Below are positions 1 through 64,000 of a stretch of DNA of 64,000 nt, piece by piece (the first letter of the stretch is position 1; every line of letters begins with the position of its first letter). The stretch covers positions 62,001-126,000 of the forward strand of contig VJWM01000196.1 of NCBI GenBank assembly GCA_010909165.1. Reading direction: 5' to 3'. The notes below the pieces were generated by a model that saw nothing but the letters and a program-made list of their open reading frames with translations, was not told where the DNA came from and ran no database searches. The position numbers were made by a program, and so were the translations under genes. The stretch comes from Anthoceros angustus. Lineage: Eukaryota; Plantae; Anthocerotophyta.

Positions 1-1091
1 TTATATTGATTATCTTATAGAGTTAGAGTACAGTGAAAATTTATAAATATATTTGTATATAGATATTTTTAATATAAAATCTTTTGTATATATTTTACCA
101 TAAATATTATTGAAAATTTTATAATAAAAATTGAATTTTATAATATGCAATATTAAACGCCACATGTGACCTCGTATCAAATATAAGGGTATGTTGTCCA
201 TACATACACTTATGTCCCAGATATGTGGCCACGATGTTAAAACCACTACTCCATCGTCGTACTTTGTTGAGCTACAAAATATGAAGACATAGAGAAAAAC
301 ATTGTTTGAAATAGCTGATTAAAAGATTCGAATCAAAAGTCATACCATTATGATCAACATTATGAGCTGTATCCAAATCTCCAAATATCACATGTCAAAT
401 ATGTTTGTAAGAACTTTGAGAAGCTTAGAAACTTTTCAAACCCTTAAAATTGTTTCAAGTGTTTGGTATTTCCTGCCTCATGTGCCAATTGTAAATGTGC
501 GATTGTCCGTAACCCGACCACATACTATATAAGTCCTAAGTAAACTTTAACTATTATTAATCTCAATTTACTAAGAACCCCTACATATTGGACCTCATAG
601 TTTAGTTACACGGACCATGTGCCAACTAGACAGTTCAACTCCAACTTGGACAAATCAATTTCAAAATTGAATTGAACTGTTAAATAAACTGTAAATGACG
701 AACCATAATCCCACGAATAGGCCATCAAACTGAACTAGATAGAAATTACCCCAAGTTACCCCTTCGAGACCCGGTTTCATTCTTCTTCTTTTTTTTGCAC
801 ATATTCCATTGTATCTGAGGTCAAATATGAACTTTGTTTGCTCAATGTAGAGTTTTGTGCCCAACATCTCGACAAGTCAGCTAGTTCTCAATTTGTCTAA
901 ACATATTGATGGTGAAAGATGTAGAGGCTCATACCTTCAAGACCAATGGAGCCACAATCGGGGAGACTCGTACCTTCATAACCAATGGAGCCACAAATTA
1001 AATGGTTGATCATATTGCTTTTGCACACTTGTGTGGTCATCATGCATATATGTATTCATTAGCTTATGTTTGCTACCAAAAGACCATTTGA

Positions 1092-2314
1092 CTATGTTGG
1101 GCTAGGATTTTACCGGAGAAAGATGTCGAATGATGATGACGATGATGAGGTTCTAGGTTTAGACAAGCATCTCTTCACATGTGTGAATTAGTTACACAAC
1201 ATGGTGCCAACGAAGTACATCTCTCTATTCCAAGATTCAGGTTGGCGGGTAAATGAACTAAGCAACGTATGATTTTGGCGCTTTTTGTTGAGCAAGTATG
1301 CATATTCGGATGCTTTAAGGTAGAAAAGATTGATGAGGATGAAACCTGCTAAGTTTCTTCATGTGGCTATGGCTATTGGAGATGCGTTGTATGCAAGAGA
1401 TAGTTTTGAGCCACAGTTCCTAAGGTTCAAGGAGCTCGTAGCCCCATGCCGTGAGACCACCCATCATCCGCCCACCATGGCACAGGAGAAATTTGAATGA
1501 GATAAAGCGGGCTGATGTTCAAAATATAACGTGTACATTGTAAAATTATGTATTTTAACCTCACAGTCCATCGAACCTTGGGTTTTTTCTTGTAGATTCA
1601 GTTGGGAAGTCGAACTGATTCAAATTGAAATCTAATCATTACTTGCTTAGTCAACAGACTTAAAACCACGTTGGATCTTGTCCGGTAGTGGTTTGATTTT
1701 GGTCTATGTTGGGCTAGGATTTTACCGGAGAAAGATGTCGAATGATGATGACGATGATGAGGTTCTAGGTTTAGACAAGCATCTCTTCACATGTGTGAAT
1801 TAGTTACAACATGGTGCCAACAAGTACATCTCTATTCCAAGATTCAGTTGGGGTAAATGAACTAAGCAACGTATGATTTTGGCGCTTTTTGTTGAGCAAG
1901 TATGCATATTCGGATGCTTTAAGGTAGAAAAGATTGATGAGGATGAAACCTGCTAAGTTTCTTCATGTGGCTATGGCTATTGGAGATGCGTTGTCGCAAG
2001 AGATAGTTTTGAGCCCTGGTTCCTAAGGTTCAAGGAGCTCGTAGAGCCCGCCCACCGTGAGACCACCCATCATGCGTCCGCCCACCACTGACGCACAAAG
2101 GAGAAATTTGAATGAGATAAAGCGGGCTGATGTTCAAAATATAACGTGTACATTGTAAAATTATGTATTTTAACCTCACAGTCCATCGAACCTTGGGTTT
2201 TTTCTTGTAGATTCAGTTGGGAAGTCGAACTGATTCAAATTGAAATCTAATCATTACTTGCTTAGTCAACAGACTGAAAACCACGTTGGATCTTGTCCGG
2301 TAGTGGTTTGATTT
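1092..2314. repeat. Tandem duplication with ~612-bp period (1092-1700 / 1704-2314)
   Basis: CTATGTTGGGCTAGGATTTTACCGGAGAAAGATG starts at both 1092 and 1704; the copies are colinear with small indels up to ...TTGTCCGGTAGTGGTTTGATTT. Confidence 0.9.
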
Positions 2315-2536
2315 AGTTCTGTGTTGACGTGGGTTATAACTGAATTTGTCCGGTAGTGGTTTGATTTAGTTCTGTGTTGACGTGGGTTATAACTGAATTG
2401 AGCTGAGGGAGTAGCCTTTGACAACTGTCAGTCCATAAGTGTCATAACGGACGTTGACGGACTTCGTGGATATGTTTAGTTCAAGCAGTGTCCTAACGGA
2501 CGCTGACGAACTCGTGGATATGTTTAGTTCAAGCAG
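2293..2536. repeat. Short tandem duplications (53-bp x2; ~45-bp x2)
   Basis: TTGTCCGGTAGTGGTTTGATTTAGTTCTGTGTTGACGTGGGTTATAACTGAAT occurs twice (2293-2399); TAACGGACG(T/C)TGACG...GTGGATATGTTTAGTTCAAGCAG occurs twice (~2446-2536). Confidence 0.85.
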
Positions 2537-3482
2537 GTTGTGAACAAGACAATTTGGCAACATTGTATAATTATTGTTAGTTCAACAACCAGTTGAATCC
2601 TCCTAAGAAGAATATCCAATCAAAGTGGATGAATTTGTGATGAGTGAGGTGCATTGGAGAGTTCCTAAAACTCTAGATGAGCATTTGGACATGGATTCCA
2701 AAAATTTTAAAGGACCTCTATATACTCACAATTGGAGAATTCAGTTCGGCCAATTCTGGTGGGTTCCAAGCTAAATCAGCATCAAACTGAGCTCGAATTG
2801 GCGCAGAGACACAATCCATCGTGGCAACCGTTCGCTGACAATGAGCTAACGCAGCAAGTAATTATTAGCTGCAAGTTCAGTTTCTCCCGGTTCGGACCTC
2901 GAACTGAACTGCCATGGATTACCCATAATTCGGACGCACTGAGATGTGTAAGAAAACGTATTGTACATTTCGCTTTTAACAGTCGCCTCCACCAATTAGT
3001 TTTTTAATGAATTTTTTTGTCATATGTTTAGCTTACGTTTGAACTCCTGGCGGGCCAATTTTGCACGTTGTTGTGCGGAACTTGACTTGGCTTGGCTCAA
3101 GCCACTTGCTAGAAAGATGAAGTTGGTTTCTCATTCTTATCCCAGGTGAGAATACTACCTATACGAAGAATCATTGATATGTAGACTTGGAAATTATCCT
3201 CATTCTTACCTCAGGTAAGAATACTACCTATATGAGGAATCATTTATATGCAGGACTTGGAAATCAACCTTACAAAGAAAGAAGGCCTAGGACCTATGTA
3301 GAACAATACCATCTAATGATAGATTTAATATTTGGGATTAAATTGAGCTATTATATAATATCTAATTCAATTGAGTGTTAAATTTTTTTAGTTCAGTTTT
3401 ATGCCTGTCCAAAAAATCACAATTCACTTATCACAGTTTAACACAATTCAGTTCGAAAATCCAACTAAACTGATAGAATCAA

Positions 3483-3582
3483 AACTGAACTGTCTAGCTA
3501 GCACACAATTCCACGAACGAACTGAACGACTGAACTGAATTGTCTAGCTAGCAAACAATTCGACGAACTTAACGACTGAACT
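3483..3582. repeat. Imperfect tandem repeat (AACTGAA..TGTCTAGCTAGCA.ACAATTC.ACGAAC x2)
   Basis: Direct reading of the sequence. Confidence 0.7.
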
Positions 3583-3757
3583 CTACGCACCCAAGTTCGA
3601 CGGAACTGGCAGTGCGTCAGGGTCCTAAACAACGGTCTCTTTTGGAGTCTTGAACTGAGTAAGGACAAAGTCCCAATTTGAGCTTGGTAGGGTTCGTTAG
3701 GTCTTCGTTGCCTCTGCTTGATTGATTGACTGATCAATTGCCTCCTCTCGAGCTCTG

Positions 3758-4000
3758 CTCAGAAACATACGCAGAGACAAGTGGCGGATCATTATCAAGC
3801 CCAGGGGATCTGACCTTCCAGCCAGGGACGGAGCTATCCAGGGAATTAATCCTCGAACCCTCTCAAGTGTCATCCCTACCTATCCTGGGTACTGTTCACA
3901 TGCTGCAATTCGTGGGAACTTGTTGAGAAACAGAAGCACCGTCTTTCGCTGTCGACGGAAGAGCGGGCCTCGTTAACGGGGTTGCTACCTGACGAGACAT
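3758..4000 (-). pseudogene. Degenerate 5' fragment paralogous to the gene at 13078-13898
   Basis: ATG at 4000(-) reads MSRQVATPLTRP versus MCHLVAIPLSRP; DNA blocks such as AAGTGTCATCCCT.CCTA.CCTGG and CTCAGAA.CAT..GCAGA.AC match 13650-13790; stop at 3896. Confidence 0.7.
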
Positions 4001-4282
4001 GCTGAGTGAGCCGAGCACGCATCGTCTAAGTTCGACCCCACACAGCGAGTAGGTAGTCTGCCCTATTTGCCCCCAAAGAGGAAAGCCCTGAGCGGTGCCG
4101 TTTAATGTTTTCGAGCTTAGCAATTGAACTTGAAGTTGAAGAGGTTGTGTAGCCCAGGTTTCCGCGCAAGCTACCTCTTGACAATCCAAACCAGCGGCAC
4201 TGGTGAGGGTTTGAGAATCCAGGGGGAAAAGTGGGACAAGCAGGTGCTGTCTGCAGGCGAGCAGGCAGTCAGGAAGGACCCA

Positions 4283-5536
4283 ATGGCTCCACCGGGATCC
4301 AAATCCAAGATCCTGGCGGGAGATGGCAGCAGGTTCGAAATTTCTCAGGCTGCGTACGTCAAGCTTGTGTTGCACGCGCTCAAGCACAAAACGAGTAGCG
4401 TAAACGGTGTCCTCATTGGAAGAGTGACTGGCCAAGGGATACTTCAGGATGGAGCGGAGGGAAATGGCAGTGTTGAGGTTGTTGATTCTGTGCCCCTCTT
4501 TCATGGGCAGCTGGGGCTGCTTCCAATGCTTGAGCTTGCTCTCACTCAGGTAGGTGAAAGGGACATGAAATTGTCACTGTCGGATTTGTAAATCGGAGTT
4601 CCGAGAAGTTCCGAGCTCTTGGCAGGCATGGAATGGATCTCAAGTCAGGATGAGTTTTGCTGTAAACTGAGCAGACATCATTGTGTTTTTGGACAGGTTG
4701 ATGCATATCTACAAACACAAAATGATGACCTTACCATCGTCGGCTACTACCATGGGAATGAGCTGTTCGATGACACCGAGGTAAACTCTATTGCTCGCAA
4801 GATTGGCGACAAGATAGCACAATATTGTCCCGAGGCCATTATACTCCTGGTAAGTGTCAAACGTGAGCAGAAACAACGGGTCTGGGTTTTAGGGTTCAGC
4901 TTCACAGATTCTTAGCTTCTGTATGTCTGTAGCAGAGCTGACCTGACCTGATCTGATATGGATGCTCTGTCTGGCAATATCTCTGCAGCTTGATCATGGG
5001 TTACTTGGGAGTCTTACTACAAGGAACAAGACGAAACCCGTGACTCAGGTAGTGGAAGGTTGAGTGGCTGCAAGCCTGATTAACTCGTTGATTGAAGCAG
5101 TGTTACCCTAGCTTGCCCGCCTCCTCTCCCTGGCACACCGGACGCAGCAACTGCCTTTTCTCTACCCCTGAGGCTCTTCTTGGGTTTGTGTTCCAGCTGT
5201 TTGTGCGTGATAGTGCAAGAGGGTGGCACATTTCTGGAGAGCTTCAGCTGAAGGAGGCTACTGCAAATGGCATCCTTTTGGACTACATCTCAGAAGGAAG
5301 AGATCAACTGGTGGTGGATTTTGATGAGCATTTGGACGATGTTGCGAAGTATGTCCTTTTCATGCCATCTGAAAGTGCTGGTTGTGGGGGTTGGAATGAT
5401 TAGTCTTTTTCCGTCTATTCTTCGCCTATTTTGTAATTGTTTGTTGGGCTTTCTGCGGGGTTCTCCGATCTTCTGATATCCTTTGTACGACCCCGTGCTG
5501 CGCAGGGACTGGCTCAATCCCCAATTGTTCGCCTAG
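4283..5536 (+). CDS. EMC8/9: ER membrane protein complex subunit 8/9 homolog (UPF0172, MPN-like); exons 4283-4549, 4697-4849, 4989-5048, 5197-5348, 5506-5536
   Basis: Motifs AYVKLVLHALKH..VNGVLIG, DSVPLFH, LELAL, IVGYYHGN, LVVDFDEHLDD..DWLNPQL; the GT-AG introns join in frame. Confidence 0.92.
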
Positions 5537-6003
5537 GTTGTCGATTGTCTCTTCTGTTCACAAGTTTTGCCAAGGTTTGAGAGACTAGAAGGCCAGGCGC
5601 TTCCTTAAGCTACCTAACAGTAAGGCAAAAGGACTCCTTCATCAAAGCACACTGTTGCAAATCAATCAGTCACGGACACTAATGATGGCGTTTCTTGTCT
5701 GGGCCACAGCCACCGCAGAGCTTGCAAACTAGTGTGATGCCTTCGAATGTCGATGTAGGATCCAGTCCTTTGTCATACAGACATATCCATATAGGATCAG
5801 TTCTCAGCTTAAAACATGTTTGTTTGACCAGTACGATTCTACAGTAAACGGTTCGCAATAGATATCAATCATAGCCCACATAAGGGTGGGCTACTAGCAA
5901 GAAGCAGGTGGCCATGATTCGTGCCATCTTACCTGTTGCTCATTGCGTAGCATGACAGTGACAAATCTAAATTCCACTCGAGTAAGCAAAAATTCCTGAA
6001 CTC

Positions 6004-6354
6004 TTACTTGCTCTTGAAAAGCCCTTCCGTGGAAGGATGGTGGCCCGACAAGTCCAATCCGGAATCCTTGAACAGCTGCTCTGTCTCCATGAACTCCGCC
6101 TGCTCGAAAATGCGCTTGCGCATGACCTGTGCTGGCAGCTTAGATCCATCCAGCACCTCTTCCTTGCCGTTGATGAATGTAATGGTGACCTGGGGATGGT
6201 GACTGTCGGTGCGTCGCTTCACCACCACCTCGCAGTCAGGGTTGGAAGCTCGCGCCTTCCGGGAGTTACACTGCGCAAGAAACTCCAACGCGGAACACGA
6301 CCGCGGGTCCAGTGGATTGAACTCGATCTTCACCCGCGACAGATGCTTGAACAT
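6004..6354 (-). CDS. MRPL53: Mitochondrial large-subunit ribosomal protein mL53-like (116 aa, single exon)
   Basis: MFKHLSRVKIEFNPLDPR..ALEFLAQCNSRKARASNPDCEV..PQVTITFINGKEEV resembles the plant mL53 family. Confidence 0.8.
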   Translation of the reverse strand: MFKHLSRVKIEFNPLDPRSCSALEFLAQCNSRKARASNPDCEVVVKRRTDSHHPQVTITFINGKEEVLDGSKLPAQVMRKRIFEQAEFMETEQLFKDSGLDLSGHHPSTEGLFKSK

Positions 6355-6672
6355 CCTGCCTCCCTCCCAGGCTCGACCTCGTGTCTGTGTCCGTGTGCGT
6401 GTGCCTGCACCTTCCCGTTCCCGTGTCTCCGCACACGCTACCTGGCATTCCGTTGTTCTCCGCCCTGCTGTAGTGCCGCGTAGGCAGCCTAACGCAAACC
6501 CAAACCCTAAGAGAAAGGCCAAATCTGAGACGGCCACGTACGTATCACACAACGTCTACTGAAGAGCTTCAACAAGTTCCCGCCCATTTCAGTCTTTCAG
6601 TCCAGACTTCAGCAGCTGACATTGGGTGCGTGACCATCTCCAGACGACGGGATCGCGGACGCAGGGCAGGCC

Positions 6673-7301
6673 ATGGGGGTTCTCGCGGTGGTGTACAGCT
6701 TGGGGTGGCACAATTTGGTGGTCTGGGCCTTCGTATTGGCGCCCTTCTACTTCTACTGGTACTTGTGGACCAATCCGCAACGGTGGGTGCAGTTTTGCGG
6801 GACAGATGTGGATCCCAGCCACCGCATGGCCGAAGTGTCGCTGGTCCTTAAGGTTGCCCAGATCCTGGCAGTGCTCTCTGCCGCTTCTATCACCAGGATG
6901 CCTCCTTGGTACTGCGTCCTGCTCTTTGGTGTGGGCCAATTTTTGAATTACAGGTGAGGTTGTTTCAGTTATGAGGCTCTAGACCGTCGATTTGCTCTAG
7001 TTCAGGACGTTTGTCTCACAGAGCATTTCTCGTTCGCATCTCTTAATGCAGAGTTTACGACCTGCTGGGGGAAGCTGGCGTGTACTATGGAGTCCGATTC
7101 GGAAAGAATATTCCCTGGGTAACCGGTTTTCCGTTTGGGTATATGAAGGATCCCCAGTACATAGGGTCGATCCTCAGCCTGCTTGGCGTTGCCTGCTGGG
7201 TCCCTTGGAGGTTTGTCCTCGTGTGGATCATGGGTTATGTGTTTATGATGTTTCTGGAGGCCGATGAGAATCCTGCTACGCGTGCAAAGAAGATTGTTTA
7301 G
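6673..7301 (+). CDS. PLMT: Phosphatidyl-N-methylethanolamine N-methyltransferase; exons 6673-6953, 7052-7301
   Basis: PFYFYWYLWTNPQRWV..DPSHRMA, GQFLNYR|VYDLLGEAGVYYGVRFGKNIPWVTGFPFGY..DPQYIGS; in-frame GT-AG intron. Confidence 0.92.
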
Positions 7302-7442
7302 AAGGATTACACACGTATATATTCGGATATCAAAGTTTTGATACGATACAGAGGAGGATGGCAGCTTGATTAGTTTCAGGCTCGGGTCCCGGCATCATTT
7401 AACACCACCATAAAGCTATGTTTTGTTCATTTCAATTACTGG

Positions 7443-7523
7443 TACATCTTTACATGCAAGTATCTCGGATACATCTTTACATGCAAGTATCTCGGATACA
7501 TCTTTACATGCAAGTATCTCGGA
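7443..7523. repeat. 27-bp minisatellite x3 (TACATCTTTACATGCAAGTATCTCGGA)
   Basis: Three perfect copies between the convergent PLMT and NFS2 stop codons. Confidence 0.95.
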
Positions 7524-7530
7524 CTATAAT

Positions 7531-10026
<2,496 letters not shown>

Positions 10027-11359
10027 TTCGACACTCTACCAGCCCTCGGCAGGCAGAGACTCCAGAACCCGCCACACACCAATTCCGAGTCTGTAGGGGC
10101 AGATGGGGTGGGAATTTCCAGGGTTTAGGAGATGGGTCACCTAACATGAAGTGTATTCCCTGCATCTAGCCGCTTGCCCGTAAGGATTTCATTTTTCATA
10201 AAGCACTGGATAGATCGTAATTTCAGATGCCATAATCCTCATAACCAACGCCAACGGGGCCCAGGGTTCTGCTCCTTATTGGATCCACCCTGCTAAAGCA
10301 ATTGCTTGGTACTGTATGGAGTCTTCCGTCAGTGCATTTCGAGGAACATACAGGATCAAGAGATAGGGAAATCGTCCTGCTACCAATGCGTTGGCCTTTT
10401 AGCTTGCTCAGACAAGTTGCTTGCCACTCTGGGGAAAGGTTTGCAGCTGAAAGACCCCTTGGAGTCCTCCCGCATCTGTGTACAGACACTCATCATGCTG
10501 AGAGGACGTACGCTTCCCACCAGGAGTAAATCAGTACAATGAAAGCAAAGGGAGTCGTGCCTTCCTTGGTGATAGTAACTGGAAAAGGCTATGAAATAAA
10601 CGAGTGCCCACAAGGAAATTTTCACCATGCATTCATATGTGAGAGCAGCTAGTCTCATCACGCCACCCCCGTTTTGCAGGCCCTGATTGTATGGCAGCAG
10701 ATATTTCAGGAAGCAAAGCTTGTATATTCTATGCCGTTATCGGACCATGCGGATTGACACGAATACCTCGGAGGACTTCGGAGGACCCCGAGGGACAGGA
10801 GTGTCAGACGACCTAAAGTCATCAGTCCTTGAAACGTAAGTCACATGGTCCGTCGACGCATAACTGCGACAACGAAGAACGGCAGAATATGCCCATGTAC
10901 CTAGTGAAACCTGTAGCAATTGCTACTTCTTTTCTTCGTGTCCACGGACAAGACTCTGGCCTGAGAGCGAGCACAGCAGGACGTAGCACAGCTCACGAGG
11001 TCCGCACGAATTTGATCTGGAGAGGGCGACCACAAAAGCAGCTGCGATGGACTTTTCCTTCCTGAAGGTTGGATTCGATGCGTGTCCTGCGTATAGGGAA
11101 GTTATGGCTAGGGTGATGGGAACAGGCCGCGCCGCCTGAAGGTCCCGTGCCGTCGTGGGCCGGCTTTGCTTTTGATCCTTTGAGGTTGATGGACCTGTGA
11201 TTGGGAGGACCAACCTCTTGCTACCCTGTGGCAACTGGGGGGGGTGTCTGTCTCTTTAGATCTTCCTGCTCGCTCAGAAATAGGTGCAAGTTTGAACAAG
11301 CAATGTTTGTGTTGCAGGGGAATAATCTTATCAGAACTGACGATCTGGAGTCGCCGACC

Positions 11360-12484
11360 ATGATGCCGAGGATATCGGCTGGCTACTCGATCTCAACCCA
11401 GGATTCTGACATACATGCTGAGGAAGCTGGCCCTTCCACTGCAGATACATTCGACCACCTTCAGACTTTACAAGTTTCTCCCAAAGCCCTGGCAGCTAGA
11501 GCTCCGGATGTCCCATTTCTCCAGGCGGGTGATGATGCATCGGCACAGAATACAGCATTGTTGATGCCTCCTCCAAAACCAAAGATACGAGCTAAAATTC
11601 CACTGGAGAAGGGCTACAGTCAGATGGATTGGCTGAAGCTGACACAAACCAAGCCTGATCTCGCAGGTTTGGCTGCTCTTGGATCTCATCGTCGTGGTGA
11701 CGACCTGCTTTCAATGTGGTAGCTACCTAACACCCGTCTGTACTACAGGATTGAAGGGTCGGTCGAGCAGGAGGCCCATTTCCATGGAAGAGGTAAAGCT
11801 CCACAAAACTGATGAGGATGCATGGACTGTGCTGCGTGGCCGTGTGTACAACATCTCGCCTTACCTCAGATTCCACCCTGGAGGTATCCAATCCAAATTT
11901 CCTTCTCTTTCCACAGTTGTTAACATCAACACAAGGGGCAGTAGGGTGCTTTCATTGCCCTTGAGACGGTCCATTTAGCTGGAAACTCCCCAACAACTGT
12001 CAGACTCTGTTCCAAGTCACAGCTGTGTTCATGCCAGCCAAAGTAAACCTCAATGCCGAAACTGGGCTTTCTCACTCGAGCAAACCCAGGAAAGCGCTTA
12101 GAGCGTCATGGTGGTCACTGGAGAATCGATAACCAGACCATGCTAAGTGGCGAGTGCATTGTAATACTGTGCAGAGTCTGCCCTTTGCATCCAGTTTTAC
12201 AGTCGTGTCAAACAGTATGTTAAGCTCTATTTTAACATACTGACTGTAGCTCCATTTTTTTGGCAGGACGGGACATGCTGATCAAGGGTGCAGGGAGGGA
12301 CTGCACGTCTTTATTCAGTATCCTCTGCTCCTTGATACATTTGTCCACCTGTTCGTGGGCCATGGCATTGCTATCCTTAATTGACTATTCAGACAAGTAC
12401 CATGCATGGGTGAATGCTGAATTTTTGTTAGAGAAGTGTTTAGTTGGAGTCTTAGACGTTACCCCTCAGGGAGATACAGCCTAA
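11360..12484 (+). CDS. RLF: Cytochrome b5 domain protein, RLF-like; exons ~11360-11666, 11749-11883, 12267-12317, 12393-12484 (start uncertain)
   Basis: [39 protein letters not shown] (heme motif), [16 protein letters not shown] after splicing. Confidence 0.88.
12318..12392 (+). other. U12-type (minor spliceosome) GT-AG intron
   Basis: 5' site GTATCCTC, branch-like TATCCTTAAT at 12372-12381 about 11 nt before the AG, no polypyrimidine tract; removal restores LFNKYH. Confidence 0.8.
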
Positions 12485-13077
12485 GTAGCCAAGCGACGAC
12501 AGACCTGGGCAACGGCTTACTTCGGCTTCGACCATGGCGTCTGCTTTATCACCGTCTGGCACGTTTAGCTTAGCTCATTCAGACAAACTGAAATCTGCCC
12601 AAGAAACAATTGAATGCAATATGATCTCTGTTTATCTTGACTACAAAGGTGGGAGGTTTAACCTTGATATTAACATTATTTAATCTCTTATGAAGTTGAA
12701 GTCACGTTAAAAAGCCATTATTCAACCTTCCCAGTTTCACACGCAACCAGAAACCTACAGAATTGATTCTCAGATAATTATTTCCAATTGTACATACTCC
12801 AAATATAAATACTTTCCAATAGGTATTTAACACACTTGATAGGGATGTTTCTTCCATTATTTACGGATGGCCTGTTGCGCTTCTTGTTTAGCGAATCCCG
12901 TTAGAAAATTTGAGAAATGAGACTGCACAGGTAGCTTGTGTTGAAGAGCTCTGTGGTTGGTGAAGGGCTGCAGGTAGTCTACATACGTTGTTGTTTCGTA
13001 GCGGAACAGAGACTGGGTTGGATGGGCTGGAAACTTGAATCCAGGTATGCACATATGCAAGTAGAGGGCGAAAAAAC

Positions 13078-13898
13078 TCAACTGCGCTTGGTTTTGCGCC
13101 GTGGTTTCTTGCTGGGCTTTCCAGTTTGTTCTGAAAAACCAGTGGCTCCAGATACATTACTCTGTTCAGCCGTGTCAGCACCAGGCGTAGCTGATGTCTC
13201 GCCTTTCGCTGTATCGACACTGAAAGCGTTGTCTTTGGGCTGGTTCCTGAAGACTGTGTTCTTGAATACTTGATCGGGGACGTAGTAGTTTCCGAGCCAC
13301 CACACAAAGATAAGTCCCGCACTGCAGACGGGCCGGCATGTCAGCTCCTACTTCATAATGCCAAAAGAAATAGCTGGATGTCATCGGGAAAGCTGCAAGA
13401 AGGACCTGTCACTAACCTGACCAAAGCGAACTGGACAGGATCAGCTCCACTCTTGATGCCGAAAAACGATGGAGACGGCCCCGTCTGCTCGATCACAGCG
13501 CCCGTCTCGCCGGATTGCCTGAATGGTGGCTCAAATGCCCTGCCCAGAGCATCCAAGAAAGAGCGCACGCTCTGTCCTCCTGCCCCTGAAATCGTCTCCT
13601 CAGGCTTTTGAATCAGCTTGACAGAGAACTTAAACCCATCCGTGATATCCTCAGAAGCATCTGCAGATACCCCCATCATCATCCCCAGAGAATCCGACCT
13701 CCCGACCAGAGGTGGGGCAGTCCAGGGTAGTGATGCCCCATCCCAGGAAGTGTCATCCCTGCCTACCCTGGCCACTACAGAGCCGACATGCTGCACCTGC
13801 TTGAAACCCGATGAGAAATGGAAGCACGATGTTTTTATGCTGTCCAACGCAGAGCAGGCGTGCGGCCTCGACAATGGGATCGCTACCAGATGACACAT
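13078..13898 (-). CDS. Uncharacterised probable plastid single-pass membrane protein (241 aa); exons 13898-13417, 13321-13078
   Basis: A 95-nt GT-AG intron joins two ORFs in frame to give FALVSAGLIFVWWLGNYYVPDQVFK (TM-like); transit-like N-terminus and basic C-terminus. Confidence 0.7.
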
Positions 13899-14167
13899 GC
13901 TGGCCGAGCCGAGTATGCACCTAGGTGAAAAGCCGGCCGCAAGCCGGGTAGAGTCTTACCCTATTTCCCACCCACAAGAGGAAAGCACCGTTTAGGGTTA
14001 CTGAGCTCAGCAGTTGAAGTTGGACGAGCTTGCGGAGTTCTTGCTTCCTCGCGAACTAACCCGGACCATCCAAAGCAGCAGCACTGGCCAAGGGGGTGAG
14101 AATCCAGGTGAAGAAGCGGGGCAAGCACGTGTTGCCTGCAGGCAAGAAGGCGGACAGGAAGGATACC
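13899..14167. promoter_or_regulatory. Putative bidirectional promoter/5' leaders (unknown gene / TOM7)
   Basis: 269 bp between divergent ATGs; a homologous copy lies at 4001-4282. Confidence 0.7.
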
Positions 14168-14365
14168 ATGGCTCCACCGGGATCCAAGTCCAAGAAGGAC
14201 ATCCTGTCTCCGCAGACTTTGAACACGGTGATCAAGGAGTGGCCGACATGGCTGCTGAAGAAGGCCAAGACTGCCACGCACTACGGATTCATTCCCCTGG
14301 TCATCTTCATCGGCATGCGCTCAGAGCCCCGGCCGCAGCTTTCGCAGCTCCTCAGCCCCGTCTAG
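14168..14365 (+). CDS. TOM7: Mitochondrial import receptor subunit TOM7 (65 aa)
   Basis: [43 protein letters not shown] is the plant TOM7 signature. Confidence 0.93.
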
Positions 14366-14772
14366 TTCAAGACGCACACTCCGTGGAGCACTGTGACGCG
14401 ACAGCTTCGACAACGTGATAGTGCCCTTCAATTTTGCAGATGTGAAGCTCGAGTCTAGATGTCTGGAGACTCCCGATGGATCCTGTTGTGATTTTTGGGC
14501 TAGAGCTCCGCTGTTGCAATTTGAAGCCAGCCAGCCCTGGTGTTAGGTAGTGGTAGCACGTGAGAACAGCTTCTGATAATTGCCCTTGCAAGCGTCCCTA
14601 ATGACACTCTTGCATGTCTCATTTTTGTTTGGTCACAATTGAGTTGCAATTTCGAGCAGGCCTGGGATCTGGGATCTGGCTTTTGTGTATATGTCATGTT
14701 TGAAGCCTGTTTCACGGAAATGGGGATTCAAGGCATTAGGGTGAGGTAGGGAGGTTGCTGTTTTGCAGGAGG

Positions 14773-16161
14773 ATGGTTGTGGCAAGGATCATGCCTGTGC
14801 TGCGGCCTCTCGGCATGACGCCGTCCCGATGCGCATCCCAGCCTCCCTTGCGCCGTCTTTCGAGGTGTTTACTGCCACCTGCGCTTCGACGTAGTAGCAT
14901 CAAGCTGCCGGTTTGGAGGGCTGTATCCCGATCGGCCAGGGCGTTCAGCAGGCATGTGGGAGCAGAGGAAGAGGTAGTTTTGCTTGGCATCGAGACCAGC
15001 TGCGATGACACGGGCGCTGCAGTGGTGACCATGGATGGCAGGATACTGGGAGAGTCCCTTGCGTCCCAGGCAGAGATGCTGGAGAAGTGGGGCGGTGTTG
15101 TACCGCACCTGGCCAAAGACTACCACGTAGAGGCCATCGACGGGGTGGTGGCCCAAGCTCTGTCCAACGCGGGACTGACGGAGGCGGATCTGGATGCAGT
15201 GGCGGTCACCATCGGGCCCGGCCTCAGCCCCTGCCTGGAGGTGGGCGTGAGCAAGGCCCGCAGCATTGCACGCGCCCACAGGCTGCCTCTGGTGGGCGTG
15301 CACCACATGGAGGCGCATGCTCTGGTGGTCAGGCTCACGGATCAGGACGTGCGCTTCCCCTTCATGGTGCTGCTGGTTTCCGGGGGCCACAATCTCATCT
15401 TGCTCGCGCAGGGCGTGGGCCGCTACATCCAGCTGGGCACCACTGTGGACGACGCCATCGGCGAGGCCTATGACAAGACAGCCCGCCTGCTGGGCCTGGA
15501 CATAAAGCGAGGGGGCGGGCCTGCTCTGGAGGAGCTAGCCCTGGAGGGCAATCCGCAGGCGTTGGCGCTCTCGGTGCCTATGCGCAACAACAGGAGCTGC
15601 AATTTCTCCTACGCCGGCCTGAAGAACCAGGTGCGGCTGGCCATCACCGCAAGGAGGATCAACACCGACGGCGTCCCTCTGCCGGAGGCCAGTCCGGACG
15701 AGCGCAGAGCCCGGGCCGACGTGGCTGCCTCTTTCCAGAGAGTTGCTGTGCTTCATCTGCAGGAGAAATGCCGCAGAGGGATTGAGTGGGGCAGGAGGTT
15801 GGAGCCTGACATCCAGTGCCTTGTGGTGTCTGGAGGGGTTGCCTCCAACAGGGTTGTGAGATCGAGTCTGGCTGAGCTTGCCCAAGAGCAGGGGCTGCGC
15901 CTTGTCTGTCCTCCTGCAAGGCTGTGTACAGACAACGGCGTTATGGTGGCCTGGGCCGGGGCAGAGCATTTCCGCATGGGCTTGTTTGAACCTCCGCCTC
16001 CCATCGATGAGGCAGATGACGTATTTCTGGACCTCAGGCCTCGGTGGCAGCTCGGAGAGATATACTCTGAGGGCATGAGTGATGCCCGTTCCATGAAAAG
16101 ACCCAGTCCTCATCCTTCCCTCACCTCGGTGGTCAGAACGTACATGGAGCAAAAGCTCTGA
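14773..16161 (+). CDS. GCP1: Organellar tRNA N6-adenosine threonylcarbamoyltransferase (TsaD/Qri7/OSGEPL1), intronless CDS
   Basis: LGIETSCDDTGAAVV, VTIGPGL, VHHMEAH, LLVSGGH, DDAIGEAYDK, FSYAGLK, GGVASN, CTDNGVMVAWAG. Confidence 0.95.
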   Translation: MVVARIMPVLRPLGMTPSRCASQPPLRRLSRCLLPPALRRSSIKLPVWRAVSRSARAFSRHVGAEEEVVLLGIETSCDDTGAAVVTMDGRILGESLASQAEMLEKWGGVVPHLAKDYHVEAIDGVVAQALSNAGLTEADLDAVAVTIGPGLSPCLEVGVSKARSIARAHRLPLVGVHHMEAHALVVRLTDQDVRFPFMVLLVSGGHNLILLAQGVGRYIQLGTTVDDAIGEAYDKTARLLGLDIKRGGGPALEELALEGNPQALALSVPMRNNRSCNFSYAGLKNQVRLAITARRINTDGVPLPEASPDERRARADVAASFQRVAVLHLQEKCRRGIEWGRRLEPDIQCLVVSGGVASNRVVRSSLAELAQEQGLRLVCPPARLCTDNGVMVAWAGAEHFRMGLFEPPPPIDEADDVFLDLRPRWQLGEIYSEGMSDARSMKRPSPHPSLTSVVRTYMEQKL

Positions 16162-16398
16162 AGTTCGCAATGTCGTCCCAAAAGTTGCAGCTCGTAGATA
16201 CGTATATCACACATACAAATGGAAAATGCCTGGCTTCAGCTCTTCCCTGCTGTCATTCTTGTGCATCTTGCAAAGACTGACCAGGGCCTCAAATTCTGTT
16301 TGGACTGTACAAATGCACAAGCTTATCAACACGGCATTGCCGCAACCGCCATTGCAGTGGGCAAAGCACACTTTCCAAGTCATAGCATGAAGACCAGC

Positions 16399-16821
16399 CT
16401 ACAGCTCAAACACGATACGTTTCTCACTCTTCTTTTTCGGCCTGCGATCCCATAACACACCCAGGCCATGACCAAACCCGTACCCGATTCCGACTCCGCA
16501 CCCCGCTCCGATCCCAAACACAACTTTAAGCGAATTCCAAGGCTGAGATCCTACTCCTAATCCTCCCGTGATGGCAAACCCTATCCCTGCTCCGCATCCG
16601 ACTCCCGCCCCTCCTCCAGGTCCAAAGTTCAGCTTCTTCCCCCTCTTGTTCCAGTCCTCTCTCCACACCCGCATCTTCGGGAGGCCACCCCGTTCCTTCT
16701 CTTTCTGCTCCCAAATGCTGGCCACAGAGGTCAAAAGATCAGAGCTAGCAGATGCATCCCCAGGAGTCCCCTTCGCCGCATCATCCGGCCCCGCCTGCCG
16801 TTGGAGGTTGAGAAAATTCAT
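16399..16821 (-). CDS. Glycine-rich membrane protein related to the TGD5 family (start uncertain)
   Basis: GPGGGAGVGCGAGIGF..GGLG..PWNSLKVVFGIGAGCGVGIGYGFGHGLG repeats and C-terminal KRIVFEL. Confidence 0.7.
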   Translation of the reverse strand: MNFLNLQRQAGPDDAAKGTPGDASASSDLLTSVASIWEQKEKERGGLPKMRVWREDWNKRGKKLNFGPGGGAGVGCGAGIGFAITGGLGVGSQPWNSLKVVFGIGAGCGVGIGYGFGHGLGVLWDRRPKKKSEKRIVFEL

Positions 16822-17239
16822 TTCTTGTGCTTCCAAGCCTTCCAGCGGCGCTAGCCGCCCCTGAGAATCAACTCCTCCTGATCCCAACACCGATCCTCAG
16901 AAACGCACGCAGATGCAAAACCGACGTGAGATGTCTGCGCAACATTTCCACGCTGTGGGTGCGATTACTGACAACTGAACAGCCAGCCCCTTGAACTGCA
17001 CGTATCCATATCTCCAGATATGCTCGCGTTTGGCTTGAGGATGACTCGGGCGGCCCCGGAGAGCGGAGCCTCTACGAAGGGGTCACAGTCCCGTTCACAG
17101 GACCCGCTCCACACACCTGTACCGGGTGACCCGATATGAAGTTTCCTTCCTCTCCCTCCTCCTCCTTTTTCTATCTCGATTCCTCCCGCCTCTCTTCTCT
17201 CTCTTCTGCTCGGTTTTCTCGTCCCTCCGCTCGATAGAT

Positions 17240-18226
17240 TTTTTTTTTAATTTGATATTTTGAAAATAAATCAAAACAACCCCGGGGGAGAAATCTTCAG
17301 CAAGGGTTCTGATTCCCCTATGTTACACATCGTATCATCCCAACAGGAGGAGACTTTACTCTTCCCGAGGTCATCTGAGTACGTGCCTAGATACCATCGC
17401 AGGTTATGTGGGACTTGGGAAGAACTCCCTCACCCACTAAAACTCCCCACCTTTACCTTTGCCCGAGAATAAGGGCTGCCATACATTGCTGCGTCGGCTT
17501 TAATAAAATCGCCATCTTGAACCTGTCCGTCCCAAACCACCTGTCTCCCCAACCCCTAACAGATCGTTGCCCTCACCCAAGAACGTGCACTCCCCAGGGA
17601 AGGTCTTCCGCATCCTTCCAATAGGACCTGCCCCACCAAGATGATGATTTCGAATTCATCCCAGGTCACCCTTAAGGGCGGCCCAGAAGGCGGGTAATAC
17701 CTCCGCCAGAAAAAGGGCCACCGGGACGAAACCCGAGGTGTCCCCTTTCTTCAAGGGGCAGGTCCAGCCAGAAAGCGCGGACCCTCTCACAGAACCCCCT
17801 AAGAGAACAACTACTTTCTCCTCACCCTTCCACTTTGAAAAACTAGGAACCTGTTGCACAGCTTTGCGAATGAGCTCTCCCATAATCCTCTGCCGCGCCG
17901 GGAGGACGTGGTTGCACTCAAGAAGAAGATGTGCTAAAGATTTCCCCCCCTGATCTGCATTGCAGAGAGGGCAATTCAAGGATGTGTTCGGAGGCACCAC
18001 CCCAAACCGAATAGCGGCATCTGCGATGAGAGCCCTGATTCTAGCAATGACATGAGAATGACGTGGAAGACATCGAGAAGCCTATGAGATAAACCGACGA
18101 GAAGCCGAGAAACCCCTTTGGACATACAAAGGCAAACCGATGGTACTACTATTTCGTTCGAGCTGGCTCCAGGCAGCACGACAAAACGGTTTAAGGTGTG
18201 ACTCAAGACCCTCAAACCTCAAACCT
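17240..18226 (-). mobile_element. 5'-truncated LINE (non-LTR retrotransposon) with poly(A) tail and 15-bp TSD
   Basis: TSD CTCCGCTCGATAGAT at 17225-17239 and 18227-18241; T-run 17239-17248; ORF 17656-18000 has CPLC..HLLLEC, the C-terminal CCHC motif of LINE ORF2. Confidence 0.88.
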
Positions 18227-20513
18227 CTCCGCTCGATAGATAAGAGGAACTGAAGTCGGATTTCAAGCCTTAGAAACGGTAACATGAGCTTTTCGAGTTT
18301 CACGAATGTTCATTCCTGGAAACGGAATAGTGGAGAACCATTTGAACTAGAATTGAGTGAACTGTTGTAGTCGCAAAGATGAAATTTTCAAATACAACAG
18401 TTCCGATGAGGCAAGTCAACCAAAATTGAAAACTTTCACAAAATTTCAAAAGATCTGATGAAGCCAAATTTCTGCGTATGTAACTTTGCTATTTCCTTGG
18501 TAAAGGGGATAGTTTGTGGACAGACATTCTGGGCGCCCGAGGTCCTCTGTCCACCTCGAGCGAAACAGATTAGTAGATTCCCTTTATCGTGAACGCTGCA
18601 ACAGACGAGGACATAACGTTGATCTGCTCTACCAGCCTCCGGTGATTCCAGAAATCCACCCATCTTTGATACCCAGATCTGCATTGCAAGCGCGCGAATC
18701 GGTTTGTCTTATATCCTTATCTTATCTAATCAAGAGCTAGTGAAGAGCAGAGTGGACGATCTTGATCTGCAGTCAAAGCGATCTGTTATCACCAGTAGGC
18801 AATCTATCAATCAAAGTATAAACGAGGTCGCTGACTATCTAAGGAAGATTGATCTCACCCGTAAACAAGGAGATTCGAATGCTTCTTCATCTAGTGGCGA
18901 CCCTCATCTCTGAGATCTTCCATTGCGTGAAGTTGGAGCCACCAGGCTCATGGATTGGGAGATGTGAAGCGCCGTTACTACAGTCAAGCAGCGACTATAA
19001 TCCTGCCACTTCATCCCACTTGGTTCGGTTTTGCTTTGGAACATGAGCATAAACCTCAGAACCGAAGATTCTAAAATGACTCGCGTTAGGTTTGACACCA
19101 GACCATGCCTCCTCCGAGGTCATTCGAGATATAGCCTTGGTGGGAACTCTATTCAAAACATAAGTTGTTGTAGCAACAGCCTCTCTCCAAAAGCGTACCT
19201 TCAACCCACTTTGATGGAGCATACACTTGGCCACTTCCACTAGGCTCCTTAGTTTGCACTCCGCTACCACATTTTGCTTCGGTGTGTGAGGAATTATTAG
19301 TTGCCTCCGAATGCCATGCTTCTTGCAAAAGCTTTTAAATTGAGAAGAGATGTATTCTCCTCCATTATTGTCACTCCTGAGGCCAAGTCTTGAGGCATTC
19401 TCCACTTTTGTTCTCCGCCAAGACCTTTCACTCCTTGAATGTCTTGAACACCTTGGACTTCTCCTTGAAGAGATATGTCTAACTCCTCCTTGTGAAGTCG
19501 TCCATAAACACTAGAATGTAGCAGGCTCCTCCATGATGGGTGGGTTCTTCATTGGTCCACATACATCGGTGTGTACAAGCTCCAACAGCTACTCGATGCG
19601 CTCTTATCCTTGGGAACTTGGTTCAGTGAAGCTTTCCCATCATGCACCCTTGGCATAATCGCGGCTCACTAATCTCCTTTAAATCCAAGTCGATCTCCCT
19701 TTGTTGATTCTTCATCATCTTGATATTGTCCACTCCACTATGCCTCAAGCGTTGATGCCATAAGTCTACTGACCAGTGCTTTCAGGCTAGCTTGACACAA
19801 ATGTGCAAGCTTGTTAATCACCTAAAGAAGTCCACAACTCTTAGAGATTGTCTTCCCGAACACCTCAAGCTATTACTTTAACATTAGGTGATTCCAGTTG
19901 CTCGGGGTTGGATGCGACATCCCCTCAAGTTGAATACAATCTCATTTCCAGGGTTAGTGATTCTTAAAGGAAGTATTTATGTTAGCCTCATGAGATTAGG
20001 TCAAGATATATACATATATCAAATAGTGTGTACATAGCTTAAGAGACTTACCTCTTCGCTAGGGTTATGTTGTTTCGTATAGTCACACCCGTTCACTACA
20101 AGTTAAGTTAGCTTTAGGTTTGTCTGAACATATATAGTAAGTTACTTCTTCTTGATATATAATGTAATTATTAATCTAATTGATTTGAATCTATCCATGT
20201 AAAATGTCATGGTATCAGAGCATCTCTGATGCAAATTGCATTCAAAAGAATGCACATTAAATAGTGCATAAAATTCTATGCATTACAATGTATCTTTTCC
20301 TTCTTCTTGATTAGAAATTAGATTTTTAATTAAGAAAAGAAAAGAACATCAAGAAATGAATCTTGTAGAAACTTTCTCGAAATTTTCTAGACAGACTAAC
20401 AAAATCTGAAGTCCGTTCTAGTGCATCTCTGGTCAGATTGCTATCAAGCAATTCTGACTGAGGTCCACTAGAACAACTGCCATATTTGGAACCTCTATCC
20501 CGATCAGAGACAC

Positions 20514-20996
20514 TTGAACTTCGCCCCTGATTTGCCCAGACAGCAACCTCCAGAAGCGCAACGGCAGCATGTTCCATTTGGTAACCCTAATCCAAGGGGA
20601 TTCCTGACTACACACGCTGCACCAAACACGGGGATCACACAGTTACTAATCAGGCTTGAAACCCACCAAAATCACATGGATAGAAATTGTTGCAACATCA
20701 CTCGCCAACTGATTGCATCAAACGTGGATGTTCAAGACCTGAAGGAACAGATCTCTCATCTCGACTTCAAACTGCTGGTCTTGATGAAACCTCATTTGTT
20801 TGCTAACCCATCCATTCGTGGAGTTGCATGCAGGCATACAGGAAAAACTAATAAGAGCCACAGATTTGATACACCAAACTCATGTCCATCCTGCGCCGTT
20901 TACGCATTCAATAGGTGGGAAAAGAGAAACATGCAAATAGAACGTAAGCAAGCACTAGCACAGCAGGAAATTACTAACCCTGCTGATTTGCTCTGA
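20514..20996 (+). CDS. Accessory 5' ORF of Copia B (N-terminally truncated), coiled-coil plus CPSC motif
   Basis: Protein-level similarity to the 5' ORF of Copia C (37150-37873). Confidence 0.6.
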   Translation: MNFAPDLPRQQPPEAQRQHVPFGNPNPRGFLTTHAAPNTGITQLLIRLETHQNHMDRNCCNITRQLIASNVDVQDLKEQISHLDFKLLVLMKPHLFANPSIRGVACRHTGKTNKSHRFDTPNSCPSCAVYAFNRWEKRNMQIERKQALAQQEITNPADLL

Positions 20997-22392
20997 TGCT
21001 AGCTTAGGTTTCCTTTCACTGTCGAGCATCAGTCCTTAGACATTATGTTGTGATTAACCTGAACAGCACAGGTTACAACTTCACGCATTAGTGTCCCTTC
21101 AACTCTGCAAACATGGGTGACGACGACACAATCAAAATACCTGATGGCCTACTCAAAACGTCACTCAACATCAGCATAGACATGTTTAAGGAAAAGGACA
21201 GGTTCGGGGGGGAGAACTATGACATCTGGGTGATGCGTATGAAGGGAGCTCTCCAGAATAAAGGACTCTGGGAGATAACAAACAGAGAAGATGAATTAGA
21301 AGCAGATACAGCTGATGTTACAGCACACAAGGCATGGACAGCTAAAAACAGTGCAGCCATGTATATGATAAGGGGTGGCTTAACTACTGAAATGTTGAGA
21401 CACACCGCCGGTGCTACATCCGCAGCTGATATCTGGTCTAGACTTCGTAACGGCCTCGACCGTTCTCGGCCGTGACGCCCCTCCGAGCGTCCGTTCCCTA
21501 ATACGTGAACTCTACTCCGGCGCAAACGCAACCAGCCAGATGACAACCCTCAGGAATCTTCAATTCTGTAAAATGCGAGATGGTGATTTAGTGGAAAAGC
21601 ATGTTGCTACATTCAGACATCTGGTTTCTAAGCTGGAAGCAGCTACACAAGAAAACGTCAAGGAGGATATGCTAGCAATCTACCTAATGCTTTCCTTACC
21701 AGATTCCTGGTCGAATTTTGTGACCTCGTATAATACATCACAGGCACAAACTCAGAAATTGGCAACTGCTGCCAAAATTAAACTACCTCCTGTGACTTTC
21801 TCTGAGTTAGTGGGATCATTGCTTCAGGAGGAAGCCACAAGAGGTGGCAGCAAACATGGGAAACAGCAAGCCCTCTACACCAACAACTATGGAAGAGGCG
21901 GCAAATCTTACTCTAAAGGGAGACATACCACACCTGGTGCTGGGAGTTCTAAAGGAGCTCCCTCACAGAAGAAACCCAAAATGACCGGAAATGCAACTGG
22001 TGCAAAATTCCCGGCCATTGGGAAAACGAGTGTCGAAAGAAGCTAGCCGGCATACCTCGCAAGGAGGGCAATTAATCTTTGAGACACACGTTGTGGTAAA
22101 GCGATCCTCCCTTCACCGGCGAGGGGTAAGGGAGTTTGCTCAACCTTTAGCCTTTCCCACATGCTTGTCTGCAAAGACAGGATCTAGGCCATTTCATGAA
22201 TGGTATCTAGACACAGGTGCAACACCGCACATATGTTTTGACAGAAATGTTTTTGTCACATATAAACCTGTACAGGACCAGTTCGTCTATCTAGGCGAAG
22301 ACAGAGCACTCGTGTCTCCAGCCAAAGGCACAGTGAGTCTCCCTGTACCTTCAGGGCTTAAGTTGTCTCTCACTAACGTCTACTTTGTACCT

Positions 22393-24548
22393 GAGATGAC
22401 GAGAAATCTCATCTCTGTTAGACAACTAAACATGGACAATGATAGTCATGTACTGTTCACCTCCACAGAGTGCCAGATCACAAAGTCTTGGCTTATGGCT
22501 CATCAGATCACGATCTCTTCCGTCTTCACTTGCACAGTCACCCTGTGCGGTCTCATGTTGTGCCACATACTTCAGATGAATCTACACATCAAGCAAACAA
22601 AGCAACATTGTGGCACAATAGGTTAGGTCACCCATATAGTGCTAAACTGCAAAAACTAGCAACTAGTGACTTATACTATGATGGCAAGATTGGCACTCTA
22701 CCTGTACTTCCCTTGTGTGAAGCTTGTGTACTCTCCAAGCGTCACCAAGCAGCTTTTAAAAACAAGGCCCCACACAGAGCTTCAGATGTACTAGAACTTG
22801 TGCATACTGATCTTTGTGGACCCTTGTCACAGCCCTCTCTTGGGGGTGGCAAGTACTTTCTGACTTTCACTGACGACAAAACAAGATTCGTCACAGCTTA
22901 TATTTTGAAGGCCAAAAGTGACTGTTTCTCCTTGTTCAAGTCTTATCTCAAGTATGTAGAAAGATGGACAGGTAAACAGCTGAAGACTCTCCACTCTGAC
23001 AATGGAGGTGAATTCACAAGCAACGAATTCCAGGCCTACTGTCAAGATGAGGGCATAGGATTTGCGTCATGCCTACACCCCAAAGAAAAGCGGGGTTGCG
23101 AGCGCTGAACCTTACTTTACGAGATGACGAAATCTCATCTCATTGACAACTAAACATGGACAATGATAGTCATGTCACTCTCACAGTGCCGGATCACAAA
23201 GTCTTGGCTTATGGCTCATCAGATCACGATCTCTTCCGTCTTCACTTGCACAGTCACCCTGTGCAGTCTCATGTTGTGCCACATACTTCAGATGAATCTA
23301 CACATCAAGCAAACAAAGCAACATTGTGGCACAATAGGTTAGGTCACCCATATAGTGCTAAACTGCAAAAACTAGCAACTAGTGACTTATACTATGATGG
23401 CAAGATTGGCACTCTACCTGTACTTCCCTTGTGTGAAGCTTGTGTACTCTCCAAGCGTCACCAAGCAGCCTTTAAAAACAAGGCCCCACACAGAGCTTCA
23501 GATGTACTAGAACTTGTGCATACTGATCTTTGTGGACCCTTGTCACAGCCCTCTCTTGGGGGTGGCAAGTACTTTCTGACTTTCACTGGCGACAAAACAA
23601 GATTAAATCACGACTTATATTTTGAAGGCCAAAAGTGACTGCTTTCTCCTTGTTCAAGTCTTATCTCAAGTATGTAGAAAGATGGGATGTAACATGAAGA
23701 CTCTCCACTCGACAATGGAGGTGAATTCACAAGCAACGAATTCGTGCCTCTTGTCAAGATGAGGGCATAGGATTTGCGTCATGCCTACACCCCAAAGAAA
23801 AAGCGGGGTTGCGAGCGCTGAACCTTACTTTACGAGATGACGAAATCTCATCTCATTGACAACTAAACATGGACAATGATAGTCATGTCACTCTCACAGT
23901 GCCGGATCACAAAGTCTTGGCTTATGGCTCATCGGATCACGATCTCTTCCGTCTTCACTTGCACAGTCACCCTGTGCAGTCTCATGTTGTGCCACATACT
24001 TCAGATGAATCTACACATCAAGCAAACAAAGCAACATTGTGGCACAATAGGTTAGGTCACCCATATAGTGCTAAACTGCAAAAACTAGCAACTAGTGACT
24101 TATACTATGATGGCAAGATTGGCACTCTACATGCCCTTGTGTGAAGCTTGTACTCTCCAAGCGTCCTGCGACCTTAAAAACAAGGCCCCACGAGCTTCGG
24201 ATGTACTAGAACTTGTGCATCTTGATCTTTGTGGACCCTTATCCTGACCCTCTCTCTTGGGGTGGCAAGTACTTTCGACTTTCAGCGACAAAACAAGATT
24301 AAATCACGACTTATATTTTGAAGGCCAAAAGTGACTGTTTCTCCTTGTTCAAGTCTTATCTCAAGTATGTAGAAAGATGGACAGGTAAACAGCTGAAGAC
24401 TCTCCACTCTGACAATGGAGGTGAATTCACAAGCAACGAATTCCAGGCCTATTGTCAAGATGAGGGCATAGGACGGCAGCTGACTGTCGTCTACACACCC
24501 CAGCAAAACGGGGTTGCAGAACGCCTGAACCTTACTTTACAGGAGATG
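22393..24548 (+). repeat. Triplication (~715-bp unit) of the pre-integrase/integrase N-terminal region inside Copia B
   Basis: Units start at 22393, 23121 and 23834 (GAGATGACG..); the peptide PDHKVLAYGSSDHDLFRLH appears three times. Confidence 0.9.
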
Positions 24549-26874
24549 GTCTCCTCCTTTCTTCACCAGGCTTCTTTGCCTCTGCCCTACTGGGCTGAAG
24601 CACTCATGACCGCCGTTTATTTGCGAAACAGATTACCTACCACTGCTATCGGGAGACACCTTTTGAGGCCTTCTTTGGCAGAAAACCCTCTATCCAGCAC
24701 CTTCGTACTTTTGGGTGTATTGCCTATGCTTTTATCCCCAAGGAAAGCGGAAGAAGCTATCTGCAAAGGCCAGAAAACTCCTTATGATAGGATAAACTGA
24801 GGGAATCAAAGCTTACAAATTGTATGATGTACCTCATCAAAAGGTTATCTATGCCCGTAGTGTCACTTTTGCTGAAGGACTTGTTTGGAAATCAGTGGGA
24901 GCTACTTCTCCTCTAGATGACACTGATGTGTCTGCACTTCCTGATGTCACCGTGTTTAATGACTCTACTCCTGTGGAGCTTGCTACTGCAGGGGGGGGAA
25001 GAACCACAAGATCAGTTAGATGAACTAGCAGAGGACGATGCTCTTGCTAATGATCTTGAGGAGCAGCAGCCGCAACCTCCACCCGATGAACGTCAACCAG
25101 AACCAGACCAACCTGTTCCAGATGTCATCTTGGATAGTGACAATGAAGACGAACCACCAGATGAGCAGCCTGAAATGCATGAACCACCTCCACCACTTGA
25201 ACGCAGATACCCTACAAGGGACAGACATGCACCTGATTACTACAAATCACATGACTTTAGATCAGGAGCAGCACAAGCTCATGCTACAAATCTGGAACCT
25301 ATCGAACCTCGTTCTTATGAAGAAGCTTTGAGTAGGCCAGATTCTGCAGAATAGAAAAAGGCCATTCAGTCTAAGTATGACAGTCTCATTAAAAACGGCA
25401 CTTGGGAGCTAGCACAACTACCTCGGACGCAAGATTGTTTCTTGCAAATGGGTCTTTAAGTTGAAGGTTAAAGCGGATGGCACCTTCGACAGGTATAAAG
25501 CTAGACTGGTTGCACGTGGTTTCTCCCAAGTACCAGGACTGGATTACCTGGAAACGTATGCTCCTGTAGTCAAGCTAGCCACATTCCGTATCCTATGCGC
25601 AGTGGCAGCACACAACGATTATGAACTTGATATGTTCGATGTTAAAACAGCCTTTTTACGGCAAATTGGACACAGAAATCTACATGCAGCAGCCAACTGG
25701 ATATGTAGTTAAAGGCAAGGAGGACTATGTCCTACGCCTGATCAAAACTCTGTATGGTCTGAAACAATCTGCATTGGAATGGAATGCTGTCCTTGATGAG
25801 GAACTGCGAGCTTTGAGTTTTGTAAAGTGTACCTCAGATGGTAGCCTCTATGTATACAGAACTGGTGACACAGTTTGTTACCTAGCTGTATATGTGGACG
25901 ACCTTATACTTGCTTGCAACAGTCCCCCATTTATAACAAAGATCAATGGCATGCTATCCAAGAAATTCAAGATGTCAAATCTCGGAGCTTTACAAAGCTG
26001 TCTAGGTATTCATATTCAACGAGATAGGAAACGCAGAATTCTCACTCTCACTCAACCTAGATACCTTCTTGATAGTGCAGACCAGCTTGGACTTAAGGCG
26101 CGAAACCTGCATCCACCCCTTTGCCAAGTGGACTCAAGCTTAGTAAATCTATGAGCCCACAGACACAGACAGAAAAGGACAAGATGGTTCCAGTACCTTA
26201 CCGACAGGGTGTTGGAAAACTCATATATGCTGCAAATACCACTCGCCCAGAAGTGGCTTATTCCACCAGTGTGCTATCACAGTACCTTGAAAATCCTGGC
26301 CAAGAACATTGGACATGTCTTAAAAGGGTTTTCCGGTACCTCAAAGGAACAGCACAGCGTGGAATTGTTTACAGATACATACCTGACGTAGCTATTGACA
26401 TTGATGTCTACAGTTGATTATCTTGGCGACATTGATGAGAAGATCGATCTCGTTACGTTGTCATGTTTCTTTGGAGGACCAATCTGGTCGGTAAAAGCAA
26501 CCTCGGTTGCTCTATCAAGCAAGTGTCTGAGTCCTCACAGTGCAAGGAGATAGCTTGGTGTAAGTTGTTATTCAGCGAGCTTGGACTTCCTCTGCCCACC
26601 TGCACAATGATTAGAACTGATAGTCAGGGCTCAATGAACTTAGCGGCGAAGCCCGTATTCCACTCATGCACGAAGCACGTTGAGGTGGAGTCTCACTTCA
26701 TTAGGGATCTTGTCAAAGGTGGACGGATCATGCTCGAATATGTGCCAACAACAAAAACCCAGCAGACATAATGACAAAAGCTCTGGGAAGAGAGCTGCAC
26801 GAAAGACATATGAGAGGTCTCGGGATGGGGAAGCCAAGTGACTTCCTCAATGTTTCCAACTAGCTACCTAGCCA

Positions 26875-27700
26875 CTAGTCACATCCCCAATCTACACTAT
26901 CTCCCTCTTCACTATCCACTGGCAGACTTGCGCGGCTTCCAAAGGTATCAGGCTCTGAAGAATCTGGGTCATGCTCTGAGACTGTTGTGAAAGTTTCATC
27001 AGACTTAGGGGAGTTTCTCTTCTTTCGCTCTGAATAAGAGATACGCTCTTTAGTCTCCAAGCTATGCTCATCTTCGAGTCTGGCCTCAGAACTTGCACAG
27101 CAAGTGGGAGCAATTAGGGAAGTGGAAGGAACAAACTGGGATGCTGACATATTATGGTGTGGTACTCACGGTAGTAGCTGACGACATGCCTCTCGAATTC
27201 ACGGCAGTGCTCAACCCTCACACGAACCATCCTGAGTCGGGTATACAGACACTTGTACCACAAAGGAGTGCATGGAATGGCGATGGAGCCAAGGCTCACA
27301 ATCTTTGTCTCATCATCAGTCTGTGTACGAAACTTAAGCGGCCTGACTCGGCGGTGGTCCATTCGCGTATTCAAACTCACACCTTTGGGCGAATCTTATC
27401 CGGCGTCTCTGGTGAACATGCGTTCCTCGGTGGCGATCTGCAAGGGATGCCATGCTAGAGGAACCGACATTCTTATGAGAGGACACTGTCCCCAGGCGCC
27501 TCTGCTCTAGAAAAGATTTAGTAGTCCCGCGAGGCCTTCCTCTTGGCCGCCCTCCACCTCTCGCAGCAGGAGCTGGCCAACATCTCTGCTTGTCTTTGGC
27601 CAGTGGAGGCGGTGTTCTAGCAGTCTTGACAAACACCTAAGCTATCGCGATGATACACACGGCACTTAGTAGGAGAGGAGCCGGACTCGAAGAGGCCATC
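26875..27700 (-). pseudogene. Antisense 3' accessory ORF of Copia B (frameshifted), AT-hook-like
   Basis: Consecutive minus-strand ORFs 27334-27636 (GRPRGRPRG), 27114-27380 (ETKIVSLGS..P.TP) and 26875-27150 (acidic/Ser-rich tail). Confidence 0.6.
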
Positions 27701-29038
27701 TGAGCCCTCACGATCTTATGCCCGGCTTGCGAATAAAAGACTCAAAGCATAAAGGAATGCTATAATGAGCGCCGCGCACCTCTCCAAAGTTTCACAGATA
27801 CGCTCCATCGCGTTTCTAAAGAATTAGAGGTGCGGGCGTAGTCCAGTACACACCGACAAGTGGGCTTCACGCTCAGCTGATTTCACAGTCTCATATGCTA
27901 CCCGCGGAGGAGAAGACGAAGAGGAGACGTCCAAATCGTCGTGATCCAACAAGGGGAAGTAAAGGAAGTATTTATGTTAGCCTCATGAGATTAGGTCAAG
28001 ATATATCCAGATATTAAATAGTGTGTACGTAGCTTAAGAGACTTACCTCTTCGCTAGGGTTACGTTGTTTCGTATAGTCACATCCGTTCACTACAAGTTA
28101 AGTTAGCTTTAGGTTTGTCTGAACATATATAGTAAGTTACTTCTTCTTGATATATAATGTAATTATTAATCTAATTGATTTGCATCTATCCATGTAAAAT
28201 GTCAATTCTTGCTACTGAAAGAAGATTCTTCGCGAGACCAGGCACATGGTGCACATCCTTGATTGTACCTTTGGATGGTCCTCCAGGAAGTTGAACCTTG
28301 ATCACACCTCTTTCTTTGATCTCATGTGACCTATTGTCTCCAAGCGCCACCTTATGCCCTGTTAGCATTTCTTCATAGCTTGAGAACCAAGGCCGATTTT
28401 AGGTGAAGTGTTGAGACACTCCAGAGTCGAGATACAAACTCTCATCCTTCTTTGATGGGCGTTGTCATACGGTTGAGACAGTAAAGAGATATTCTTCCTC
28501 CTCACTCACTTGATTGGCTTGTGACTAAGGACCTTTCCCTTCTTCTTCAAGTCAGCCAACCTTGTCATACAATCCTTGGTATAATGGTTAGGCTTTTTGC
28601 AATAATAGTAAGTACCCCATACCTTTTTCTTCGCACCTTTCTCCTTCGATCCTTCTCCAGAGTTGGGTTGTGAAGTCTCCCCATGTGTTATTTCCTTCTT
28701 TGAGAATAGCACCAAGTCTTCTTTCTTGAAGGAATTCTCCAGCTCCTCTTGTAGGAGCAACCTAGCCACCTCATCCAACGTTGGTGGTTTGTCACTTGGA
28801 CGCATTGCTACCGCCGTTTTGAAGGCCAACACAACTTACTTGTATGCGAATGGTAGGCTACTCAGTAACACCATGATAACCTTTCTTTTGGAAGGTTTGA
28901 CGTTCGCCACCTTCATTTAATCCACCAAGTTCTTCAACTTGTTGACGTGTTGTTGAATGGTATCACCCTCAGCCATCTTGAAGTTGGCAAATTGTTGCTC
29001 CAACAGTATTTCATCCACCAAGCTCTTCTTTTCATATG

Positions 29039-29445
29039 TGTTGCAGAGGGTCATCTATGCCGCTTTTGAGGTTCACGCTCACTCAATTGAGAGAGTATGT
29101 CATCGAACACATTGAGGAGGATTGTCGCCAACGCTCGTTTATCTTTCTCATATGGAGCATTGCTGTTATAGCTACTGCATGCTACCTTTCCACCTTTGCA
29201 TGCTGTAGTCTGACACTGTACTTGTAAAGCTTGTCAGACTACATTTCTACTTTTACTTTTAGATCCTACGTTTAGTCAAATTGCATTCCTACTTCTAGAA
29301 TCGGTACTTATAAAAGAAAGCCATCCTTAGGCCTCGCGATCGGCCATCCATCGAAGCCATCCTTGGACCTCGACCGTCCATTAAAGCCATCCGAGTCCTT
29401 GGACCTCGGCCATCCATTGATTATTTGAACAAAATGATTCTAACA
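29039..29445. mobile_element. Probable solo LTR (407 bp, TGTTG...TAACA)
   Basis: TG..CA termini, flanks ATATG/ATGTG (1 mismatch), internal TATA-like site and GCCATCC repeats; it truncates the gag of element A. Confidence 0.55.
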
Positions 29446-29695
29446 ATGTGGATATAGGGAGAGGGATGCTAGGTGGTGCTCGGGCAGGAGGGGGCACCGG
29501 CATGCATCAACCTGCTCGTGCCCCGCCTCAGCATTGACCTCTCCTCCAATTTAGAAGTGTTAGTAACGAAAACGATATAGGGGAGAAACATACGAAAGTT
29601 GTATGTAAGTATTTATTTCATGTTTTATATTTGATTATGATGAATAGAAACCCTAACTAACCGACTTGCCCTGTCTAGGTGAAGGGACATAGCAG

Positions 29696-30678
29696 TTGAG
29701 TTCTCATTTTTGCGAAGGCCAGACAGGAAGAGTCACATCTCCCCTCTATCCTAAAGGCATCCAGTGCATCATGCTTGGATACTCCGATGAGGTAAAGGGG
29801 TTTAGATTATACGATACTACAACCAAGAAAGTCATCTTTAGTAGAGATGTTGTTTTTCTGAGGTTGTGGAACCTAATAAAGGAGTGGGAGCAATGCAAGT
29901 TGTCATCAAGGAATTGAAGGAGCACGAAAAAGCACAAGACTCGGTTCATGAGCAACCTACTCTTAAGCATGCTCAACCTATTCTTGATCATGAGCAACCT
30001 CTACCACAAGGTGACAAAGGAGGTGGAGAAGCCCCGGATGTCGAGGATGATGAAGAGAAGCAAGATCGAAGAGTCCAAGAGGTGCCACTGACCTAGATCA
30101 GGAGATCAACAAGGCGATGGAATTCTTCGCAGAAAATTTTGGAGTCCATGAATGCATGCAAGTACGAAGAGGCTATGTTCACAAATGCTGATGAGCCACA
30201 AAGCTTGAAGGAAGCCTTGGAAGCACCAAAAGCAAAGGAGGGGAAAGAAGCTCTGCAGAGTGAGTATAACTCAGTTATCAAGAACAAGACTTGGGAAATC
30301 ACTCCTCTACCCCAAGGAAGGAAGTGCATAGGATCCAAATGGGTGTTCAGATCAAGTACAATGCTGATGGGAGCATAGAGCGATACAAAGGAAAGGCTGG
30401 TGAGGAAGGGATATACACAAGTGCCAGGTATTGACTACACCGACACTTTCTCCCATGTTGCTAAGATAACATCTATTCGTATACTTTTAGCAATAGCAGC
30501 TATCATGGATCTGGAGATACATCACATGAATGTCCTAACTGCGTTTCTCAATGGAGATGTGGAAGAAGAGATCTACATGAACCAACCAGAAGGACATGAA
30601 GTGCCAGGTCGGGAAAATGAGGTATATAAATTGCTAAAGGCACTCGATGGTTTTAAGCAATTTGCACTTACCTGGTAA
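29696..30678 (+). mobile_element. Copia integrase C-terminal/RT fragment
   Basis: CIMLGYSDEVKGFRLYD..VIFSRDVVF; EPQSLKEAL; [28 protein letters not shown]; [19 protein letters not shown]. Confidence 0.85.
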
Positions 30679-31579
30679 GACATGATAATTTTTGAAGGGG
30701 GGGAATATAGTAACCTCCTTCGCTCGAAACAACACCCCCTTGTCACATTTTAAACCCTTCCTGCGATAACATATCTGCCAAGCTTTGATAATGGGCACAC
30801 CCTTTTGTGAGTACATGCCTTAAATAAAAGACGCACTTTCAATTCTACACCCCATAACTAGAGCATTGTAGGGCGCCGGCCCGTCTACGTTTTTGTAGAA
30901 TGCACAGTGGCATGGGCTGCCGTTTGCATTTGTTTATTACAACCGAAAACATTTACTTTTCAAGTGGTGGAACACAATAAAAATCATGCCTGTACTTGCG
31001 AGAGTCTCATTTTAGTATTCGTGAAAACCTTGCAATAAACAATTGCTCAAGGAGGAAATGGTCATCAGCATCAACAATAGTCATTCAAGAGGGCGGCCTA
31101 GCGACTAAATTATACCTTCTTGCGCCCGATCTTGAGTCGGGACCACCGCCAAATTCCGAAGGCGGTCCATATCCTCCGCGTAAAAGCTGTCATTCTCCTC
31201 CAATGCTTGCTCGTATTCATTAGTATAATTCTTGGGCTGATCTTCGGACGGTGTCGACTGCCACATAGCATTTAGGGTCTGCTAACCCTCATCCAAAAGC
31301 TCGCCAGTCGTGGTCTTCAACCTTCTGACACTCAATGCAACCACTTCGACTTTAAGGCAATGCCAACATCCTTAAAATAAACAAAGTTGGTTGCCCATGC
31401 GCCCATGCAAGCGTCCTTGAAATCAACAAAGTTGGGCTATTAAGAAGGTAGAAATTTCGAACCCAGACACTACTCATTACTACACTTTGTTTCCAACGCT
31501 TGAGCAACTATCCCAAGTTGCAAAGCTCTTGAGCCGCTAAATATTTATTTTATTCAAAGCAGCCTATGAGCAGGCCATG

Positions 31580-31720
31580 GGGAGGGCACTGGCCGGCCGA
31601 CTGGCGCCCTCCCCTAGCTCCACCCGCATGCACCGACAGGTGGTGCTAAGGGAGGGCTCCGGTCGGCCGGCGCCTTCCCTTAGAGCCACCCTACGATGCA
31701 TGCGGGTGAAGCTAGGGGGG
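31580..31720. repeat. GC-rich compound inverted repeat
   Basis: CCCCTAGCTCCACCCGCATGCA pairs with TGCATGCGGGTGAAGCTAGGGG; GGTGGTGCTAAGGGAGGGC pairs with GCCTTCCCTTAGAGCCACC. Confidence 0.8.
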
Positions 31721-32215
31721 GAACAAGAAGGGAACGGCAGGTATCCTATCACCAACGGAAGGTGTGGCCCATTTGCAGGAAGGGTTAAAAGATTTGCGTC
31801 CACAGACGACTGCTGAAGTGTACAAGTGGTGCGAAGCCTTTCGGGTGGACCAGAAGAAGATTGCGGTCATTGTGGAGAATAACATTGGGCTAGTGCTAGA
31901 GCGTCCCTAGAAGTGGTTTTCACGTGTAGAAGTGGATCATACAGCCCGACCACTACAAGTGCCGAATGAAGCTTTGTTGGATGAGGCATTATCGAGGGAC
32001 CTCCCACAACATGATATGTACTTAGGGGTGTGGACTGCGGACTCTCCCCCTTAGGAAGGTAATAAACCGTTTTTTGTTTTTCGTTAGTGTAGAGTGGAGA
32101 ATAAGGCGGAAAAAGGGAAATAAGGTTAGGAAAAGAGGAGATGGTGATGGACGGTAGAAAGTGATGAGGGCGGGTGGCAGAAACCGGCGAGCCACTCCGC
32201 CTTGAACTCGGAGTG

Positions 32216-35200
32216 GGCAGCTCTGGGTGAACTCGGAGTGGGCAGCTCTGGTGAACTCGGAGTAGGCTGCGATAAGTCCGCCAGGAAAAGTAACTTCGGG
32301 AAAGGGATGGAGCGCAATTGGCAGGGGGGCCACGTGGGCCAGTCTTGAGAGGAGAAGCAGGGGATCGGCGGACCCGACCTTGAGGGTTGTGGCCGTTATG
32401 GGCGGTAACCATGACCCAAGTACATACGCAAGGAGGCGGCAGGCGCAAGGCTAGAGTACACGATGCAAGGCCAGCGATTACAGGCGTGAAGGACGCGTCC
32501 TCCATGCTTCAATTACTTCCGGCCGAGAAGGCCATTCTCTCGGAAACTTCATTTTTTTTGGTCACTTGCGCTCAGGCATCCCGCTCTGGCGCTTTCTCTT
32601 CAGCCCATGCGCACCTACAGCCATCGCCTCCAGGCGGGCGCTCATCGCGGAACTTGGCGGGAGCATTCTCACCCACCACCTCACGTGACATACCGGCCCG
32701 GTGGCAGTGTGGGACCCAAGAAGGCGGCGGAGGTCCGGAAGCCTGCACCTAGTAGAGAAAAACATTGTCACCAGGCACTACCTAGATTTCGAACCCTGGC
32801 TGGCGGAGGCAGAGGAGCTGGTCCAGGAATGGCACCTAGACATCTTCCAGGCGGTGTGGACCTTTGTGGATGACACGGGTACGCCTAAGATGTCAAGCGG
32901 CCAACAACAAAACTGTCCGGTCCAAGAGCCTGAGGGAAGACCCAAGGAGATGGACCGTGGAGGTCCTGAGTGCGGTCTACAATCGCCCAGTGGAGGAGAT
33001 CGAGGGCATAGTTCCGGAGCCCCTCAAGGTAAAAGGGAAGGTGGAGGCGGCGAAGGCGGCACTTCTGAGGCCGGGGATGCAGCGGTCCTCCAACGGGTGG
33101 TTGATGTCGGACCTGTTGGATCAGGGCGTATCCCGTGCGACCCCCCATTGTGTGGCATGCCCTGATGATCAGGTCACATGCAGCATGCAATCGCGGTGTG
33201 CAAACCCCGGCAAGCGCTTCAACTGGCGGAACGTCTCGTGGAACACAAAATCGGAGTGGCCATACGAGCGGCTAACCCACCGCTGGCAGGAAACCCTTTG
33301 GCTGCGGACATGGCATTTCTCGGGCCGCAAAGTGTTAGGGAGGATTGTAATCGGGCGGCCGGCGATGCAGTACATTGGGGTTTGAACTGCGAGGAAGGTG
33401 CATGGGCCCGGAAAAAGCGCTCTCTTCGGAGGAAGTAGGCGGCGCGAGGTCTGGAAGGTGTTGAGGCCACCGACTCTGCACCTTGGCCATCATCTGGGGC
33501 AAAAAGCGGCTGTGAAGGGTGCCCATGGACGTGGCACGCGGCGGCCTTGCAAGGCAGGCGGACGAAGAAGGAAGAGGGTGGCCAGTGGGCCAGCACGGGC
33601 TGCATCAACAGGACTTGGCGGAGGGCCATCAACCTGAGGACGGTGAACACTTCATGCAATTCCCGTCTGACGGCGGGGATGAGGGGGTGGAGATGAAGGA
33701 TGCATAGGAGGCCAGTTGCATCGCATGCCACTAAGCGTATACGATTTGGTGGTGCAACACTTGCGAGAGGCCATTGAAAGGCCTACCGGTGGAGCTAGCT
33801 GCGGCTTGAGCACGGTGACGAGGCTCCTACATCGGCTGCAGCATGGCCTTGAGGTGTATGGGAGGCTGTATGCAGTGCGGGAGGCAGCTCTGGGTGAACT
33901 CCGGGAGGGGCGCGCGGACGAACTCCGGAGTAGGCTGCGATAAGTCCGCCAGGAAAAGTAACTTCGGGAAAGGGATGGAGCGCAATTGGCAGGGGGGCCA
34001 CGTGGGCCAGTCTTGAGAGGAGAGCAGGGGATGCGGACGAGACCGCGAGGTTGTCGGCCGTTATGGGCAGGTAACCATGACCCAAGTACATACGCAAGGG
34101 AGGCGACGGCGCAAGGCTAGAGTACACGATGCAAGACGTGATTACGGCAGGGGGCGTCCTCCATGCTTCAATTACTTAGAGAGAAGGCCATTCTCTCACT
34201 TCAGCATTTACGGTCACTTGCGCTCAGGCATCCCGCTCTCTGGCGCTTTCTCTTCCGACGCCCAAGCGCACCTACAAGCGGCCATCGCCTCCGAACTGAG
34301 CGCTCATCGCGGCGGAACTTGGCGGGAGCATTCTCACCCACCACCTCACAGCAGCATACCAGCCAGCGCGCGAGTATGGGACCCAAGAAGGCGGCGGAGG
34401 TCTGGAAGCCCTGGCACCTAGTAGAGAAAAACATTGTCACCAGGCACTACCTAGATTTGAACCACAGGTGGCGGAGGCGGAGGAGGAGTCGGGAGAATGG
34501 CACCTAGACATCTTCCAGTGGTGTGGACCTTTGGTGACACGGAGTCTCGCCGGAAGATCTTGTGGCCAACAAAATCCGGTCAAGAGCACGAGGAAGACCC
34601 AAGGAGATGGACCGTGGAGGTCTGAGTGCGGTCTACAATCGCCCGGATGGAGAGATCGAGGCATAGTTCCGGAGCCCCTCAAGGTAAAAGGGAAGGTGGA
34701 GGCGCGGCGGCACTTCGAGGCGGATGCACGGTCCTCCAACGGGTGGTTGATGTCGGACCTGTTGGATCAGGGCGTATCCCGTGCGACCCCCCATTGTGTG
34801 GCATGCCCTGATGATCAGGTCACATGCAGCATGCAATCGCGGTGTGCAAACCCCCGGCCCGCAAGCGCTTCAACTGGCGGAACGTCTCGTGGAACACAAA
34901 ATCGGAGTGGCCATACGCGAACAGCTAACCGAGCCGTGCCGCCTGTAGGAAACCCTTGGCTGCGGACATGGCATTTCTCGGGCCGCAAAGTGTTAGGGAG
35001 GATTGTAATCGGGCGCCGGCTGTGCAGTACGAGCTGCAATTGGGGTTTGAACTGCGAGGAAGGTGCATGGGCCCGGAAAAAGCTCTCTTCGGAGGAAGTA
35101 GGCGGCGCGAGGTCTGGAAGGTGTTGAGGCCACCGACCGCACCTTAGCCATCATCCAGGGCAAAAAGCGGGCATGAAGGGTGCCCATGGAGCGTGTGCGC

Positions 35201-35510
35201 GGCCTTGCAAGCGGCGGACGAAGAAGGAAGAGGGTGGCGGTGGGCGGCCGAGGCACATCAGGACTTGGCGGAGGGCCATCAACACCCGAGGACGGTGAAC
35301 ACTTCATGCAATTCCCGTCTGACGGCGGGGATGAGGGGTGAAGGAGATGAAGGGATGCATAGGAGGCGGGGTACGCGCCATAAGCGTATACGATTTGGTG
35401 GTGCAACGCTGTGAGGCCATTGAAAGGCCTACCGGTGGAGCTAGGGCGGCTTGAGCACGGTGACGAGGCTCCTACATCGGCACGGCATGGCCTTGAGGTG
35501 TATGGGAGGC
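32216..35510 (+). repeat. ~1.67-kb tandem duplication (32216-33870 / 33883-35510) of the 5' part of the DDE element
   Basis: Shared peptides in both copies (IVPEPLKVKGKVEA, HCVACPDDQVTCSMQSRCANP); the second copy is indel-rich. Confidence 0.9.
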
Positions 35511-37149
35511 TGTCCGGTCGGGTGTGCAGCGATTGCCACGCACACACCCATCACCCGATGCAGCGTGAATCTTTGGAATACGATTCTGCGGCAGGCAAGA
35601 TCGACAGTCGGCGATGCGCATCCGCGGCGTCGATACCAATGCGACACCCATGTACATGTGGCATATGGATTGTAAGTGCGTGATGCAGTCGGGGCTGTCT
35701 GCGATGTTCGCAGGATCGCGTTGCATGGAAGAAGTGATTGCAGGAGTTGTGATTGCAATCGGTGATGGGTGCCTAATGCCTTGTGCGCAGCTTATGACAA
35801 GATGTACCAATTCTACTTCAGAGTGCATGGGGCCATAGATGGGGCAACCCATTACGCCCCGGCCCAGATCTTGGAGGATAACAAGCGGCACGAGATTTTC
35901 AACGCCTATGTGGAAGCGTTGAGGAAGTTTGGGCATCCGCAGCGGATTCGGTCGGACTACGCAGCAGAGCACAACCTAATAGAGGCAGATATGAACCAAG
36001 CGAGGCCAAGGGCACATGGAAGCAACGTCATCCGCAGCCCCTCTATGCACAAGCAGGTAAAAGTTTGGTGCTTGGTCTGCGTTGTCCTTGTCTGCAATGA
36101 CAGCTGGTGAAGGCAGTGAATGCGGGATTGTTGCAGAGGATTGAGCATTTCTGGCGGTCCTTGGGAGAAAAGTGGGCGTTCCTCTACAAGGGGTACATGA
36201 TGGATATGGTGAGGAGCAGCGAATTGGACATCACCAACCCCTGGCACATCCATTCGCTCCACGTGACCTTCATGCCCACGATGAGGGCGGAGCTCAAGCG
36301 TTGGAGGCAGGTATGGAATAGGCACCGGGTGCGGAAGATCGAGGCGGCCAGCGGGACATCCCGGCCATGTGCACACAATCGCATTCCAAGAAGAAGGTAC
36401 AAGGGTGGGTGCGACCACCCGCATATGGGGCTGAGGAGGACGATGGCGAGGAGTTCGATGTGGGTGGCCCTCAGTATGCACAAAACGTGGCCCCGGAGAT
36501 GCCACCACTCAGCGGCATTGAATTGCTGACCCCGGTGAGCAACTGCATGACAAAATAAAGGGTCGTTAGGGTGTTATCAGCATGTTAAGTAGTTAAATAA
36601 TTAAGTTAAGTCAGCTTACCCTTTCACTAGGGTTACGTCCCTTAGACGAACAGTTACGACTTTTCAAGTTCTTAGTTTTAGTTTTGCTTTTCTGCATAAG
36701 CAAGTTACTTCTTTATTGATATATACGATGCAATTATATTAATTGATCCGCGTTATCCTAATACCGCGTCATGGTATCAGAGCTTCTATAGCGTGGATTG
36801 CATTCAAGAGAATGCGCATCAAATTGTGCACGTTTGGATTTGCACAAACATGTGTTTTTGGTTCTTATCTTTTTAGAAATGTTCTTTAAAGATAGCCCAA
36901 AATAATCAAGAACTTACACTCTGATTTGCTTCTTTATAATTTAATCTGCCTGTTTTTAAGATTGCATTTTGCAGATCTGGTGAGCATTCTAGCGTATCTA
37001 TGCCAGATTGCTATTCCAGCAATTCTGGAATAGGTGCGCTAGGACACCCGTCAGATGCTGCAACTTGCATTTAGAAGGCATTTATAAAATAAAGAAAATA
37101 AGGATGCATTCTGAACGCATCTCTACAATAAGAGTCACAGCCATCAGAA

Positions 37150-37873
37150 ATGGCACAAAATGAAGGCCAGATTTGGCAACCACGGCCTGCTGAGCGGGTT
37201 CAGCGCAACCGCCCAACAAGAGGACAGCTTAACGAAAGGAATGTAGCAGAACGACTCCATCAAAACACACAAGAGTGGATTTACAGAAACCAGGATAGAC
37301 CTGCTCATAGCAGTCGCCTACGCGAGGCCTACAATTTGCTGGTTTCAACTCTCTACCCAGATTACCAAAACCTAATTGCTGGTCCTCAAGAGCAGGTCAT
37401 AGGCGCTGATCATCAGAACTTGCGCCCCAGAGTTGCTCTAGATGTTCACGAGAACCCTAACGGTTTCTTCACAACACAGCCTGCACCACAGGCCACAATC
37501 ACACAGATTATTTCCAGGGTGGAATCACATGCCTTGTTTGTAGACAGAAGATTTGTGAATCTCAACAAGAGCGTGGCGGTGTGAATGTGGATTTACATGA
37601 CTTGAGGGAGCAACTCATCACTTGACTACAAGTTGCACGCTCTTCCGCCGTAACTTTTGAAGAATCCAATTCCGCACATTTGTCAGAAGATCCGTGAAGA
37701 GTACTAACGGTAGTCAACGTTTTGTTGACCCAAATTCTTGTCCTTCATGTTCAACCTATGAACTCAATAGGCTCATGTTAAGGAAACATCAGATAGCAGA
37801 AAAGGAAGCACAACAGGCAGCCAGTTTGCATGAGGTAATCAGACCTGTCGACATGCTAGCTGCCCTTTTGTAG
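37150..37873 (+). CDS. Accessory 5' ORF of Copia C (frameshifted after ~37575)
   Basis: ATG at 37150; manual translation of the downstream frames gives NVDLHDLREQL and DPNSCPSCSTYELNR..EVIRPVDML, matching the Copia B ORF. Confidence 0.65.
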
Positions 37874-40800
37874 CTTTGTCTCTGCATATAGGCCAGTAGT
37901 TTCATTTCCCTCTAGACCTCCAGCAATGGGAGACACAGCCTCTTCATCAGTTGTGGGAGGTGGGGAAGGCTTTAAGGAGAAAGACAGGTTCGATGGACGC
38001 CAATATGACATCTGGGTCATGCGCATGAAAGGCGCACTCCAAAGCAGAAAACTGTGGAAGACAACACAAGGGTTAGATAAAGCACCAGAAGCAGAAACAG
38101 CCCTGCAAAACGAGGCACGTGAGCAAAGGAATGAAGCTGCCATGTACCTCATAAGAAGTGGACTCACAGCCGACATGATGCATCAAACATCAGGTTGTGA
38201 AACTGCTGAAGCAATCTGGGACCGCCTGGAAGAGCTGTATGCTGGAAAGAATTCTGCCAATCAATTATCAGCCCTTAACAACCTTCAGCAGTGTAAGATG
38301 CGTGAAGGAGAATCTATAGAGAAGCATATTATGACCTTCAGAACCCTAGTATCCAAGCTAGAACAAGCTACTGGCGAAACAATCAAGGATGAGATGCTAA
38401 CACTTTACCTGTTACTCTCATTACCTCCCTCTTGGTCACACTTCGTGACATCGATCCATGCATCCCAGTTACAGGTAGCTAAATTGGCTAAGTTAGCTGA
38501 TCTCAAAGTACCAGAATTAACATTTGCAGAACTTGTAGGGTCACTCCTGGAAGAGGAGTCGACCAGAGGTGTATCAGGCAGGCGTGCTGGCAAGCAGCAA
38601 GCGCTGTTCACATCCAACCGTGGTCGAGGTGGTGCAAGACCATACTCCAGAGGCGGTGGATCTGGTTCATCACGAAGTGGCAGCTCGCAAGGAGGCCACT
38701 CATCACAATCTGCAAATAAGAAAAACAAGAAATCGTGGACTTGCAACTGGTGCAAAATCCCAGGTCACTGGGAGAGGGATTGCAGGAAAAAGCAAGCGAG
38801 GCTTACCTCGCAAGGAGGGAAGTCGAGACCAACGTTGTGTTCAAGAAGCAACCATCGCCATCGCTCATGGTTGGGACAGGAGGGTACACTAACTCTATCT
38901 CCTCACCCACATGTCGTCACTAAAACAACTGCCGCTTCAGATATAGTGGTACCTTGATACAGGGGCCCGCTCACATGTGCTTCAACAAATGCTTTCACAA
39001 CATACAGTGCCTAAGGATCAAGATGTTTACCTAGGTGATAACGGATCACTTGTCTCTCCGTATAGGACTGCTGAGTTGCTCGCATCCGGAGTCATGCTTT
39101 CACTTATAGATGTGTATTATGTCCCCGAGATGACACGCAACCTTATTTCGCTAGACGCCCCAACATAGACAATACCACATTCTGTTCACGAACACAGAGT
39201 GTAAGGTGATAGATGCCTTTAATCCTAGCAGAGTCCTAGCCTACGGGTCCTCAGAACATGACCTGTTTCGCTTGCATACCAAGGGTGGGATAGTGCAGTC
39301 TCATCTCACACATAAGGACTCCCCTGCCTCTGCACAACAAATTGCAAAGACTAAGTTGTGGCATGCACGCTTAGGTCACCCACACAGCAGCAAGTTGCAG
39401 AAATTAGCTGCTAGTGACCTATATGCTGATGGTCCTATAGGCAAGTTAGTGCCTTTACCTCTTTGTGAGCCATGTGTCCTGGCTAAGCGCCATCAAGCAG
39501 CTTTCAAGAATAAAGCTCCTCACAGGGCTTCCGAAGTCCTTGAGCTGGTGCATACAGACCTGTGTGGCCCCTTGTCTAAGCCTTCTTTCGGTGGTGGGAG
39601 ATACTTCCTTACCTTCACAGATGACAAGACACGTTTTGTCAGTGCTTATATCCTTAAAGCTAAAAGTGAGTGCTTCTCACACTTCAAAGCTTACCTTAAG
39701 TTTGCAGAACGCTGGACAGGGAAGCAATTGAAAACCCTACGTTCAGACAATGGTGGGGAATTCACCTCACATGAATTCCAGGCTTTCTGTACTGAAGAAG
39801 GAATTGGTCGGCAGCTAACAGTTGTGTATACCCCTCAACAGAACGGGGTCGCAGAGCACATGAACCTTACTTTGCAGGAGATGACCTCCTCATTGTTGAA
39901 CCACGCTCACCTCCCTTTGTCCTACTGGGCAGAGGCCCTCACAACTGCTGTTTACCTAAGGAACAGGTTGCCCACTAATGCTGTTCAAGGAATGACTCCC
40001 TACGAAGCCTTTTATGGACACAAGCCCAAGATCCTGCATCTCAGGACGTTTGGTTGTATAGCTTATGCCTTTGTCCCCAAGGAAAAGCGCAAGAAGCTGC
40101 AGCACAAGGCCAGAAAGTTGCTGATGTTAGGTTATACTGAAGGCATCAAGGCATATAAACTGTATGATGTGCCTACTAATACTGTTACATACTCCAGGAG
40201 TGTTACCTTTGATGAACAGAGTTTCCGCCGGAGCTTCGACGACTCGCCTGGCGATGTGGAATCTCGAGCAGATGTCTCATATTTTGATGACCTCCCTGAG
40301 GACGTTGCTCCTGCAGATGGGGAACCTGAGGATCCGCCAGCATATCAGGAGGAACCTGCATTTGTAGTTGCTGATCCAGTGCAGCAGCAACATCCTCGTG
40401 CGCTCTTACCTCCACTTGACGAGGAAGAGGCAGTCGCAGCAGAGTCTGATGCTGATGATGCTGCCCAGGTAGATCTTGACATCCAGGAACCACATCGTGA
40501 GCAGCCCGATCCACCTGCTGATCCACCTGAACGCCGTTATCCCCAGCGTGAACGTCGTCCTCCCGACCATTATCAGTCCATTGACTTCAGGGCACCTCAA
40601 GCACATGCTGCTTTCCTTGATCCCATTGAACCACAGTCATATGAGGAAGCTCTCAGGAGGCCTGATTCTGCAGAATGGAAGAAGGCAATTCAGTCCGAGT
40701 ATGACTCACTCATTAAAAATGGGACTTGGGAATTGGCCAAGTTACCTCCAGGTCGAAAGATGGTATCCTGCAAATGGGTATTCAAGCTTAAGGTTAAAGC

Positions 40801-42217
40801 TGATGGTACTTTCGACAGATATAAAGCTCGGCTTGTAGCACGAGGCTTTACACAAGTACCAGGGCTTGACTATTTTGAAACATACGCACCTGTTGTAAAG
40901 ATGGCCACCTTTCGTACCATATGTGCTATAGCAGCACACAAGGATTACGAGTGCAGATGTTCGATGTCAAGAGCTTTCTTACATGGAAAGCTTGACACGA
41001 GATCTACATGCGGCAGCCGCTGGATATGAGGTAAAAGGAAGAGGACCATGTCCTGCGACTCATAAAACCTTGTATGGCCTCAAACAGTCAGCACTAAAGT
41101 GGAATGAGGCTCTTGATGAAGAGCTCCTAGCTTTAGGCTTCGTCAAGTGTAAGGCCGATGGGAGCCTCTACGTATACAAAAAAGGGGACACAGTATGCTA
41201 TTTAGCAGTGTATGTAGATGACCTGATCATAGCCTGCAACAGTGGGGCATACATAACAAAGCTGAATCTGTTACTGGCAGAGAAATTTGAGATGTCCAAT
41301 TTAGGTCCTCTGCAGAGCTGCCTAGGTGTTCATATACAAAGGAACAGGGACAAGAGGGTGATAACCCTTACCCAGCCTAGGTACTTACTTGACAGTGCAG
41401 AACAGATGGGCTTAAAGGACGCGAAGCCTGCCTCTACCCCACTACCTACAGGGCTTAAGCTCAGTCGTGACATGAGCCCTGAGACACAACAAGAGAAGGA
41501 AGCTATGGTTAACATTCCATACAGAAGAGGAGTAGGTAAGTTGATCTATGCTTCTAATACAACGAGGCCCGACATCTCTTTTGCCACGAGTCATCCCAAA
41601 GATCTTGAGACCCTGTAAGGTGAGCATTGGCTTAAAAGGGTGTTCAGATACTTAAAGGGAACCTATGATGTGGGACTTAAATATGAATACAGCCCCGAAG
41701 CTCTAGACCTGGCAGTATACACAGACTCTGATTATGCTGGTGATGTTGACTCTAGAAGGTCAGTGTCAGGCTATGTTGTAAGCTTTGCCGGAGGGCCCAT
41801 ATGCTGGAGCAGCAAAAAGCAACCCACAGTAGCCACCTCGAGCACAGAGGCCGAGTATCGGGTTTTAACAGCAGCAGCTAAGGAAGTAATCTGGCTCAAA
41901 CTGCTGCTCAAGGAAATGGGACTGGACCTTCCTACATGCACAAGTGTAAAGACCGACAATCAGGGCTCTATGGCACTTGCTAAAAACCCAGTGTTTCATT
42001 CAAGGACCAAACATGTTGAAGTAGAGTACCATTTCATTCGTGAACAAGTGTCTGCAGGCAAGATAGTGCTGGAATATGTTCCCACAGCCGACAACCCTGC
42101 AGACATACTTACGAAAGCACTGGGGAGAGACCTGCACACAAGACACCTTAAAGGTCTTGGGTTAGGGAAGTCTGAAGACTTCGCAACCCACAAAGTCTGA
42201 AAAACAGATATCTATGC

Positions 42218-43244
42218 CTAGTAACCCCGGTGCCACGAGGCTGGAATAATTGCCGCCTCCCGAATCGAATCGGGGTCTTGGGGAGTTGCACTCACACCGC
42301 CCGAGCCATCAAGATCGCTCGCTCACGCTGGTGAAGCTCTCTTGACCCGTGGGCTATTACGTCTGCGTCTCTCTTCATATGAAATCCTCTCAGGGGAGAC
42401 GAGGCGCATTTCACGAAGTCTTATCTCGGACCACAGCAGATGGTAGCAGCGTTTTTATAAGCAGTGGGAGCAAGGCATGAACAGGATCACCGGATTGCGT
42501 ACACACACACACACGTAAACTCAAGGAAGGACGTGACACTATCGTAAAAGGCGACCATATGCCACGGAAACTCCTTGCGGGGTTGCACCTTAACGCTTCA
42601 TGAGGATGCCGAAACGGCATCCGCATCTACGGAGTGCCAGGATTGTGCATACTTCCTAAACCCACAATCTTGGTTTCCTCCAGATAGTCGTTCGTGTCCG
42701 GAAACAGCAAGGGTTTTGGAAGTTGGCTCTCAGATTTGGCATACTCATACTCAGGCTCCGAACGGGCGCCTATGGCAGGCCTTGAACTCGAAGCAGCATG
42801 CCAAGAAGGCCCTGGCATCTCAGTTGTAGCAGCTCTCCCGCGGCCTCGGGCAGTACCTCTGCCTCGGCCGCTGCCCCGGGGACGACCTCTCGGACGCTTA
42901 GCAGGCTGTTCCTCAGTTCCGCTTGTGTTCCTGACAGGTGTCCGAGCTGCCTTGGGTGCGAATCGCCCCTTGCTGTTACGCACATAGGTGCGCTGCTTGT
43001 TGGGCACTGCATCTTCAGAGGAAGACGACATCTTGAGCAGGAGGATCTCAAGCCTGAGCTGAACAATGAGAGAAAGGGCGTAAACGAGGCTTAAATAGCA
43101 GGCGCACCTCAGTACGAGGGGCTGCATGCTGGCTGCCTCCATAGCACTTCCAAGCGTGAGATGGAGCGTGAGATAGAGCGTAATGGATTGCAGAGTACGC
43201 AGACGTGAAGGCGCCGAAGCTGAAGAGACTGTCACAAGGAGCAT
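42218..43244 (-). CDS. Antisense 3' accessory ORF of Copia C, AT-hook/RG-rich (interrupted)
   Basis: KRPRGRPRGSGRGRG; EETKIVGLGSMHNPGTP is homologous to the Copia B antisense ORF. Confidence 0.65.
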
Positions 43245-45032
43245 GAGCTGAAGTTCTAGAAGACTGTCAACACTTAACCTGCTTCAACAAGTGGGAGTGA
43301 CGAAATAAAGGGTCGTTAGGGTGTTATCAGCATGTTAAGTAGTTAAATAATTAAGTTAAGTCAGCTCACCCTTTCGCTAGGGTTACGTCCCTTAGGCGAG
43401 CGATTCGACTTTTCAAGTTCTTAGTTTTAGTTTTGCTTTTCTGCATAAGCAAGTTACTTCTTTGTTAATAAATACGATGCAATTATATTAATTGATCCGC
43501 GTTATCCTAATACCGCGTCACTGCAGGCTGCATGTCCATATATATTGTCTGCAGGTTACAACATTGTCGAGGGTAGGGAGGGCGCATCGCTGCCATATGT
43601 GCAGCCATGGGGAACTGAATCGTGTGGGGCACTGCTGTGGGTTGTGCAGGAACTGCAGATGGCGAGGGACAATGCATATGCAAAGGGCTTGGAGGACATG
43701 GACTTCCTCCCGGACATGTATCGGCTGCACATGGCACTAACAACACTCTGCAGGGAGTGCATGAGTACACGGGACGCATTGCCCGAATACCTCCACCGGT
43801 GGACGGAGGCTGAAGCCACCCCGTGGGCGTGGACGGCCATCACCCTGCTGCGGGCTGTGGTGCACCAGGCGTGAGGGGCATGTGGCCCGACGGCGGCCCT
43901 TCCCGGTGAGCCGGGTGTAGGTTGTGCAGCCAGCGCTCACCATGACCTGGGAGCACTGACAATGTGGATTTCTTTGTTCTGTCCTTTTGAGACGTGAGCC
44001 CAGTGGTGGCTTTGTTGTGGTCGAATGTAAAGGCTGCTTGTGTGAAGATGTTGTGCGCTATCGCGCGAGGCCTGTATGGCTGGCAACTGCAATCGCACGA
44101 CGCCTGGATGGCTGCGATAGCCAGGCGCGTGAGGCGTACATGGCGCCTCCAGGCTATCAGCCACAAGGGCCTGTATGGCTGCGAAAGGCAGTGGCGCTCC
44201 GCGCAGATGGCTCCTCACGCTACACACCATAAAGGCTGGTGGCCGGTTTCCTTATGGCAGCGGCGAGATGGGGCCATGCGAATGGATGTGCGATGGCCCA
44301 TGCCCTGACAACCCTAAAAAAGAAAACCTTGTGTGTCACAACCAAAAAAGATTCTTCACACACACACGATAGGCTTAGTGACGAGATCGGGACACGAGGG
44401 GCAGGCGGCCACGGCCGATGTCGTCAAGTGTGTGACACCAGAAGTTTTACGGTGGGAAAACTTCTTTTGTCACCATCGAAAAAAGCCCTAAAGGGCTTCC
44501 TGACGAGATCGGTATTCCATAGAATGTCATGTTGCATTTATTAGGGTATTTCCGGGAGGGCGTGGGCCAGGGCCCGTCTTGTTTGCAGTGCTATACAAGA
44601 AAAGGTCCTGCAACACCTGCTAATGGGACAATTCTGTTCACTACAGAAGTAGGAGTTGCAGGGTTTCTTCCGCAGGCACCTGCAAAGTGGCAGCTCTGCA
44701 TATGAGAGGGCATTTACATTCCCAGAATCAAGAGCTGAGGTTTTTGTAGCCGCGTCGTGATAAACATGTCGGGAAAGTCCGAAAGCATTGTTGAGGTGCT
44801 TTATGAATAGATAGTGTGCCGAGGCGCAGCTGCACCAGCTACAGGATCCTACTTCCGGCACAAAAGAAAAACAAAAATACTTTTTGTGACGAGATCGGTA
44901 CGCCATACTAAAGTAAAGCTTCACACTTCGGTTCGGTCTTCAAGCCGTTTGCTGCCGAGGAGACTTCTACATGCGGCCATCGAGACGTTTTGTTTCCCGT
45001 GGTTTCCTTGTTCCTGTGTTGCTTCCGCAGCT

Positions 45033-46568
45033 ATGGCGGACGAGGCAAGAATGGACGTGGATGCCAGCCCGGTCGGGGCCACCGATGGAGACGACGTTGT
45101 CGGGCAGGCAGTCGCAGCGGCACTCTCTGTGGACGATGCTGGCCTCGAATACGAGGTCTCAGAGCACAGCAAGAAGGCCAAGGAGAAGCAAGAGCAGCTG
45201 GTGCAGCAGCTGCTTATGCGCCGGAGGGCCACGGCTCTGGCTGTTCCCACCAACGATGGAGCCGTTCGTGCTAGGCTGCGCAGTCTGCAGCAGCCTGTCA
45301 CCTTGTTTGGGGAGCGGGAGATGGAGAGGAGAGACAGGTTGCGGGCCGTCATGTCCAGATTGGATGCGGATGGTGAGCTGGATAAGCTGGTGCAGGCGCA
45401 GGAAGCGTCTGGGGAAGCACTGGCCGCTGCAGCAGATGATACCGGCGAGGAGGACGATATGGAGGCCGAGGCCACGCCACTGCAGCTGTTTTACACGGAA
45501 GGGAGCTCTGATTTGCTGAGGTCACGCAAGGACATTTTGAAGTTTTCTCTTCCTAGGGCTAGTGACAGGATTTCTCGGCAGAAGAGGAAGAGGGAGGTTC
45601 CTGATGAGGATGAGGGCAGGGAGCTGGAGAAGGTGTTGAAAGCCATGGCAGAAACGGGTATGGATTGCAGTGAGATTGGGGATGACAGGCCATTGTCAGG
45701 GTGTTCCTTCTCTCCAGACGCGTCTTTGCTGGCAACTAGTGGATGGAGTGGGGTGACCAAGGTGTGGAGCATACCTAGCGTACAGAAGACTCTCACATTG
45801 AAAGGTCACACCGAACGGGTCACCGGTGTGGCTTTCAACCCGCAGTCAGGGCGAACGCTGGGTCCTACTGGAGGCAATATTGCCACTGCTTCCGCTGATC
45901 ACACAGCCATCCTGTGGAGTTTGGAGGGCGAAAAACTTAGGGTTTTTGAAGGTCATCTGGATAGGCTTGGCCGAATTGCCTTTCATCCCTCGGGTGCCTA
46001 TCTTGGCACAGCCAGCTTCGACAAGACCTGGAGACTGTGGGATGTGAGCACTGGGGTGGAGTTGCTGTTGCAGGAGGGGCATAGCAGAAGTGTATATGGC
46101 ATAGCTTTTCACGGTGATGGCTCGCTGGCAGCCTCTTGTGGACTGGACGCTCTGGCTCGCGTGTGGGACCTGCGGACGGGCAGGAGTATCTTGGCTCTGG
46201 AAGGTCATGTCAAGCCTGTGTTGAGTGTGGATTTTTCACCCAATGGCTATCATCTTGCCACCGCTGGCGAGGACCATACGTGCAGGGTTTGGGATTTGAG
46301 GAAAAGACAGTGCTTGTACGTCATCCCTGCACATTCTTCGCTCATTTCTCAGGTGAAGTATGAACCTTTCGAAGGTTATTTCTTGGTGACGGCCTCGTAT
46401 GACAATACTGCGAAGATATGGTCAGCACGGGATTTCAAGCCGGTGAGAATGTTAGCGGGCCATGAGGGGAAGATTATGGGGGTGGATGTGACCGCAGATG
46501 GCCAGCACATTGCAACTGTTTCTTACGACCGGACCATCAAGTTATGGGCTCACGCAAATGTCATCTGA
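45033..46568 (+). CDS. PRP4: U4/U6 snRNP protein PRP4 (WD40; LACHESIS-like), intronless CDS
   Basis: PRP4/SFM motif AVPTNDGAVRARLRSLQQPVTLFGEREMERRDRLR, FYTEGS, and multiple WD40 repeats (LGTASFDKTWRLWD, LLQEGHSR). Confidence 0.95.
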   Translation: MADEARMDVDASPVGATDGDDVVGQAVAAALSVDDAGLEYEVSEHSKKAKEKQEQLVQQLLMRRRATALAVPTNDGAVRARLRSLQQPVTLFGEREMERRDRLRAVMSRLDADGELDKLVQAQEASGEALAAAADDTGEEDDMEAEATPLQLFYTEGSSDLLRSRKDILKFSLPRASDRISRQKRKREVPDEDEGRELEKVLKAMAETGMDCSEIGDDRPLSGCSFSPDASLLATSGWSGVTKVWSIPSVQKTLTLKGHTERVTGVAFNPQSGRTLGPTGGNIATASADHTAILWSLEGEKLRVFEGHLDRLGRIAFHPSGAYLGTASFDKTWRLWDVSTGVELLLQEGHSRSVYGIAFHGDGSLAASCGLDALARVWDLRTGRSILALEGHVKPVLSVDFSPNGYHLATAGEDHTCRVWDLRKRQCLYVIPAHSSLISQVKYEPFEGYFLVTASYDNTAKIWSARDFKPVRMLAGHEGKIMGVDVTADGQHIATVSYDRTIKLWAHANVI

Positions 46569-48060
46569 AAACGGACTTGTGAAGCTTGATATCTAAGCGG
46601 CTGTTGCTGTGCAACTTCATAAGCAAATACTATTGAGACGACTGCCTTTTTGTTCAGTTCAAGGGTGTTAGAGCGCAATGCTGGAGTATTTGCGGTGATG
46701 GAGAGCCTGTGATGTTGATCGCCTGTGCAGATGATGCGCTCCAGTTCTCCCGATGCTTCAGAGTGACAGTGGGAGAGGCACCGAGATGTTTTGCGAATGA
46801 GGATCAGGCATTGCCGAAACCCTTGAGGGCCCCTGGGATGCGGTATTCTAGCACACTCAATTTTGATAGAGAGACTGGAAAGGTTGCTGCTATTAGCCAT
46901 CAGGTGCAAGCATGTCAAGATGTGAATCTGGCCGACATTGTGGCATGGCAGAGGCTGATGGGTTGGCTGTCATGTGTATGTGGTCGGACATCCCAGCAGG
47001 GAGTAATGTTGCAGACAATGCTCTGAGTGAGCACGCGTTTCAGGCCTTTGCCTCCGTCTCAAGACACAGTAGTCTCTGCTGGATATTTGTTTCCTCAAGA
47101 GTACAATCCCTGAGCTCTCTGGCAAGGCCAACTATGGATTTACAAGAATCGAGACGGTTCACGTGGCGGGTGATGCTGGGCGATGCCGTTGAGGTGGTAT
47201 GGCGCTGCGGAAGATCAAAATTCCTCAGGTGGAGGCATAACTTGGTGACTTGATTGCACACTGGTGTGATAGCCATCTCTGAAACTGTCCTCCAAAGCCC
47301 TTACTGTACTCGCACCAGGATCCGGAGCAGGATGACACTGTTTTGGTCTTACGCTACGCACACATGACTCGTCTTCAACATGAAACATGCAGTAGTTTCC
47401 GAGGTGCATTGCACACGGGCAGGAACACACAGACATCAGCCCATTTCTCACCACACGAATAGGGTATCATGGGGGCCCTCAATGAAGCGTTTGTCAGGCC
47501 CTTCAATTTAGGAGGCAGCTGGAGCACTATGCTCTGATATACACCAAGACAGCGTGAACAATTTAAGGAATTCGGACCGAATTTACCGTGGAGCGGGGAG
47601 GGGAGAGGAGGGGGCGGCATGGCCGCCCCACCGAGTAACTGTATGTTTCTTAACTCTCCAGCGAGGAAGGACTGGATACGTGGAACGTTGGCAATATTCC
47701 GATAGCTGCTGGCGATGAGTGAGGATGCTGCCCTTGAATCTCTTCTTGAGGACCTCAAGCCTCGAGGTTCCTGTGCATGAACATGTCCGTATCTTGATGT
47801 TCCGAGAATCAGTCCACTACCTAGAAGAAGAAATTAGTTACGATGCTTCCTCGCGATTCCTTGCCCTCCCGACAAAACGAAGGAATCAGACATTAGTGTA
47901 GTCTCTGGGGACGGTAGGAAAGCAAGACTGGTCCTTTACATAAATCAGACTGCCAACCGTCCTCCTCGTTGGCATTGCCCGAAAGTTGATCGATGCATGT
48001 GCAGGAGGCATGCCTTGATTGGATATTAGTGTTGCAGCCGGCCACCATATTCTCAAAGCC

Positions 48061-50253
48061 ATGGGATGGGAGGAGGCACTTTGGGCTCTGATCGCCATCC
48101 TTGTGTTCGGCTCGGTAGGGACATATGTGCTCCGATTCAACGTACGCCAGCTTCGGAGCCAAGCAAAAGGCAGGTTGAAGGATCTGCCTCCCGGCTCAAC
48201 GGGATGGCCAATACTTGGAGAGTCTTTAGAGTACAACAAGGCCTTCAAGACAGATAACCCTTTCATTTTCTACAAGGAGCGCTGCATCAAGTCAGCCATG
48301 ACCATCCTAGCGCCCTGTTTCTTCTCTGCTGGCTCACAATTGCAAAGCAACTGACTGGAAAACGTTTGATTTCTCTGTAGGTGGGGAGAGATTTTTTTGA
48401 CGCACATCTTTGGATCTCCGCTCGTTAGCATCATTTCTCCAGAGCTTGTGAAACAGGTGCTTTCCCAAGAGCATTCTCTCTTCGGGGCCAGCTATCCGAG
48501 CTACACCAAGCGATTGCTGGGCCCTTATTCCCTGATCCACCTGCAAGGGGATACCCACAAGCGTATGCGGCGCCTAATGCAGCCCTTCCTCCAGCCAGAC
48601 AAGCTGAAAGGCTTCATGGATACAATTGAGAGCTTGATCAAGACCAACCTGGAACGGTGTGAGCAGAAGGGCGATTTCTTAGTATGTGACTTGTGCAGGC
48701 AGGTAGTATGATTCATAAAGTTGTGAAAATCACTGGAGTCCAATTCCTCTGCGATCATAGCATCCGGATCTGGACTCCAGGCATGCACGGATGACCTAAA
48801 CATTGTTGCACATCCTTGCAGACTGCTTTTGACATCATCAACAAGATGATGATGAGCCGGGACAGGGGACCCGAGTCGGCAGAAATGTTGGAAGACTTCG
48901 ATATTTGGAGGTTGGGCATGAAGAGATTCCCCGTCAATTTGCCTGGTTCTGCCTTCAGTGCCGCCCTAAAGGTAGCACTATCTAGTCCATCCTGCTTCAA
49001 GCTTCACTCCACATTCTTGTCAAGAATGTTTTGTGGAATTCCTGCTAACTCTGGGCCTGCAGGCCAGAGCAAGAATTGGGACTGCAATTGAAAAGCTCTG
49101 TGCGGACAGGACACGAAACGGTAAGGTGGGAGAACATGGGGACTTGGTGGACACACTTTTGACAGAACACAAGGAAGTAGGAGGGCCACCTTTGAGTAGC
49201 CAGCAAGTGGCGGATTTGGTCTTCGTAACTCTCATAGCAGGCCTGGACACTTCAGCTACTACCATGAGTTTCTGCATGATGTTCCTCTTGCAGTACCCTG
49301 AGGTTCTTGACGAACTTCGGGTACGTTAATTTATTTTCATCCATCCTCCTTTCTCCTCTCAATCTCTGATACCAGTTGGGGGCTCTGCACCTTGAATGCT
49401 GAAATGGGTGGAGTCGTGTATGCACAGAGAGAGCATCACGATTTGAGACAGAAGGTTGGGGCTAGTACTCCCCTGAGCTGGCATGACTTCAAAAGCTTAC
49501 AATACACACAAAAGGTATCCTCTGTCCCAAATCCTACATTCAGCGCAAAGCCCTGGAGCTTCATGCATGGGCTCTACCAGTAATGGTTGAAGTGACATCC
49601 AGTGGTTTGGTTTCAGGTTATTGACGAAACACTGCGACTTTCGAATCCTGCTCCATCCGTGTTCCGGGCGCCTCTCACGGACACCAAGCTTCAAGGCAGG
49701 TCAAAGGAATATCTCTCTGGAAGGTGAATGTGAAGTAACTGAAACTTATGGTAGTGTTTGTTGTCCGCAGGTTATTTGATTCCCGCTGGAACGAGGATGC
49801 AATTGTCGATTTTGGGGATGCACAGCAATCCAGACAACTACAAAGACCCACATAAATTTGACCCAAATCGGTGGCAGGTGATCCCCCTGGTCATTGCCTT
49901 CAGGAAAGTCCTCTTTTCACGGTTCAACATCTGATCCTTTGCCTTTTCGAACAGGCGCAGAGGCAGCTCGGGGCCGGTGTGATCTTTCTACCCTTTGGAT
50001 ACGGAGCTCGATCTTGCATGGGAATGGACCTGGCCCGGATGGAAATTGCGTTGTTTCTTCACCACCTTGTTTCAAACTACAAGTAAGCTCTGCTATCAAC
50101 CTGAAGATTCCCGACTTCATCAATGCCCTGCGCTAATTCTTTCCATGCCCATGCGTATACAGGTGGCAAGAAACAGCTCTTTTCTCTGTCTCACACTTCC
50201 CCCTTCCCAGATTCACTGATGGATTTCCGGCACGTCTGACTCGCCTGGACTGA
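48061..50253 (+). CDS. Cytochrome P450, CYP85-clan-like; exons 48061-48290, 48381-48702, 48822-48971, 49063-49320, 49428-49514, 49617-49695, 49771-49877, 49955-50082, 50163-50253
   Basis: TM anchor, LPPGSTGWPILGES, AGLDTS I-helix, ETLR, FDPNRW, heme motif PFGYGARSCMG. Confidence 0.9.
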
Positions 50254-52196
50254 ACCTTTAAGAAAAGAAAAGAACCCTAAATTTGACTAGGGCTCACTTC
50301 AAGAAAAAAAGACCCTCGGCAATCTGCGGTTAAAAGGTTGGTTAAATTTAATGCTATAATCTATTGTGGATAAACTCGCCTTATATAAATGTCTTACATA
50401 TTAAATTTTATAATATAATTGAAACCTATTTATTTATTTAAAAGTTTACATGCTGCGATGGCTTGCACAATGGGAACATTGACATGTACTTTTTGAGATT
50501 GTACTTTTTTTTTCAAATAATAAACGATGTTTAGATAAATCTCAAATGTTACATCAAGGAAAAAATAGCCTTCATAAAATGGTCCTAATAAATATTGAAA
50601 TAAAATTATATATAATATTATTTTAATAGTCAAAATAAATTAGATTGTTTTGACATGTAAGATTCAATATGAGATATCTTATAATTGTTTCTACTAAAGG
50701 AGAACATATAGGGTGAGCGCATCTAGCTTTGAAAAAGGAATGACATAAAATTGCCTATCAATATGTTAGCATTGCCAACAAGAAGGCTCCTCGCGCAATT
50801 CATTCCTGTTCTACAACCTGTCAATGCATCACTAAATATCTGGGATTTGTCATGGAATGCAACATTACACTTGTAGGCTGGGCCAAGCCTTAGAATTGGT
50901 GACACAAAAAAATATTGTAATATGATAGATATAAGATATGATGAACAAAGGCTCAAGGAGGTTCACCTCAAGCTCTGAATAGCCAGCAGGTTCCCAATTG
51001 GGTCTACATAGTACTCAACATCATAACCTAATATAGGCCGAAAAAAGTTGAAAATCTTTGCTCATATGAGATGAAAAACTCCGTAGAAGTTTACCTCAAA
51101 TAAACTTGTGAGATTTTGAAGAAATAACTTTGAGATTTTAGGGTAATTAACCCCATAACGACGAATCTACTCAAAACAAGTCTTTGATAGTACATATCAC
51201 TCCATACATTTTATTTTACCCATATTTTGAACTTACCAACCTTGAGCATATATTCCAATGACTAGTCCTTCAATATCATGTTTTGAAAAAAAATGGAAAA
51301 AATACCTCAAAATGCCACCTCTACCTCGCACAGATTCCCATGAATGTTTTTAACCTATGCTAGTAGTTTATGCATGGTTAACTGTAACCGAGCGGTCCCC
51401 TACCTCACTCCATCTCGGCCATTGTGGCACGTAGGCTGCAATTTTGTGTGCATTTCACATAAGTGCACATGTGGAACGTCATTTTCATGTAACCACGGTT
51501 GGGGCCTTTGCAAGGTTCTTGGCCTCTGTGAAAATTCTTTGGCAATTAAACATGACTTTTTAACTCCATTTTTTTGCACACGCTTAGAGGACAGTGTTGG
51601 GTGCCTATGAAAATGCTTGCTCGAAGCGTGGACTGTAGCATCCTAAATAGCATATTCCACCTGAAACCCAGGAAACAAGGCTTTGGGAAAATTACATGGA
51701 TTTTGGTGCAAGAATGTACACACATCAAAATCGTGATTGGCATATATCATTTTAAAAGGAATAGCAGGTTTGTAATTATAGTGTTGGCAGACAAATGTAA
51801 ATGAATATTTGAGCAGAAAAATTGTAGAAAAACCCCTCGTCATTTTGGTTAAGATCTTTATGTAATATACACTTCAACATGCCCCCATCTATACCAAACC
51901 TTGGAAGCCATCTTGAAGGTCCTCTTCGTGCAAGGATATGCTTCGTAGCTTTAACGACTTAGGTCCTGTTTAGAAGAAAAGCCCCAAAGACATTGTGAGT
52001 TAGAAAACTATCCTCAAGCTAGGCCTCATATTCTAGTGTGGCCCGTAAGAAGGGTAGAAAAGCGAGACTGGTCTTCACATAAGACTTGCAACCCATCCTC
52101 CTCATTGGCAATTCATGAAAGCTAATTGATGCATGTGTATGAGGCATGCCTTGATTACATCTCAGTCTTGCAGCAAGCCACCATATCCTCAAAGCC

Positions 52197-53388
52197 ATGG
52201 GATGGGAGGAGGCATTTTGGGCTTTGATCACCATTCTTGTGTTTGACGCGGTAGGGAAATATGTGCTTGCATTTATTGTACGCTAGCTTCGGAGACAGGC
52301 AAAAGGCGTGTTAAAGGACCTGCCTCCAGGCACAACGAGATGGCCAATACTTGGAGAGTCCTTAGAGTACAACAAGGCCTTCCGCATAAACAAATGCTTT
52401 ATATTCTGCTATGAGCACCGCACCAAGTCAGCCATGAATAGCCTAGTGCTCTATTTCTTCTCTGTTGGCTTGCTGATCACATGTGCAAATTAAGTGAATC
52501 ACTGATTGGAAATTGTTTGATCTCTCCGTAGGTGGGGAGAGATAATTTTGACACTTTTTTGGATCTCCGGTCGTTAGAATAATGTCTCTAGAGCTACTGA
52601 AACAAGTGCTTTCCCAAGAGCATTCTCTCTCCAGGACCAACTATCCGAGCTACTGCAAGTGATTTCTGGGCCCTTATTCCCTGATCCACCTCAAGGGATA
52701 CCCACAAGCGGATGCAGTGCCTAATGTAGCCCTTCCTCCACCCAAACGAACTAAAAAGCTTCATGAGTACAATTGAGAGCTTGATCTAGACCAACTTGTT
52801 AAGTAGTATGGTTCATAGAGCTGTAAGATCACCGGAGTCCAATTTTGCTACAATCATAGCATGTGGACCTGGATTCTAGGCATGCACGCTGACCATTAGT
52901 CCACATCCTTGCAAAGTGCTTTTGATATCATCATCAAGATGATGATGAGCTAGGATGGGGAACCCCAATCGGCATAAATGTTGGAAGACTTCGATATTTG
53001 CAGGTTGGGCATGAAGAGATTCCCAGTAAATTTGCTAGATCTGTTTTTAGTGCTGCTATGAATATAGCATTATTTAGTACATCCTGCTTTAAGCTTCACT
53101 CCAAATTCTTGTCAAGAACAGTTTCTGGAGTTCATGCCAATTCTGGTCCTGCATGTCAGAGTAAGAATCGGAACTGCAAATGAAAAGCTCTGTACGGACA
53201 GGACACGAAACAGTAAGGTGGGAGCACATGGGGACTTGGTGGACACACTTCTGACAAAACACAAGGAAGTGGGAGGGCCACCCTTGAGTAGCTAGCAAGT
53301 GGCCAATTTGGTCTTCGTTATGCTCATAGCAGGTCGGAACACTTCAGCTACTACCATGGCTTTCAGCATGATGTTCCTCTTGCAGCAC
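52197..53388 (+). pseudogene. Truncated tandem paralog of the P450 (exons 1-4)
   Basis: Colinear with 48061-49290, including ~165 bp upstream and the introns; premature stops (e.g. TAG at ~52284) and frameshifts; ends abruptly after MMFLLQ. Confidence 0.9.
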
Positions 53389-53389
53389 A

Positions 53390-56066
53390 TACCAAACCAT
53401 GAAAATCAAGAAATTCACAGAGAACTCCCTGAGTTGAAGAGATGTCTGCTGAAGAAGCTCCAGCATATCGAAAACAAAGCTCACACCAAGATCCGCCTAC
53501 TGTAAAGATTTGTGGGTGCCACACTGTGGGAGGGAAAACCCCGGGGCTTCCGAGGCTTCCCCCTCTAGCGGCCACACTTATCCCACTGTCGCTTCGTACG
53601 TTGGGTTTCGTCCCATGAGACTCGTGTGAAAGTTCGAGGTCTTGTGGCGACATGCCTATGACGACACAATTTCTCGACCTTCTAAACAAGCAGGCGCCTC
53701 TACTCTCCCTCTTGGTGCACCACTTGCCTTTGCTCGAAAATCACCAATCCTCGACCTACAATGACACAACACAATTGCAGGTCCTGCCTTAGCAGCGAGG
53801 AGCCTATCACGGGCGCCCAGGGACCCCCTGATCCACACCGCAATTTCGTCCCTACTTCTAAGACCACTCTTCTCCACTCAGGAATCGCCCTTTTACTCGC
53901 AGATTTGGGATTCGTCCCTTAGGCTTTGCTTGTGGCCTTCCACCAACGTCTACACTTCTAATCCTCTACTCATCTCCTCATCCTCTCCCTCCTATTCTAA
54001 CCTCGGTTTGCGTCGGTGCTTCGCCACACTGGCTGCACAGGGTCGGCCTCCACCGCAAGTTCTTCCTTGGGCGGTTGCTATGAGTTTGACACAGACGGTG
54101 AGAACCTCCGAGTCTTTCCTGTAGTCTACCCTCAAGCCGAGTTCCACAGGCATTGCGACACACCCAAAGCAAAGCAATTTCACAGCAACCATTCACAAGG
54201 GGAGCAACTCATTTAGGCGCTTGTAGTGAGCAAGCCCTCCACCAAGCACTCCGACCACCGCGACTTCCTCTCTACCAGACGCTGCATTGGCTCACAGCCG
54301 GCACGAAATTCCTTTACAAGGGCAAAGGACTCGCGAGTATGGAAGCGCAAGAAGTGATACTTTACTTTGTGAAATCCTCCTCCTCTTATAGGAGGCCTTC
54401 CACATACAACCTCCCTTGGGTGACCCTACTGCAAGTCACCTTTTCCAATATACTATTATTTCCTACCGCTAGTATTTAAGGCCTGGCGTCTAAGTCTACT
54501 GTCTGATTCTGGGTAAATTCTATTCTAGTAACTTCACCTAAGATCATCCTTAAAGGATGTCAGTCTATCTCACCTATCCTTCCTATCCTTCCATCCAACA
54601 TTTATGGTCTTTGACCATATCTAGCCCTCGCCTTGCTGGAATGGTGACGCGTCCATTGTGGATTGGCTCTCTCGCCCTCCTTTTGCTCTTGCCTCTTCCC
54701 AGATTTTGTCACCTTCCTAACTTGTGGGGCAAGTACCAATCTGCCCCTTCTTCCTGCTCCTCGAGGTGGCGCCTTGATTCCCCAGCAATCGCGCCCCCCT
54801 CCGCGCACTCAGGCGCCCTTTCCTTCAGCCTCCGCCGCCTAGTCGCGCTCCTTCCATCAGCACACTACCGCAATAGTCTGGCAGACTACCGGGGTAGCCT
54901 GACTACCTACCATGGTAGTCTGACCCCTATCTCTCCTCTCCTTCTCCATCGGTGATGCTTCATGGGGTTGGGATCCTTTTGCTCCTTCCTTGCTGGTTGA
55001 TTTGTCCATACCTATCATGGAGCACTTTCTCCAAGGACCCTTCCCCCCTTGTCGTCCGATGGTGCCACTAACTTCTCCGGGCTCTCTTCGCATTAGACTC
55101 CTCCCTGGGGCTCTTCCCTTGTTCGTGGGGTGAGGGAATTCTTACCCCTCCCCCTTCCTCGGCGGATCTGATTCCGCCCTTAATCTCCTCCGGTGGGGTT
55201 GTCTCTCCCACCACCTCGCCTTCTTCTCCAGGGGGTACACCACCGGACCCCCCGGCTCCTTCATTCACAGCTGGGCCTCCGCGGCCCGACTCCCAGCGGG
55301 CTCAGCCACACGCCCACCCGATGCAGCGGACTACGGCGTGGTGGCCGTCCACCTGCAGTGGTCGCGGACTACCGTGGTAGGATGGTCACCTACCGTGGTA
55401 GGGTGACCCCCTCGGAGGGCGGGCTGTCCCCCCTCCTTGCTCTCCGCGCCATCCTCCACTCTTGGCGCCTCGGCCTCTCCTCCATCTCCGGCCTCCTCGG
55501 ACTCTTCGGAGTCCATATCACTTGTGGCCTCATCAAAATTGGAGGCCTCCGGCTGCACCTGTTGTAGCTCCTTCCTGTCATCATCGTGAGGACCCAATGT
55601 CCTCCTCTTGGCCAATCGTAAGACTTCATTGTTGGCCTTCAAAATCCTGTTGTGGAGATGGGCCCCCAGGTTGTGATATTGCATTTGGAGATCATCAATC
55701 TCCGCGGGCCACTCTCCATCCTCACCACCTCCATCTCTACCCTTGTAGGCGTCTCTCGCGGTGGTCAACTCCCCCACCTTCACATGGAGGGTTACATTTT
55801 CCTCCCTCACTTCTCTCAGCTGGTTGGCCATCTTTGCCTGAAGGGCATAATCCGCCCAAAATCTCCGCTTTCTCACCACCAGCATCCTATGTACCACTTT
55901 CTTGTGGTACTCCTCCCCCTGAGACCTCTTCCCCTCCGAGTCTCTTAGTTGCTGAGCAAGTCCTTCCCTCTCCGCTTGCCAAGCACTCTTCTCGCGCTCC
56001 AGCTCCTGCAATTGCTGGTCTTGAGCTCCCAACTCCGCGAGCTTCTCCTCCAAATTGTACTGGGTC
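53390..56066. mobile_element. Probable LTR-retroelement remnant with a coiled-coil ORF (55331-56053, minus strand)
   Basis: Interrupts the P450 pseudogene; LTR-like low-complexity sequence, ACTACCG(G/T)GGTAG repeats and an E/Q-rich heptad ORF; no diagnostic domain seen. Confidence 0.4.
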
Positions 56067-59000
56067 CGTTATGAAGGAACAGGGAGCAAAGATAGCCTAG
56101 CAGGACGAGTCAGAATGAATATCAATTATGTCAAAAATGTCTTTAAATACATATATCACGACTGTTCAATGTCAACCCTAATCCACATATATCTAAACAT
56201 AACCTGTCGATAAACAACCTACACATAGGCTAAGGTTTAACCCCCCGTTAACACCCCCTCTTGAACTTAGCCGCGTGCCGCAGCGCCAGCACCCTGCACG
56301 GAGACTGAGGACACCACGAGGGCCAGAAGGCGCAGCCATTCAATCATCACGCCCAGCCAGCGGTACGCTCGCTCACGCCCCTCTTCTGCAGGGGCGGGCC
56401 GATTGTGGCGTAATAAGAAGAAGGGAGGTGAAGATGGCGTTCAACATAGCCTCCACAGCAGCGGTGAGCGAGCTAATACTCTTTACGCTCACACACCTAC
56501 TCCGCCTGCTCATCATGCGGACAAGAAGCGGCAAAGAGCTCCGGGCTCCTCCTGCAAAGAGACAGAGGAGAAACAGAGCGCCAACCAGCACACCGCCCTC
56601 AGCAGCAAGCACAGACACTTCATCTTCGTCAGAGGTTGGACCTCTGAGCAGGGAGGAAGCTATCCAAGGCTGGGAGTGGGCCCATAGGCACACGGTCGGC
56701 CAGTATGTACGCCTTGGAGGCTACCATGTGGAGCTGAGCATATCACTGGTGTTTGGCAAGGTCAGAAGGAGGGATACCTGCGTCTCAACCCTCCAGACTC
56801 GTGAGCAGGAGAAGGGAGGCAGGACCTAGTCAAGCGGTGGAGAACACTATCATGCTAAGCAGCTCAAAGAGGTGGACTTTGGAAGACTAAAGGATCTGGC
56901 GAAGTCGACATGGGGCAGAGAAGATTAGGTAACCTTTACGCTTCATCCTTCTGCAGCCCGTTTCCAAATTCAGGTGGATACTTGGTTCTGAACCTGTTTC
57001 GATCACAGCGGGTTATGCGCTTGTTTATTGATCAAGTAGGCGGTGAAGTCATAGAGCCTAGGCCCTCCATGTGAGGATAGTGTTTGTATTTAGGAAGGCC
57101 CTTGGTCAAGATATCGGCGTGTTATCATACGTTGACGTAATCCACCTTAATCACACCACGTGCTACCACATCTCGTATGTAGTGGTGCTGCCGATGTGCT
57201 TAGTACGAGCATGAAAGGTAGGTTTTGCTACTAACTCCAGAGCACCTGTGTTGTCCCAGATGACCAAATCAAGGTCTAGCTTCTTGGATGCACAAAGATG
57301 GTGTTGGTCAACACCCCCTCCCCCTTCCCTTCTTCAGCCACCAAAAAGGGATCATCGGCCCCGTTTCTGGATCCTTGGTGAGACGGGATCCATTGTACAT
57401 CCACTAATCTAAGGTTGCATAGTGAAGTAGAAGAGAGGAGAAAGGCAGAGGATCAAGGTGGGGTGAGGCTGCACCTGTCCTAGATCAGCCAAGAAACTAC
57501 GTTCCCATTCTGCCTCCTTGGCAGCTTCTGTCATGGACTTGTATTCTGCCTCAGTGGAGCTCAAGGCTATGGTAGTCTGTTTTTTGCTACTCCATGTCAC
57601 TGCAGCCGAGGCGAGAGGAAAACAATACGTGAAGAGACTCCTCCTCGAGTCTGAGTCCGAACCCCAGTCTGCATCTGTAAAACCGGTAAGGGTTAGCTTG
57701 GCTTCACCACTGCATTTATACATAAGTCCATATTTCATCGTGCCCTTAAGATAGCGAAATACTCTTTTAACAATGATCCGATGGATTCTTCCGAGATTCT
57801 CAAGCGGGAGATCAGCGCATCTTGACTCTGGCCGAGTCCAATTCGCAATGAACAGGAGACTGCCAATGGCATGCCTATAGGGCACGTCTTGCATATCCTT
57901 AATTTCTTCCTTGGTCTGAGGGCACTGAGAGCGAGTGAGCTTTATACTTGTTGCATAGGGTGTGGTTCTTTGGTCTAGCACAGGTAAAACTTCTTAAGGA
58001 TCTAGTTAACATACTTGTCTTGGTGTATGAACATGATGCCCTTGTCTCGAACCCGTAGAAGCAGTATGCCCAAGCAGAACTTAAGCTCCCCAATGTCTTT
58101 CATGTCAACACCTCTTGGCATTGTTCACAACGCGGTGTTGGTCATTCGTGGCGAAGATCACATCATCTACGTACAAGGCCGGCACTATAGAAGATCCTTG
58201 GGTAAGCTTGTAAACATTTGTATACGCATTGCTTTGAACAAACTTTATGCTCGAAAATCTGTGCATAGTAATATACCACACGTGCCCACTCTACTTTAAA
58301 CCATAAATGCATTTGAGAAGCTTTAACACTTTGTGTGGGTGTACAGGGTCCTCATATGCTTCAGGCTGGAGCATGTACAGCTCCTCATCAAGAGCACCAT
58401 ACAAAAAGGCTGTGCGTCTAGACATCCATCTGCTGGAGGTCTAGGTCGTGCTCTGTGGCATAGGCAAGAAGGATTCGAATGGACTGTGTTCTCACAACAG
58501 GTGAAAACATTTCCTGGTAGTCGATTCCTTCAACTTGGGTAAATCCACGAGCAACAAGCTGTGCTTTGTAGCGTGCTACTTCGCCCTTAGCATTTAACTT
58601 GAGCTTGAACACCCACTTACGGGATATGGCCCGCCTACAGTGGAAGATCCGCTAGCTGCCATGTTTTATTTTTCACCAATGACTGATATTCGTCCTCCAC
58701 AGCGGCCTTCCATTGTTCAGATTGTGGACCAGTGAAAGCCTGAGTCAAAGTGGTTGGCTCATCAGGGAGGGAGGAAGTAACAACAAGGTGAGTGCGGAAG
58801 TCTATTGACTGATATCGAGGTTCCTTCCATTCTTCAGGAGGTGGCCTGTGTGTGGAGCGCAGGAATAGGAGCCGCTCTTCATCCATGTCCTCAGGTTACA
58901 GGCGGCGCAGGCATCATCAAGTGAAATCGTCATCTTCATGTCGATCGATTTCATCATCCTCCTTCCATTGACCTTCTTCCCCCTCTGCTGCAGAATCCGG

Positions 59001-62000
59001 GGGACTTGGAGGAAGATCAGATCCGAGGTCAGCAGCTCCGGGGAAAGGAATGACAGAGGAAGGTTGGTGGCCGGGTGGGATGGGTAGAACCAAAGGAGCA
59101 GGCTCATCAGGATAAGTATCAGTATCATCCAGAGGGTAGTCCACAGTGGATGCATGGGAGGAGGCGATAGGCGAACTCGGCGGTGATGAAGGAGCATGTG
59201 GTTCAAGAAAGGTGACACTTCTGGCAAGCACAATGGACTCCGTGTCTGGATTGAAAAGCTTGTAGGCCTTGACCGCCGGTATCCCACAAAATGAGAGCCC
59301 GCACGGTGATCTAGCTTCTTCCTTTTCTCGATGGAATATGAGCATAGGCTTTGGAACCGAAAACCTTGAGATCTAGCGGACTAGGCTTTTGCCAATACAC
59401 CTCATAGGGGGTCTTGTGAGGAATCGAACTAGTTAGAACCCCGAGGATATCATTAAGCTTGCCAATAACCCCGGCCTTTGCCCAAATCGGCATGCTTCGT
59501 GTCATCCCAAGCATATGATTTTGCGTTGACACGCTTTGGGGTATAGGGGAATGAGTTGCCTCAAGACCCCGACCTCTTGAAGGAGGTGAAGATGGCGTTC
59601 AACATAGCCTCCACAGCAGCGGTGAGCGAGCTAATACTCTTTACGCTCACACACCTACTCACTTTGCTCATCATGCGGACAAGCGGCAAAGAGCTCGGGC
59701 TCCTCACGCAAAGGCGGAGGAAAGCAGGCGCCAACCAGCACACCGCCTCGGCGGCAAACCGGACACTTCATCTTCGTCGAGGTTGGACCTCGGCGGAGGA
59801 AGCTATCAAAGTGGGAGTGGGCCCATAGGCTGCAGTCGGCGGCCCGGTATATGCCTTGGAGGCTACCATGTGGAGCTGAGCATATCACTGGTGTTTGGCA
59901 AGGTCAGAAGGAGGGATACCCGCGTCTCCAACCCTCCGACTCGTGAACAGACTGAGGAAGGGAGACAGGACCTAGTCAAGCAGCTGGAGAACACTATCAG
60001 GCTGCTAAACAGGCTCAAAGAGGTGGACTTTGACGAAGACTAAAGGATGCAGGGTCGACATGGGCTGGACAGAAGATTAGGTAACCTTTACGCTTCATCC
60101 TTCTGCAGCCCGTTTCCAAATTCAGGTGGATACTTCGGTTTACGAACCCTGTTTCGATCCTGGCAGGTTGTCTGCCGCTTGTTTATTGATCGAAGTAGGC
60201 AGTGAAGTCATAGAGCCCTAGGCCCTCCATGTGAGGATAGTGTTTGTATTTAGGAAGGCCCTTGGTCAAGATATCTGACGTGTTATCATCTGTGTTGACG
60301 TAATCCACCTTAATCACACCACGTGCTACCACATCTCGTATGTAGTGGTGCTGCACTTCGATGTGCTTAGTACGAGCATGAAAGGTAGGTTTTGCTACTA
60401 ACTCCAGAGCACCTGTGTTGTCCCAGATGACCAAATCAAGGTCTAGCTTCTTGGATGCACAAAGATGGTGTTGGTCAACACCCCTCCCCTTCCCTTCTTG
60501 ACCACCAAAAAGGGATCATCGGCCCGTTCGATCCTTGGTGAGGCAGGATCCATTGTACATCCACTAATCTAAGGTTGCATAGTGAAGTAGAAGAGAGGAG
60601 AAAGGCAGAGGATCAAGGTGGGGTGAGGCTGCACCTGTCCTAGATCAGCCAAGAAACTACGTTCCCATTCCTCCTTGGCGACACATCATGGACTTTTCCA
60701 GAAATATCGGCATGTACTAATCCAAGTACCTCTATAGCTCTATGTGCAGGTGCATTGGGAAAGGGAGATTCCTTCTGTTTCGCCAGTATGCACGACTCAC
60801 AAACAGGTAAGTGCTTGAAGCATTTAGGAAGAGGTTCTTTGTGGCATTCTGTTGTAGACATGTCAATGAGCTTTGCTCTATTTACGTGCCCTAACCTAGC
60901 GTGCCACAATATAGCCTCGGCGAGGGGGGACACCGGGGACAGAGACCAGTCGATAAGTGGAAGATGCCCGGTGCATACTATGTTTAACCCGAGTCATGCT
61001 CGAGAATCCCTTAAACACGCGTAGCCGGAGAGGACTTTCTTTAAAAGCAGTGTTTATGGTCCGCTCTCATATAGAGAATGCGTAGGCATGGTGACTCATA
61101 GACATGAGGTTCTTAGCCATGCTAGGGACGAAGAGAACATCTTCGAGTCTTAGGTCAGTGCCATCATTTAATCTGAAAATGCACGTGCCATTACCCTCTA
61201 TGCGCAAACTAGATTTGCTTTGCTCATCACCCAGAAACACTTTCAAATTGTCACTAACTGGACCTTGGTGCAGGGAGGCGAACAACTTCCTGTCCTTACA
61301 GATGTGGATAGTTGCTCCAGAGTCAAGGTACCAGCACCCAGCATCATTCAGGGAGCTCGAAAGGCAAACGGTAAGGATCTTTACTGGTGCTTTTGATTCT
61401 CCTGATTTTTCCTTAACTGCAACACTTGCAGCCGGCTTTGATTGTTTTGGGGCTCAAGGCTATGGTAGTACATTTTTGCTACTCCATGTCACTGCGGTAG
61501 GCGAGAGGAAAACAATACGTGAAGAGACTCCTCCTCGAGTCTGAGTCCGAACCCATCGCAGAAACCGGTAAGGGTTAGCTTGGCTTCACCACTGCATTTA
61601 TACATAAGTCCATATTTCATCGTGCCCTTAAGATAGCGAAATACTCTTTTAACAAGATCGATGGATTCTTCCGAGATTCTCAAGCGAGGTATCGGACATC
61701 TTGAATCTGAGTCAATTCGCAATGAGCAGCCAATGGCATGCCTATAGGGCACGTCTTGCATATCCTTAATTTCTTCCTTGGTCCGAAAACCGAGGCGAGT
61801 GAGCTTTGTACTTGTTGCATAGGGTGTGGTTGCTGGTCTAGCCTGGTCGAGGTAAAACTTCTTAAGGATCTCGTTAACATACTTGTACTGGTGTATGAAC
61901 ATGATGCCCTTGTCTCGAACCCGTAGAAGCTGTATGCCCAAGCAGAACTTAAGCTCCCCAATGTCTTTCATGTCAAACCTGCTACTGAGCTGTTCCTTAA

Positions 62001-64000
62001 CAACTGCCAGCAGCTGTTGGTCATTCGTGGCGAAGATCACATCATCTACGTACAAGGCCAGCAGCACTATAGAAGATCCTTGGGTAAGCTTGTAAACATT
62101 TGTATACGCATTGCTTTTGAACAAACTTTATACTCGAAGAAATACTGGTGCATAGTAATACCACGTGCCTCTACTTTAAACCATAAATGCATTTGAGAAG
62201 CTTTAACACTTTGTGTGGGTGTACTGGTCCTCATATGCTTCGGAGCATATACTCCTCATCAAGAGCACCATACAAAAAGGCTGTGCAGACATCCATCTGC
62301 TGGAGGTCTAGGTCGTGCTCTGTGGCATAGGCAAGAAGGATTCGAATGGACTGTGTTCTCACAACAGGTGAAAACATTTCCTGGTAGTCGATTCCTTCAA
62401 CTTGGGTAAATCCACGAGCAACAAGCTGTGCTTTGTAGCGTGCTACTTCGCCCTTAGCATTTAACTTGAGCTTGAACACCCACTTACAGGATATGGCCTT
62501 ACGCCCTGGTGGAAGATCCGCTAGCTGCCATGTTTTATTTTTCACCAATGACTGATATTCGTCCTCCACAGCGGCCTTCCATTGTTCAGATTGTGGACCA
62601 GTGAAAGCCTGAGTCAAAGTGGTTGGCTCATCAGGGAGGGAGGAAGTAACAACAAGGTGAGTGCGGAAGTCTATTGACTGATATCGAGGTTCCTTCCATT
62701 CTTGAGGTGGCACATGCGTGTGGAGCGGCAGGAATAGGAGGCCGGCTCTTCATCTCATGTCCTCAGGTTACAGGCGGCACGTCGGCATCATCAAGTAGGA
62801 AATCCTGGTCATCTTCATGCTGATCGATTTCATCATCCTCCTGTTGCTGCTCCTATTGACCTTCTTCCCCCTCTGCTGCAGAATCCGGGGGACTTGGAGG
62901 AAGATCAGATCCGAGGTCAGCAGCTCCGGGGAAAGGAATGACAGGAGGAACTGGGTTGGCTGCAACAGGGCCGGGTGGGATGGGTAGAACCAAAGGAGCA
63001 GGCTCATCAGGATAAGTATCAGTATCATCCAGAGGGTACAATGGATGCATGTCGGAGGAGGCGGTAGAAGCGCTCGACGGTGATGAAGGAGCATGTGGTT
63101 CAAGAAAGGTGACACTTCTTGCAAGCACAATGGACTCCGTGTCTGGATTGAAAAGCTTGTAGGCCTTGGACTGCTCGCTGTATCCCACAAAAATGAGAGC
63201 CTGGGCACGGTGATCTAGCTTCTTCCTTTTCTCAGATGGAATATGAGCATAGGCTTTGGAACCGAAAACCTTGAGATCTAGCAGACTAGGCTTCTTTTGC
63301 CAATACACCTCATAGGGGGTCTTGTGAGGAACTGAACTAGTTAGAACCCTGTTGAGGATATACGTGGCTGCCACAACTGCTTCGGCCCAATAACCCTGAG
63401 GTAAGCCTGCCCAAATCAGCATGCTTCGTGTCATCCCAAGCAATGTCTGATTTTTGCGTTCTGATACGCCATTCTGCTTTGGGGTATAGGGAACTGTGAG
63501 TTGCCTCAAGACCCCAGCCTCTTGAAGGAGGTCATCGAAAGATGAGTTAACGAACTCTGTCCCGTTGTCTGACCTCAATATTTTCAGTAGCCTGCCTGTT
63601 TGCCTCTGAGCTGTGGTGAGCCAGTCCTTGAAGTAGCTGAAAGTATCACTTTTAGAGTGCAGAGGAAAGGTCCATGTGTAACGACTATAATCATCCGTGA
63701 GGGTGAAAAAGTAGCGAGAACCCCCAAGGGAGGGTTCATGGACTTTTCCAGAAATATCGGCATGTACTAATCCAAGTACCTCTATAGCTCTATGTGCAGG
63801 TGCATTGGGAAAGGGAGATTCCTTCTGTTTTGCCAGTATGCACGACTCACAAACAGGTAAGTGCTTGAAGCATTTAGGAAGAGGTTCTTTGTGGCATTTT
63901 ATTATAGACATGTCAATGAGCTTTGCTCTATTTACGTGCCCTAACCTAGCGTGCCACAATATAGCCTCGCCGAGACTAATGGGACACCAAGAGACCTGTA
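56067..64000 (-). mobile_element. Rearranged/duplicated Ty1/Copia element(s) D
   Basis: 3' LTR ~56067-56253 preceded by PPT (AAGAGGGGG on the minus strand); RNase H (FTDADWG, SSTEAEY), RT (LYVDDVIF), integrase 62853-63959, protease ~61070-61340; blocks are repeated out of order. Confidence 0.9.
56434..56890 (+). CDS. Antisense 3' accessory ORF of Copia D (second copy ~59592-60043)
   Basis: MAFNIASTAAVSELILFTLTHLL..MRTRSGK..PPAKRQRR..GGYHVELSISLVFGKVRRRD lies between the pol stop and PPT on the opposite strand, in both copies. Confidence 0.55.

What the first reader, a model, noticed from the sequence alone, without database searches (positions are those of the whole stretch)
3758..4310. EMC8/9 has captured the TOM7 promoter, 5' leader and first nine codons
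Seen: ~3758-4310 is colinear with ~13650-14195. Both EMC8/9 and TOM7 begin MAPPGSKSK (ATGGCTCCACCGGGATCCAA.TCCAAG), their leaders align (GAGAATCCAGG, CTGCAGGC, CAGGAAGGA, CCCTATTT.CC..AAGAGGAAAGC), and the homology continues into the divergent gene's CDS, which survives only as a relic upstream of EMC8/9. Inference: an old duplication of a bidirectional promoter module fused to the EMC8/9 body, making a chimeric housekeeping gene and possibly co-regulating ER and mitochondrial membrane-protein insertion machinery.
Basis: partly seen in the sequence, partly recalled or inferred. Interest (0 to 1): 0.8.

Follow-up and report, generated by a model that had tools for sequence, protein, structure and literature searches.

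The report
EMC8 gene with a borrowed TOM7 front end
In this moss-like land plant, a 0.55-kb copy of the TOM7 gene's promoter region, leader and first 9-11 codons was joined in frame to the housekeeping gene EMC8/9 at its old start codon; the fused gene is transcribed and correctly spliced, making it a clean but ordinary example of a chimeric gene made by partial duplication.

Summary
Window 3758/3790-4310 is colinear with 13650/13674-14195: 69% identity over 543 columns, blastn E about 1e-53, and these are the only two copies in the window.

Copy B is the native head-to-head pair. It holds an unnamed but conserved land-plant gene "X" (minus strand, ATG 13898), 269 nt of spacer, and TOM7 (ATG 14168). 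Copy A holds a broken relic of X's first ~83 codons, the spacer, the TOM7 leader and codons 1-9. Allowing a 6-nt gap it also holds codons Ile-Leu. It joins EMC8/9 exactly where relatives have the EMC8 start codon (ATG there, CTG here at 4313-4315).

The direction is TOM7 to EMC8:
- No other plant EMC8 examined has this N-terminus.
- TOM7 of two relatives starts MAP..S.KGKGK.
- A syntenic contig of a related species has an unfused EMC8 (MAGDG...) lying just downstream of X.

A spliced RNA contig runs from about 4066 (217 nt upstream of the ATG, inside the module) through all five EMC8 exons. A second species, about 93% identical, carries the same fused start.

Co-regulation with TOM7 is not supported. 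The captured leader has diverged fast (14 unique changes against 1) and has lost a TOM7-conserved telomere-repeat-like motif.

This is a new member of a known kind and of modest interest.

The parts
3758..4000 (-). Relic of the first ~83 codons of gene X (copy A). The ATG homologous to X's start is at 4000-3998. The frame stops after 34 codons (TGA 3898-3896), and the homology then continues in another frame.
   Evidence: Alignments; ORF list; 71% identity to 13650-13898. A 255-nt RNA contig covers 3696-3950, strand unknown.
4001..4065 (.). Captured spacer between the relic X start and the 5' end of the EMC8 RNA contig. This is the candidate core promoter of the chimeric gene.
   Evidence: 61% identical to 13899-13960. 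No RNA contig lies on 3951-4069, though a hole there is not proof of absence.
4066..4282 (+). EMC8 5' UTR, derived entirely from the TOM7 leader. It contains a new uATG at 4105 with a 15-codon uORF.
   Evidence: RNA contig record 9 of run X2 starts at about 4066 and is continuous to the ATG. Identity to the TOM7 leader is 68-78%.
4283..4315 (+). Captured TOM7 codons: MAPPGSKSK (26/27 nt identical to TOM7), plus Ile-Leu shared after a 6-nt gap. The CTG at 4313-4315 sits where relatives have the EMC8 initiator ATG.
   Evidence: Unchanged over 4283-4312 in organism B.
4316..4549 (+). Native part of EMC8/9 exon 1 (AGDGSRFEISQ... to ...LELALTQ).
   Evidence: Pfam PF03665, E 7.8e-22. Homology to L001 EMC8 begins at 4314. 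GT..AG splice seen in RNA.
4697..4849 (+). EMC8/9 exon 2.
   Evidence: RNA joints; tblastn to relatives.
4989..5048 (+). EMC8/9 exon 3.
   Evidence: RNA joints; blastn to L001.
5197..5348 (+). EMC8/9 exon 4.
   Evidence: RNA joints; translation.
5506..5536 (+). EMC8/9 exon 5, ending DWLNPQLFA and a stop codon.
   Evidence: RNA joint; translation; same C-terminus as plant EMC8.
13078..13898 (-). Intact gene X, the source of the relic. Exon 1 is 13898-13417 and exon 2 is 13321-13078, giving 241 aa. It has a transit-peptide-like N-terminus and a C-terminal membrane helix with the motif FVWWLGNYYVPD. It belongs to an unnamed family found across land plants.
   Evidence: The splice is confirmed by spliced protein P0117 of the relative. 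Family hits.
13650..14206 (+). Source module (copy B): X codons 1-83 (minus strand), the 269-nt X-TOM7 spacer and leader, and TOM7 codons 1-9 (1-13 with the gap).
14168..14365 (+). TOM7, a single exon of 65 aa.
   Evidence: Pfam PF08038, E 2e-18; relatives.

Best explanation
A DNA-level partial duplication copied about 0.55 kb of the head-to-head X/TOM7 locus. The copy contained the first ~83 codons of X, the shared spacer with its promoter elements, the TOM7 leader and the first 9-11 TOM7 codons. It was joined in frame to EMC8/9 at that gene's initiator codon, where only a TG is shared at the joint (CTG in place of ATG). The result is a chimeric EMC8/9. Its mRNA starts inside the captured module, its 5' UTR is an ex-TOM7 leader, and its protein carries [11 protein letters not shown] in place of Met1. 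The rest of the gene, including all four introns, is orthologous EMC8/9. The X fragment decayed to a relic that may still be transcribed. The event postdates the split from the lineage of contig L001, where EMC8 is unfused and lies directly downstream of X. It predates the split from 'organism B', which shares the fusion. It went together with, or followed, a local rearrangement that placed EMC8 on the other side of the MRPL53-PEMT-NFS2 block in the opposite orientation. Shown here: the homology, the breakpoints, the direction, the relic, transcription across the joint, splicing, and presence in a second species. Inferred: that the captured spacer is the working promoter, and the molecular route of the rearrangement.
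For: The homology is significant and bounded. Gene identities come from Pfam: PF03665 at E 7.8e-22 and PF08038 at E 2e-18. None of the 16 plant EMC8 N-termini I read has the TOM7-like start; they begin M + 1-6 residues + Y-[EQ]-[IL]. The closest relative starts MAGDGIKYQIGQ, against ...IL-AGDGSRFEISQ here. EMC8 homology to L001 stops at window 4314, the old ATG. TOM7 of L001 and P0087 starts MAPSASNKGKGK / MAPRSDSKGKGK, so the peptide is native to TOM7. L001 synteny is MRPL53, PEMT, NFS2, EMC8(-), X(-), TOM7(+), TsaD. Copies A and B differ at 27% of sites, against 43-50% to L001. X is conserved (40-47% aa) and spliced in RNA of the relative. The relic has a stop and a frameshift. An RNA contig covers 4070-4546 | 4694-4848 | 4988-5045 | 5194-5348 | 5506-5950+ with four GT..AG joints. 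A DNA contig of organism B spans 4243-4627 with no change in 4283-4312.
Against: No transcription start site was mapped; a contig end is only approximate. Strandedness is unknown, and the run is RNA by inference from its spliced contig. I could not lay reads on the TOM7 copy (cap reached), so relative expression is unknown. Whether this is the only EMC8/9 copy in the genome could not be checked. No outgroup with this synteny was found: Sphagnum, Ceratodon, an unnamed metagenome contig (L004) and a liverwort lack it. So it is not settled which EMC8 position, the window's or L001's, is ancestral. Gene conversion between the copies could make the duplication look younger than it is.
Confidence: 0.85

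Rival explanations
1. The chimera is the same, but the history is simpler. EMC8 already sat left of MRPL53 (the window's position is ancestral), and only the 0.55-kb module was copied 9.9 kb leftward onto its start codon. The L001 lineage moved EMC8 next to X independently.
For: This needs only one small dispersed duplication in this lineage. Synteny to the left of MRPL53 differs between the window and L001 anyway, and a cytochrome-b5-like gene occupies the L001 EMC8 slot.
Against: It requires two independent events linking EMC8 to the same X/TOM7 locus in two lineages. An ancestral position next to X would explain why this particular module was the one captured. No outgroup decides between the two.
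Confidence: 0.35
2. The captured TOM7 module keeps EMC8 and TOM7 co-regulated, coupling the ER and mitochondrial membrane-protein insertion machineries.
For: The two genes share a promoter-derived sequence. The first 27 coding nt are 26/27 identical against about 71% for the module, and the same 30 nt are unchanged in organism B. In yeast the EMC was reported to contact the TOM complex via Tom5 (PMC4602282, read).
Against: With L001 as outgroup, the proximal leader shows 14 unique changes in the EMC8 copy against 1 in the TOM7 copy. TAGGGTT is conserved in TOM7 of the window and L001 but is TAATGTT in the EMC8 copy, where it creates a uORF. The distal leader of organism B does not align at 90% or more. 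The spacer is only 61% identical. The same review notes that Tom5 is unknown outside animals and fungi.
Confidence: 0.1
3. This copy is a redundant or decaying paralogue, and the working EMC8/9 lies elsewhere in the genome.
For: Only 64 kb of the genome was visible to me. Several amino-acid changes separate organisms A and B in exon 1.
Against: The reading frame is intact and all four introns are spliced. RNA contig depth is 88. The domain core shows only a synonymous change between A and B, and the other changes sit in the variable N-terminal and loop regions. It is syntenic with the only EMC8 on L001. No EMC8 relic remains at the L001 position.
Confidence: 0.05
4. The direction is reversed (TOM7 took its front end from EMC8), or the similarity is due to chance or misassembly.
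For: None beyond the bare similarity.
Against: E is 1e-53. Outgroup N-termini point the other way. X is intact beside TOM7 and broken beside EMC8. The junction is spanned by an RNA contig and by a DNA contig of another species.
Confidence: 0.02

Closest known systems
Chimeric genes formed by partial or tandem DNA duplication that recruit a neighbour's promoter, 5' UTR and first codons (Drosophila: PMC1463047, PMC5460883; review PMC3449122). Identified from titles and abstracts listed, plus my own knowledge of the field.
   Same: There are two parental genes and sharp homology breakpoints. The donor stays intact. Introns are retained, so the event was DNA-based and not retroposition. The fusion is in frame, and transcription starts in the recruited 5' part.
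   Different: The recipient here is not a spare new gene. It is the syntenic, apparently sole, copy of a conserved housekeeping gene, which lost only its Met1. The donor is a head-to-head promoter, so a relic of the third gene came along. The fusion is old (JC distance about 0.36 between the copies) and is shared by two species.
Plant fusion and chimeric genes (Oryza surveys: PMC9199173, PMC3673630). Titles and abstracts only.
   Same: These are lineage-specific plant genes built from pieces of neighbouring or duplicated genes, with expression evidence.
   Different: Those surveys concern mostly young, often dispensable genes in grasses. This case is a bryophyte-like plant and an essential-complex subunit, and the protein-level contribution is minimal (11 residues).
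Promoter replacement ("promoter swapping") by rearrangement. From my own knowledge, not tested here.
   Same: A gene's regulatory front end is replaced wholesale by that of an unrelated gene.
   Different: Here the donor was duplicated rather than disrupted, and a few donor codons are translated.

Membership tests
EMC8/9 (Pfam PF03665, UPF0172; MPN-like fold) | Match to the family profile above the curated cut-off | tested here: met
   Exon 1 alone scores 78.6 bits against a cut-off of 24.4, E 7.8e-22, residues 18-89.
EMC8/9 (Pfam PF03665, UPF0172; MPN-like fold) | Full-length colinearity with plant EMC8/9, including the C-terminal DWLNP.LF motif | tested here: met
   Exons 2-5 translate to sequences matching Sphagnum, Selaginella and Coffea EMC8/9. 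The joined protein was not searched as one sequence.
TOM7 (Pfam PF08038) | Match to the family profile above the cut-off, with the plant C-terminal motif ...HYGFIPL..IG...P.P...QLLSPV | tested here: met
   66.2 bits against a cut-off of 27, E 2e-18. 70-86% identical to moss TOM7.
Chimeric gene by DNA-based partial duplication | 5' part homologous to one gene and 3' part to another, with a defined junction and an intact donor | tested here: met
   Donor homology ends at 4309/4315, and EMC8 orthology starts at 4314-4316. TOM7 and X are intact at 13078-14365.
Chimeric gene by DNA-based partial duplication | Transcript spans the junction and the open frame is kept | tested here: met
   The RNA contig is continuous over 4070-4546 and spliced onward. 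The ORF is open from 4283.
Chimeric gene by DNA-based partial duplication | Not a retrocopy: introns retained at orthologous positions | tested here: met
   There are four GT..AG introns. L001 EMC8 shows the same exon blocks.
Bidirectional (head-to-head) promoter | Two divergent genes with starts less than 1 kb apart | tested here: met
   The X ATG at 13898 and the TOM7 ATG at 14168 are 269 nt apart. The gap is 254 nt in L001.
Bidirectional (head-to-head) promoter | Both directions transcribed from the shared spacer | tested here: inconclusive
   In the L001 species one unstranded RNA contig covers TOM7, the spacer and spliced X. At copy A, RNA lies on both sides (3696-3950 and 4070 onward), but the strand is unknown.

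The most novel reading that the evidence does not exclude
The roughly 40 nt around the shared start (proximal leader plus the first ten codons) may be kept nearly identical in EMC8 and TOM7 as a common translational or mRNA-localisation element, maintained by selection or by recurrent short-tract gene conversion. That would couple output of the ER insertase subunit and the mitochondrial import pore subunit. The evidence does not exclude this. The identity is 26/27 nt between the two copies, and the same stretch shows no change in organism B's EMC8. By contrast, the same TOM7 stretch differs at 12 of 28 sites from the L001 species, and the rest of the module is about 70% identical.
Probability: 0.08. 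Interest if true: 0.55.

Novelty: new member of a known kind. Interest (0 to 1): 0.35.

Why it matters
This is an unusually complete natural example of promoter and 5'-end replacement in a conserved single-copy housekeeping gene. The donor, the recipient, the exact in-frame junction at the old start codon, the decaying by-product (the relic of X), the unfused state in a relative, transcript evidence and persistence in a second species are all visible. It shows that the N-terminus and the whole regulatory front end of an EMC subunit can be swapped without loss of the gene. It also offers a test case for how a duplicated bidirectional promoter diverges: the TOM7 leader is constrained while the captured copy is relaxed. 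It does not change what is known about EMC or TOM function. For annotation, gene models should start EMC8/9 at 4283 and should not call the relic a gene.

Tried and rejected
- **Outgroup synteny.** I fetched EMC8 loci of Sphagnum (L002), Ceratodon (L003) and an unnamed metagenome contig (L004), TOM7 loci of a moss from metagenomes (L005-L007), and the X locus of the liverwort Calypogeia (L008). None has EMC8, X and TOM7 within 10 kb of each other. The ancestral position of EMC8 therefore stays open.
- **Metagenome scan.** An exact scan of metagenome contigs for the 27-nt shared start found nothing.
- **Naming X.** Pfam gave no hit. The ESM Atlas feature search gave only unnamed Streptophyta clusters at 0.79-0.83. 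The word search found only the relative's own proteins. The full HMMER search found six weak hits, the five I examined being land-plant proteins, all unnamed.
- **Transposon capture.** I looked for terminal inverted repeats around the chimeric gene as a sign of transposon-mediated capture. Only short, weak pairs turned up inside the repeat-rich left flank, and none brackets the gene.
- **EMC8 relic.** I looked for a relic of EMC8 between the cytochrome-b5-like gene and X and found none.
- **Earlier findings.** The scan's earlier findings had nothing on this locus.
- **Simple rearrangement models.** I considered a tandem duplication of the 9.9-kb unit, and a single inversion with staggered breaks. 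I rejected both because they predict the wrong orientation of the MRPL53-NFS2 block, or an intact X beside EMC8.
- The joined (spliced) EMC8 protein was not built or searched. Exons and the ORF window:4124-4588 were used by reference.

Full report
**1. The observation**

Reading the two stretches and aligning them confirms a colinear similarity. blastn gives window 3790-4310 against 13674-14195 at 69.1% identity over 543 columns, E about 1e-53. A weak 21-nt extension reaches 3758/13650. There is no third copy in the 64-kb window. The repeat finder recovers the same pair.

Identity is uneven along the module:

| Segment | Identity |
|---|---|
| Part overlapping the divergent gene's coding sequence | 71% |
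| Distal spacer | 61% |
| Distal leader | 68% |
| 77 nt just upstream of the ATG | 78% |
| First 27 coding nt | 26/27 |
| Flanks on either side | 42-48% (noise) |

The ATGs are at 4283 (EMC8/9) and 14168 (TOM7). After the shared [12 protein letters not shown]7 continues K-D-I-L and EMC8 continues I-L. With a 6-nt gap the shared ATCCTG therefore extends the homology to 4315/14206.

**2. The genes**

- *EMC8/9.* Exon 1 at 4283-4549 matches Pfam PF03665 (EMC8/9, UPF0172) at E 7.8e-22.
- *TOM7.* The 65-codon ORF at 14168-14365 matches PF08038 (TOM7) at E 2e-18.
- *Gene X.* On the minus strand, 269 nt from the TOM7 ATG, a two-exon gene starts at 13898 (exon 1 to 13417; exon 2 13321-13078; 241 aa). 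It has no Pfam hit. It is 40-47% identical to a gene at the same place in a relative's contig. Its intron is confirmed by a spliced protein and RNA contig of that relative. A full HMMER search finds weak relatives, the examined ones all from land plants: Calypogeia, Diphasiastrum, Cryptomeria and Selaginella. They share a C-terminal membrane helix motif and all are unnamed. X is therefore a real, fast-evolving gene of unknown function.
- *The relic in copy A.* The ATG homologous to X's start (4000-3998) opens a frame that stops after 34 codons. The similarity then continues in another frame.

**3. Direction and junction**

- None of the plant EMC8/9 N-termini I read carries the TOM7-like start. 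They begin with Met, one to six residues, then Y-[EQ]-[IL].
- The closest relative (P0001, on Logan contig L001) starts MAGDGIKYQIGQ. The window reads ...K-I-L-AGDGSRFEISQ. The CTG at 4313-4315 therefore occupies the place of the ancestral ATG.
- blastn homology between the window's EMC8 and L001's EMC8 stops at 4314. The 18 nt upstream are unrelated.
- TOM7 of L001 and of another relative begin MAPSASNKGKGK and MAPRSDSKGKGK. The peptide is therefore native to TOM7.
- X is intact beside TOM7 and broken beside EMC8.

All of this gives the direction TOM7 to EMC8. The only sequence shared at the joint is TG (cTG/aTG), which is typical of end-joining or template-switch events. That last statement is inference.

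**4. Synteny and age**

L001 (17.8 kb) carries MRPL53(-), PEMT(+), NFS2(-), EMC8(-), X(-), TOM7(+), TsaD(+). The window carries chimeric EMC8(+), MRPL53(-), PEMT(+), NFS2(-), a cytochrome-b5-like gene(+), X(-), TOM7(+), TsaD(+). EMC8 thus lies within 10 kb of TOM7 in both species. In L001 it sits 320 nt downstream of X on the same strand and is unfused.

In a three-way alignment, copies A and B differ at 27% of sites, while each differs from L001 at 43-50%. Barring gene conversion, the duplication postdates the split from the L001 lineage.

Which EMC8 position is ancestral could not be settled. Sphagnum, Ceratodon, two metagenome-derived contig sets (one of them moss) and a liverwort lack this synteny. 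I could not derive the window's arrangement from L001's by a single inversion or tandem duplication. A template-switch duplication followed by loss of the parental EMC8 copy, or two separate events, remain possible.

**5. Expression**

One public run from the same sample as the best DNA holder behaves as RNA. A contig of 1,875 nt lies on 4070-4546, 4694-4848, 4988-5045, 5194-5348 and 5506-5950+, with four GT..AG joints. These are exactly the exon model derived from homology.

Its 5' end (about 4066) is 217 nt upstream of the ATG and well inside the captured module. The whole 5' UTR is therefore ex-TOM7 leader, and the transcript reads through the junction. A second, shallower contig (3696-3950) lies over the relic of X. 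No contig covers 3951-4069, which is where a divergent core promoter would sit. Contig ends are approximate and unstranded, so promoter use is inferred and not mapped.

The first in-frame ATG on this mRNA is 4283. The next Met would delete most of the conserved domain.

**6. A second species**

DNA contigs of 'organism B', about 91-95% identical, cover 3807-4059 and 4243-4995. They carry the same fused start:
- There is no change in 4283-4312.
- CTG becomes TTG, which is still Leu.
- Several changes follow just after the joint; among them, R to K and F to Y restore residues common in other plants' EMC8.

The fusion is therefore fixed and older than that split. This is also independent evidence against misassembly.

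**7. Constraint**

With L001 as outgroup, the proximal leader shows 14 changes unique to the EMC8 copy and 1 unique to the TOM7 copy. The TOM7 leader is constrained and the captured one is not.

A telomere-repeat-like TAGGGTT is present in TOM7's leader in both the window and L001. It reads TAATGTT in the EMC8 copy, where it creates a uATG at 4105 and a 15-codon uORF. These points argue against lasting co-regulation.

The one strongly kept piece is the start itself, at 26/27 nt. Given 71% background identity, one or fewer mismatches in 27 has a probability of about 0.0014 (my calculation). TOM7's own N-terminus differs at 12 of 28 sites from L001. Selection on the short shared peptide or start context, or short-tract gene conversion, could each explain this, and I cannot tell them apart.

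**8. Comparison with what is known**

Chimeric genes that recruit a neighbour's promoter, 5' UTR and first codons through partial DNA duplication are well documented in Drosophila and rice (PMC1463047, PMC5460883, PMC3449122, PMC9199173, PMC3673630, titles and abstracts). This case meets all the defining features I could test.

It differs in three ways. The recipient is the syntenic copy of a conserved housekeeping gene that lost only Met1. The donor is a head-to-head promoter. The fusion is old and shared by two species.

The EMC-TOM contact reported in yeast is via Tom5, which is unknown outside animals and fungi (PMC4602282). It therefore lends no support to a functional link here.

**9. 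Limits**

- The taxon was not determined beyond a bryophyte-like land plant. The best EMC8 and TOM7 hits are mosses, and the best hit for X is a liverwort.
- Only one read-laying run was available, so TOM7 and X expression in this species was not examined.
- Copy number of EMC8/9 in the whole genome is unknown.
- The spliced EMC8 protein was not joined or searched as one sequence. Exons and an ORF reference were used instead.

**Verdict**

The co-regulation idea is not supported. This is a new member of a known kind and of modest interest.

Noticed in passing
window 13991-13999 and 4103-4109; L001 about 8975 (alignment columns 117-127): A telomere-repeat-like motif (TTTAGGGTT / TAGGGTTT) sits in the TOM7 5' leader of both species. 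In the EMC8 copy it is mutated to TAATGTT, which creates a uATG at 4105 and a 15-codon uORF ending at 4152.
   Followed up: partly
window 14091-14167 against L001 9027-9112: The roughly 90 nt upstream of the TOM7 ATG are far better conserved between species (27% difference) than the rest of the spacer (over 50%). This suggests a functional 5' UTR element in TOM7.
   Followed up: partly
L003 10001-10618 (Ceratodon purpureus CM026422.1): EMC8/9 of Ceratodon is a single uninterrupted 618-nt exon, whereas the window, L001 and Sphagnum (3.5-kb gene) have introns. It may be a retrogene that replaced the parent.
   Followed up: no
window 11200-12500 (+): A cytochrome-b5-domain gene (heme-binding motif in ...HPGG...) lies between NFS2 and X, exactly where EMC8 lies in L001. 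It is absent from the 17.8-kb L001 contig.
   Followed up: partly
window 13078-13898 (-); P0117-P0123: Gene X belongs to an unnamed land-plant family with a transit-peptide-like N-terminus and a conserved C-terminal helix motif, [FI]FWLGNY.VPD.IF[KR][DN]TVF. Its function is unknown.
   Followed up: partly
window 5536-6550: The RNA contig that carries EMC8 runs on for about 580 nt past 5950 into the convergent MRPL53 gene (6004-6354, minus strand). The 3' ends of the two genes therefore probably overlap or abut.
   Followed up: no
window 1087-2398 and 3130-3714: A tandem repeat with a period of 604-615 bp, several short direct repeats, and 31-mers at 3685-3714 that reach a depth of about 25,000 in organism B. 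The left flank of the module is repeat- or transposon-rich, which may hide the original left junction.
   Followed up: partly
L009 on L001 9502-7816: In the L001 species a single RNA contig covers TOM7, the whole 254-nt spacer and spliced X. The head-to-head transcripts therefore abut or overlap.
   Followed up: yes

Follow-up and report, generated by a model that had tools for sequence, protein, structure and literature searches.

The window analysed here, 64 kb of Anthoceros angustus DNA, contains two complete insertions on the forward strand, Copia B (19965-28204, +) and Copia C (36548-43520, +), each bounded by a pair of long terminal repeats (LTRs) and a 5-bp target-site duplication. The 245-bp 5′ LTR of B (19965..20209, +) is 97% identical to its 3′ LTR (27960-28204) and the insertion is flanked by ATTCT (19960-19964 and 28205-28209); the 224-bp 5′ LTR of C (36548..36771, +), of the form TGAC...GTCA, is 95% identical to its 3′ LTR (43298-43520) and is flanked by CTGCA (36543-36547 and 43521-43525). 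Both elements carry the primer-binding site TGGTATCAGAGC (20210..20221 in B and 36772..36783 in C, +) with a conserved short hairpin next to it, extending to approximately 20268 and 36830 respectively, and polypurine tracts lie ahead of the 3′ LTRs (AAGGGGAAG in B and AAGTGGGAG in C). Pfam domains in C follow the order PF14223 (gag), PF13976/PF00665 (integrase) and PF07727 (RVT_2), which is that of the Ty1/Copia type, and B is homologous to C throughout. The gag gene of C (37926..38957, +) comprises 343 codons with PF14223 and a CCHC knuckle, and shares with the gag of B, whose ATG is at 21113, a Met-Gly-Asp start in a good ATG context. The gag-pol genes of both elements are dead. We take TGGTATCAGAGC to match full-length initiator tRNA-Met, to whose 3′ end it would be the classic complement. 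A site of this kind would argue against placing B and C in Bryco, the moss Copia lineage of REXdb, in which a half-molecule tRNA-Met primer-binding site is found in 100% of elements (PMC6317226, supplementary file 5).

The leaders of the two elements are unusually long (0.9 kb in B and 1.15 kb in C) and begin with a structured part. A non-coding, conserved hairpin of 59 nt in B (20416..20474, +) is homologous to a conserved 59-nt hairpin in C (36987..37045, +), three of whose 23 consensus pairs show compensatory double changes with respect to B. Besides the primer-binding site each leader contains two conserved hairpins with compensatory changes. These conserved non-coding blocks are 79-80% identical at the nucleotide level and score similarly in all six frames.

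Relics of an additional reading frame upstream of gag

Between the structured leader and gag, both elements contain in sense orientation the remains of a further reading frame, ORF0, whose stop is homologous in the two elements and precedes the gag ATG by 52-116 nt. We consider it probable that both stretches descend from a genuine accessory gene carried by a clade of bryophyte Ty1/Copia elements and have since decayed. In B the frame listed at 20514-20996 starts at a TTG supplied by the ORF-listing program, and the true open stretch is 20472..20996 (+), consisting of 174 open codons and a stop, with conserved blocks from 20589 (NPRGF...) to 20993. The first in-frame ATG of this stretch (20676) lies 3′ of the first conserved block, and approximately 90 N-terminal codons found in C are missing from B. 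Two alternative nucleotide alignments can be made of the B N-terminus with C, both hinging on an ATTTGG-AACC motif and equally compatible with the two copies compared.

The ORF0 of C consists of four pieces in three frames and not of two ORFs. Piece 1 (37150..37584, +, frame 1, 144 codons) opens with an ATG with A at -3 and G at +4, encodes a basic, Gln/Asn-rich N-terminus as well as the NPNGFFTT...ESH block, and terminates at a TGA arising from the loss of one nucleotide. Piece 2 (37584..37625, +, frame 3) reads NVDLHDLREQLIT, containing NVDLHDLREQL, followed by a stop; piece 3 (37615..37668, +), again in frame 1, reads SSLDYKLHALPP with an in-frame TAA at 37651-37653 and then LLKNP; and piece 4 (37688/37694-37873, +, frame 2) runs from TNGSQRF-VD-PNSCPSC... 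to the stop. Relative to the spacing in B, three sites in C are short by 1, 2 and 5 nt, and the damage to this copy amounts to three frameshifts and one stop. The summed pieces correspond to approximately 245 interrupted codons, and a fuller ORF0 of the C type would have about 240-250. Compared with shuffled leaders, open stretches of 174 codons in B (p ~0.001) and 150 codons in C (p ~0.009) are longer than expected.

Contigs of another sample contain copies that are 80-95% similar along the whole leader, and those covering the N-terminal part of the C ORF0 align without gaps. One of them has 118 letters in place of the 110 nt of C at 37578-37687, which is exactly the spacing of B and is compatible with a single continuous ORF0 frame. 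Among the 1-nt indels listed for the related contigs, the affected regions are the LTR, the spacer between ORF0 and gag, and early gag. Over 37173-37468 the few substitutions listed for these contigs show no third-position bias, 5 of 12 being at third positions. All comparisons used the ORF0 pieces as they stand, not a consensus or a frame-repaired version.

The search of sequencing runs recovered only three sets of DNA contigs, in small shares, and no RNA run. A degenerate DNA pattern for F-x2-PNSCPSC-x2-Y-x2-NR gave 0 matches in metagenome contigs, as did a shorter pattern lacking the leading F-x2 in viral contigs. The pol of C retrieved 74 Copia loci from metagenome contigs, none of them above 45% identity or accompanied by an ORF0 homolog, while its gag gave no matches in viral contigs, nothing on record in an exact look-up in public assemblies and no match at E ≤ 1e-10 in a word-indexed protein search, for which the length filter acting against full polyproteins is the probable reason.

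The position of ORF0 directly upstream of gag and in the same orientation raises the question of whether it began as the N-terminal region of a longer Gag, or as a leader peptide of Gag, and was split off by decay; as both copies are degenerate, the intervening stops could be secondary. The stops are however homologous in the two copies (...DLL* in B and ...DMLAALL* in C), and the spacers that follow differ in length (116 nt in B, 20997..21112, +; 52 nt in C, 37874..37925, +, ahead of the gag ATG at 37926), contain stops in all frames and offset ORF0 from the gag frame by different amounts in the two elements. Several 1-nt indels also fall within this spacer in the related contigs, and the conserved Met-Gly-Asp at a well-placed ATG opens both gag genes. 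An origin of ORF0 as part of Gag is thus improbable.

Conservation at the protein level

The earlier note had quoted four pairs of alignable peptides from the two leaders, and all four are present in the sequence where it had placed them, among them NVDVQDLKEQI/NVDLHDLREQL and EITNPADLL/EVIRPVDML; the homology further includes SHLDFKL/SSLDYKL. A tblastn search with the B frame against the whole window returned the C leader as its sole match (summed E 6e-16). Over 134 alignable codons the two copies are 46% identical in amino acids and 53% identical in nucleotides, bearing out the proposal that the DNA has diverged with the amino acids retained, and the ORF0 blocks can be aligned at the protein level only. 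Read in frame, the alignment has a BLOSUM score of 302; the other frames score 12 and -9, and 5000 shuffles of its columns give 69±20 and reach 157 at most. Differences at codon positions 1, 2 and 3 number 56, 46 and 85. The in-frame score and the third-position excess are inflated by an alignment guided by protein similarity and come from two copies, both broken. The ORF0 frame contains zero stops against 5-13 in the other frames. LWL85 estimates are dN 0.47 and dS 1.8 for ORF0, the latter saturated so that the dN/dS of ~0.26 is indicative only, and the dN is close to that of gag in the same pair of elements (dN 0.40, dS 2.2, 54% amino acid identity).

A conserved leader RNA, serving as a packaging, dimerisation or regulatory signal, might give rise to an accidental likeness of peptides, and both leaders do contain two conserved hairpins with compensatory changes. 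Those elements, however, are 79-80% identical in nucleotides and alike in six frames, whereas ORF0 is 53% identical, scores in one frame and is free of stops in that frame only. Such a non-coding origin of the similarity therefore appears very unlikely, the least probable of the alternatives weighed here.

Searches for related proteins were uniformly negative. The three ORF0 pieces matched no Pfam family at E up to 0.1, PF10536 (plant mobile domain), PF04195 (Transposase_28) and PF03078 (Athila ORF-1) being absent from them. No relative was found for the B frame or piece 1 of C in a word-indexed search of 5.8 billion clustered proteins, nor for the B frame in a HMMER search against 1.84 billion representatives. 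PDB sequence searches with a single sequence and with a profile gave only matches of E 0.5 or worse, and the ESM Atlas gave no usable match for either of the two pieces submitted, with low recognition scores from the protein language model. The absence of related proteins bears on a further origin, in which ORF0 is a piece of some host or foreign gene that an ancestral element captured a single time and that has since persisted without a role. The extra ORFs known from plant LTR retrotransposons differ widely among themselves and seem to result from many separate acquisitions (PMC6317226), in keeping with such a capture. Yet no source protein is found in any of these collections, and 46% identity confined to one frame is unexpected without selection when synonymous sites and the surrounding leader have diverged beyond alignment. 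We regard a passenger without function as having only a slight chance of being correct.

On the evidence of the sequence comparison, ORF0 is a former protein-coding gene that appears to have been selectively kept during the divergence of the B and C families, because similarity is confined to one frame, differences concentrate at third positions, dN resembles that of gag and the pattern contrasts with that of the non-coding leader blocks. The earlier proposal of an extra gene, separate from gag and retained at the protein level by two Copia families that have diverged deeply, is upheld by the frame-specific similarity, the gag-like dN and the lack of homologs elsewhere. Its claim of purifying selection agrees with the same similarity, third-position excess and dN, but applies to past active ancestors only: both copies are dead, B through the lack of a start and an N-terminal deletion and C through three frameshifts and a stop, so that selection acted on active ancestors and not on these loci.

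Predicted properties, expression and known counterparts

ORF0 would encode a protein with a pI of ~9.5 and no obvious hydrophobic segment, in which a basic Gln/Asn-rich N-terminus is followed by two long predicted helices, a C...CPSC turn and a basic C-terminal helix. The AlphaFold model places helices at 37-69, 73-96 and 125-153, with a mean pLDDT of 44 that is too poor for a fold search, and the predicted homodimer scored 0.17, below the mark, which counts neither for nor against self-association. B and C share a CxxC motif (CPSC) and perhaps one more Cys and one His. The possible third Cys lies 17 (B) to ~20 (C) residues upstream of CPSC, where the alignment crosses a frameshift. His positions differ between B and C and there is no match to a zinc-finger Pfam family; a zinc-binding or oligomerising factor, as the earlier note had it, is a candidate idea only and guesswork.

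In active elements ORF0 would have been the 5′-proximal cistron of the full-length RNA, and gag-pol would then have been reached through splicing, re-initiation or internal initiation. With 11 further ATGs between the ORF0 start of C and its gag ATG, leaky scanning to gag is ruled out. A splice donor in the ORF0 tail of C (GAG|GTAATC), joined to an acceptor before gag, was rejected as it would place gag out of frame and is absent from B. A weak donor at 36980 in C with acceptors at 37916/37924 would excise ORF0, although its conservation in B is not clear. As to function, by analogy ORF0 may possibly be a small basic factor that binds nucleic acid or self-associates and becomes part of the RNA-Gag particle, comparable to retroviral accessory proteins or to LINE-1 ORF1p, and the main alternative is a factor acting against host silencing.

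We place ORF0 in an already known class, the additional ORFs that occur in LTR retrotransposons of plants. The earlier note had regarded canonical Copia elements as carrying gag-pol only. This does not hold strictly, as 582 Copia elements with ORFs of at least 250 codons have been counted (Neumann et al. 2019, PMC6317226), but it stands in so far as the lineage table of that survey flags extra ORFs in 3 of 16 Copia lineages, with no prevalent 5′ forward ORF: SIRE (3′F, 74%), and Bianca and Ikeros (2-6%), the latter two in rows with ambiguous columns (PMC6317226). The 5′ forward ORFs of the table belong to Ty3/gypsy lineages (Tekay 33%, TatII 23%, Ogre 21%; PMC6317226), whereas ORF0 is found in Copia. 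Like the eORF-5′F type (PMC6317226; reviewed in PMC7264820), ORF0 lies in sense orientation in the interval between 5′ LTR and gag, is lineage-restricted and has no recognisable domain. It precedes the polyprotein in the same orientation as an ORF of its own, as judged by the homologous stops, spacers and frame offsets, and it falls short of the cut-off of ≥250 uninterrupted codons with 174 in B and at most ~245, interrupted, in C.

Retrosat2 of rice is a Ty3/gypsy element and resembles B and C, by description only, in that an LTR retrotransposon family has a named ORF0 5′ of gag-pol. Its LTRs exceed 3.2 kb, unlike the 224-245 bp of the small Copia elements here, and its ORF0, which lies upstream of gag-pol, has no counterpart in other organisms and evolves more rapidly than the polyprotein (Gao et al. 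2012, PMC3485330). LINE-1 ORF1p offers a functional analogy alone, as a small basic protein encoded 5′ of an enzymatic ORF on the same RNA across a short spacer, in which a helical region for self-association precedes a part that binds nucleic acid. LINE-1 is however a non-LTR element without an apparent sequence or fold link to ORF0, and the Copia particle already has Gag. The one well-known lineage-typical extra ORF of plant Copia is the env-like ORF of SIRE (Sirevirus), in which helical or coiled-coil segments are often predicted. It is much longer, usually has predicted transmembrane segments and lies downstream of pol, in contrast to ORF0, which is small, basic and upstream of gag.

An accessory gene without a library homolog will be missed by annotation pipelines or labelled as an orphan host gene. 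Copia elements of plants are commonly regarded as carrying nothing beyond gag-pol, and ORF0 would be an accessory gene in a clade from an early-diverging land plant, raising the questions of its use where Gag already exists and of how gag-pol is translated behind a 240-codon upstream cistron. The clade apparently carries a second, antisense accessory gene as well. Tentatively, ORF0 and the homologous convergent antisense 3′ gene of both elements may define an undescribed three-gene bryophyte Ty1/Copia clade, in which ORF0 would be an orphan RNA- or particle-binding or anti-silencing factor, expressed from a polycistronic or alternatively spliced RNA and needed for the success of the clade.

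Host elements and leader signals

Copia B (19965-28204) and Copia C (36548-43520) are separate Ty1/Copia insertions, both on the plus strand, with LTR pairs that are 97 % identical in Copia B (19965-20209 and 27960-28204) and 95 % identical in Copia C (36548-36771 and 43298-43520). Target-site duplications are ATTCT for Copia B and CTGCA for Copia C; the LTR of Copia B lacks a TG start and ends in TGTCA, and that of Copia C runs TGAC...GTCA. The primer-binding site TGGTATCAGAGC lies directly 3′ of the 5′ LTR in both, a polypurine tract precedes the 3′ LTR, and the Pfam domains follow the Copia order of gag (PF14223), integrase (PF13976 and PF00665) and RVT_2 (PF07727) in polyproteins that are each fragmented into several ORFs. 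Within the N-terminal integrase region of Copia B (22466-24194) a 716-bp unit is tandemly repeated three-fold, with 99 % and 84 % identity between the first copy and the other two.

An older Copia element on the minus strand encloses Copia B, its integrase fragments lying to the left (19019-19763) and a gag fragment to the right (28536-29036); no leader ORF was recoverable from this older element. An rva_4 integrase-core domain (PF24764, E 5e-10) is encoded by ORFs at 35769-36529 (+), continuing past 43525, which stop immediately short of the target site of Copia C, and Copia C may have inserted into this transposase-like gene. A third Copia family at 56700-64000 (-) has pol fragments 30-50 % identical to Copia C and large internal duplications at spacings of ~3.1-3.9 kb; the window ends before its gag and leader.

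Both leaders are long (903 nt in Copia B, 20210-21112; 1154 nt in Copia C, 36772-37925), and the first 60 nt 3′ of the LTR and a later 60-nt block share ~80 % DNA identity and score about equally by tblastx in each of the six frames, as non-coding signals would. The first (20210-20268 and 36772-36830, 80 % identity), which holds a short hairpin of the form TGCATTC-loop-GAATGCA after the primer-binding site, is non-coding because its similarity appears in all six frames. The second is a 59-nt hairpin (20416-20474 and 36987-37045; 79 % nucleotide identity, about -29 kcal/mol) with 23 consensus pairs, three of them with compensatory double changes. Lying just upstream of ORF0, the extra reading frame between the primer-binding site and gag, it may serve as a packaging, dimerisation or translation signal.

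Coding potential and decay of ORF0

Every ORF0 peptide quoted in the earlier note was found in the leaders of Copia B and Copia C, and a tblastn search of the whole window with the Copia B frame matched only the Copia C leader (summed E 6e-16). We compared the two copies over six ungapped blocks of 134 codons, aligned in frame without repair, using gag as a control. Protein identity was 46 % for ORF0 and 54 % for gag, DNA identity 53 % and 59 %, and differences at codon positions 1/2/3 numbered 56/46/85 and 98/69/168. LWL85 dN was 0.47 for ORF0 and 0.40 for gag, and dS was 1.8 (undefined by NG86) and 2.2, these dS values being saturated and the comparison being one of two copies whose alignment was chosen by protein similarity. 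The summed BLOSUM62 score of ORF0 was 302 in frame, as against 12 and -9 in the shifted frames and a mean of 69±20 (maximum 157) when the alignment columns were shuffled 5000 times and the highest-scoring of the three frames was taken each time. Judged by these scores and the gag comparison, ORF0 behaves at the sequence level as a slightly faster-evolving gag. Its blocks give tblastx matches in the sense frame and barely any by blastn; the coding reading is strengthened because the leader signal blocks match in six frames and those of ORF0 in one. There were no stops in the ORF0 frame compared with 5-13 in the remaining forward frames, and open stretches of such length arose in 0.1 % (Copia B) and 0.9 % (Copia C) of shuffled leaders.

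The open stretch of Copia B spans 20472-20996 (+; 174 codons). A start previously placed at 20514 is in fact a TTG assigned by the ORF-listing program, and the first in-frame ATG (20676) falls downstream of the first conserved block. Copia C has an ATG in good context at 37150; its ORF0 is broken into four pieces in three frames, with an in-frame TAA at 37651 and, by reference to the anchor spacing of Copia B, losses of 1, 2 and 5 nt at three sites. About 100 codons precede the NPNGF block in Copia C and about 40 in Copia B. Nucleotide alignment suggests that Copia B lost roughly 275 nt from the ORF0 N-terminus, a region for which two alternative alignments exist. Both copies in the window are relics. 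The earlier proposal of an accessory gene under purifying selection is supported for the ancestral active elements, on the basis of frame-specific similarity and a gag-like dN, and not for the two copies themselves.

No RNA sequencing run containing the ORF0 stretch was found in a sequencing-run search. One other sample (two runs) yielded contigs 80-95 % similar over the LTR, leader, ORF0 and gag. Contigs over the Copia C-specific N-terminal part (37223-37449 and 37237-37412) were ~86 % similar with zero gaps, and one over the non-coding leader (36987-37212) had four. The 1-nt indels among those listed, with 42 more outside the list, affected the LTR and the ORF0-gag spacer (37881-37909), and near the beginning of gag there were two that compensate each other. 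The small set of 12 substitutions displayed for 37173-37468 had 5 at third positions and thus no third-position bias. One contig has 118 letters in place of the 110 nt of Copia C between 37577 and 37688, a length that unites the upstream and downstream Copia C frames; in Copia B the homologous anchors stand exactly 118 nt apart (20714-20831). These observations hint at, but fall short of proving, the existence of copies with an intact ORF0 frame.

Relation to gag and predicted product

The ORF0 stops are at homologous positions in the two elements and are followed by spacers of 116 nt (Copia B) and 52 nt (Copia C) with stops in all frames; the offset between the ORF0 and gag frames is unequal in the two, and each gag starts with Met-Gly-Asp from an ATG in good context. 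From this arrangement we read ORF0 as a putative separate upstream cistron, not part of gag. Leaky scanning cannot serve gag because 11 further ATGs intervene between the ORF0 start and the gag ATG in Copia C, and it must be assumed that gag would be reached by splicing, re-initiation or internal initiation. Splicing from a weak predicted donor (36980) to acceptors at 37916/37924 would excise ORF0 in Copia C; this pairing shows no clear conservation in Copia B.

The predicted protein is basic (pI 9.4-9.8) and Gln/Asn-rich. An AlphaFold model of the Copia B frame from a three-row alignment, with a mean pLDDT of only 44, contains three helices (37-69, 73-96 and 125-153); in it a small bridge places Cys106 close to the CPSC motif (124-127), which is common to both copies. 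An additional upstream Cys may be conserved, in a part of the alignment that crosses a frameshift. The zinc-binding and oligomerising role suggested earlier is a guess.

Comparison with other extra ORFs

No relatives of ORF0 were found in Pfam, the PDB or the ESM Atlas, among 5.8 billion proteins by word search or 1.84 billion by HMMER, and it was absent from 74 distant Copia loci in metagenomes. Extra ORFs are well documented in plant LTR retrotransposons (PMC7264820). In the survey by Neumann et al., extra ORFs of 250 codons or more were present in 582 Copia elements and formed 45 groups. Their lineage table places 5′ forward ORFs in Tekay, TatII and Ogre, all Ty3/gypsy lineages; of the 16 Copia lineages, only SIRE has a typical extra ORF, on the 3′ side (74 %), and Bianca and Ikeros have 2-6 % in table rows whose columns are ambiguous (PMC6317226). 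A literature search limited to open-access papers found no account of an ORF0 in bryophyte Copia elements. The nearest named analogue is the orphan ORF0 upstream of the polyprotein in rice Retrosat2 (PMC3485330), although its host element is very different. In both Copia B and Copia C, the interval from pol to the 3′ LTR also carries antisense ORFs (26875-27150 and 42627-43244, minus strand), which are homologous by tblastx and share the blocks RPRGRPRG (AT-hook-like), ERISY..R..RNSP and ETKIV.LGS. Together with ORF0, these give both elements a three-gene layout.

Follow-up and report, generated by a model that had tools for sequence, protein, structure and literature searches.

Two complete Ty1/copia elements, B and C, are present in the window, that is, in the whole stretch of 64,000 nucleotides of Anthoceros angustus DNA that was analyzed (Table 1). 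Both elements have paired LTRs, a 5-bp TSD (ATTCT in B and CTGCA in C), a tRNA-Met PBS (TGGTATCAGAGC, at 20210 in B and at 36772 in C) and a polypurine tract (PPT), and the LTRs of C have TG..CA ends. Copia polyproteins match both elements in tblastn searches, and the Pfam domains of C (Retrotran_gag_2, gag_pre-integrs, rve, SH3_retrovirus and RVT_2) follow the order gag-(protease)-integrase-RT-RNase H, which is that of Ty1/copia. In B, gag-pol is severely disrupted, and 22466-24194 holds three copies of a unit of 716 bp; in C, the gag ORF is intact, and pol contains one frameshift and one stop. The gag and pol proteins of B and C are only about 50-60% identical to each other, and the closest relatives in a pol search have at most 48% identity to the element. 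Both elements are dead and belong to a single Ty1/copia lineage of a land plant of bryophyte grade, within which they have diverged. The sense-strand 5' ORF region is conserved between them, and therefore the three-gene layout that had been proposed for these elements in the original prediction is plausible.

In both elements, about 1085 nt separate the pol stop (26861-26863 in B and 42198-42200 in C) from the PPT, in agreement with the approximately 1.1 kb noted before. This spacer is nearly filled by a gene of about 300 codons on the minus strand, which is convergent with pol and begins at an ATG common to B and C, about 150 nt inside the LTR edge. The gap between the antisense stop and the pol stop, formerly estimated at about 11 and 17 bp, is exactly 11 nt in B and 17 nt in C. 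The AT-hook motifs and the common block that had been recognized on the minus strand of the two elements are present where they had been placed: the minus-strand ORF of C (42627-43244) has AKRPRGRPRG inside and ETKIVGLGSMHNPGTP at its end, and two minus-strand ORFs of B contain GGGRPRGRPRG (27334-27636) and ETKIVSLGSIAIPCTP (27114-27380), respectively. However, the antisense reading of copy B is no single ORF but consists of four pieces in different frames (27808-27719, 27636-27334, 27380-27114 and 27150-26875). Likewise, the candidate stop of C at 17 nt from pol exists, but several frame changes have to be crossed to arrive at it, the ORF ending right after the ETKIV block, and the start common to both copies is not the one at 43244 of C. 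The presence in B and C of an antisense gene that is convergent with pol and has a canonical AT-hook core and further conserved blocks is thereby confirmed. The gene is found in both of the two related elements within the window, and a tblastx comparison of the third Copia family of the window detected no homology.

Table 1. Coordinates of the two elements, their antisense genes and the conserved parts of these genes
Feature	Position	Strand	Remarks
Element B, Ty1/copia, complete	19965-28204	+	LTRs 19965-20209 / 27960-28204, 97% identical
Element C, Ty1/copia, complete	36548-43520	+	LTRs 36548-36771 / 43298-43520, 95% identical
Polypurine tract	B 27947-27959, C 43285-43297	+	~140 nt from antisense ATG
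Antisense gene, copy B, pseudogene	26875-27808	-	Common ATG 27808 to stop 26875-26877
Antisense gene, copy C, pseudogene	42218-43142	-	Common ATG 43142 to stop 42220-42218
N-terminal conserved piece, B	27719-27808	-	Hydrophobic RCA..YALSL; Kyte-Doolittle 17-residue mean 2.5
N-terminal conserved piece, C	43032-43142	-	Hydrophobic RCA..YALSL; Kyte-Doolittle 17-residue mean 1.9
AT-hook core RPRGRPRG, B	27526-27549	-	
AT-hook core RPRGRPRG, C	42873-42896	-	
ETKIV block	B 27264-27314, pairs with C 42630-42680	-	
Block 3 of B, VRVEHCREFERHVVSYY	27171-27221, pairs with C 42544-42594	-	
Block 4 of B, ..ERISYSERKKRNSPK	27004-27069, pairs with C 42347-42412	-	59% amino-acid, 48% nucleotide identity
Candidate intron GT..AG, 74 nt, B	27092-27165	-	Phase 2; would join ORFs 27380-27114 and 27150-26875 in frame

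The encoded protein has a basic character, with a pI of about 10 over the 171 residues that are intact in C, and comprises, from the N-terminus to the C-terminus, a hydrophobic segment, a basic patch (P.K.R.Y.R.S.GRF..K.ARTP), one AT-hook (RPRGRPRG), a series of C-terminal blocks (E[FY]EYA, ETKIV.LGS, V.V...EF..H.V.[FY]Y, ERISY.ER.RRNSP and E[ST]FT[ST]VSE) and an acidic tail. The hydrophobic N-terminal segment upstream of the AT-hook had not been noticed before. In both copies, the R-G-R-P core with basic flanks occurs at colinear positions. It should be noted that the AT-hook is a short motif, bare RGRP occurring nine times in the six-frame translation of the window, and that the Pfam model AT_hook, which is very short and often fails to score with single hooks, gave no match at E-values up to 10. 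Between C and B, seven of the eight codons of RPRGRPRG differ, all of them synonymously and one as AGG versus CGT; in YALSL, synonymous differences are found at all five codons.

When the spacers of B and C were compared with tblastx, the antisense-frame HSPs scored 33.6, 28.6, 26.3 and 21.2 bits versus a maximum of 22.1 bits in the sense frames; the best HSP per shuffle scored 20.1 +/- 1.9 bits, with a maximum of 26.7 (200 shuffles). The colinear chain score was 136 for the antisense and 76 for the sense strand (shuffles 57 +/- 13, maximum 102), and a frameshift-aware alignment yielded 225 for the antisense versus 117 for the sense strand (shuffles at most 61). Thus, in both the tblastx chain and the frameshift-aware alignment, the antisense scores exceed every shuffle and are about twice as high as the sense-strand scores. 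Because the frameshift-aware sense alignment also exceeds the shuffles, it might be argued that the sense strand is coding, as in a Sirevirus-like downstream ORF, and that the antisense signal is its shadow. However, a partial shadow on the opposite strand is expected, the best sense HSP lies within the shuffle range, whereas three antisense HSPs are at its upper limit or beyond, and the RPRGRPRG region, when it is read in sense, encodes unrelated peptides in B and C. A sense ORF of the Sirevirus env-like type downstream of pol is not supported, the sense-frame signal of the tblastx comparison being within the range of the shuffles, and the probability that the sense strand is the coding one is close to negligible.

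A blastn comparison of the spacers detected the ETKIV block alone, the DNA similarity being otherwise almost nil. As gag and pol have diverged by about 50% at the amino acid level, a neutral spacer would retain no similarity. Aligned residues show codon switches between TCN and AGY for Ser, CGN and AGR for Arg, and CTN and TTR for Leu, and switches of codon family that involve 2 or more nt were counted 17 times in the antisense and seven times in the sense alignment. It is therefore very improbable that there is no gene at all and that the spacer is non-coding, with chance ORFs arising from GC-rich sequence and with blocks that represent cis-acting DNA or RNA signals. The GC content of the spacer of 52-55% does favor long random ORFs (the sense ORF 27093-27458 of B has 121 codons), and the ETKIV block, which the original prediction had considered as a possible cis element, is indeed the one block that is also similar as DNA (66% over 50 nt). 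Nevertheless, most blocks are devoid of DNA conservation, no Rfam family matches the spacer region, switches within the six-fold codon families occur at aligned Ser, Arg and Leu residues, and it is the antisense-frame scores that exceed all 200 shuffles, while the sense-frame scores do not. The pN/pS ratios on the optimized frameshift-aware alignment of the two copies, both broken, were 0.54 for antisense and 0.57 for sense and thus do not separate the strands, so that the case rests on the alignment scores and the codon switches. Taken together, the amino acid blocks kept despite the near absence of DNA similarity, the scores above the shuffles and the common ATG and stops indicate that the common ancestor of B and C had a real antisense protein-coding gene. 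Selection at the protein level maintained this gene while the DNA of the two families diverged until it could no longer be aligned.

Both copies in the window are pseudogenes, which decayed after the families had diverged; their pseudogene state is an addition to what had been observed originally. Copy B contains one stop (TAA 27718-27716), two or three frameshifts and one change of frame for which a GT-AG intron could account, the frame changes being located near 27640, 27350 and 27140 (the last one at the candidate intron), and open pieces of 100, 88 and 91 codons have survived in it. Copy C is intact for 171 codons, up to TAG 42629-42627, beyond which the frame changes at least four times (near 42632, 42594, 42520-42432, 42346 and 42317). 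The phase-compatible pair that delimits the candidate intron of B is GA/GT at 27165 and AG at 27092, the AG being preceded by CTAAT at a distance of about 20 nt and the 3' part being rich in pyrimidines. At the corresponding place, C has GA/GT in the same phase at 42520, but TG replaces AG at 42433-42432. The best-looking donor of B, GTGAGT at 27169, is without a phase-compatible acceptor that would preserve the SE.RL residues, which are conserved.

In C, at least four frame breaks fall within the distal 0.41 kb of the antisense gene, versus two in 2.8 kb of pol; this is a hint that the whole gene, or else its C-terminal half, had already become dispensable by the time C inserted. This distribution of breaks and the pseudogene state of both copies would also be consistent with a passenger, that is, a host gene or fragment that was captured by the ancestor of both families, had no role in the life cycle and left remains that decay slowly; moreover, plant LTR elements carry extra ORFs of diverse kinds, for which repeated acquisition is assumed (PMC6317226). 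Such an origin is nevertheless unlikely: position, orientation, start and stop are identical in families with so diverged gag and pol proteins, no host homologue of the antisense protein was found among 5.8 and 1.8 billion proteins, and amino acids have been kept in spite of saturation at synonymous sites, a pattern that calls for prolonged purifying selection within the lineage of the element.

Searches for relatives of the antisense protein, in which copy B was represented by its separate ORF pieces, retrieved no homologue of the 205-residue ORF of C in a protein database and none in two metagenome scans with B and C pieces. No piece of the protein had a Pfam match at E-values up to 10, the Transposase_28 domain (PF04195) being absent from every one of them; a PDB sequence search gave nothing better than E of about 1 (designed ankyrins), and two ESM-atlas searches gave nothing usable. 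The single HMMER match among 1.8 billion representatives, P0121, is encoded on a metagenome contig of 4.7 kb and has tandem repeats, and as its E-value is built from four copies of one weak match, it was treated as chance. Structure prediction, which had been proposed for the domain from the ETKIV block onward, led to no confident fold: the AlphaFold2 model of B 27117-27350 with the C pieces has a pLDDT of 46.8 and consists of helix only. A chromo or chromoshadow domain is likewise unsupported, with no Pfam, solved-structure or atlas match in addition to this model.

ORFs located antisense between pol and the 3' LTR form an established category (aORF-3R, Vicient and Casacuberta 2020; PMC7264820), to which the coding regions of B and C correspond in position and in their orientation antisense to gag-pol, and Neumann et al. 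(PMC6317226) reported 582 Copia elements with extra ORFs. The designation of the locus as an undescribed system was therefore overstated; 'undescribed variant' fits, and the gene is classed as a variant of the known Ty3/gypsy antisense extra ORFs. The aORF-3R of the Ty3/gypsy Tat elements (maize Grande gene23, rice RIRE2 and Silene Retand; PMC7264820; PMC11963269) has the same antisense position between pol and the 3' LTR, is kept within its lineage, is without clear database homologues and is predicted to encode a nuclear or DNA-binding accessory protein. However, in the Tat elements the spacer measures 3-6.5 kb and often contains tandem repeats, and the majority of these elements encode Transposase_28, whereas B and C are Ty1/copia elements with a 1.08-kb spacer that is almost wholly gene, with no TRP28 match and with an AT-hook. 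Sirevirus (SIRE) elements with an env-like ORF are also Copia elements with an extra gene downstream of pol, but their extra ORF has sense orientation (eORF-3'F, PMC6317226), in contrast to the antisense gene of B and C, which converges with pol. Retroviral antisense genes (HTLV-1 HBZ and relatives; the analogy is made in PMC7264820) are likewise located at the 3' end, possibly spliced, and encode a nuclear regulatory protein, but there is no sequence or domain relationship, as the B/C protein has neither a bZIP nor any Pfam match, and the promoter and the splicing of its gene are putative. The AT-hook proteins HMGA and plant AHL share the R-G-R-P core with basic flanks; unlike these, the B/C protein has only one hook, lacks PPC/DUF296 and, apart from the short acidic tail, shows nothing of the acidic architecture of HMGA, and no homology to HMGA or AHL was detectable in protein-database and Pfam searches.

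On balance, we consider it probable that the ancestral antisense gene was under protein-level selection and encoded a putative nuclear accessory factor that binds AT-rich DNA. The gene would have been the third or fourth of the ancestral Copia element and would have been driven by its own antisense promoter in or beside the 3' LTR. Via its AT-hook, the protein might bind AT-rich DNA, for example, the element's own LTRs, which are AT-rich as had been claimed (30-37% GC versus 52-55% in the spacer), and it might tune transcription, silencing or integration, a role like the one that has been suggested for retroviral antisense genes and for the antisense ORFs of the Grande, RIRE2 and Retand elements. 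It is a motif of eight residues that suggests a possible function in chromatin or LTR binding or in anti-silencing. As 11-17 nt are all that separates the two stops, a transcript of the antisense gene will inevitably overlap pol at its 3' end, and thus the antisense RNA could itself be the functional product, through dsRNA or siRNA formed with this part of pol or through Ty1-like interference with transposition, the ORF being secondary. Ty1 is regulated by antisense RNAs, and this has been discussed for plant elements (PMC7264820; PMC12786077). However, an RNA function fails to explain the conservation of amino acids with different codons at near-zero nucleotide similarity, and we regard it as quite unlikely to be the main role of the locus. 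Antisense RNA and protein roles could coexist.

A more far-reaching version of the accessory-protein reading is doubtful. The whole Copia lineage of this early-diverging land plant would then consist of multi-gene retroelements in which a 5' gene in sense orientation and gag-pol are combined with a 3' gene that is antisense and contains an intron. The antisense protein would have its hydrophobic N-terminal helix as an anchor and would use the AT-hook to bind the AT-rich DNA of the element's own LTR, steering integration or shielding the element from silencing. If true, this would be a retrovirus-like accessory-gene strategy that evolved independently in Pseudoviridae.

Backward genes of this kind have so far been described mainly in Gypsy-type elements, and antisense accessory genes of plant LTR elements have been characterized almost only in the Ty3/gypsy Tat lineage; the present gene belongs to Copia. 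A compact, motif-bearing gene in a small Copia element of a small-genome, bryophyte-grade plant might offer a simpler system for asking about function, with regulation of the element, targeting of integration and counter-silencing as candidates. The two elements also suggest that standard screens may under-count accessory genes, because screens that need uninterrupted ORFs of at least 250 codons (PMC6317226) miss shorter or intron-containing ones.

Two complete Ty1/copia elements of the window, B and C, are flanked by 5-bp target-site duplications (ATTCT in B, CTGCA in C), and both have a Copia-type primer-binding site (TGGTATCAGAGC) immediately 3' of the 5' LTR and a purine tract preceding the 3' LTR. 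The gag, gag-pre-integrase, integrase, SH3-like and RVT_2 domains of C follow one another in the Copia order. The gag and pol proteins of B and C are only ~45-70% identical, and the two elements represent separate families within one lineage. Both are dead copies: over 2.8 kb, the pol of C is interrupted by one frameshift and one stop, and the coding region of B is broken many times. A 716-bp unit is found three times in tandem within the integrase region of B (22466-24194; 99% and 84% identity). The LTRs of B (19965, 27960) begin with TA (TAAAGG..) and not with the usual TG, right after the target-site duplication or the polypurine tract, whereas the LTR ends of C are the canonical TG..CA.

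In both elements the spacer from the pol stop to the polypurine tract is ~1085 nt long, and its minus strand carries a coding region with an AT-hook, preserved as a pseudogene in either copy. The motifs, frames and distances reported for these minus-strand ORFs in the original prediction proved correct when the stops and pol ends were rechecked; the convergent frames of pol and the antisense gene end 11 nt (B) and 17 nt (C) apart. An upstream ATG of C at 43244, which opens the mechanical ORF, was rejected as the start, as the conserved reading begins at the ATG at 43142 instead.

Features of elements B and C and conserved layout of the antisense protein (N- to C-terminal), in window positions
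Feature	B	C	Strand	Remarks
Complete Ty1/copia element	19965-28204	36548-43520	+	LTRs 245 bp, 97% identical (B); 224 bp, 95% identical (C)
Sense blocks between primer-binding site and gag	20589-20954	37453-37810	+	conserved B vs C
pol stop	26861-26863	42198-42200	+	
Antisense-gene stop	26875-26877	42218-42220	-	
Common start ATG of antisense gene	27808-27806	43142-43140	-	~150 nt inside 3' LTR edge
N-terminus: ME, then hydrophobic segment RCA..YALSL				common to B and C
M[AS]SSS				after hydrophobic segment; common to B and C
Basic patch P.K.R.Y.R.S.GRF..K.ARTP				after M[AS]SSS; common to B and C
AT-hook RPRGRPRG	27549-27526	42896-42873	-	
Variable linker				after AT-hook; RGG-rich only in C
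E[FY]EYA, then [KR]PL.F and ETKIV.LGS...P.TP				after linker; common to B and C
V.V...EF..H.V.[FY]Y block				after ETKIV block; common to B and C
SE.RL..E..L...ERISY.ER.RRNSP[KR], then E[ST]FT[ST]VSE				after V.V...EF block; common to B and C
Tail, acidic and serine-rich				reaching stop beside pol; common to B and C

The similarity between the two spacers might be ascribed to chance ORFs or cis elements, and one segment does match as DNA: permissive ungapped blastn returned a single significant segment, the ETKIV block downstream of the AT-hook (50 nt, 66% identity). The spacers are otherwise essentially unalignable as DNA, and no Rfam family matches the region. In tblastx, which handles all six frames alike, four colinear minus-strand HSPs were obtained (33.6, 28.6, 26.3 and 21.2 bits), and the best HSP of 200 shuffles had a mean of 20.1 +/- 1.9 bits and peaked at 26.7. 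The possibility that the sense strand is the coding strand was weighed with the same comparisons, in which the best plus-strand HSP reached 22.1 bits. The colinear chain scored 136 in the antisense and 76 in the sense frames, versus 57 +/- 13 for shuffles (maximum 102), and a frameshift-aware global codon alignment scored 225 in the antisense and 117 in the sense direction, versus at most 61 for two kinds of shuffles (24 each). B also has a sense-strand ORF of 121 codons (27093-27458, +) that overlaps its antisense gene; as C shows no conservation of the encoded peptide, this is probably a shadow ORF of the GC-rich coding sequence.

The codons bear on the choice of strand as well. The peptide RPRGRPRG is the same in B and C although seven of its eight codons differ, including AGG versus CGT, and all five codons of YALSL differ synonymously. 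Aligned residues also change codon family: three to four serines between TCN and AGY, leucines between CTN and TTR, and arginines between CGN and AGR. Multi-step synonymous pairs number 17 in the antisense and 7 in the sense alignment. Block 4 (ERISY.ER.RRNSP) is 59% identical in amino acids versus 48% in nucleotides. The pN/pS ratio was set aside as evidence, because it is ~0.55 on either strand in alignments that were optimised for amino-acid similarity. The substitution pattern in the antisense frame is protein-like, and from these two copies, both decayed, it is concluded that the common ancestor of B and C had a protein-coding antisense gene and that its protein sequence was under selection while the two families diverged.

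The hydrophobic segment near the N-terminus is transmembrane-like (Kyte-Doolittle 17-residue mean of 2.5 in B and 1.9 in C), and for the 171 intact residues of C the pI is ~10. Searches were run with separate pieces of the broken copies. No homologue was found among 5.8 billion clustered proteins or, with HMMER, among 1.8 billion representatives, where the lone match was rejected as a repeat artefact; two metagenome scans, the sequences of solved structures and the ESM atlas gave nothing related, and Pfam gave no match. The structure prediction for the ETKIV-onward piece of B is of low confidence (pLDDT 46.8), and because of this, and with no related sequence, a chromo/chromoshadow-like impression gained by eye is unsupported. 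The sole interpretable feature of the protein is the canonical AT-hook core in its basic context.

In C, 171 codons are intact (43142-42630) before a TAG, and the conserved blocks after it are no longer in this frame. Frame changes occur near 42632, 42594, 42520-42432, 42346 and 42317; a (TG)n run (42502-42517, -) lies between blocks 3 and 4, where the frame changes. B has a TAA at 27718-27716 and frame changes near 27640, 27350 and 27140. B and C share the position of the change between block 3 and SE.RL. In B, near 27140, no mutation is needed to account for it if a 74-nt GT..AG candidate intron (27165-27092) is assumed; this intron would be in phase 2, have a pyrimidine-rich 3' part and contain CTAAT ~20 nt before its AG. 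The corresponding GA|GT of C, at 42520, shares this phase, but TG is found at the position of the AG, and with two decayed copies the intron is a candidate only. An antisense-oriented intron could survive retrotransposition, because the sense genomic RNA does not splice it. The last 0.41 kb of the antisense gene has at least four frame breaks in C, a higher density than the two in 2.8 kb of pol in this copy; the difference could stem from chance, from introns that were not recognised, or from a C-terminal half that became dispensable early.

Since the antisense gene is convergent with pol, any antisense transcript must overlap the pol 3' end, and the function could be carried by this RNA, a reading to be weighed against the protein-like substitutions. 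Alternatively, the gene might be a passenger, carried by two families in the same position. The most likely reading is that it works through its protein: the gene would have its own promoter, either in the ~150 nt between LTR and ATG or in the 3' LTR itself, and its product would be nuclear, bind AT-rich DNA and modulate transcription, silencing or integration of the element. The LTRs of B and C are markedly AT-rich (30-37% GC versus 46-48% in the internal regions and 52-55% in the spacer), and are thus plausible targets of the AT-hook. Comparable roles have been discussed for retroviral antisense genes and for the antisense ORFs in Grande, RIRE2 and Retand elements (PMC7264820; PMC11963269).

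ORFs that lie antisense between pol and the 3' LTR form an accepted category, whose described cases are Ty3/gypsy elements (PMC7264820). In a large survey, the only lineage-typical extra ORF singled out for Copia is that of SIRE, which is on the sense strand (PMC6317226), whereas the gene of B and C is antisense and convergent with pol. In the same survey, 582 Copia elements from 45 groups had extra ORFs with no fewer than 250 uninterrupted codons (PMC6317226), and therefore antisense ORFs in Copia cannot be called entirely unseen. In the searchable open literature, no paper was found in which an extra ORF of LTR retrotransposons is connected with an AT-hook. The antisense AT-hook gene in Copia is thus rated as a new form of a known category.

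The extra sense-strand 5' ORF of B and C, a separate prediction, shows conservation as well: its blocks NP.GF.TT..AP...ITQ and TN.S.RF..PNSCPSC score 46.0 and 49.6 bits, above the shuffle maximum of 25.8, and lie in different frames in C. Their conservation supports an extra 5' gene and a multi-gene layout of the two elements. A third Copia family, present as two near-identical copies on the minus strand, also carries an antisense ORF of its own between pol and the LTR (56275-56829 and 59556-60043, +), with a hydrophobic N-terminal stretch followed by a basic KRQRR patch, a layout like that of the B/C gene; it has no AT-hook, and tblastx detects no similarity to the B/C antisense gene.

The host is a bryophyte-grade land plant: among its genes, TsaD/Kae1 is a single ORF of 468 codons (14755-16161), whose protein is 70-73% identical to those of mosses and liverworts and resembles seed-plant ones less. 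Positions 3700-16900 are syntenic with 1800-12400 of L001, a contig of a related species in Logan (run SRR33208241), on which no Copia sequence was found; the two have MRP_L53, PEMT, an aminotransferase, an EMC8/9-like gene, Tom7 and TsaD in common, with ~74-85% nucleotide identity in the matching pieces and ~78% for the neighbouring host genes. Between B and C, in a GC-rich (59%) stretch at 32-36 kb, there is an exact direct repeat of 126 nt (33083-33208 and 34729-34854), 1646 bp apart.
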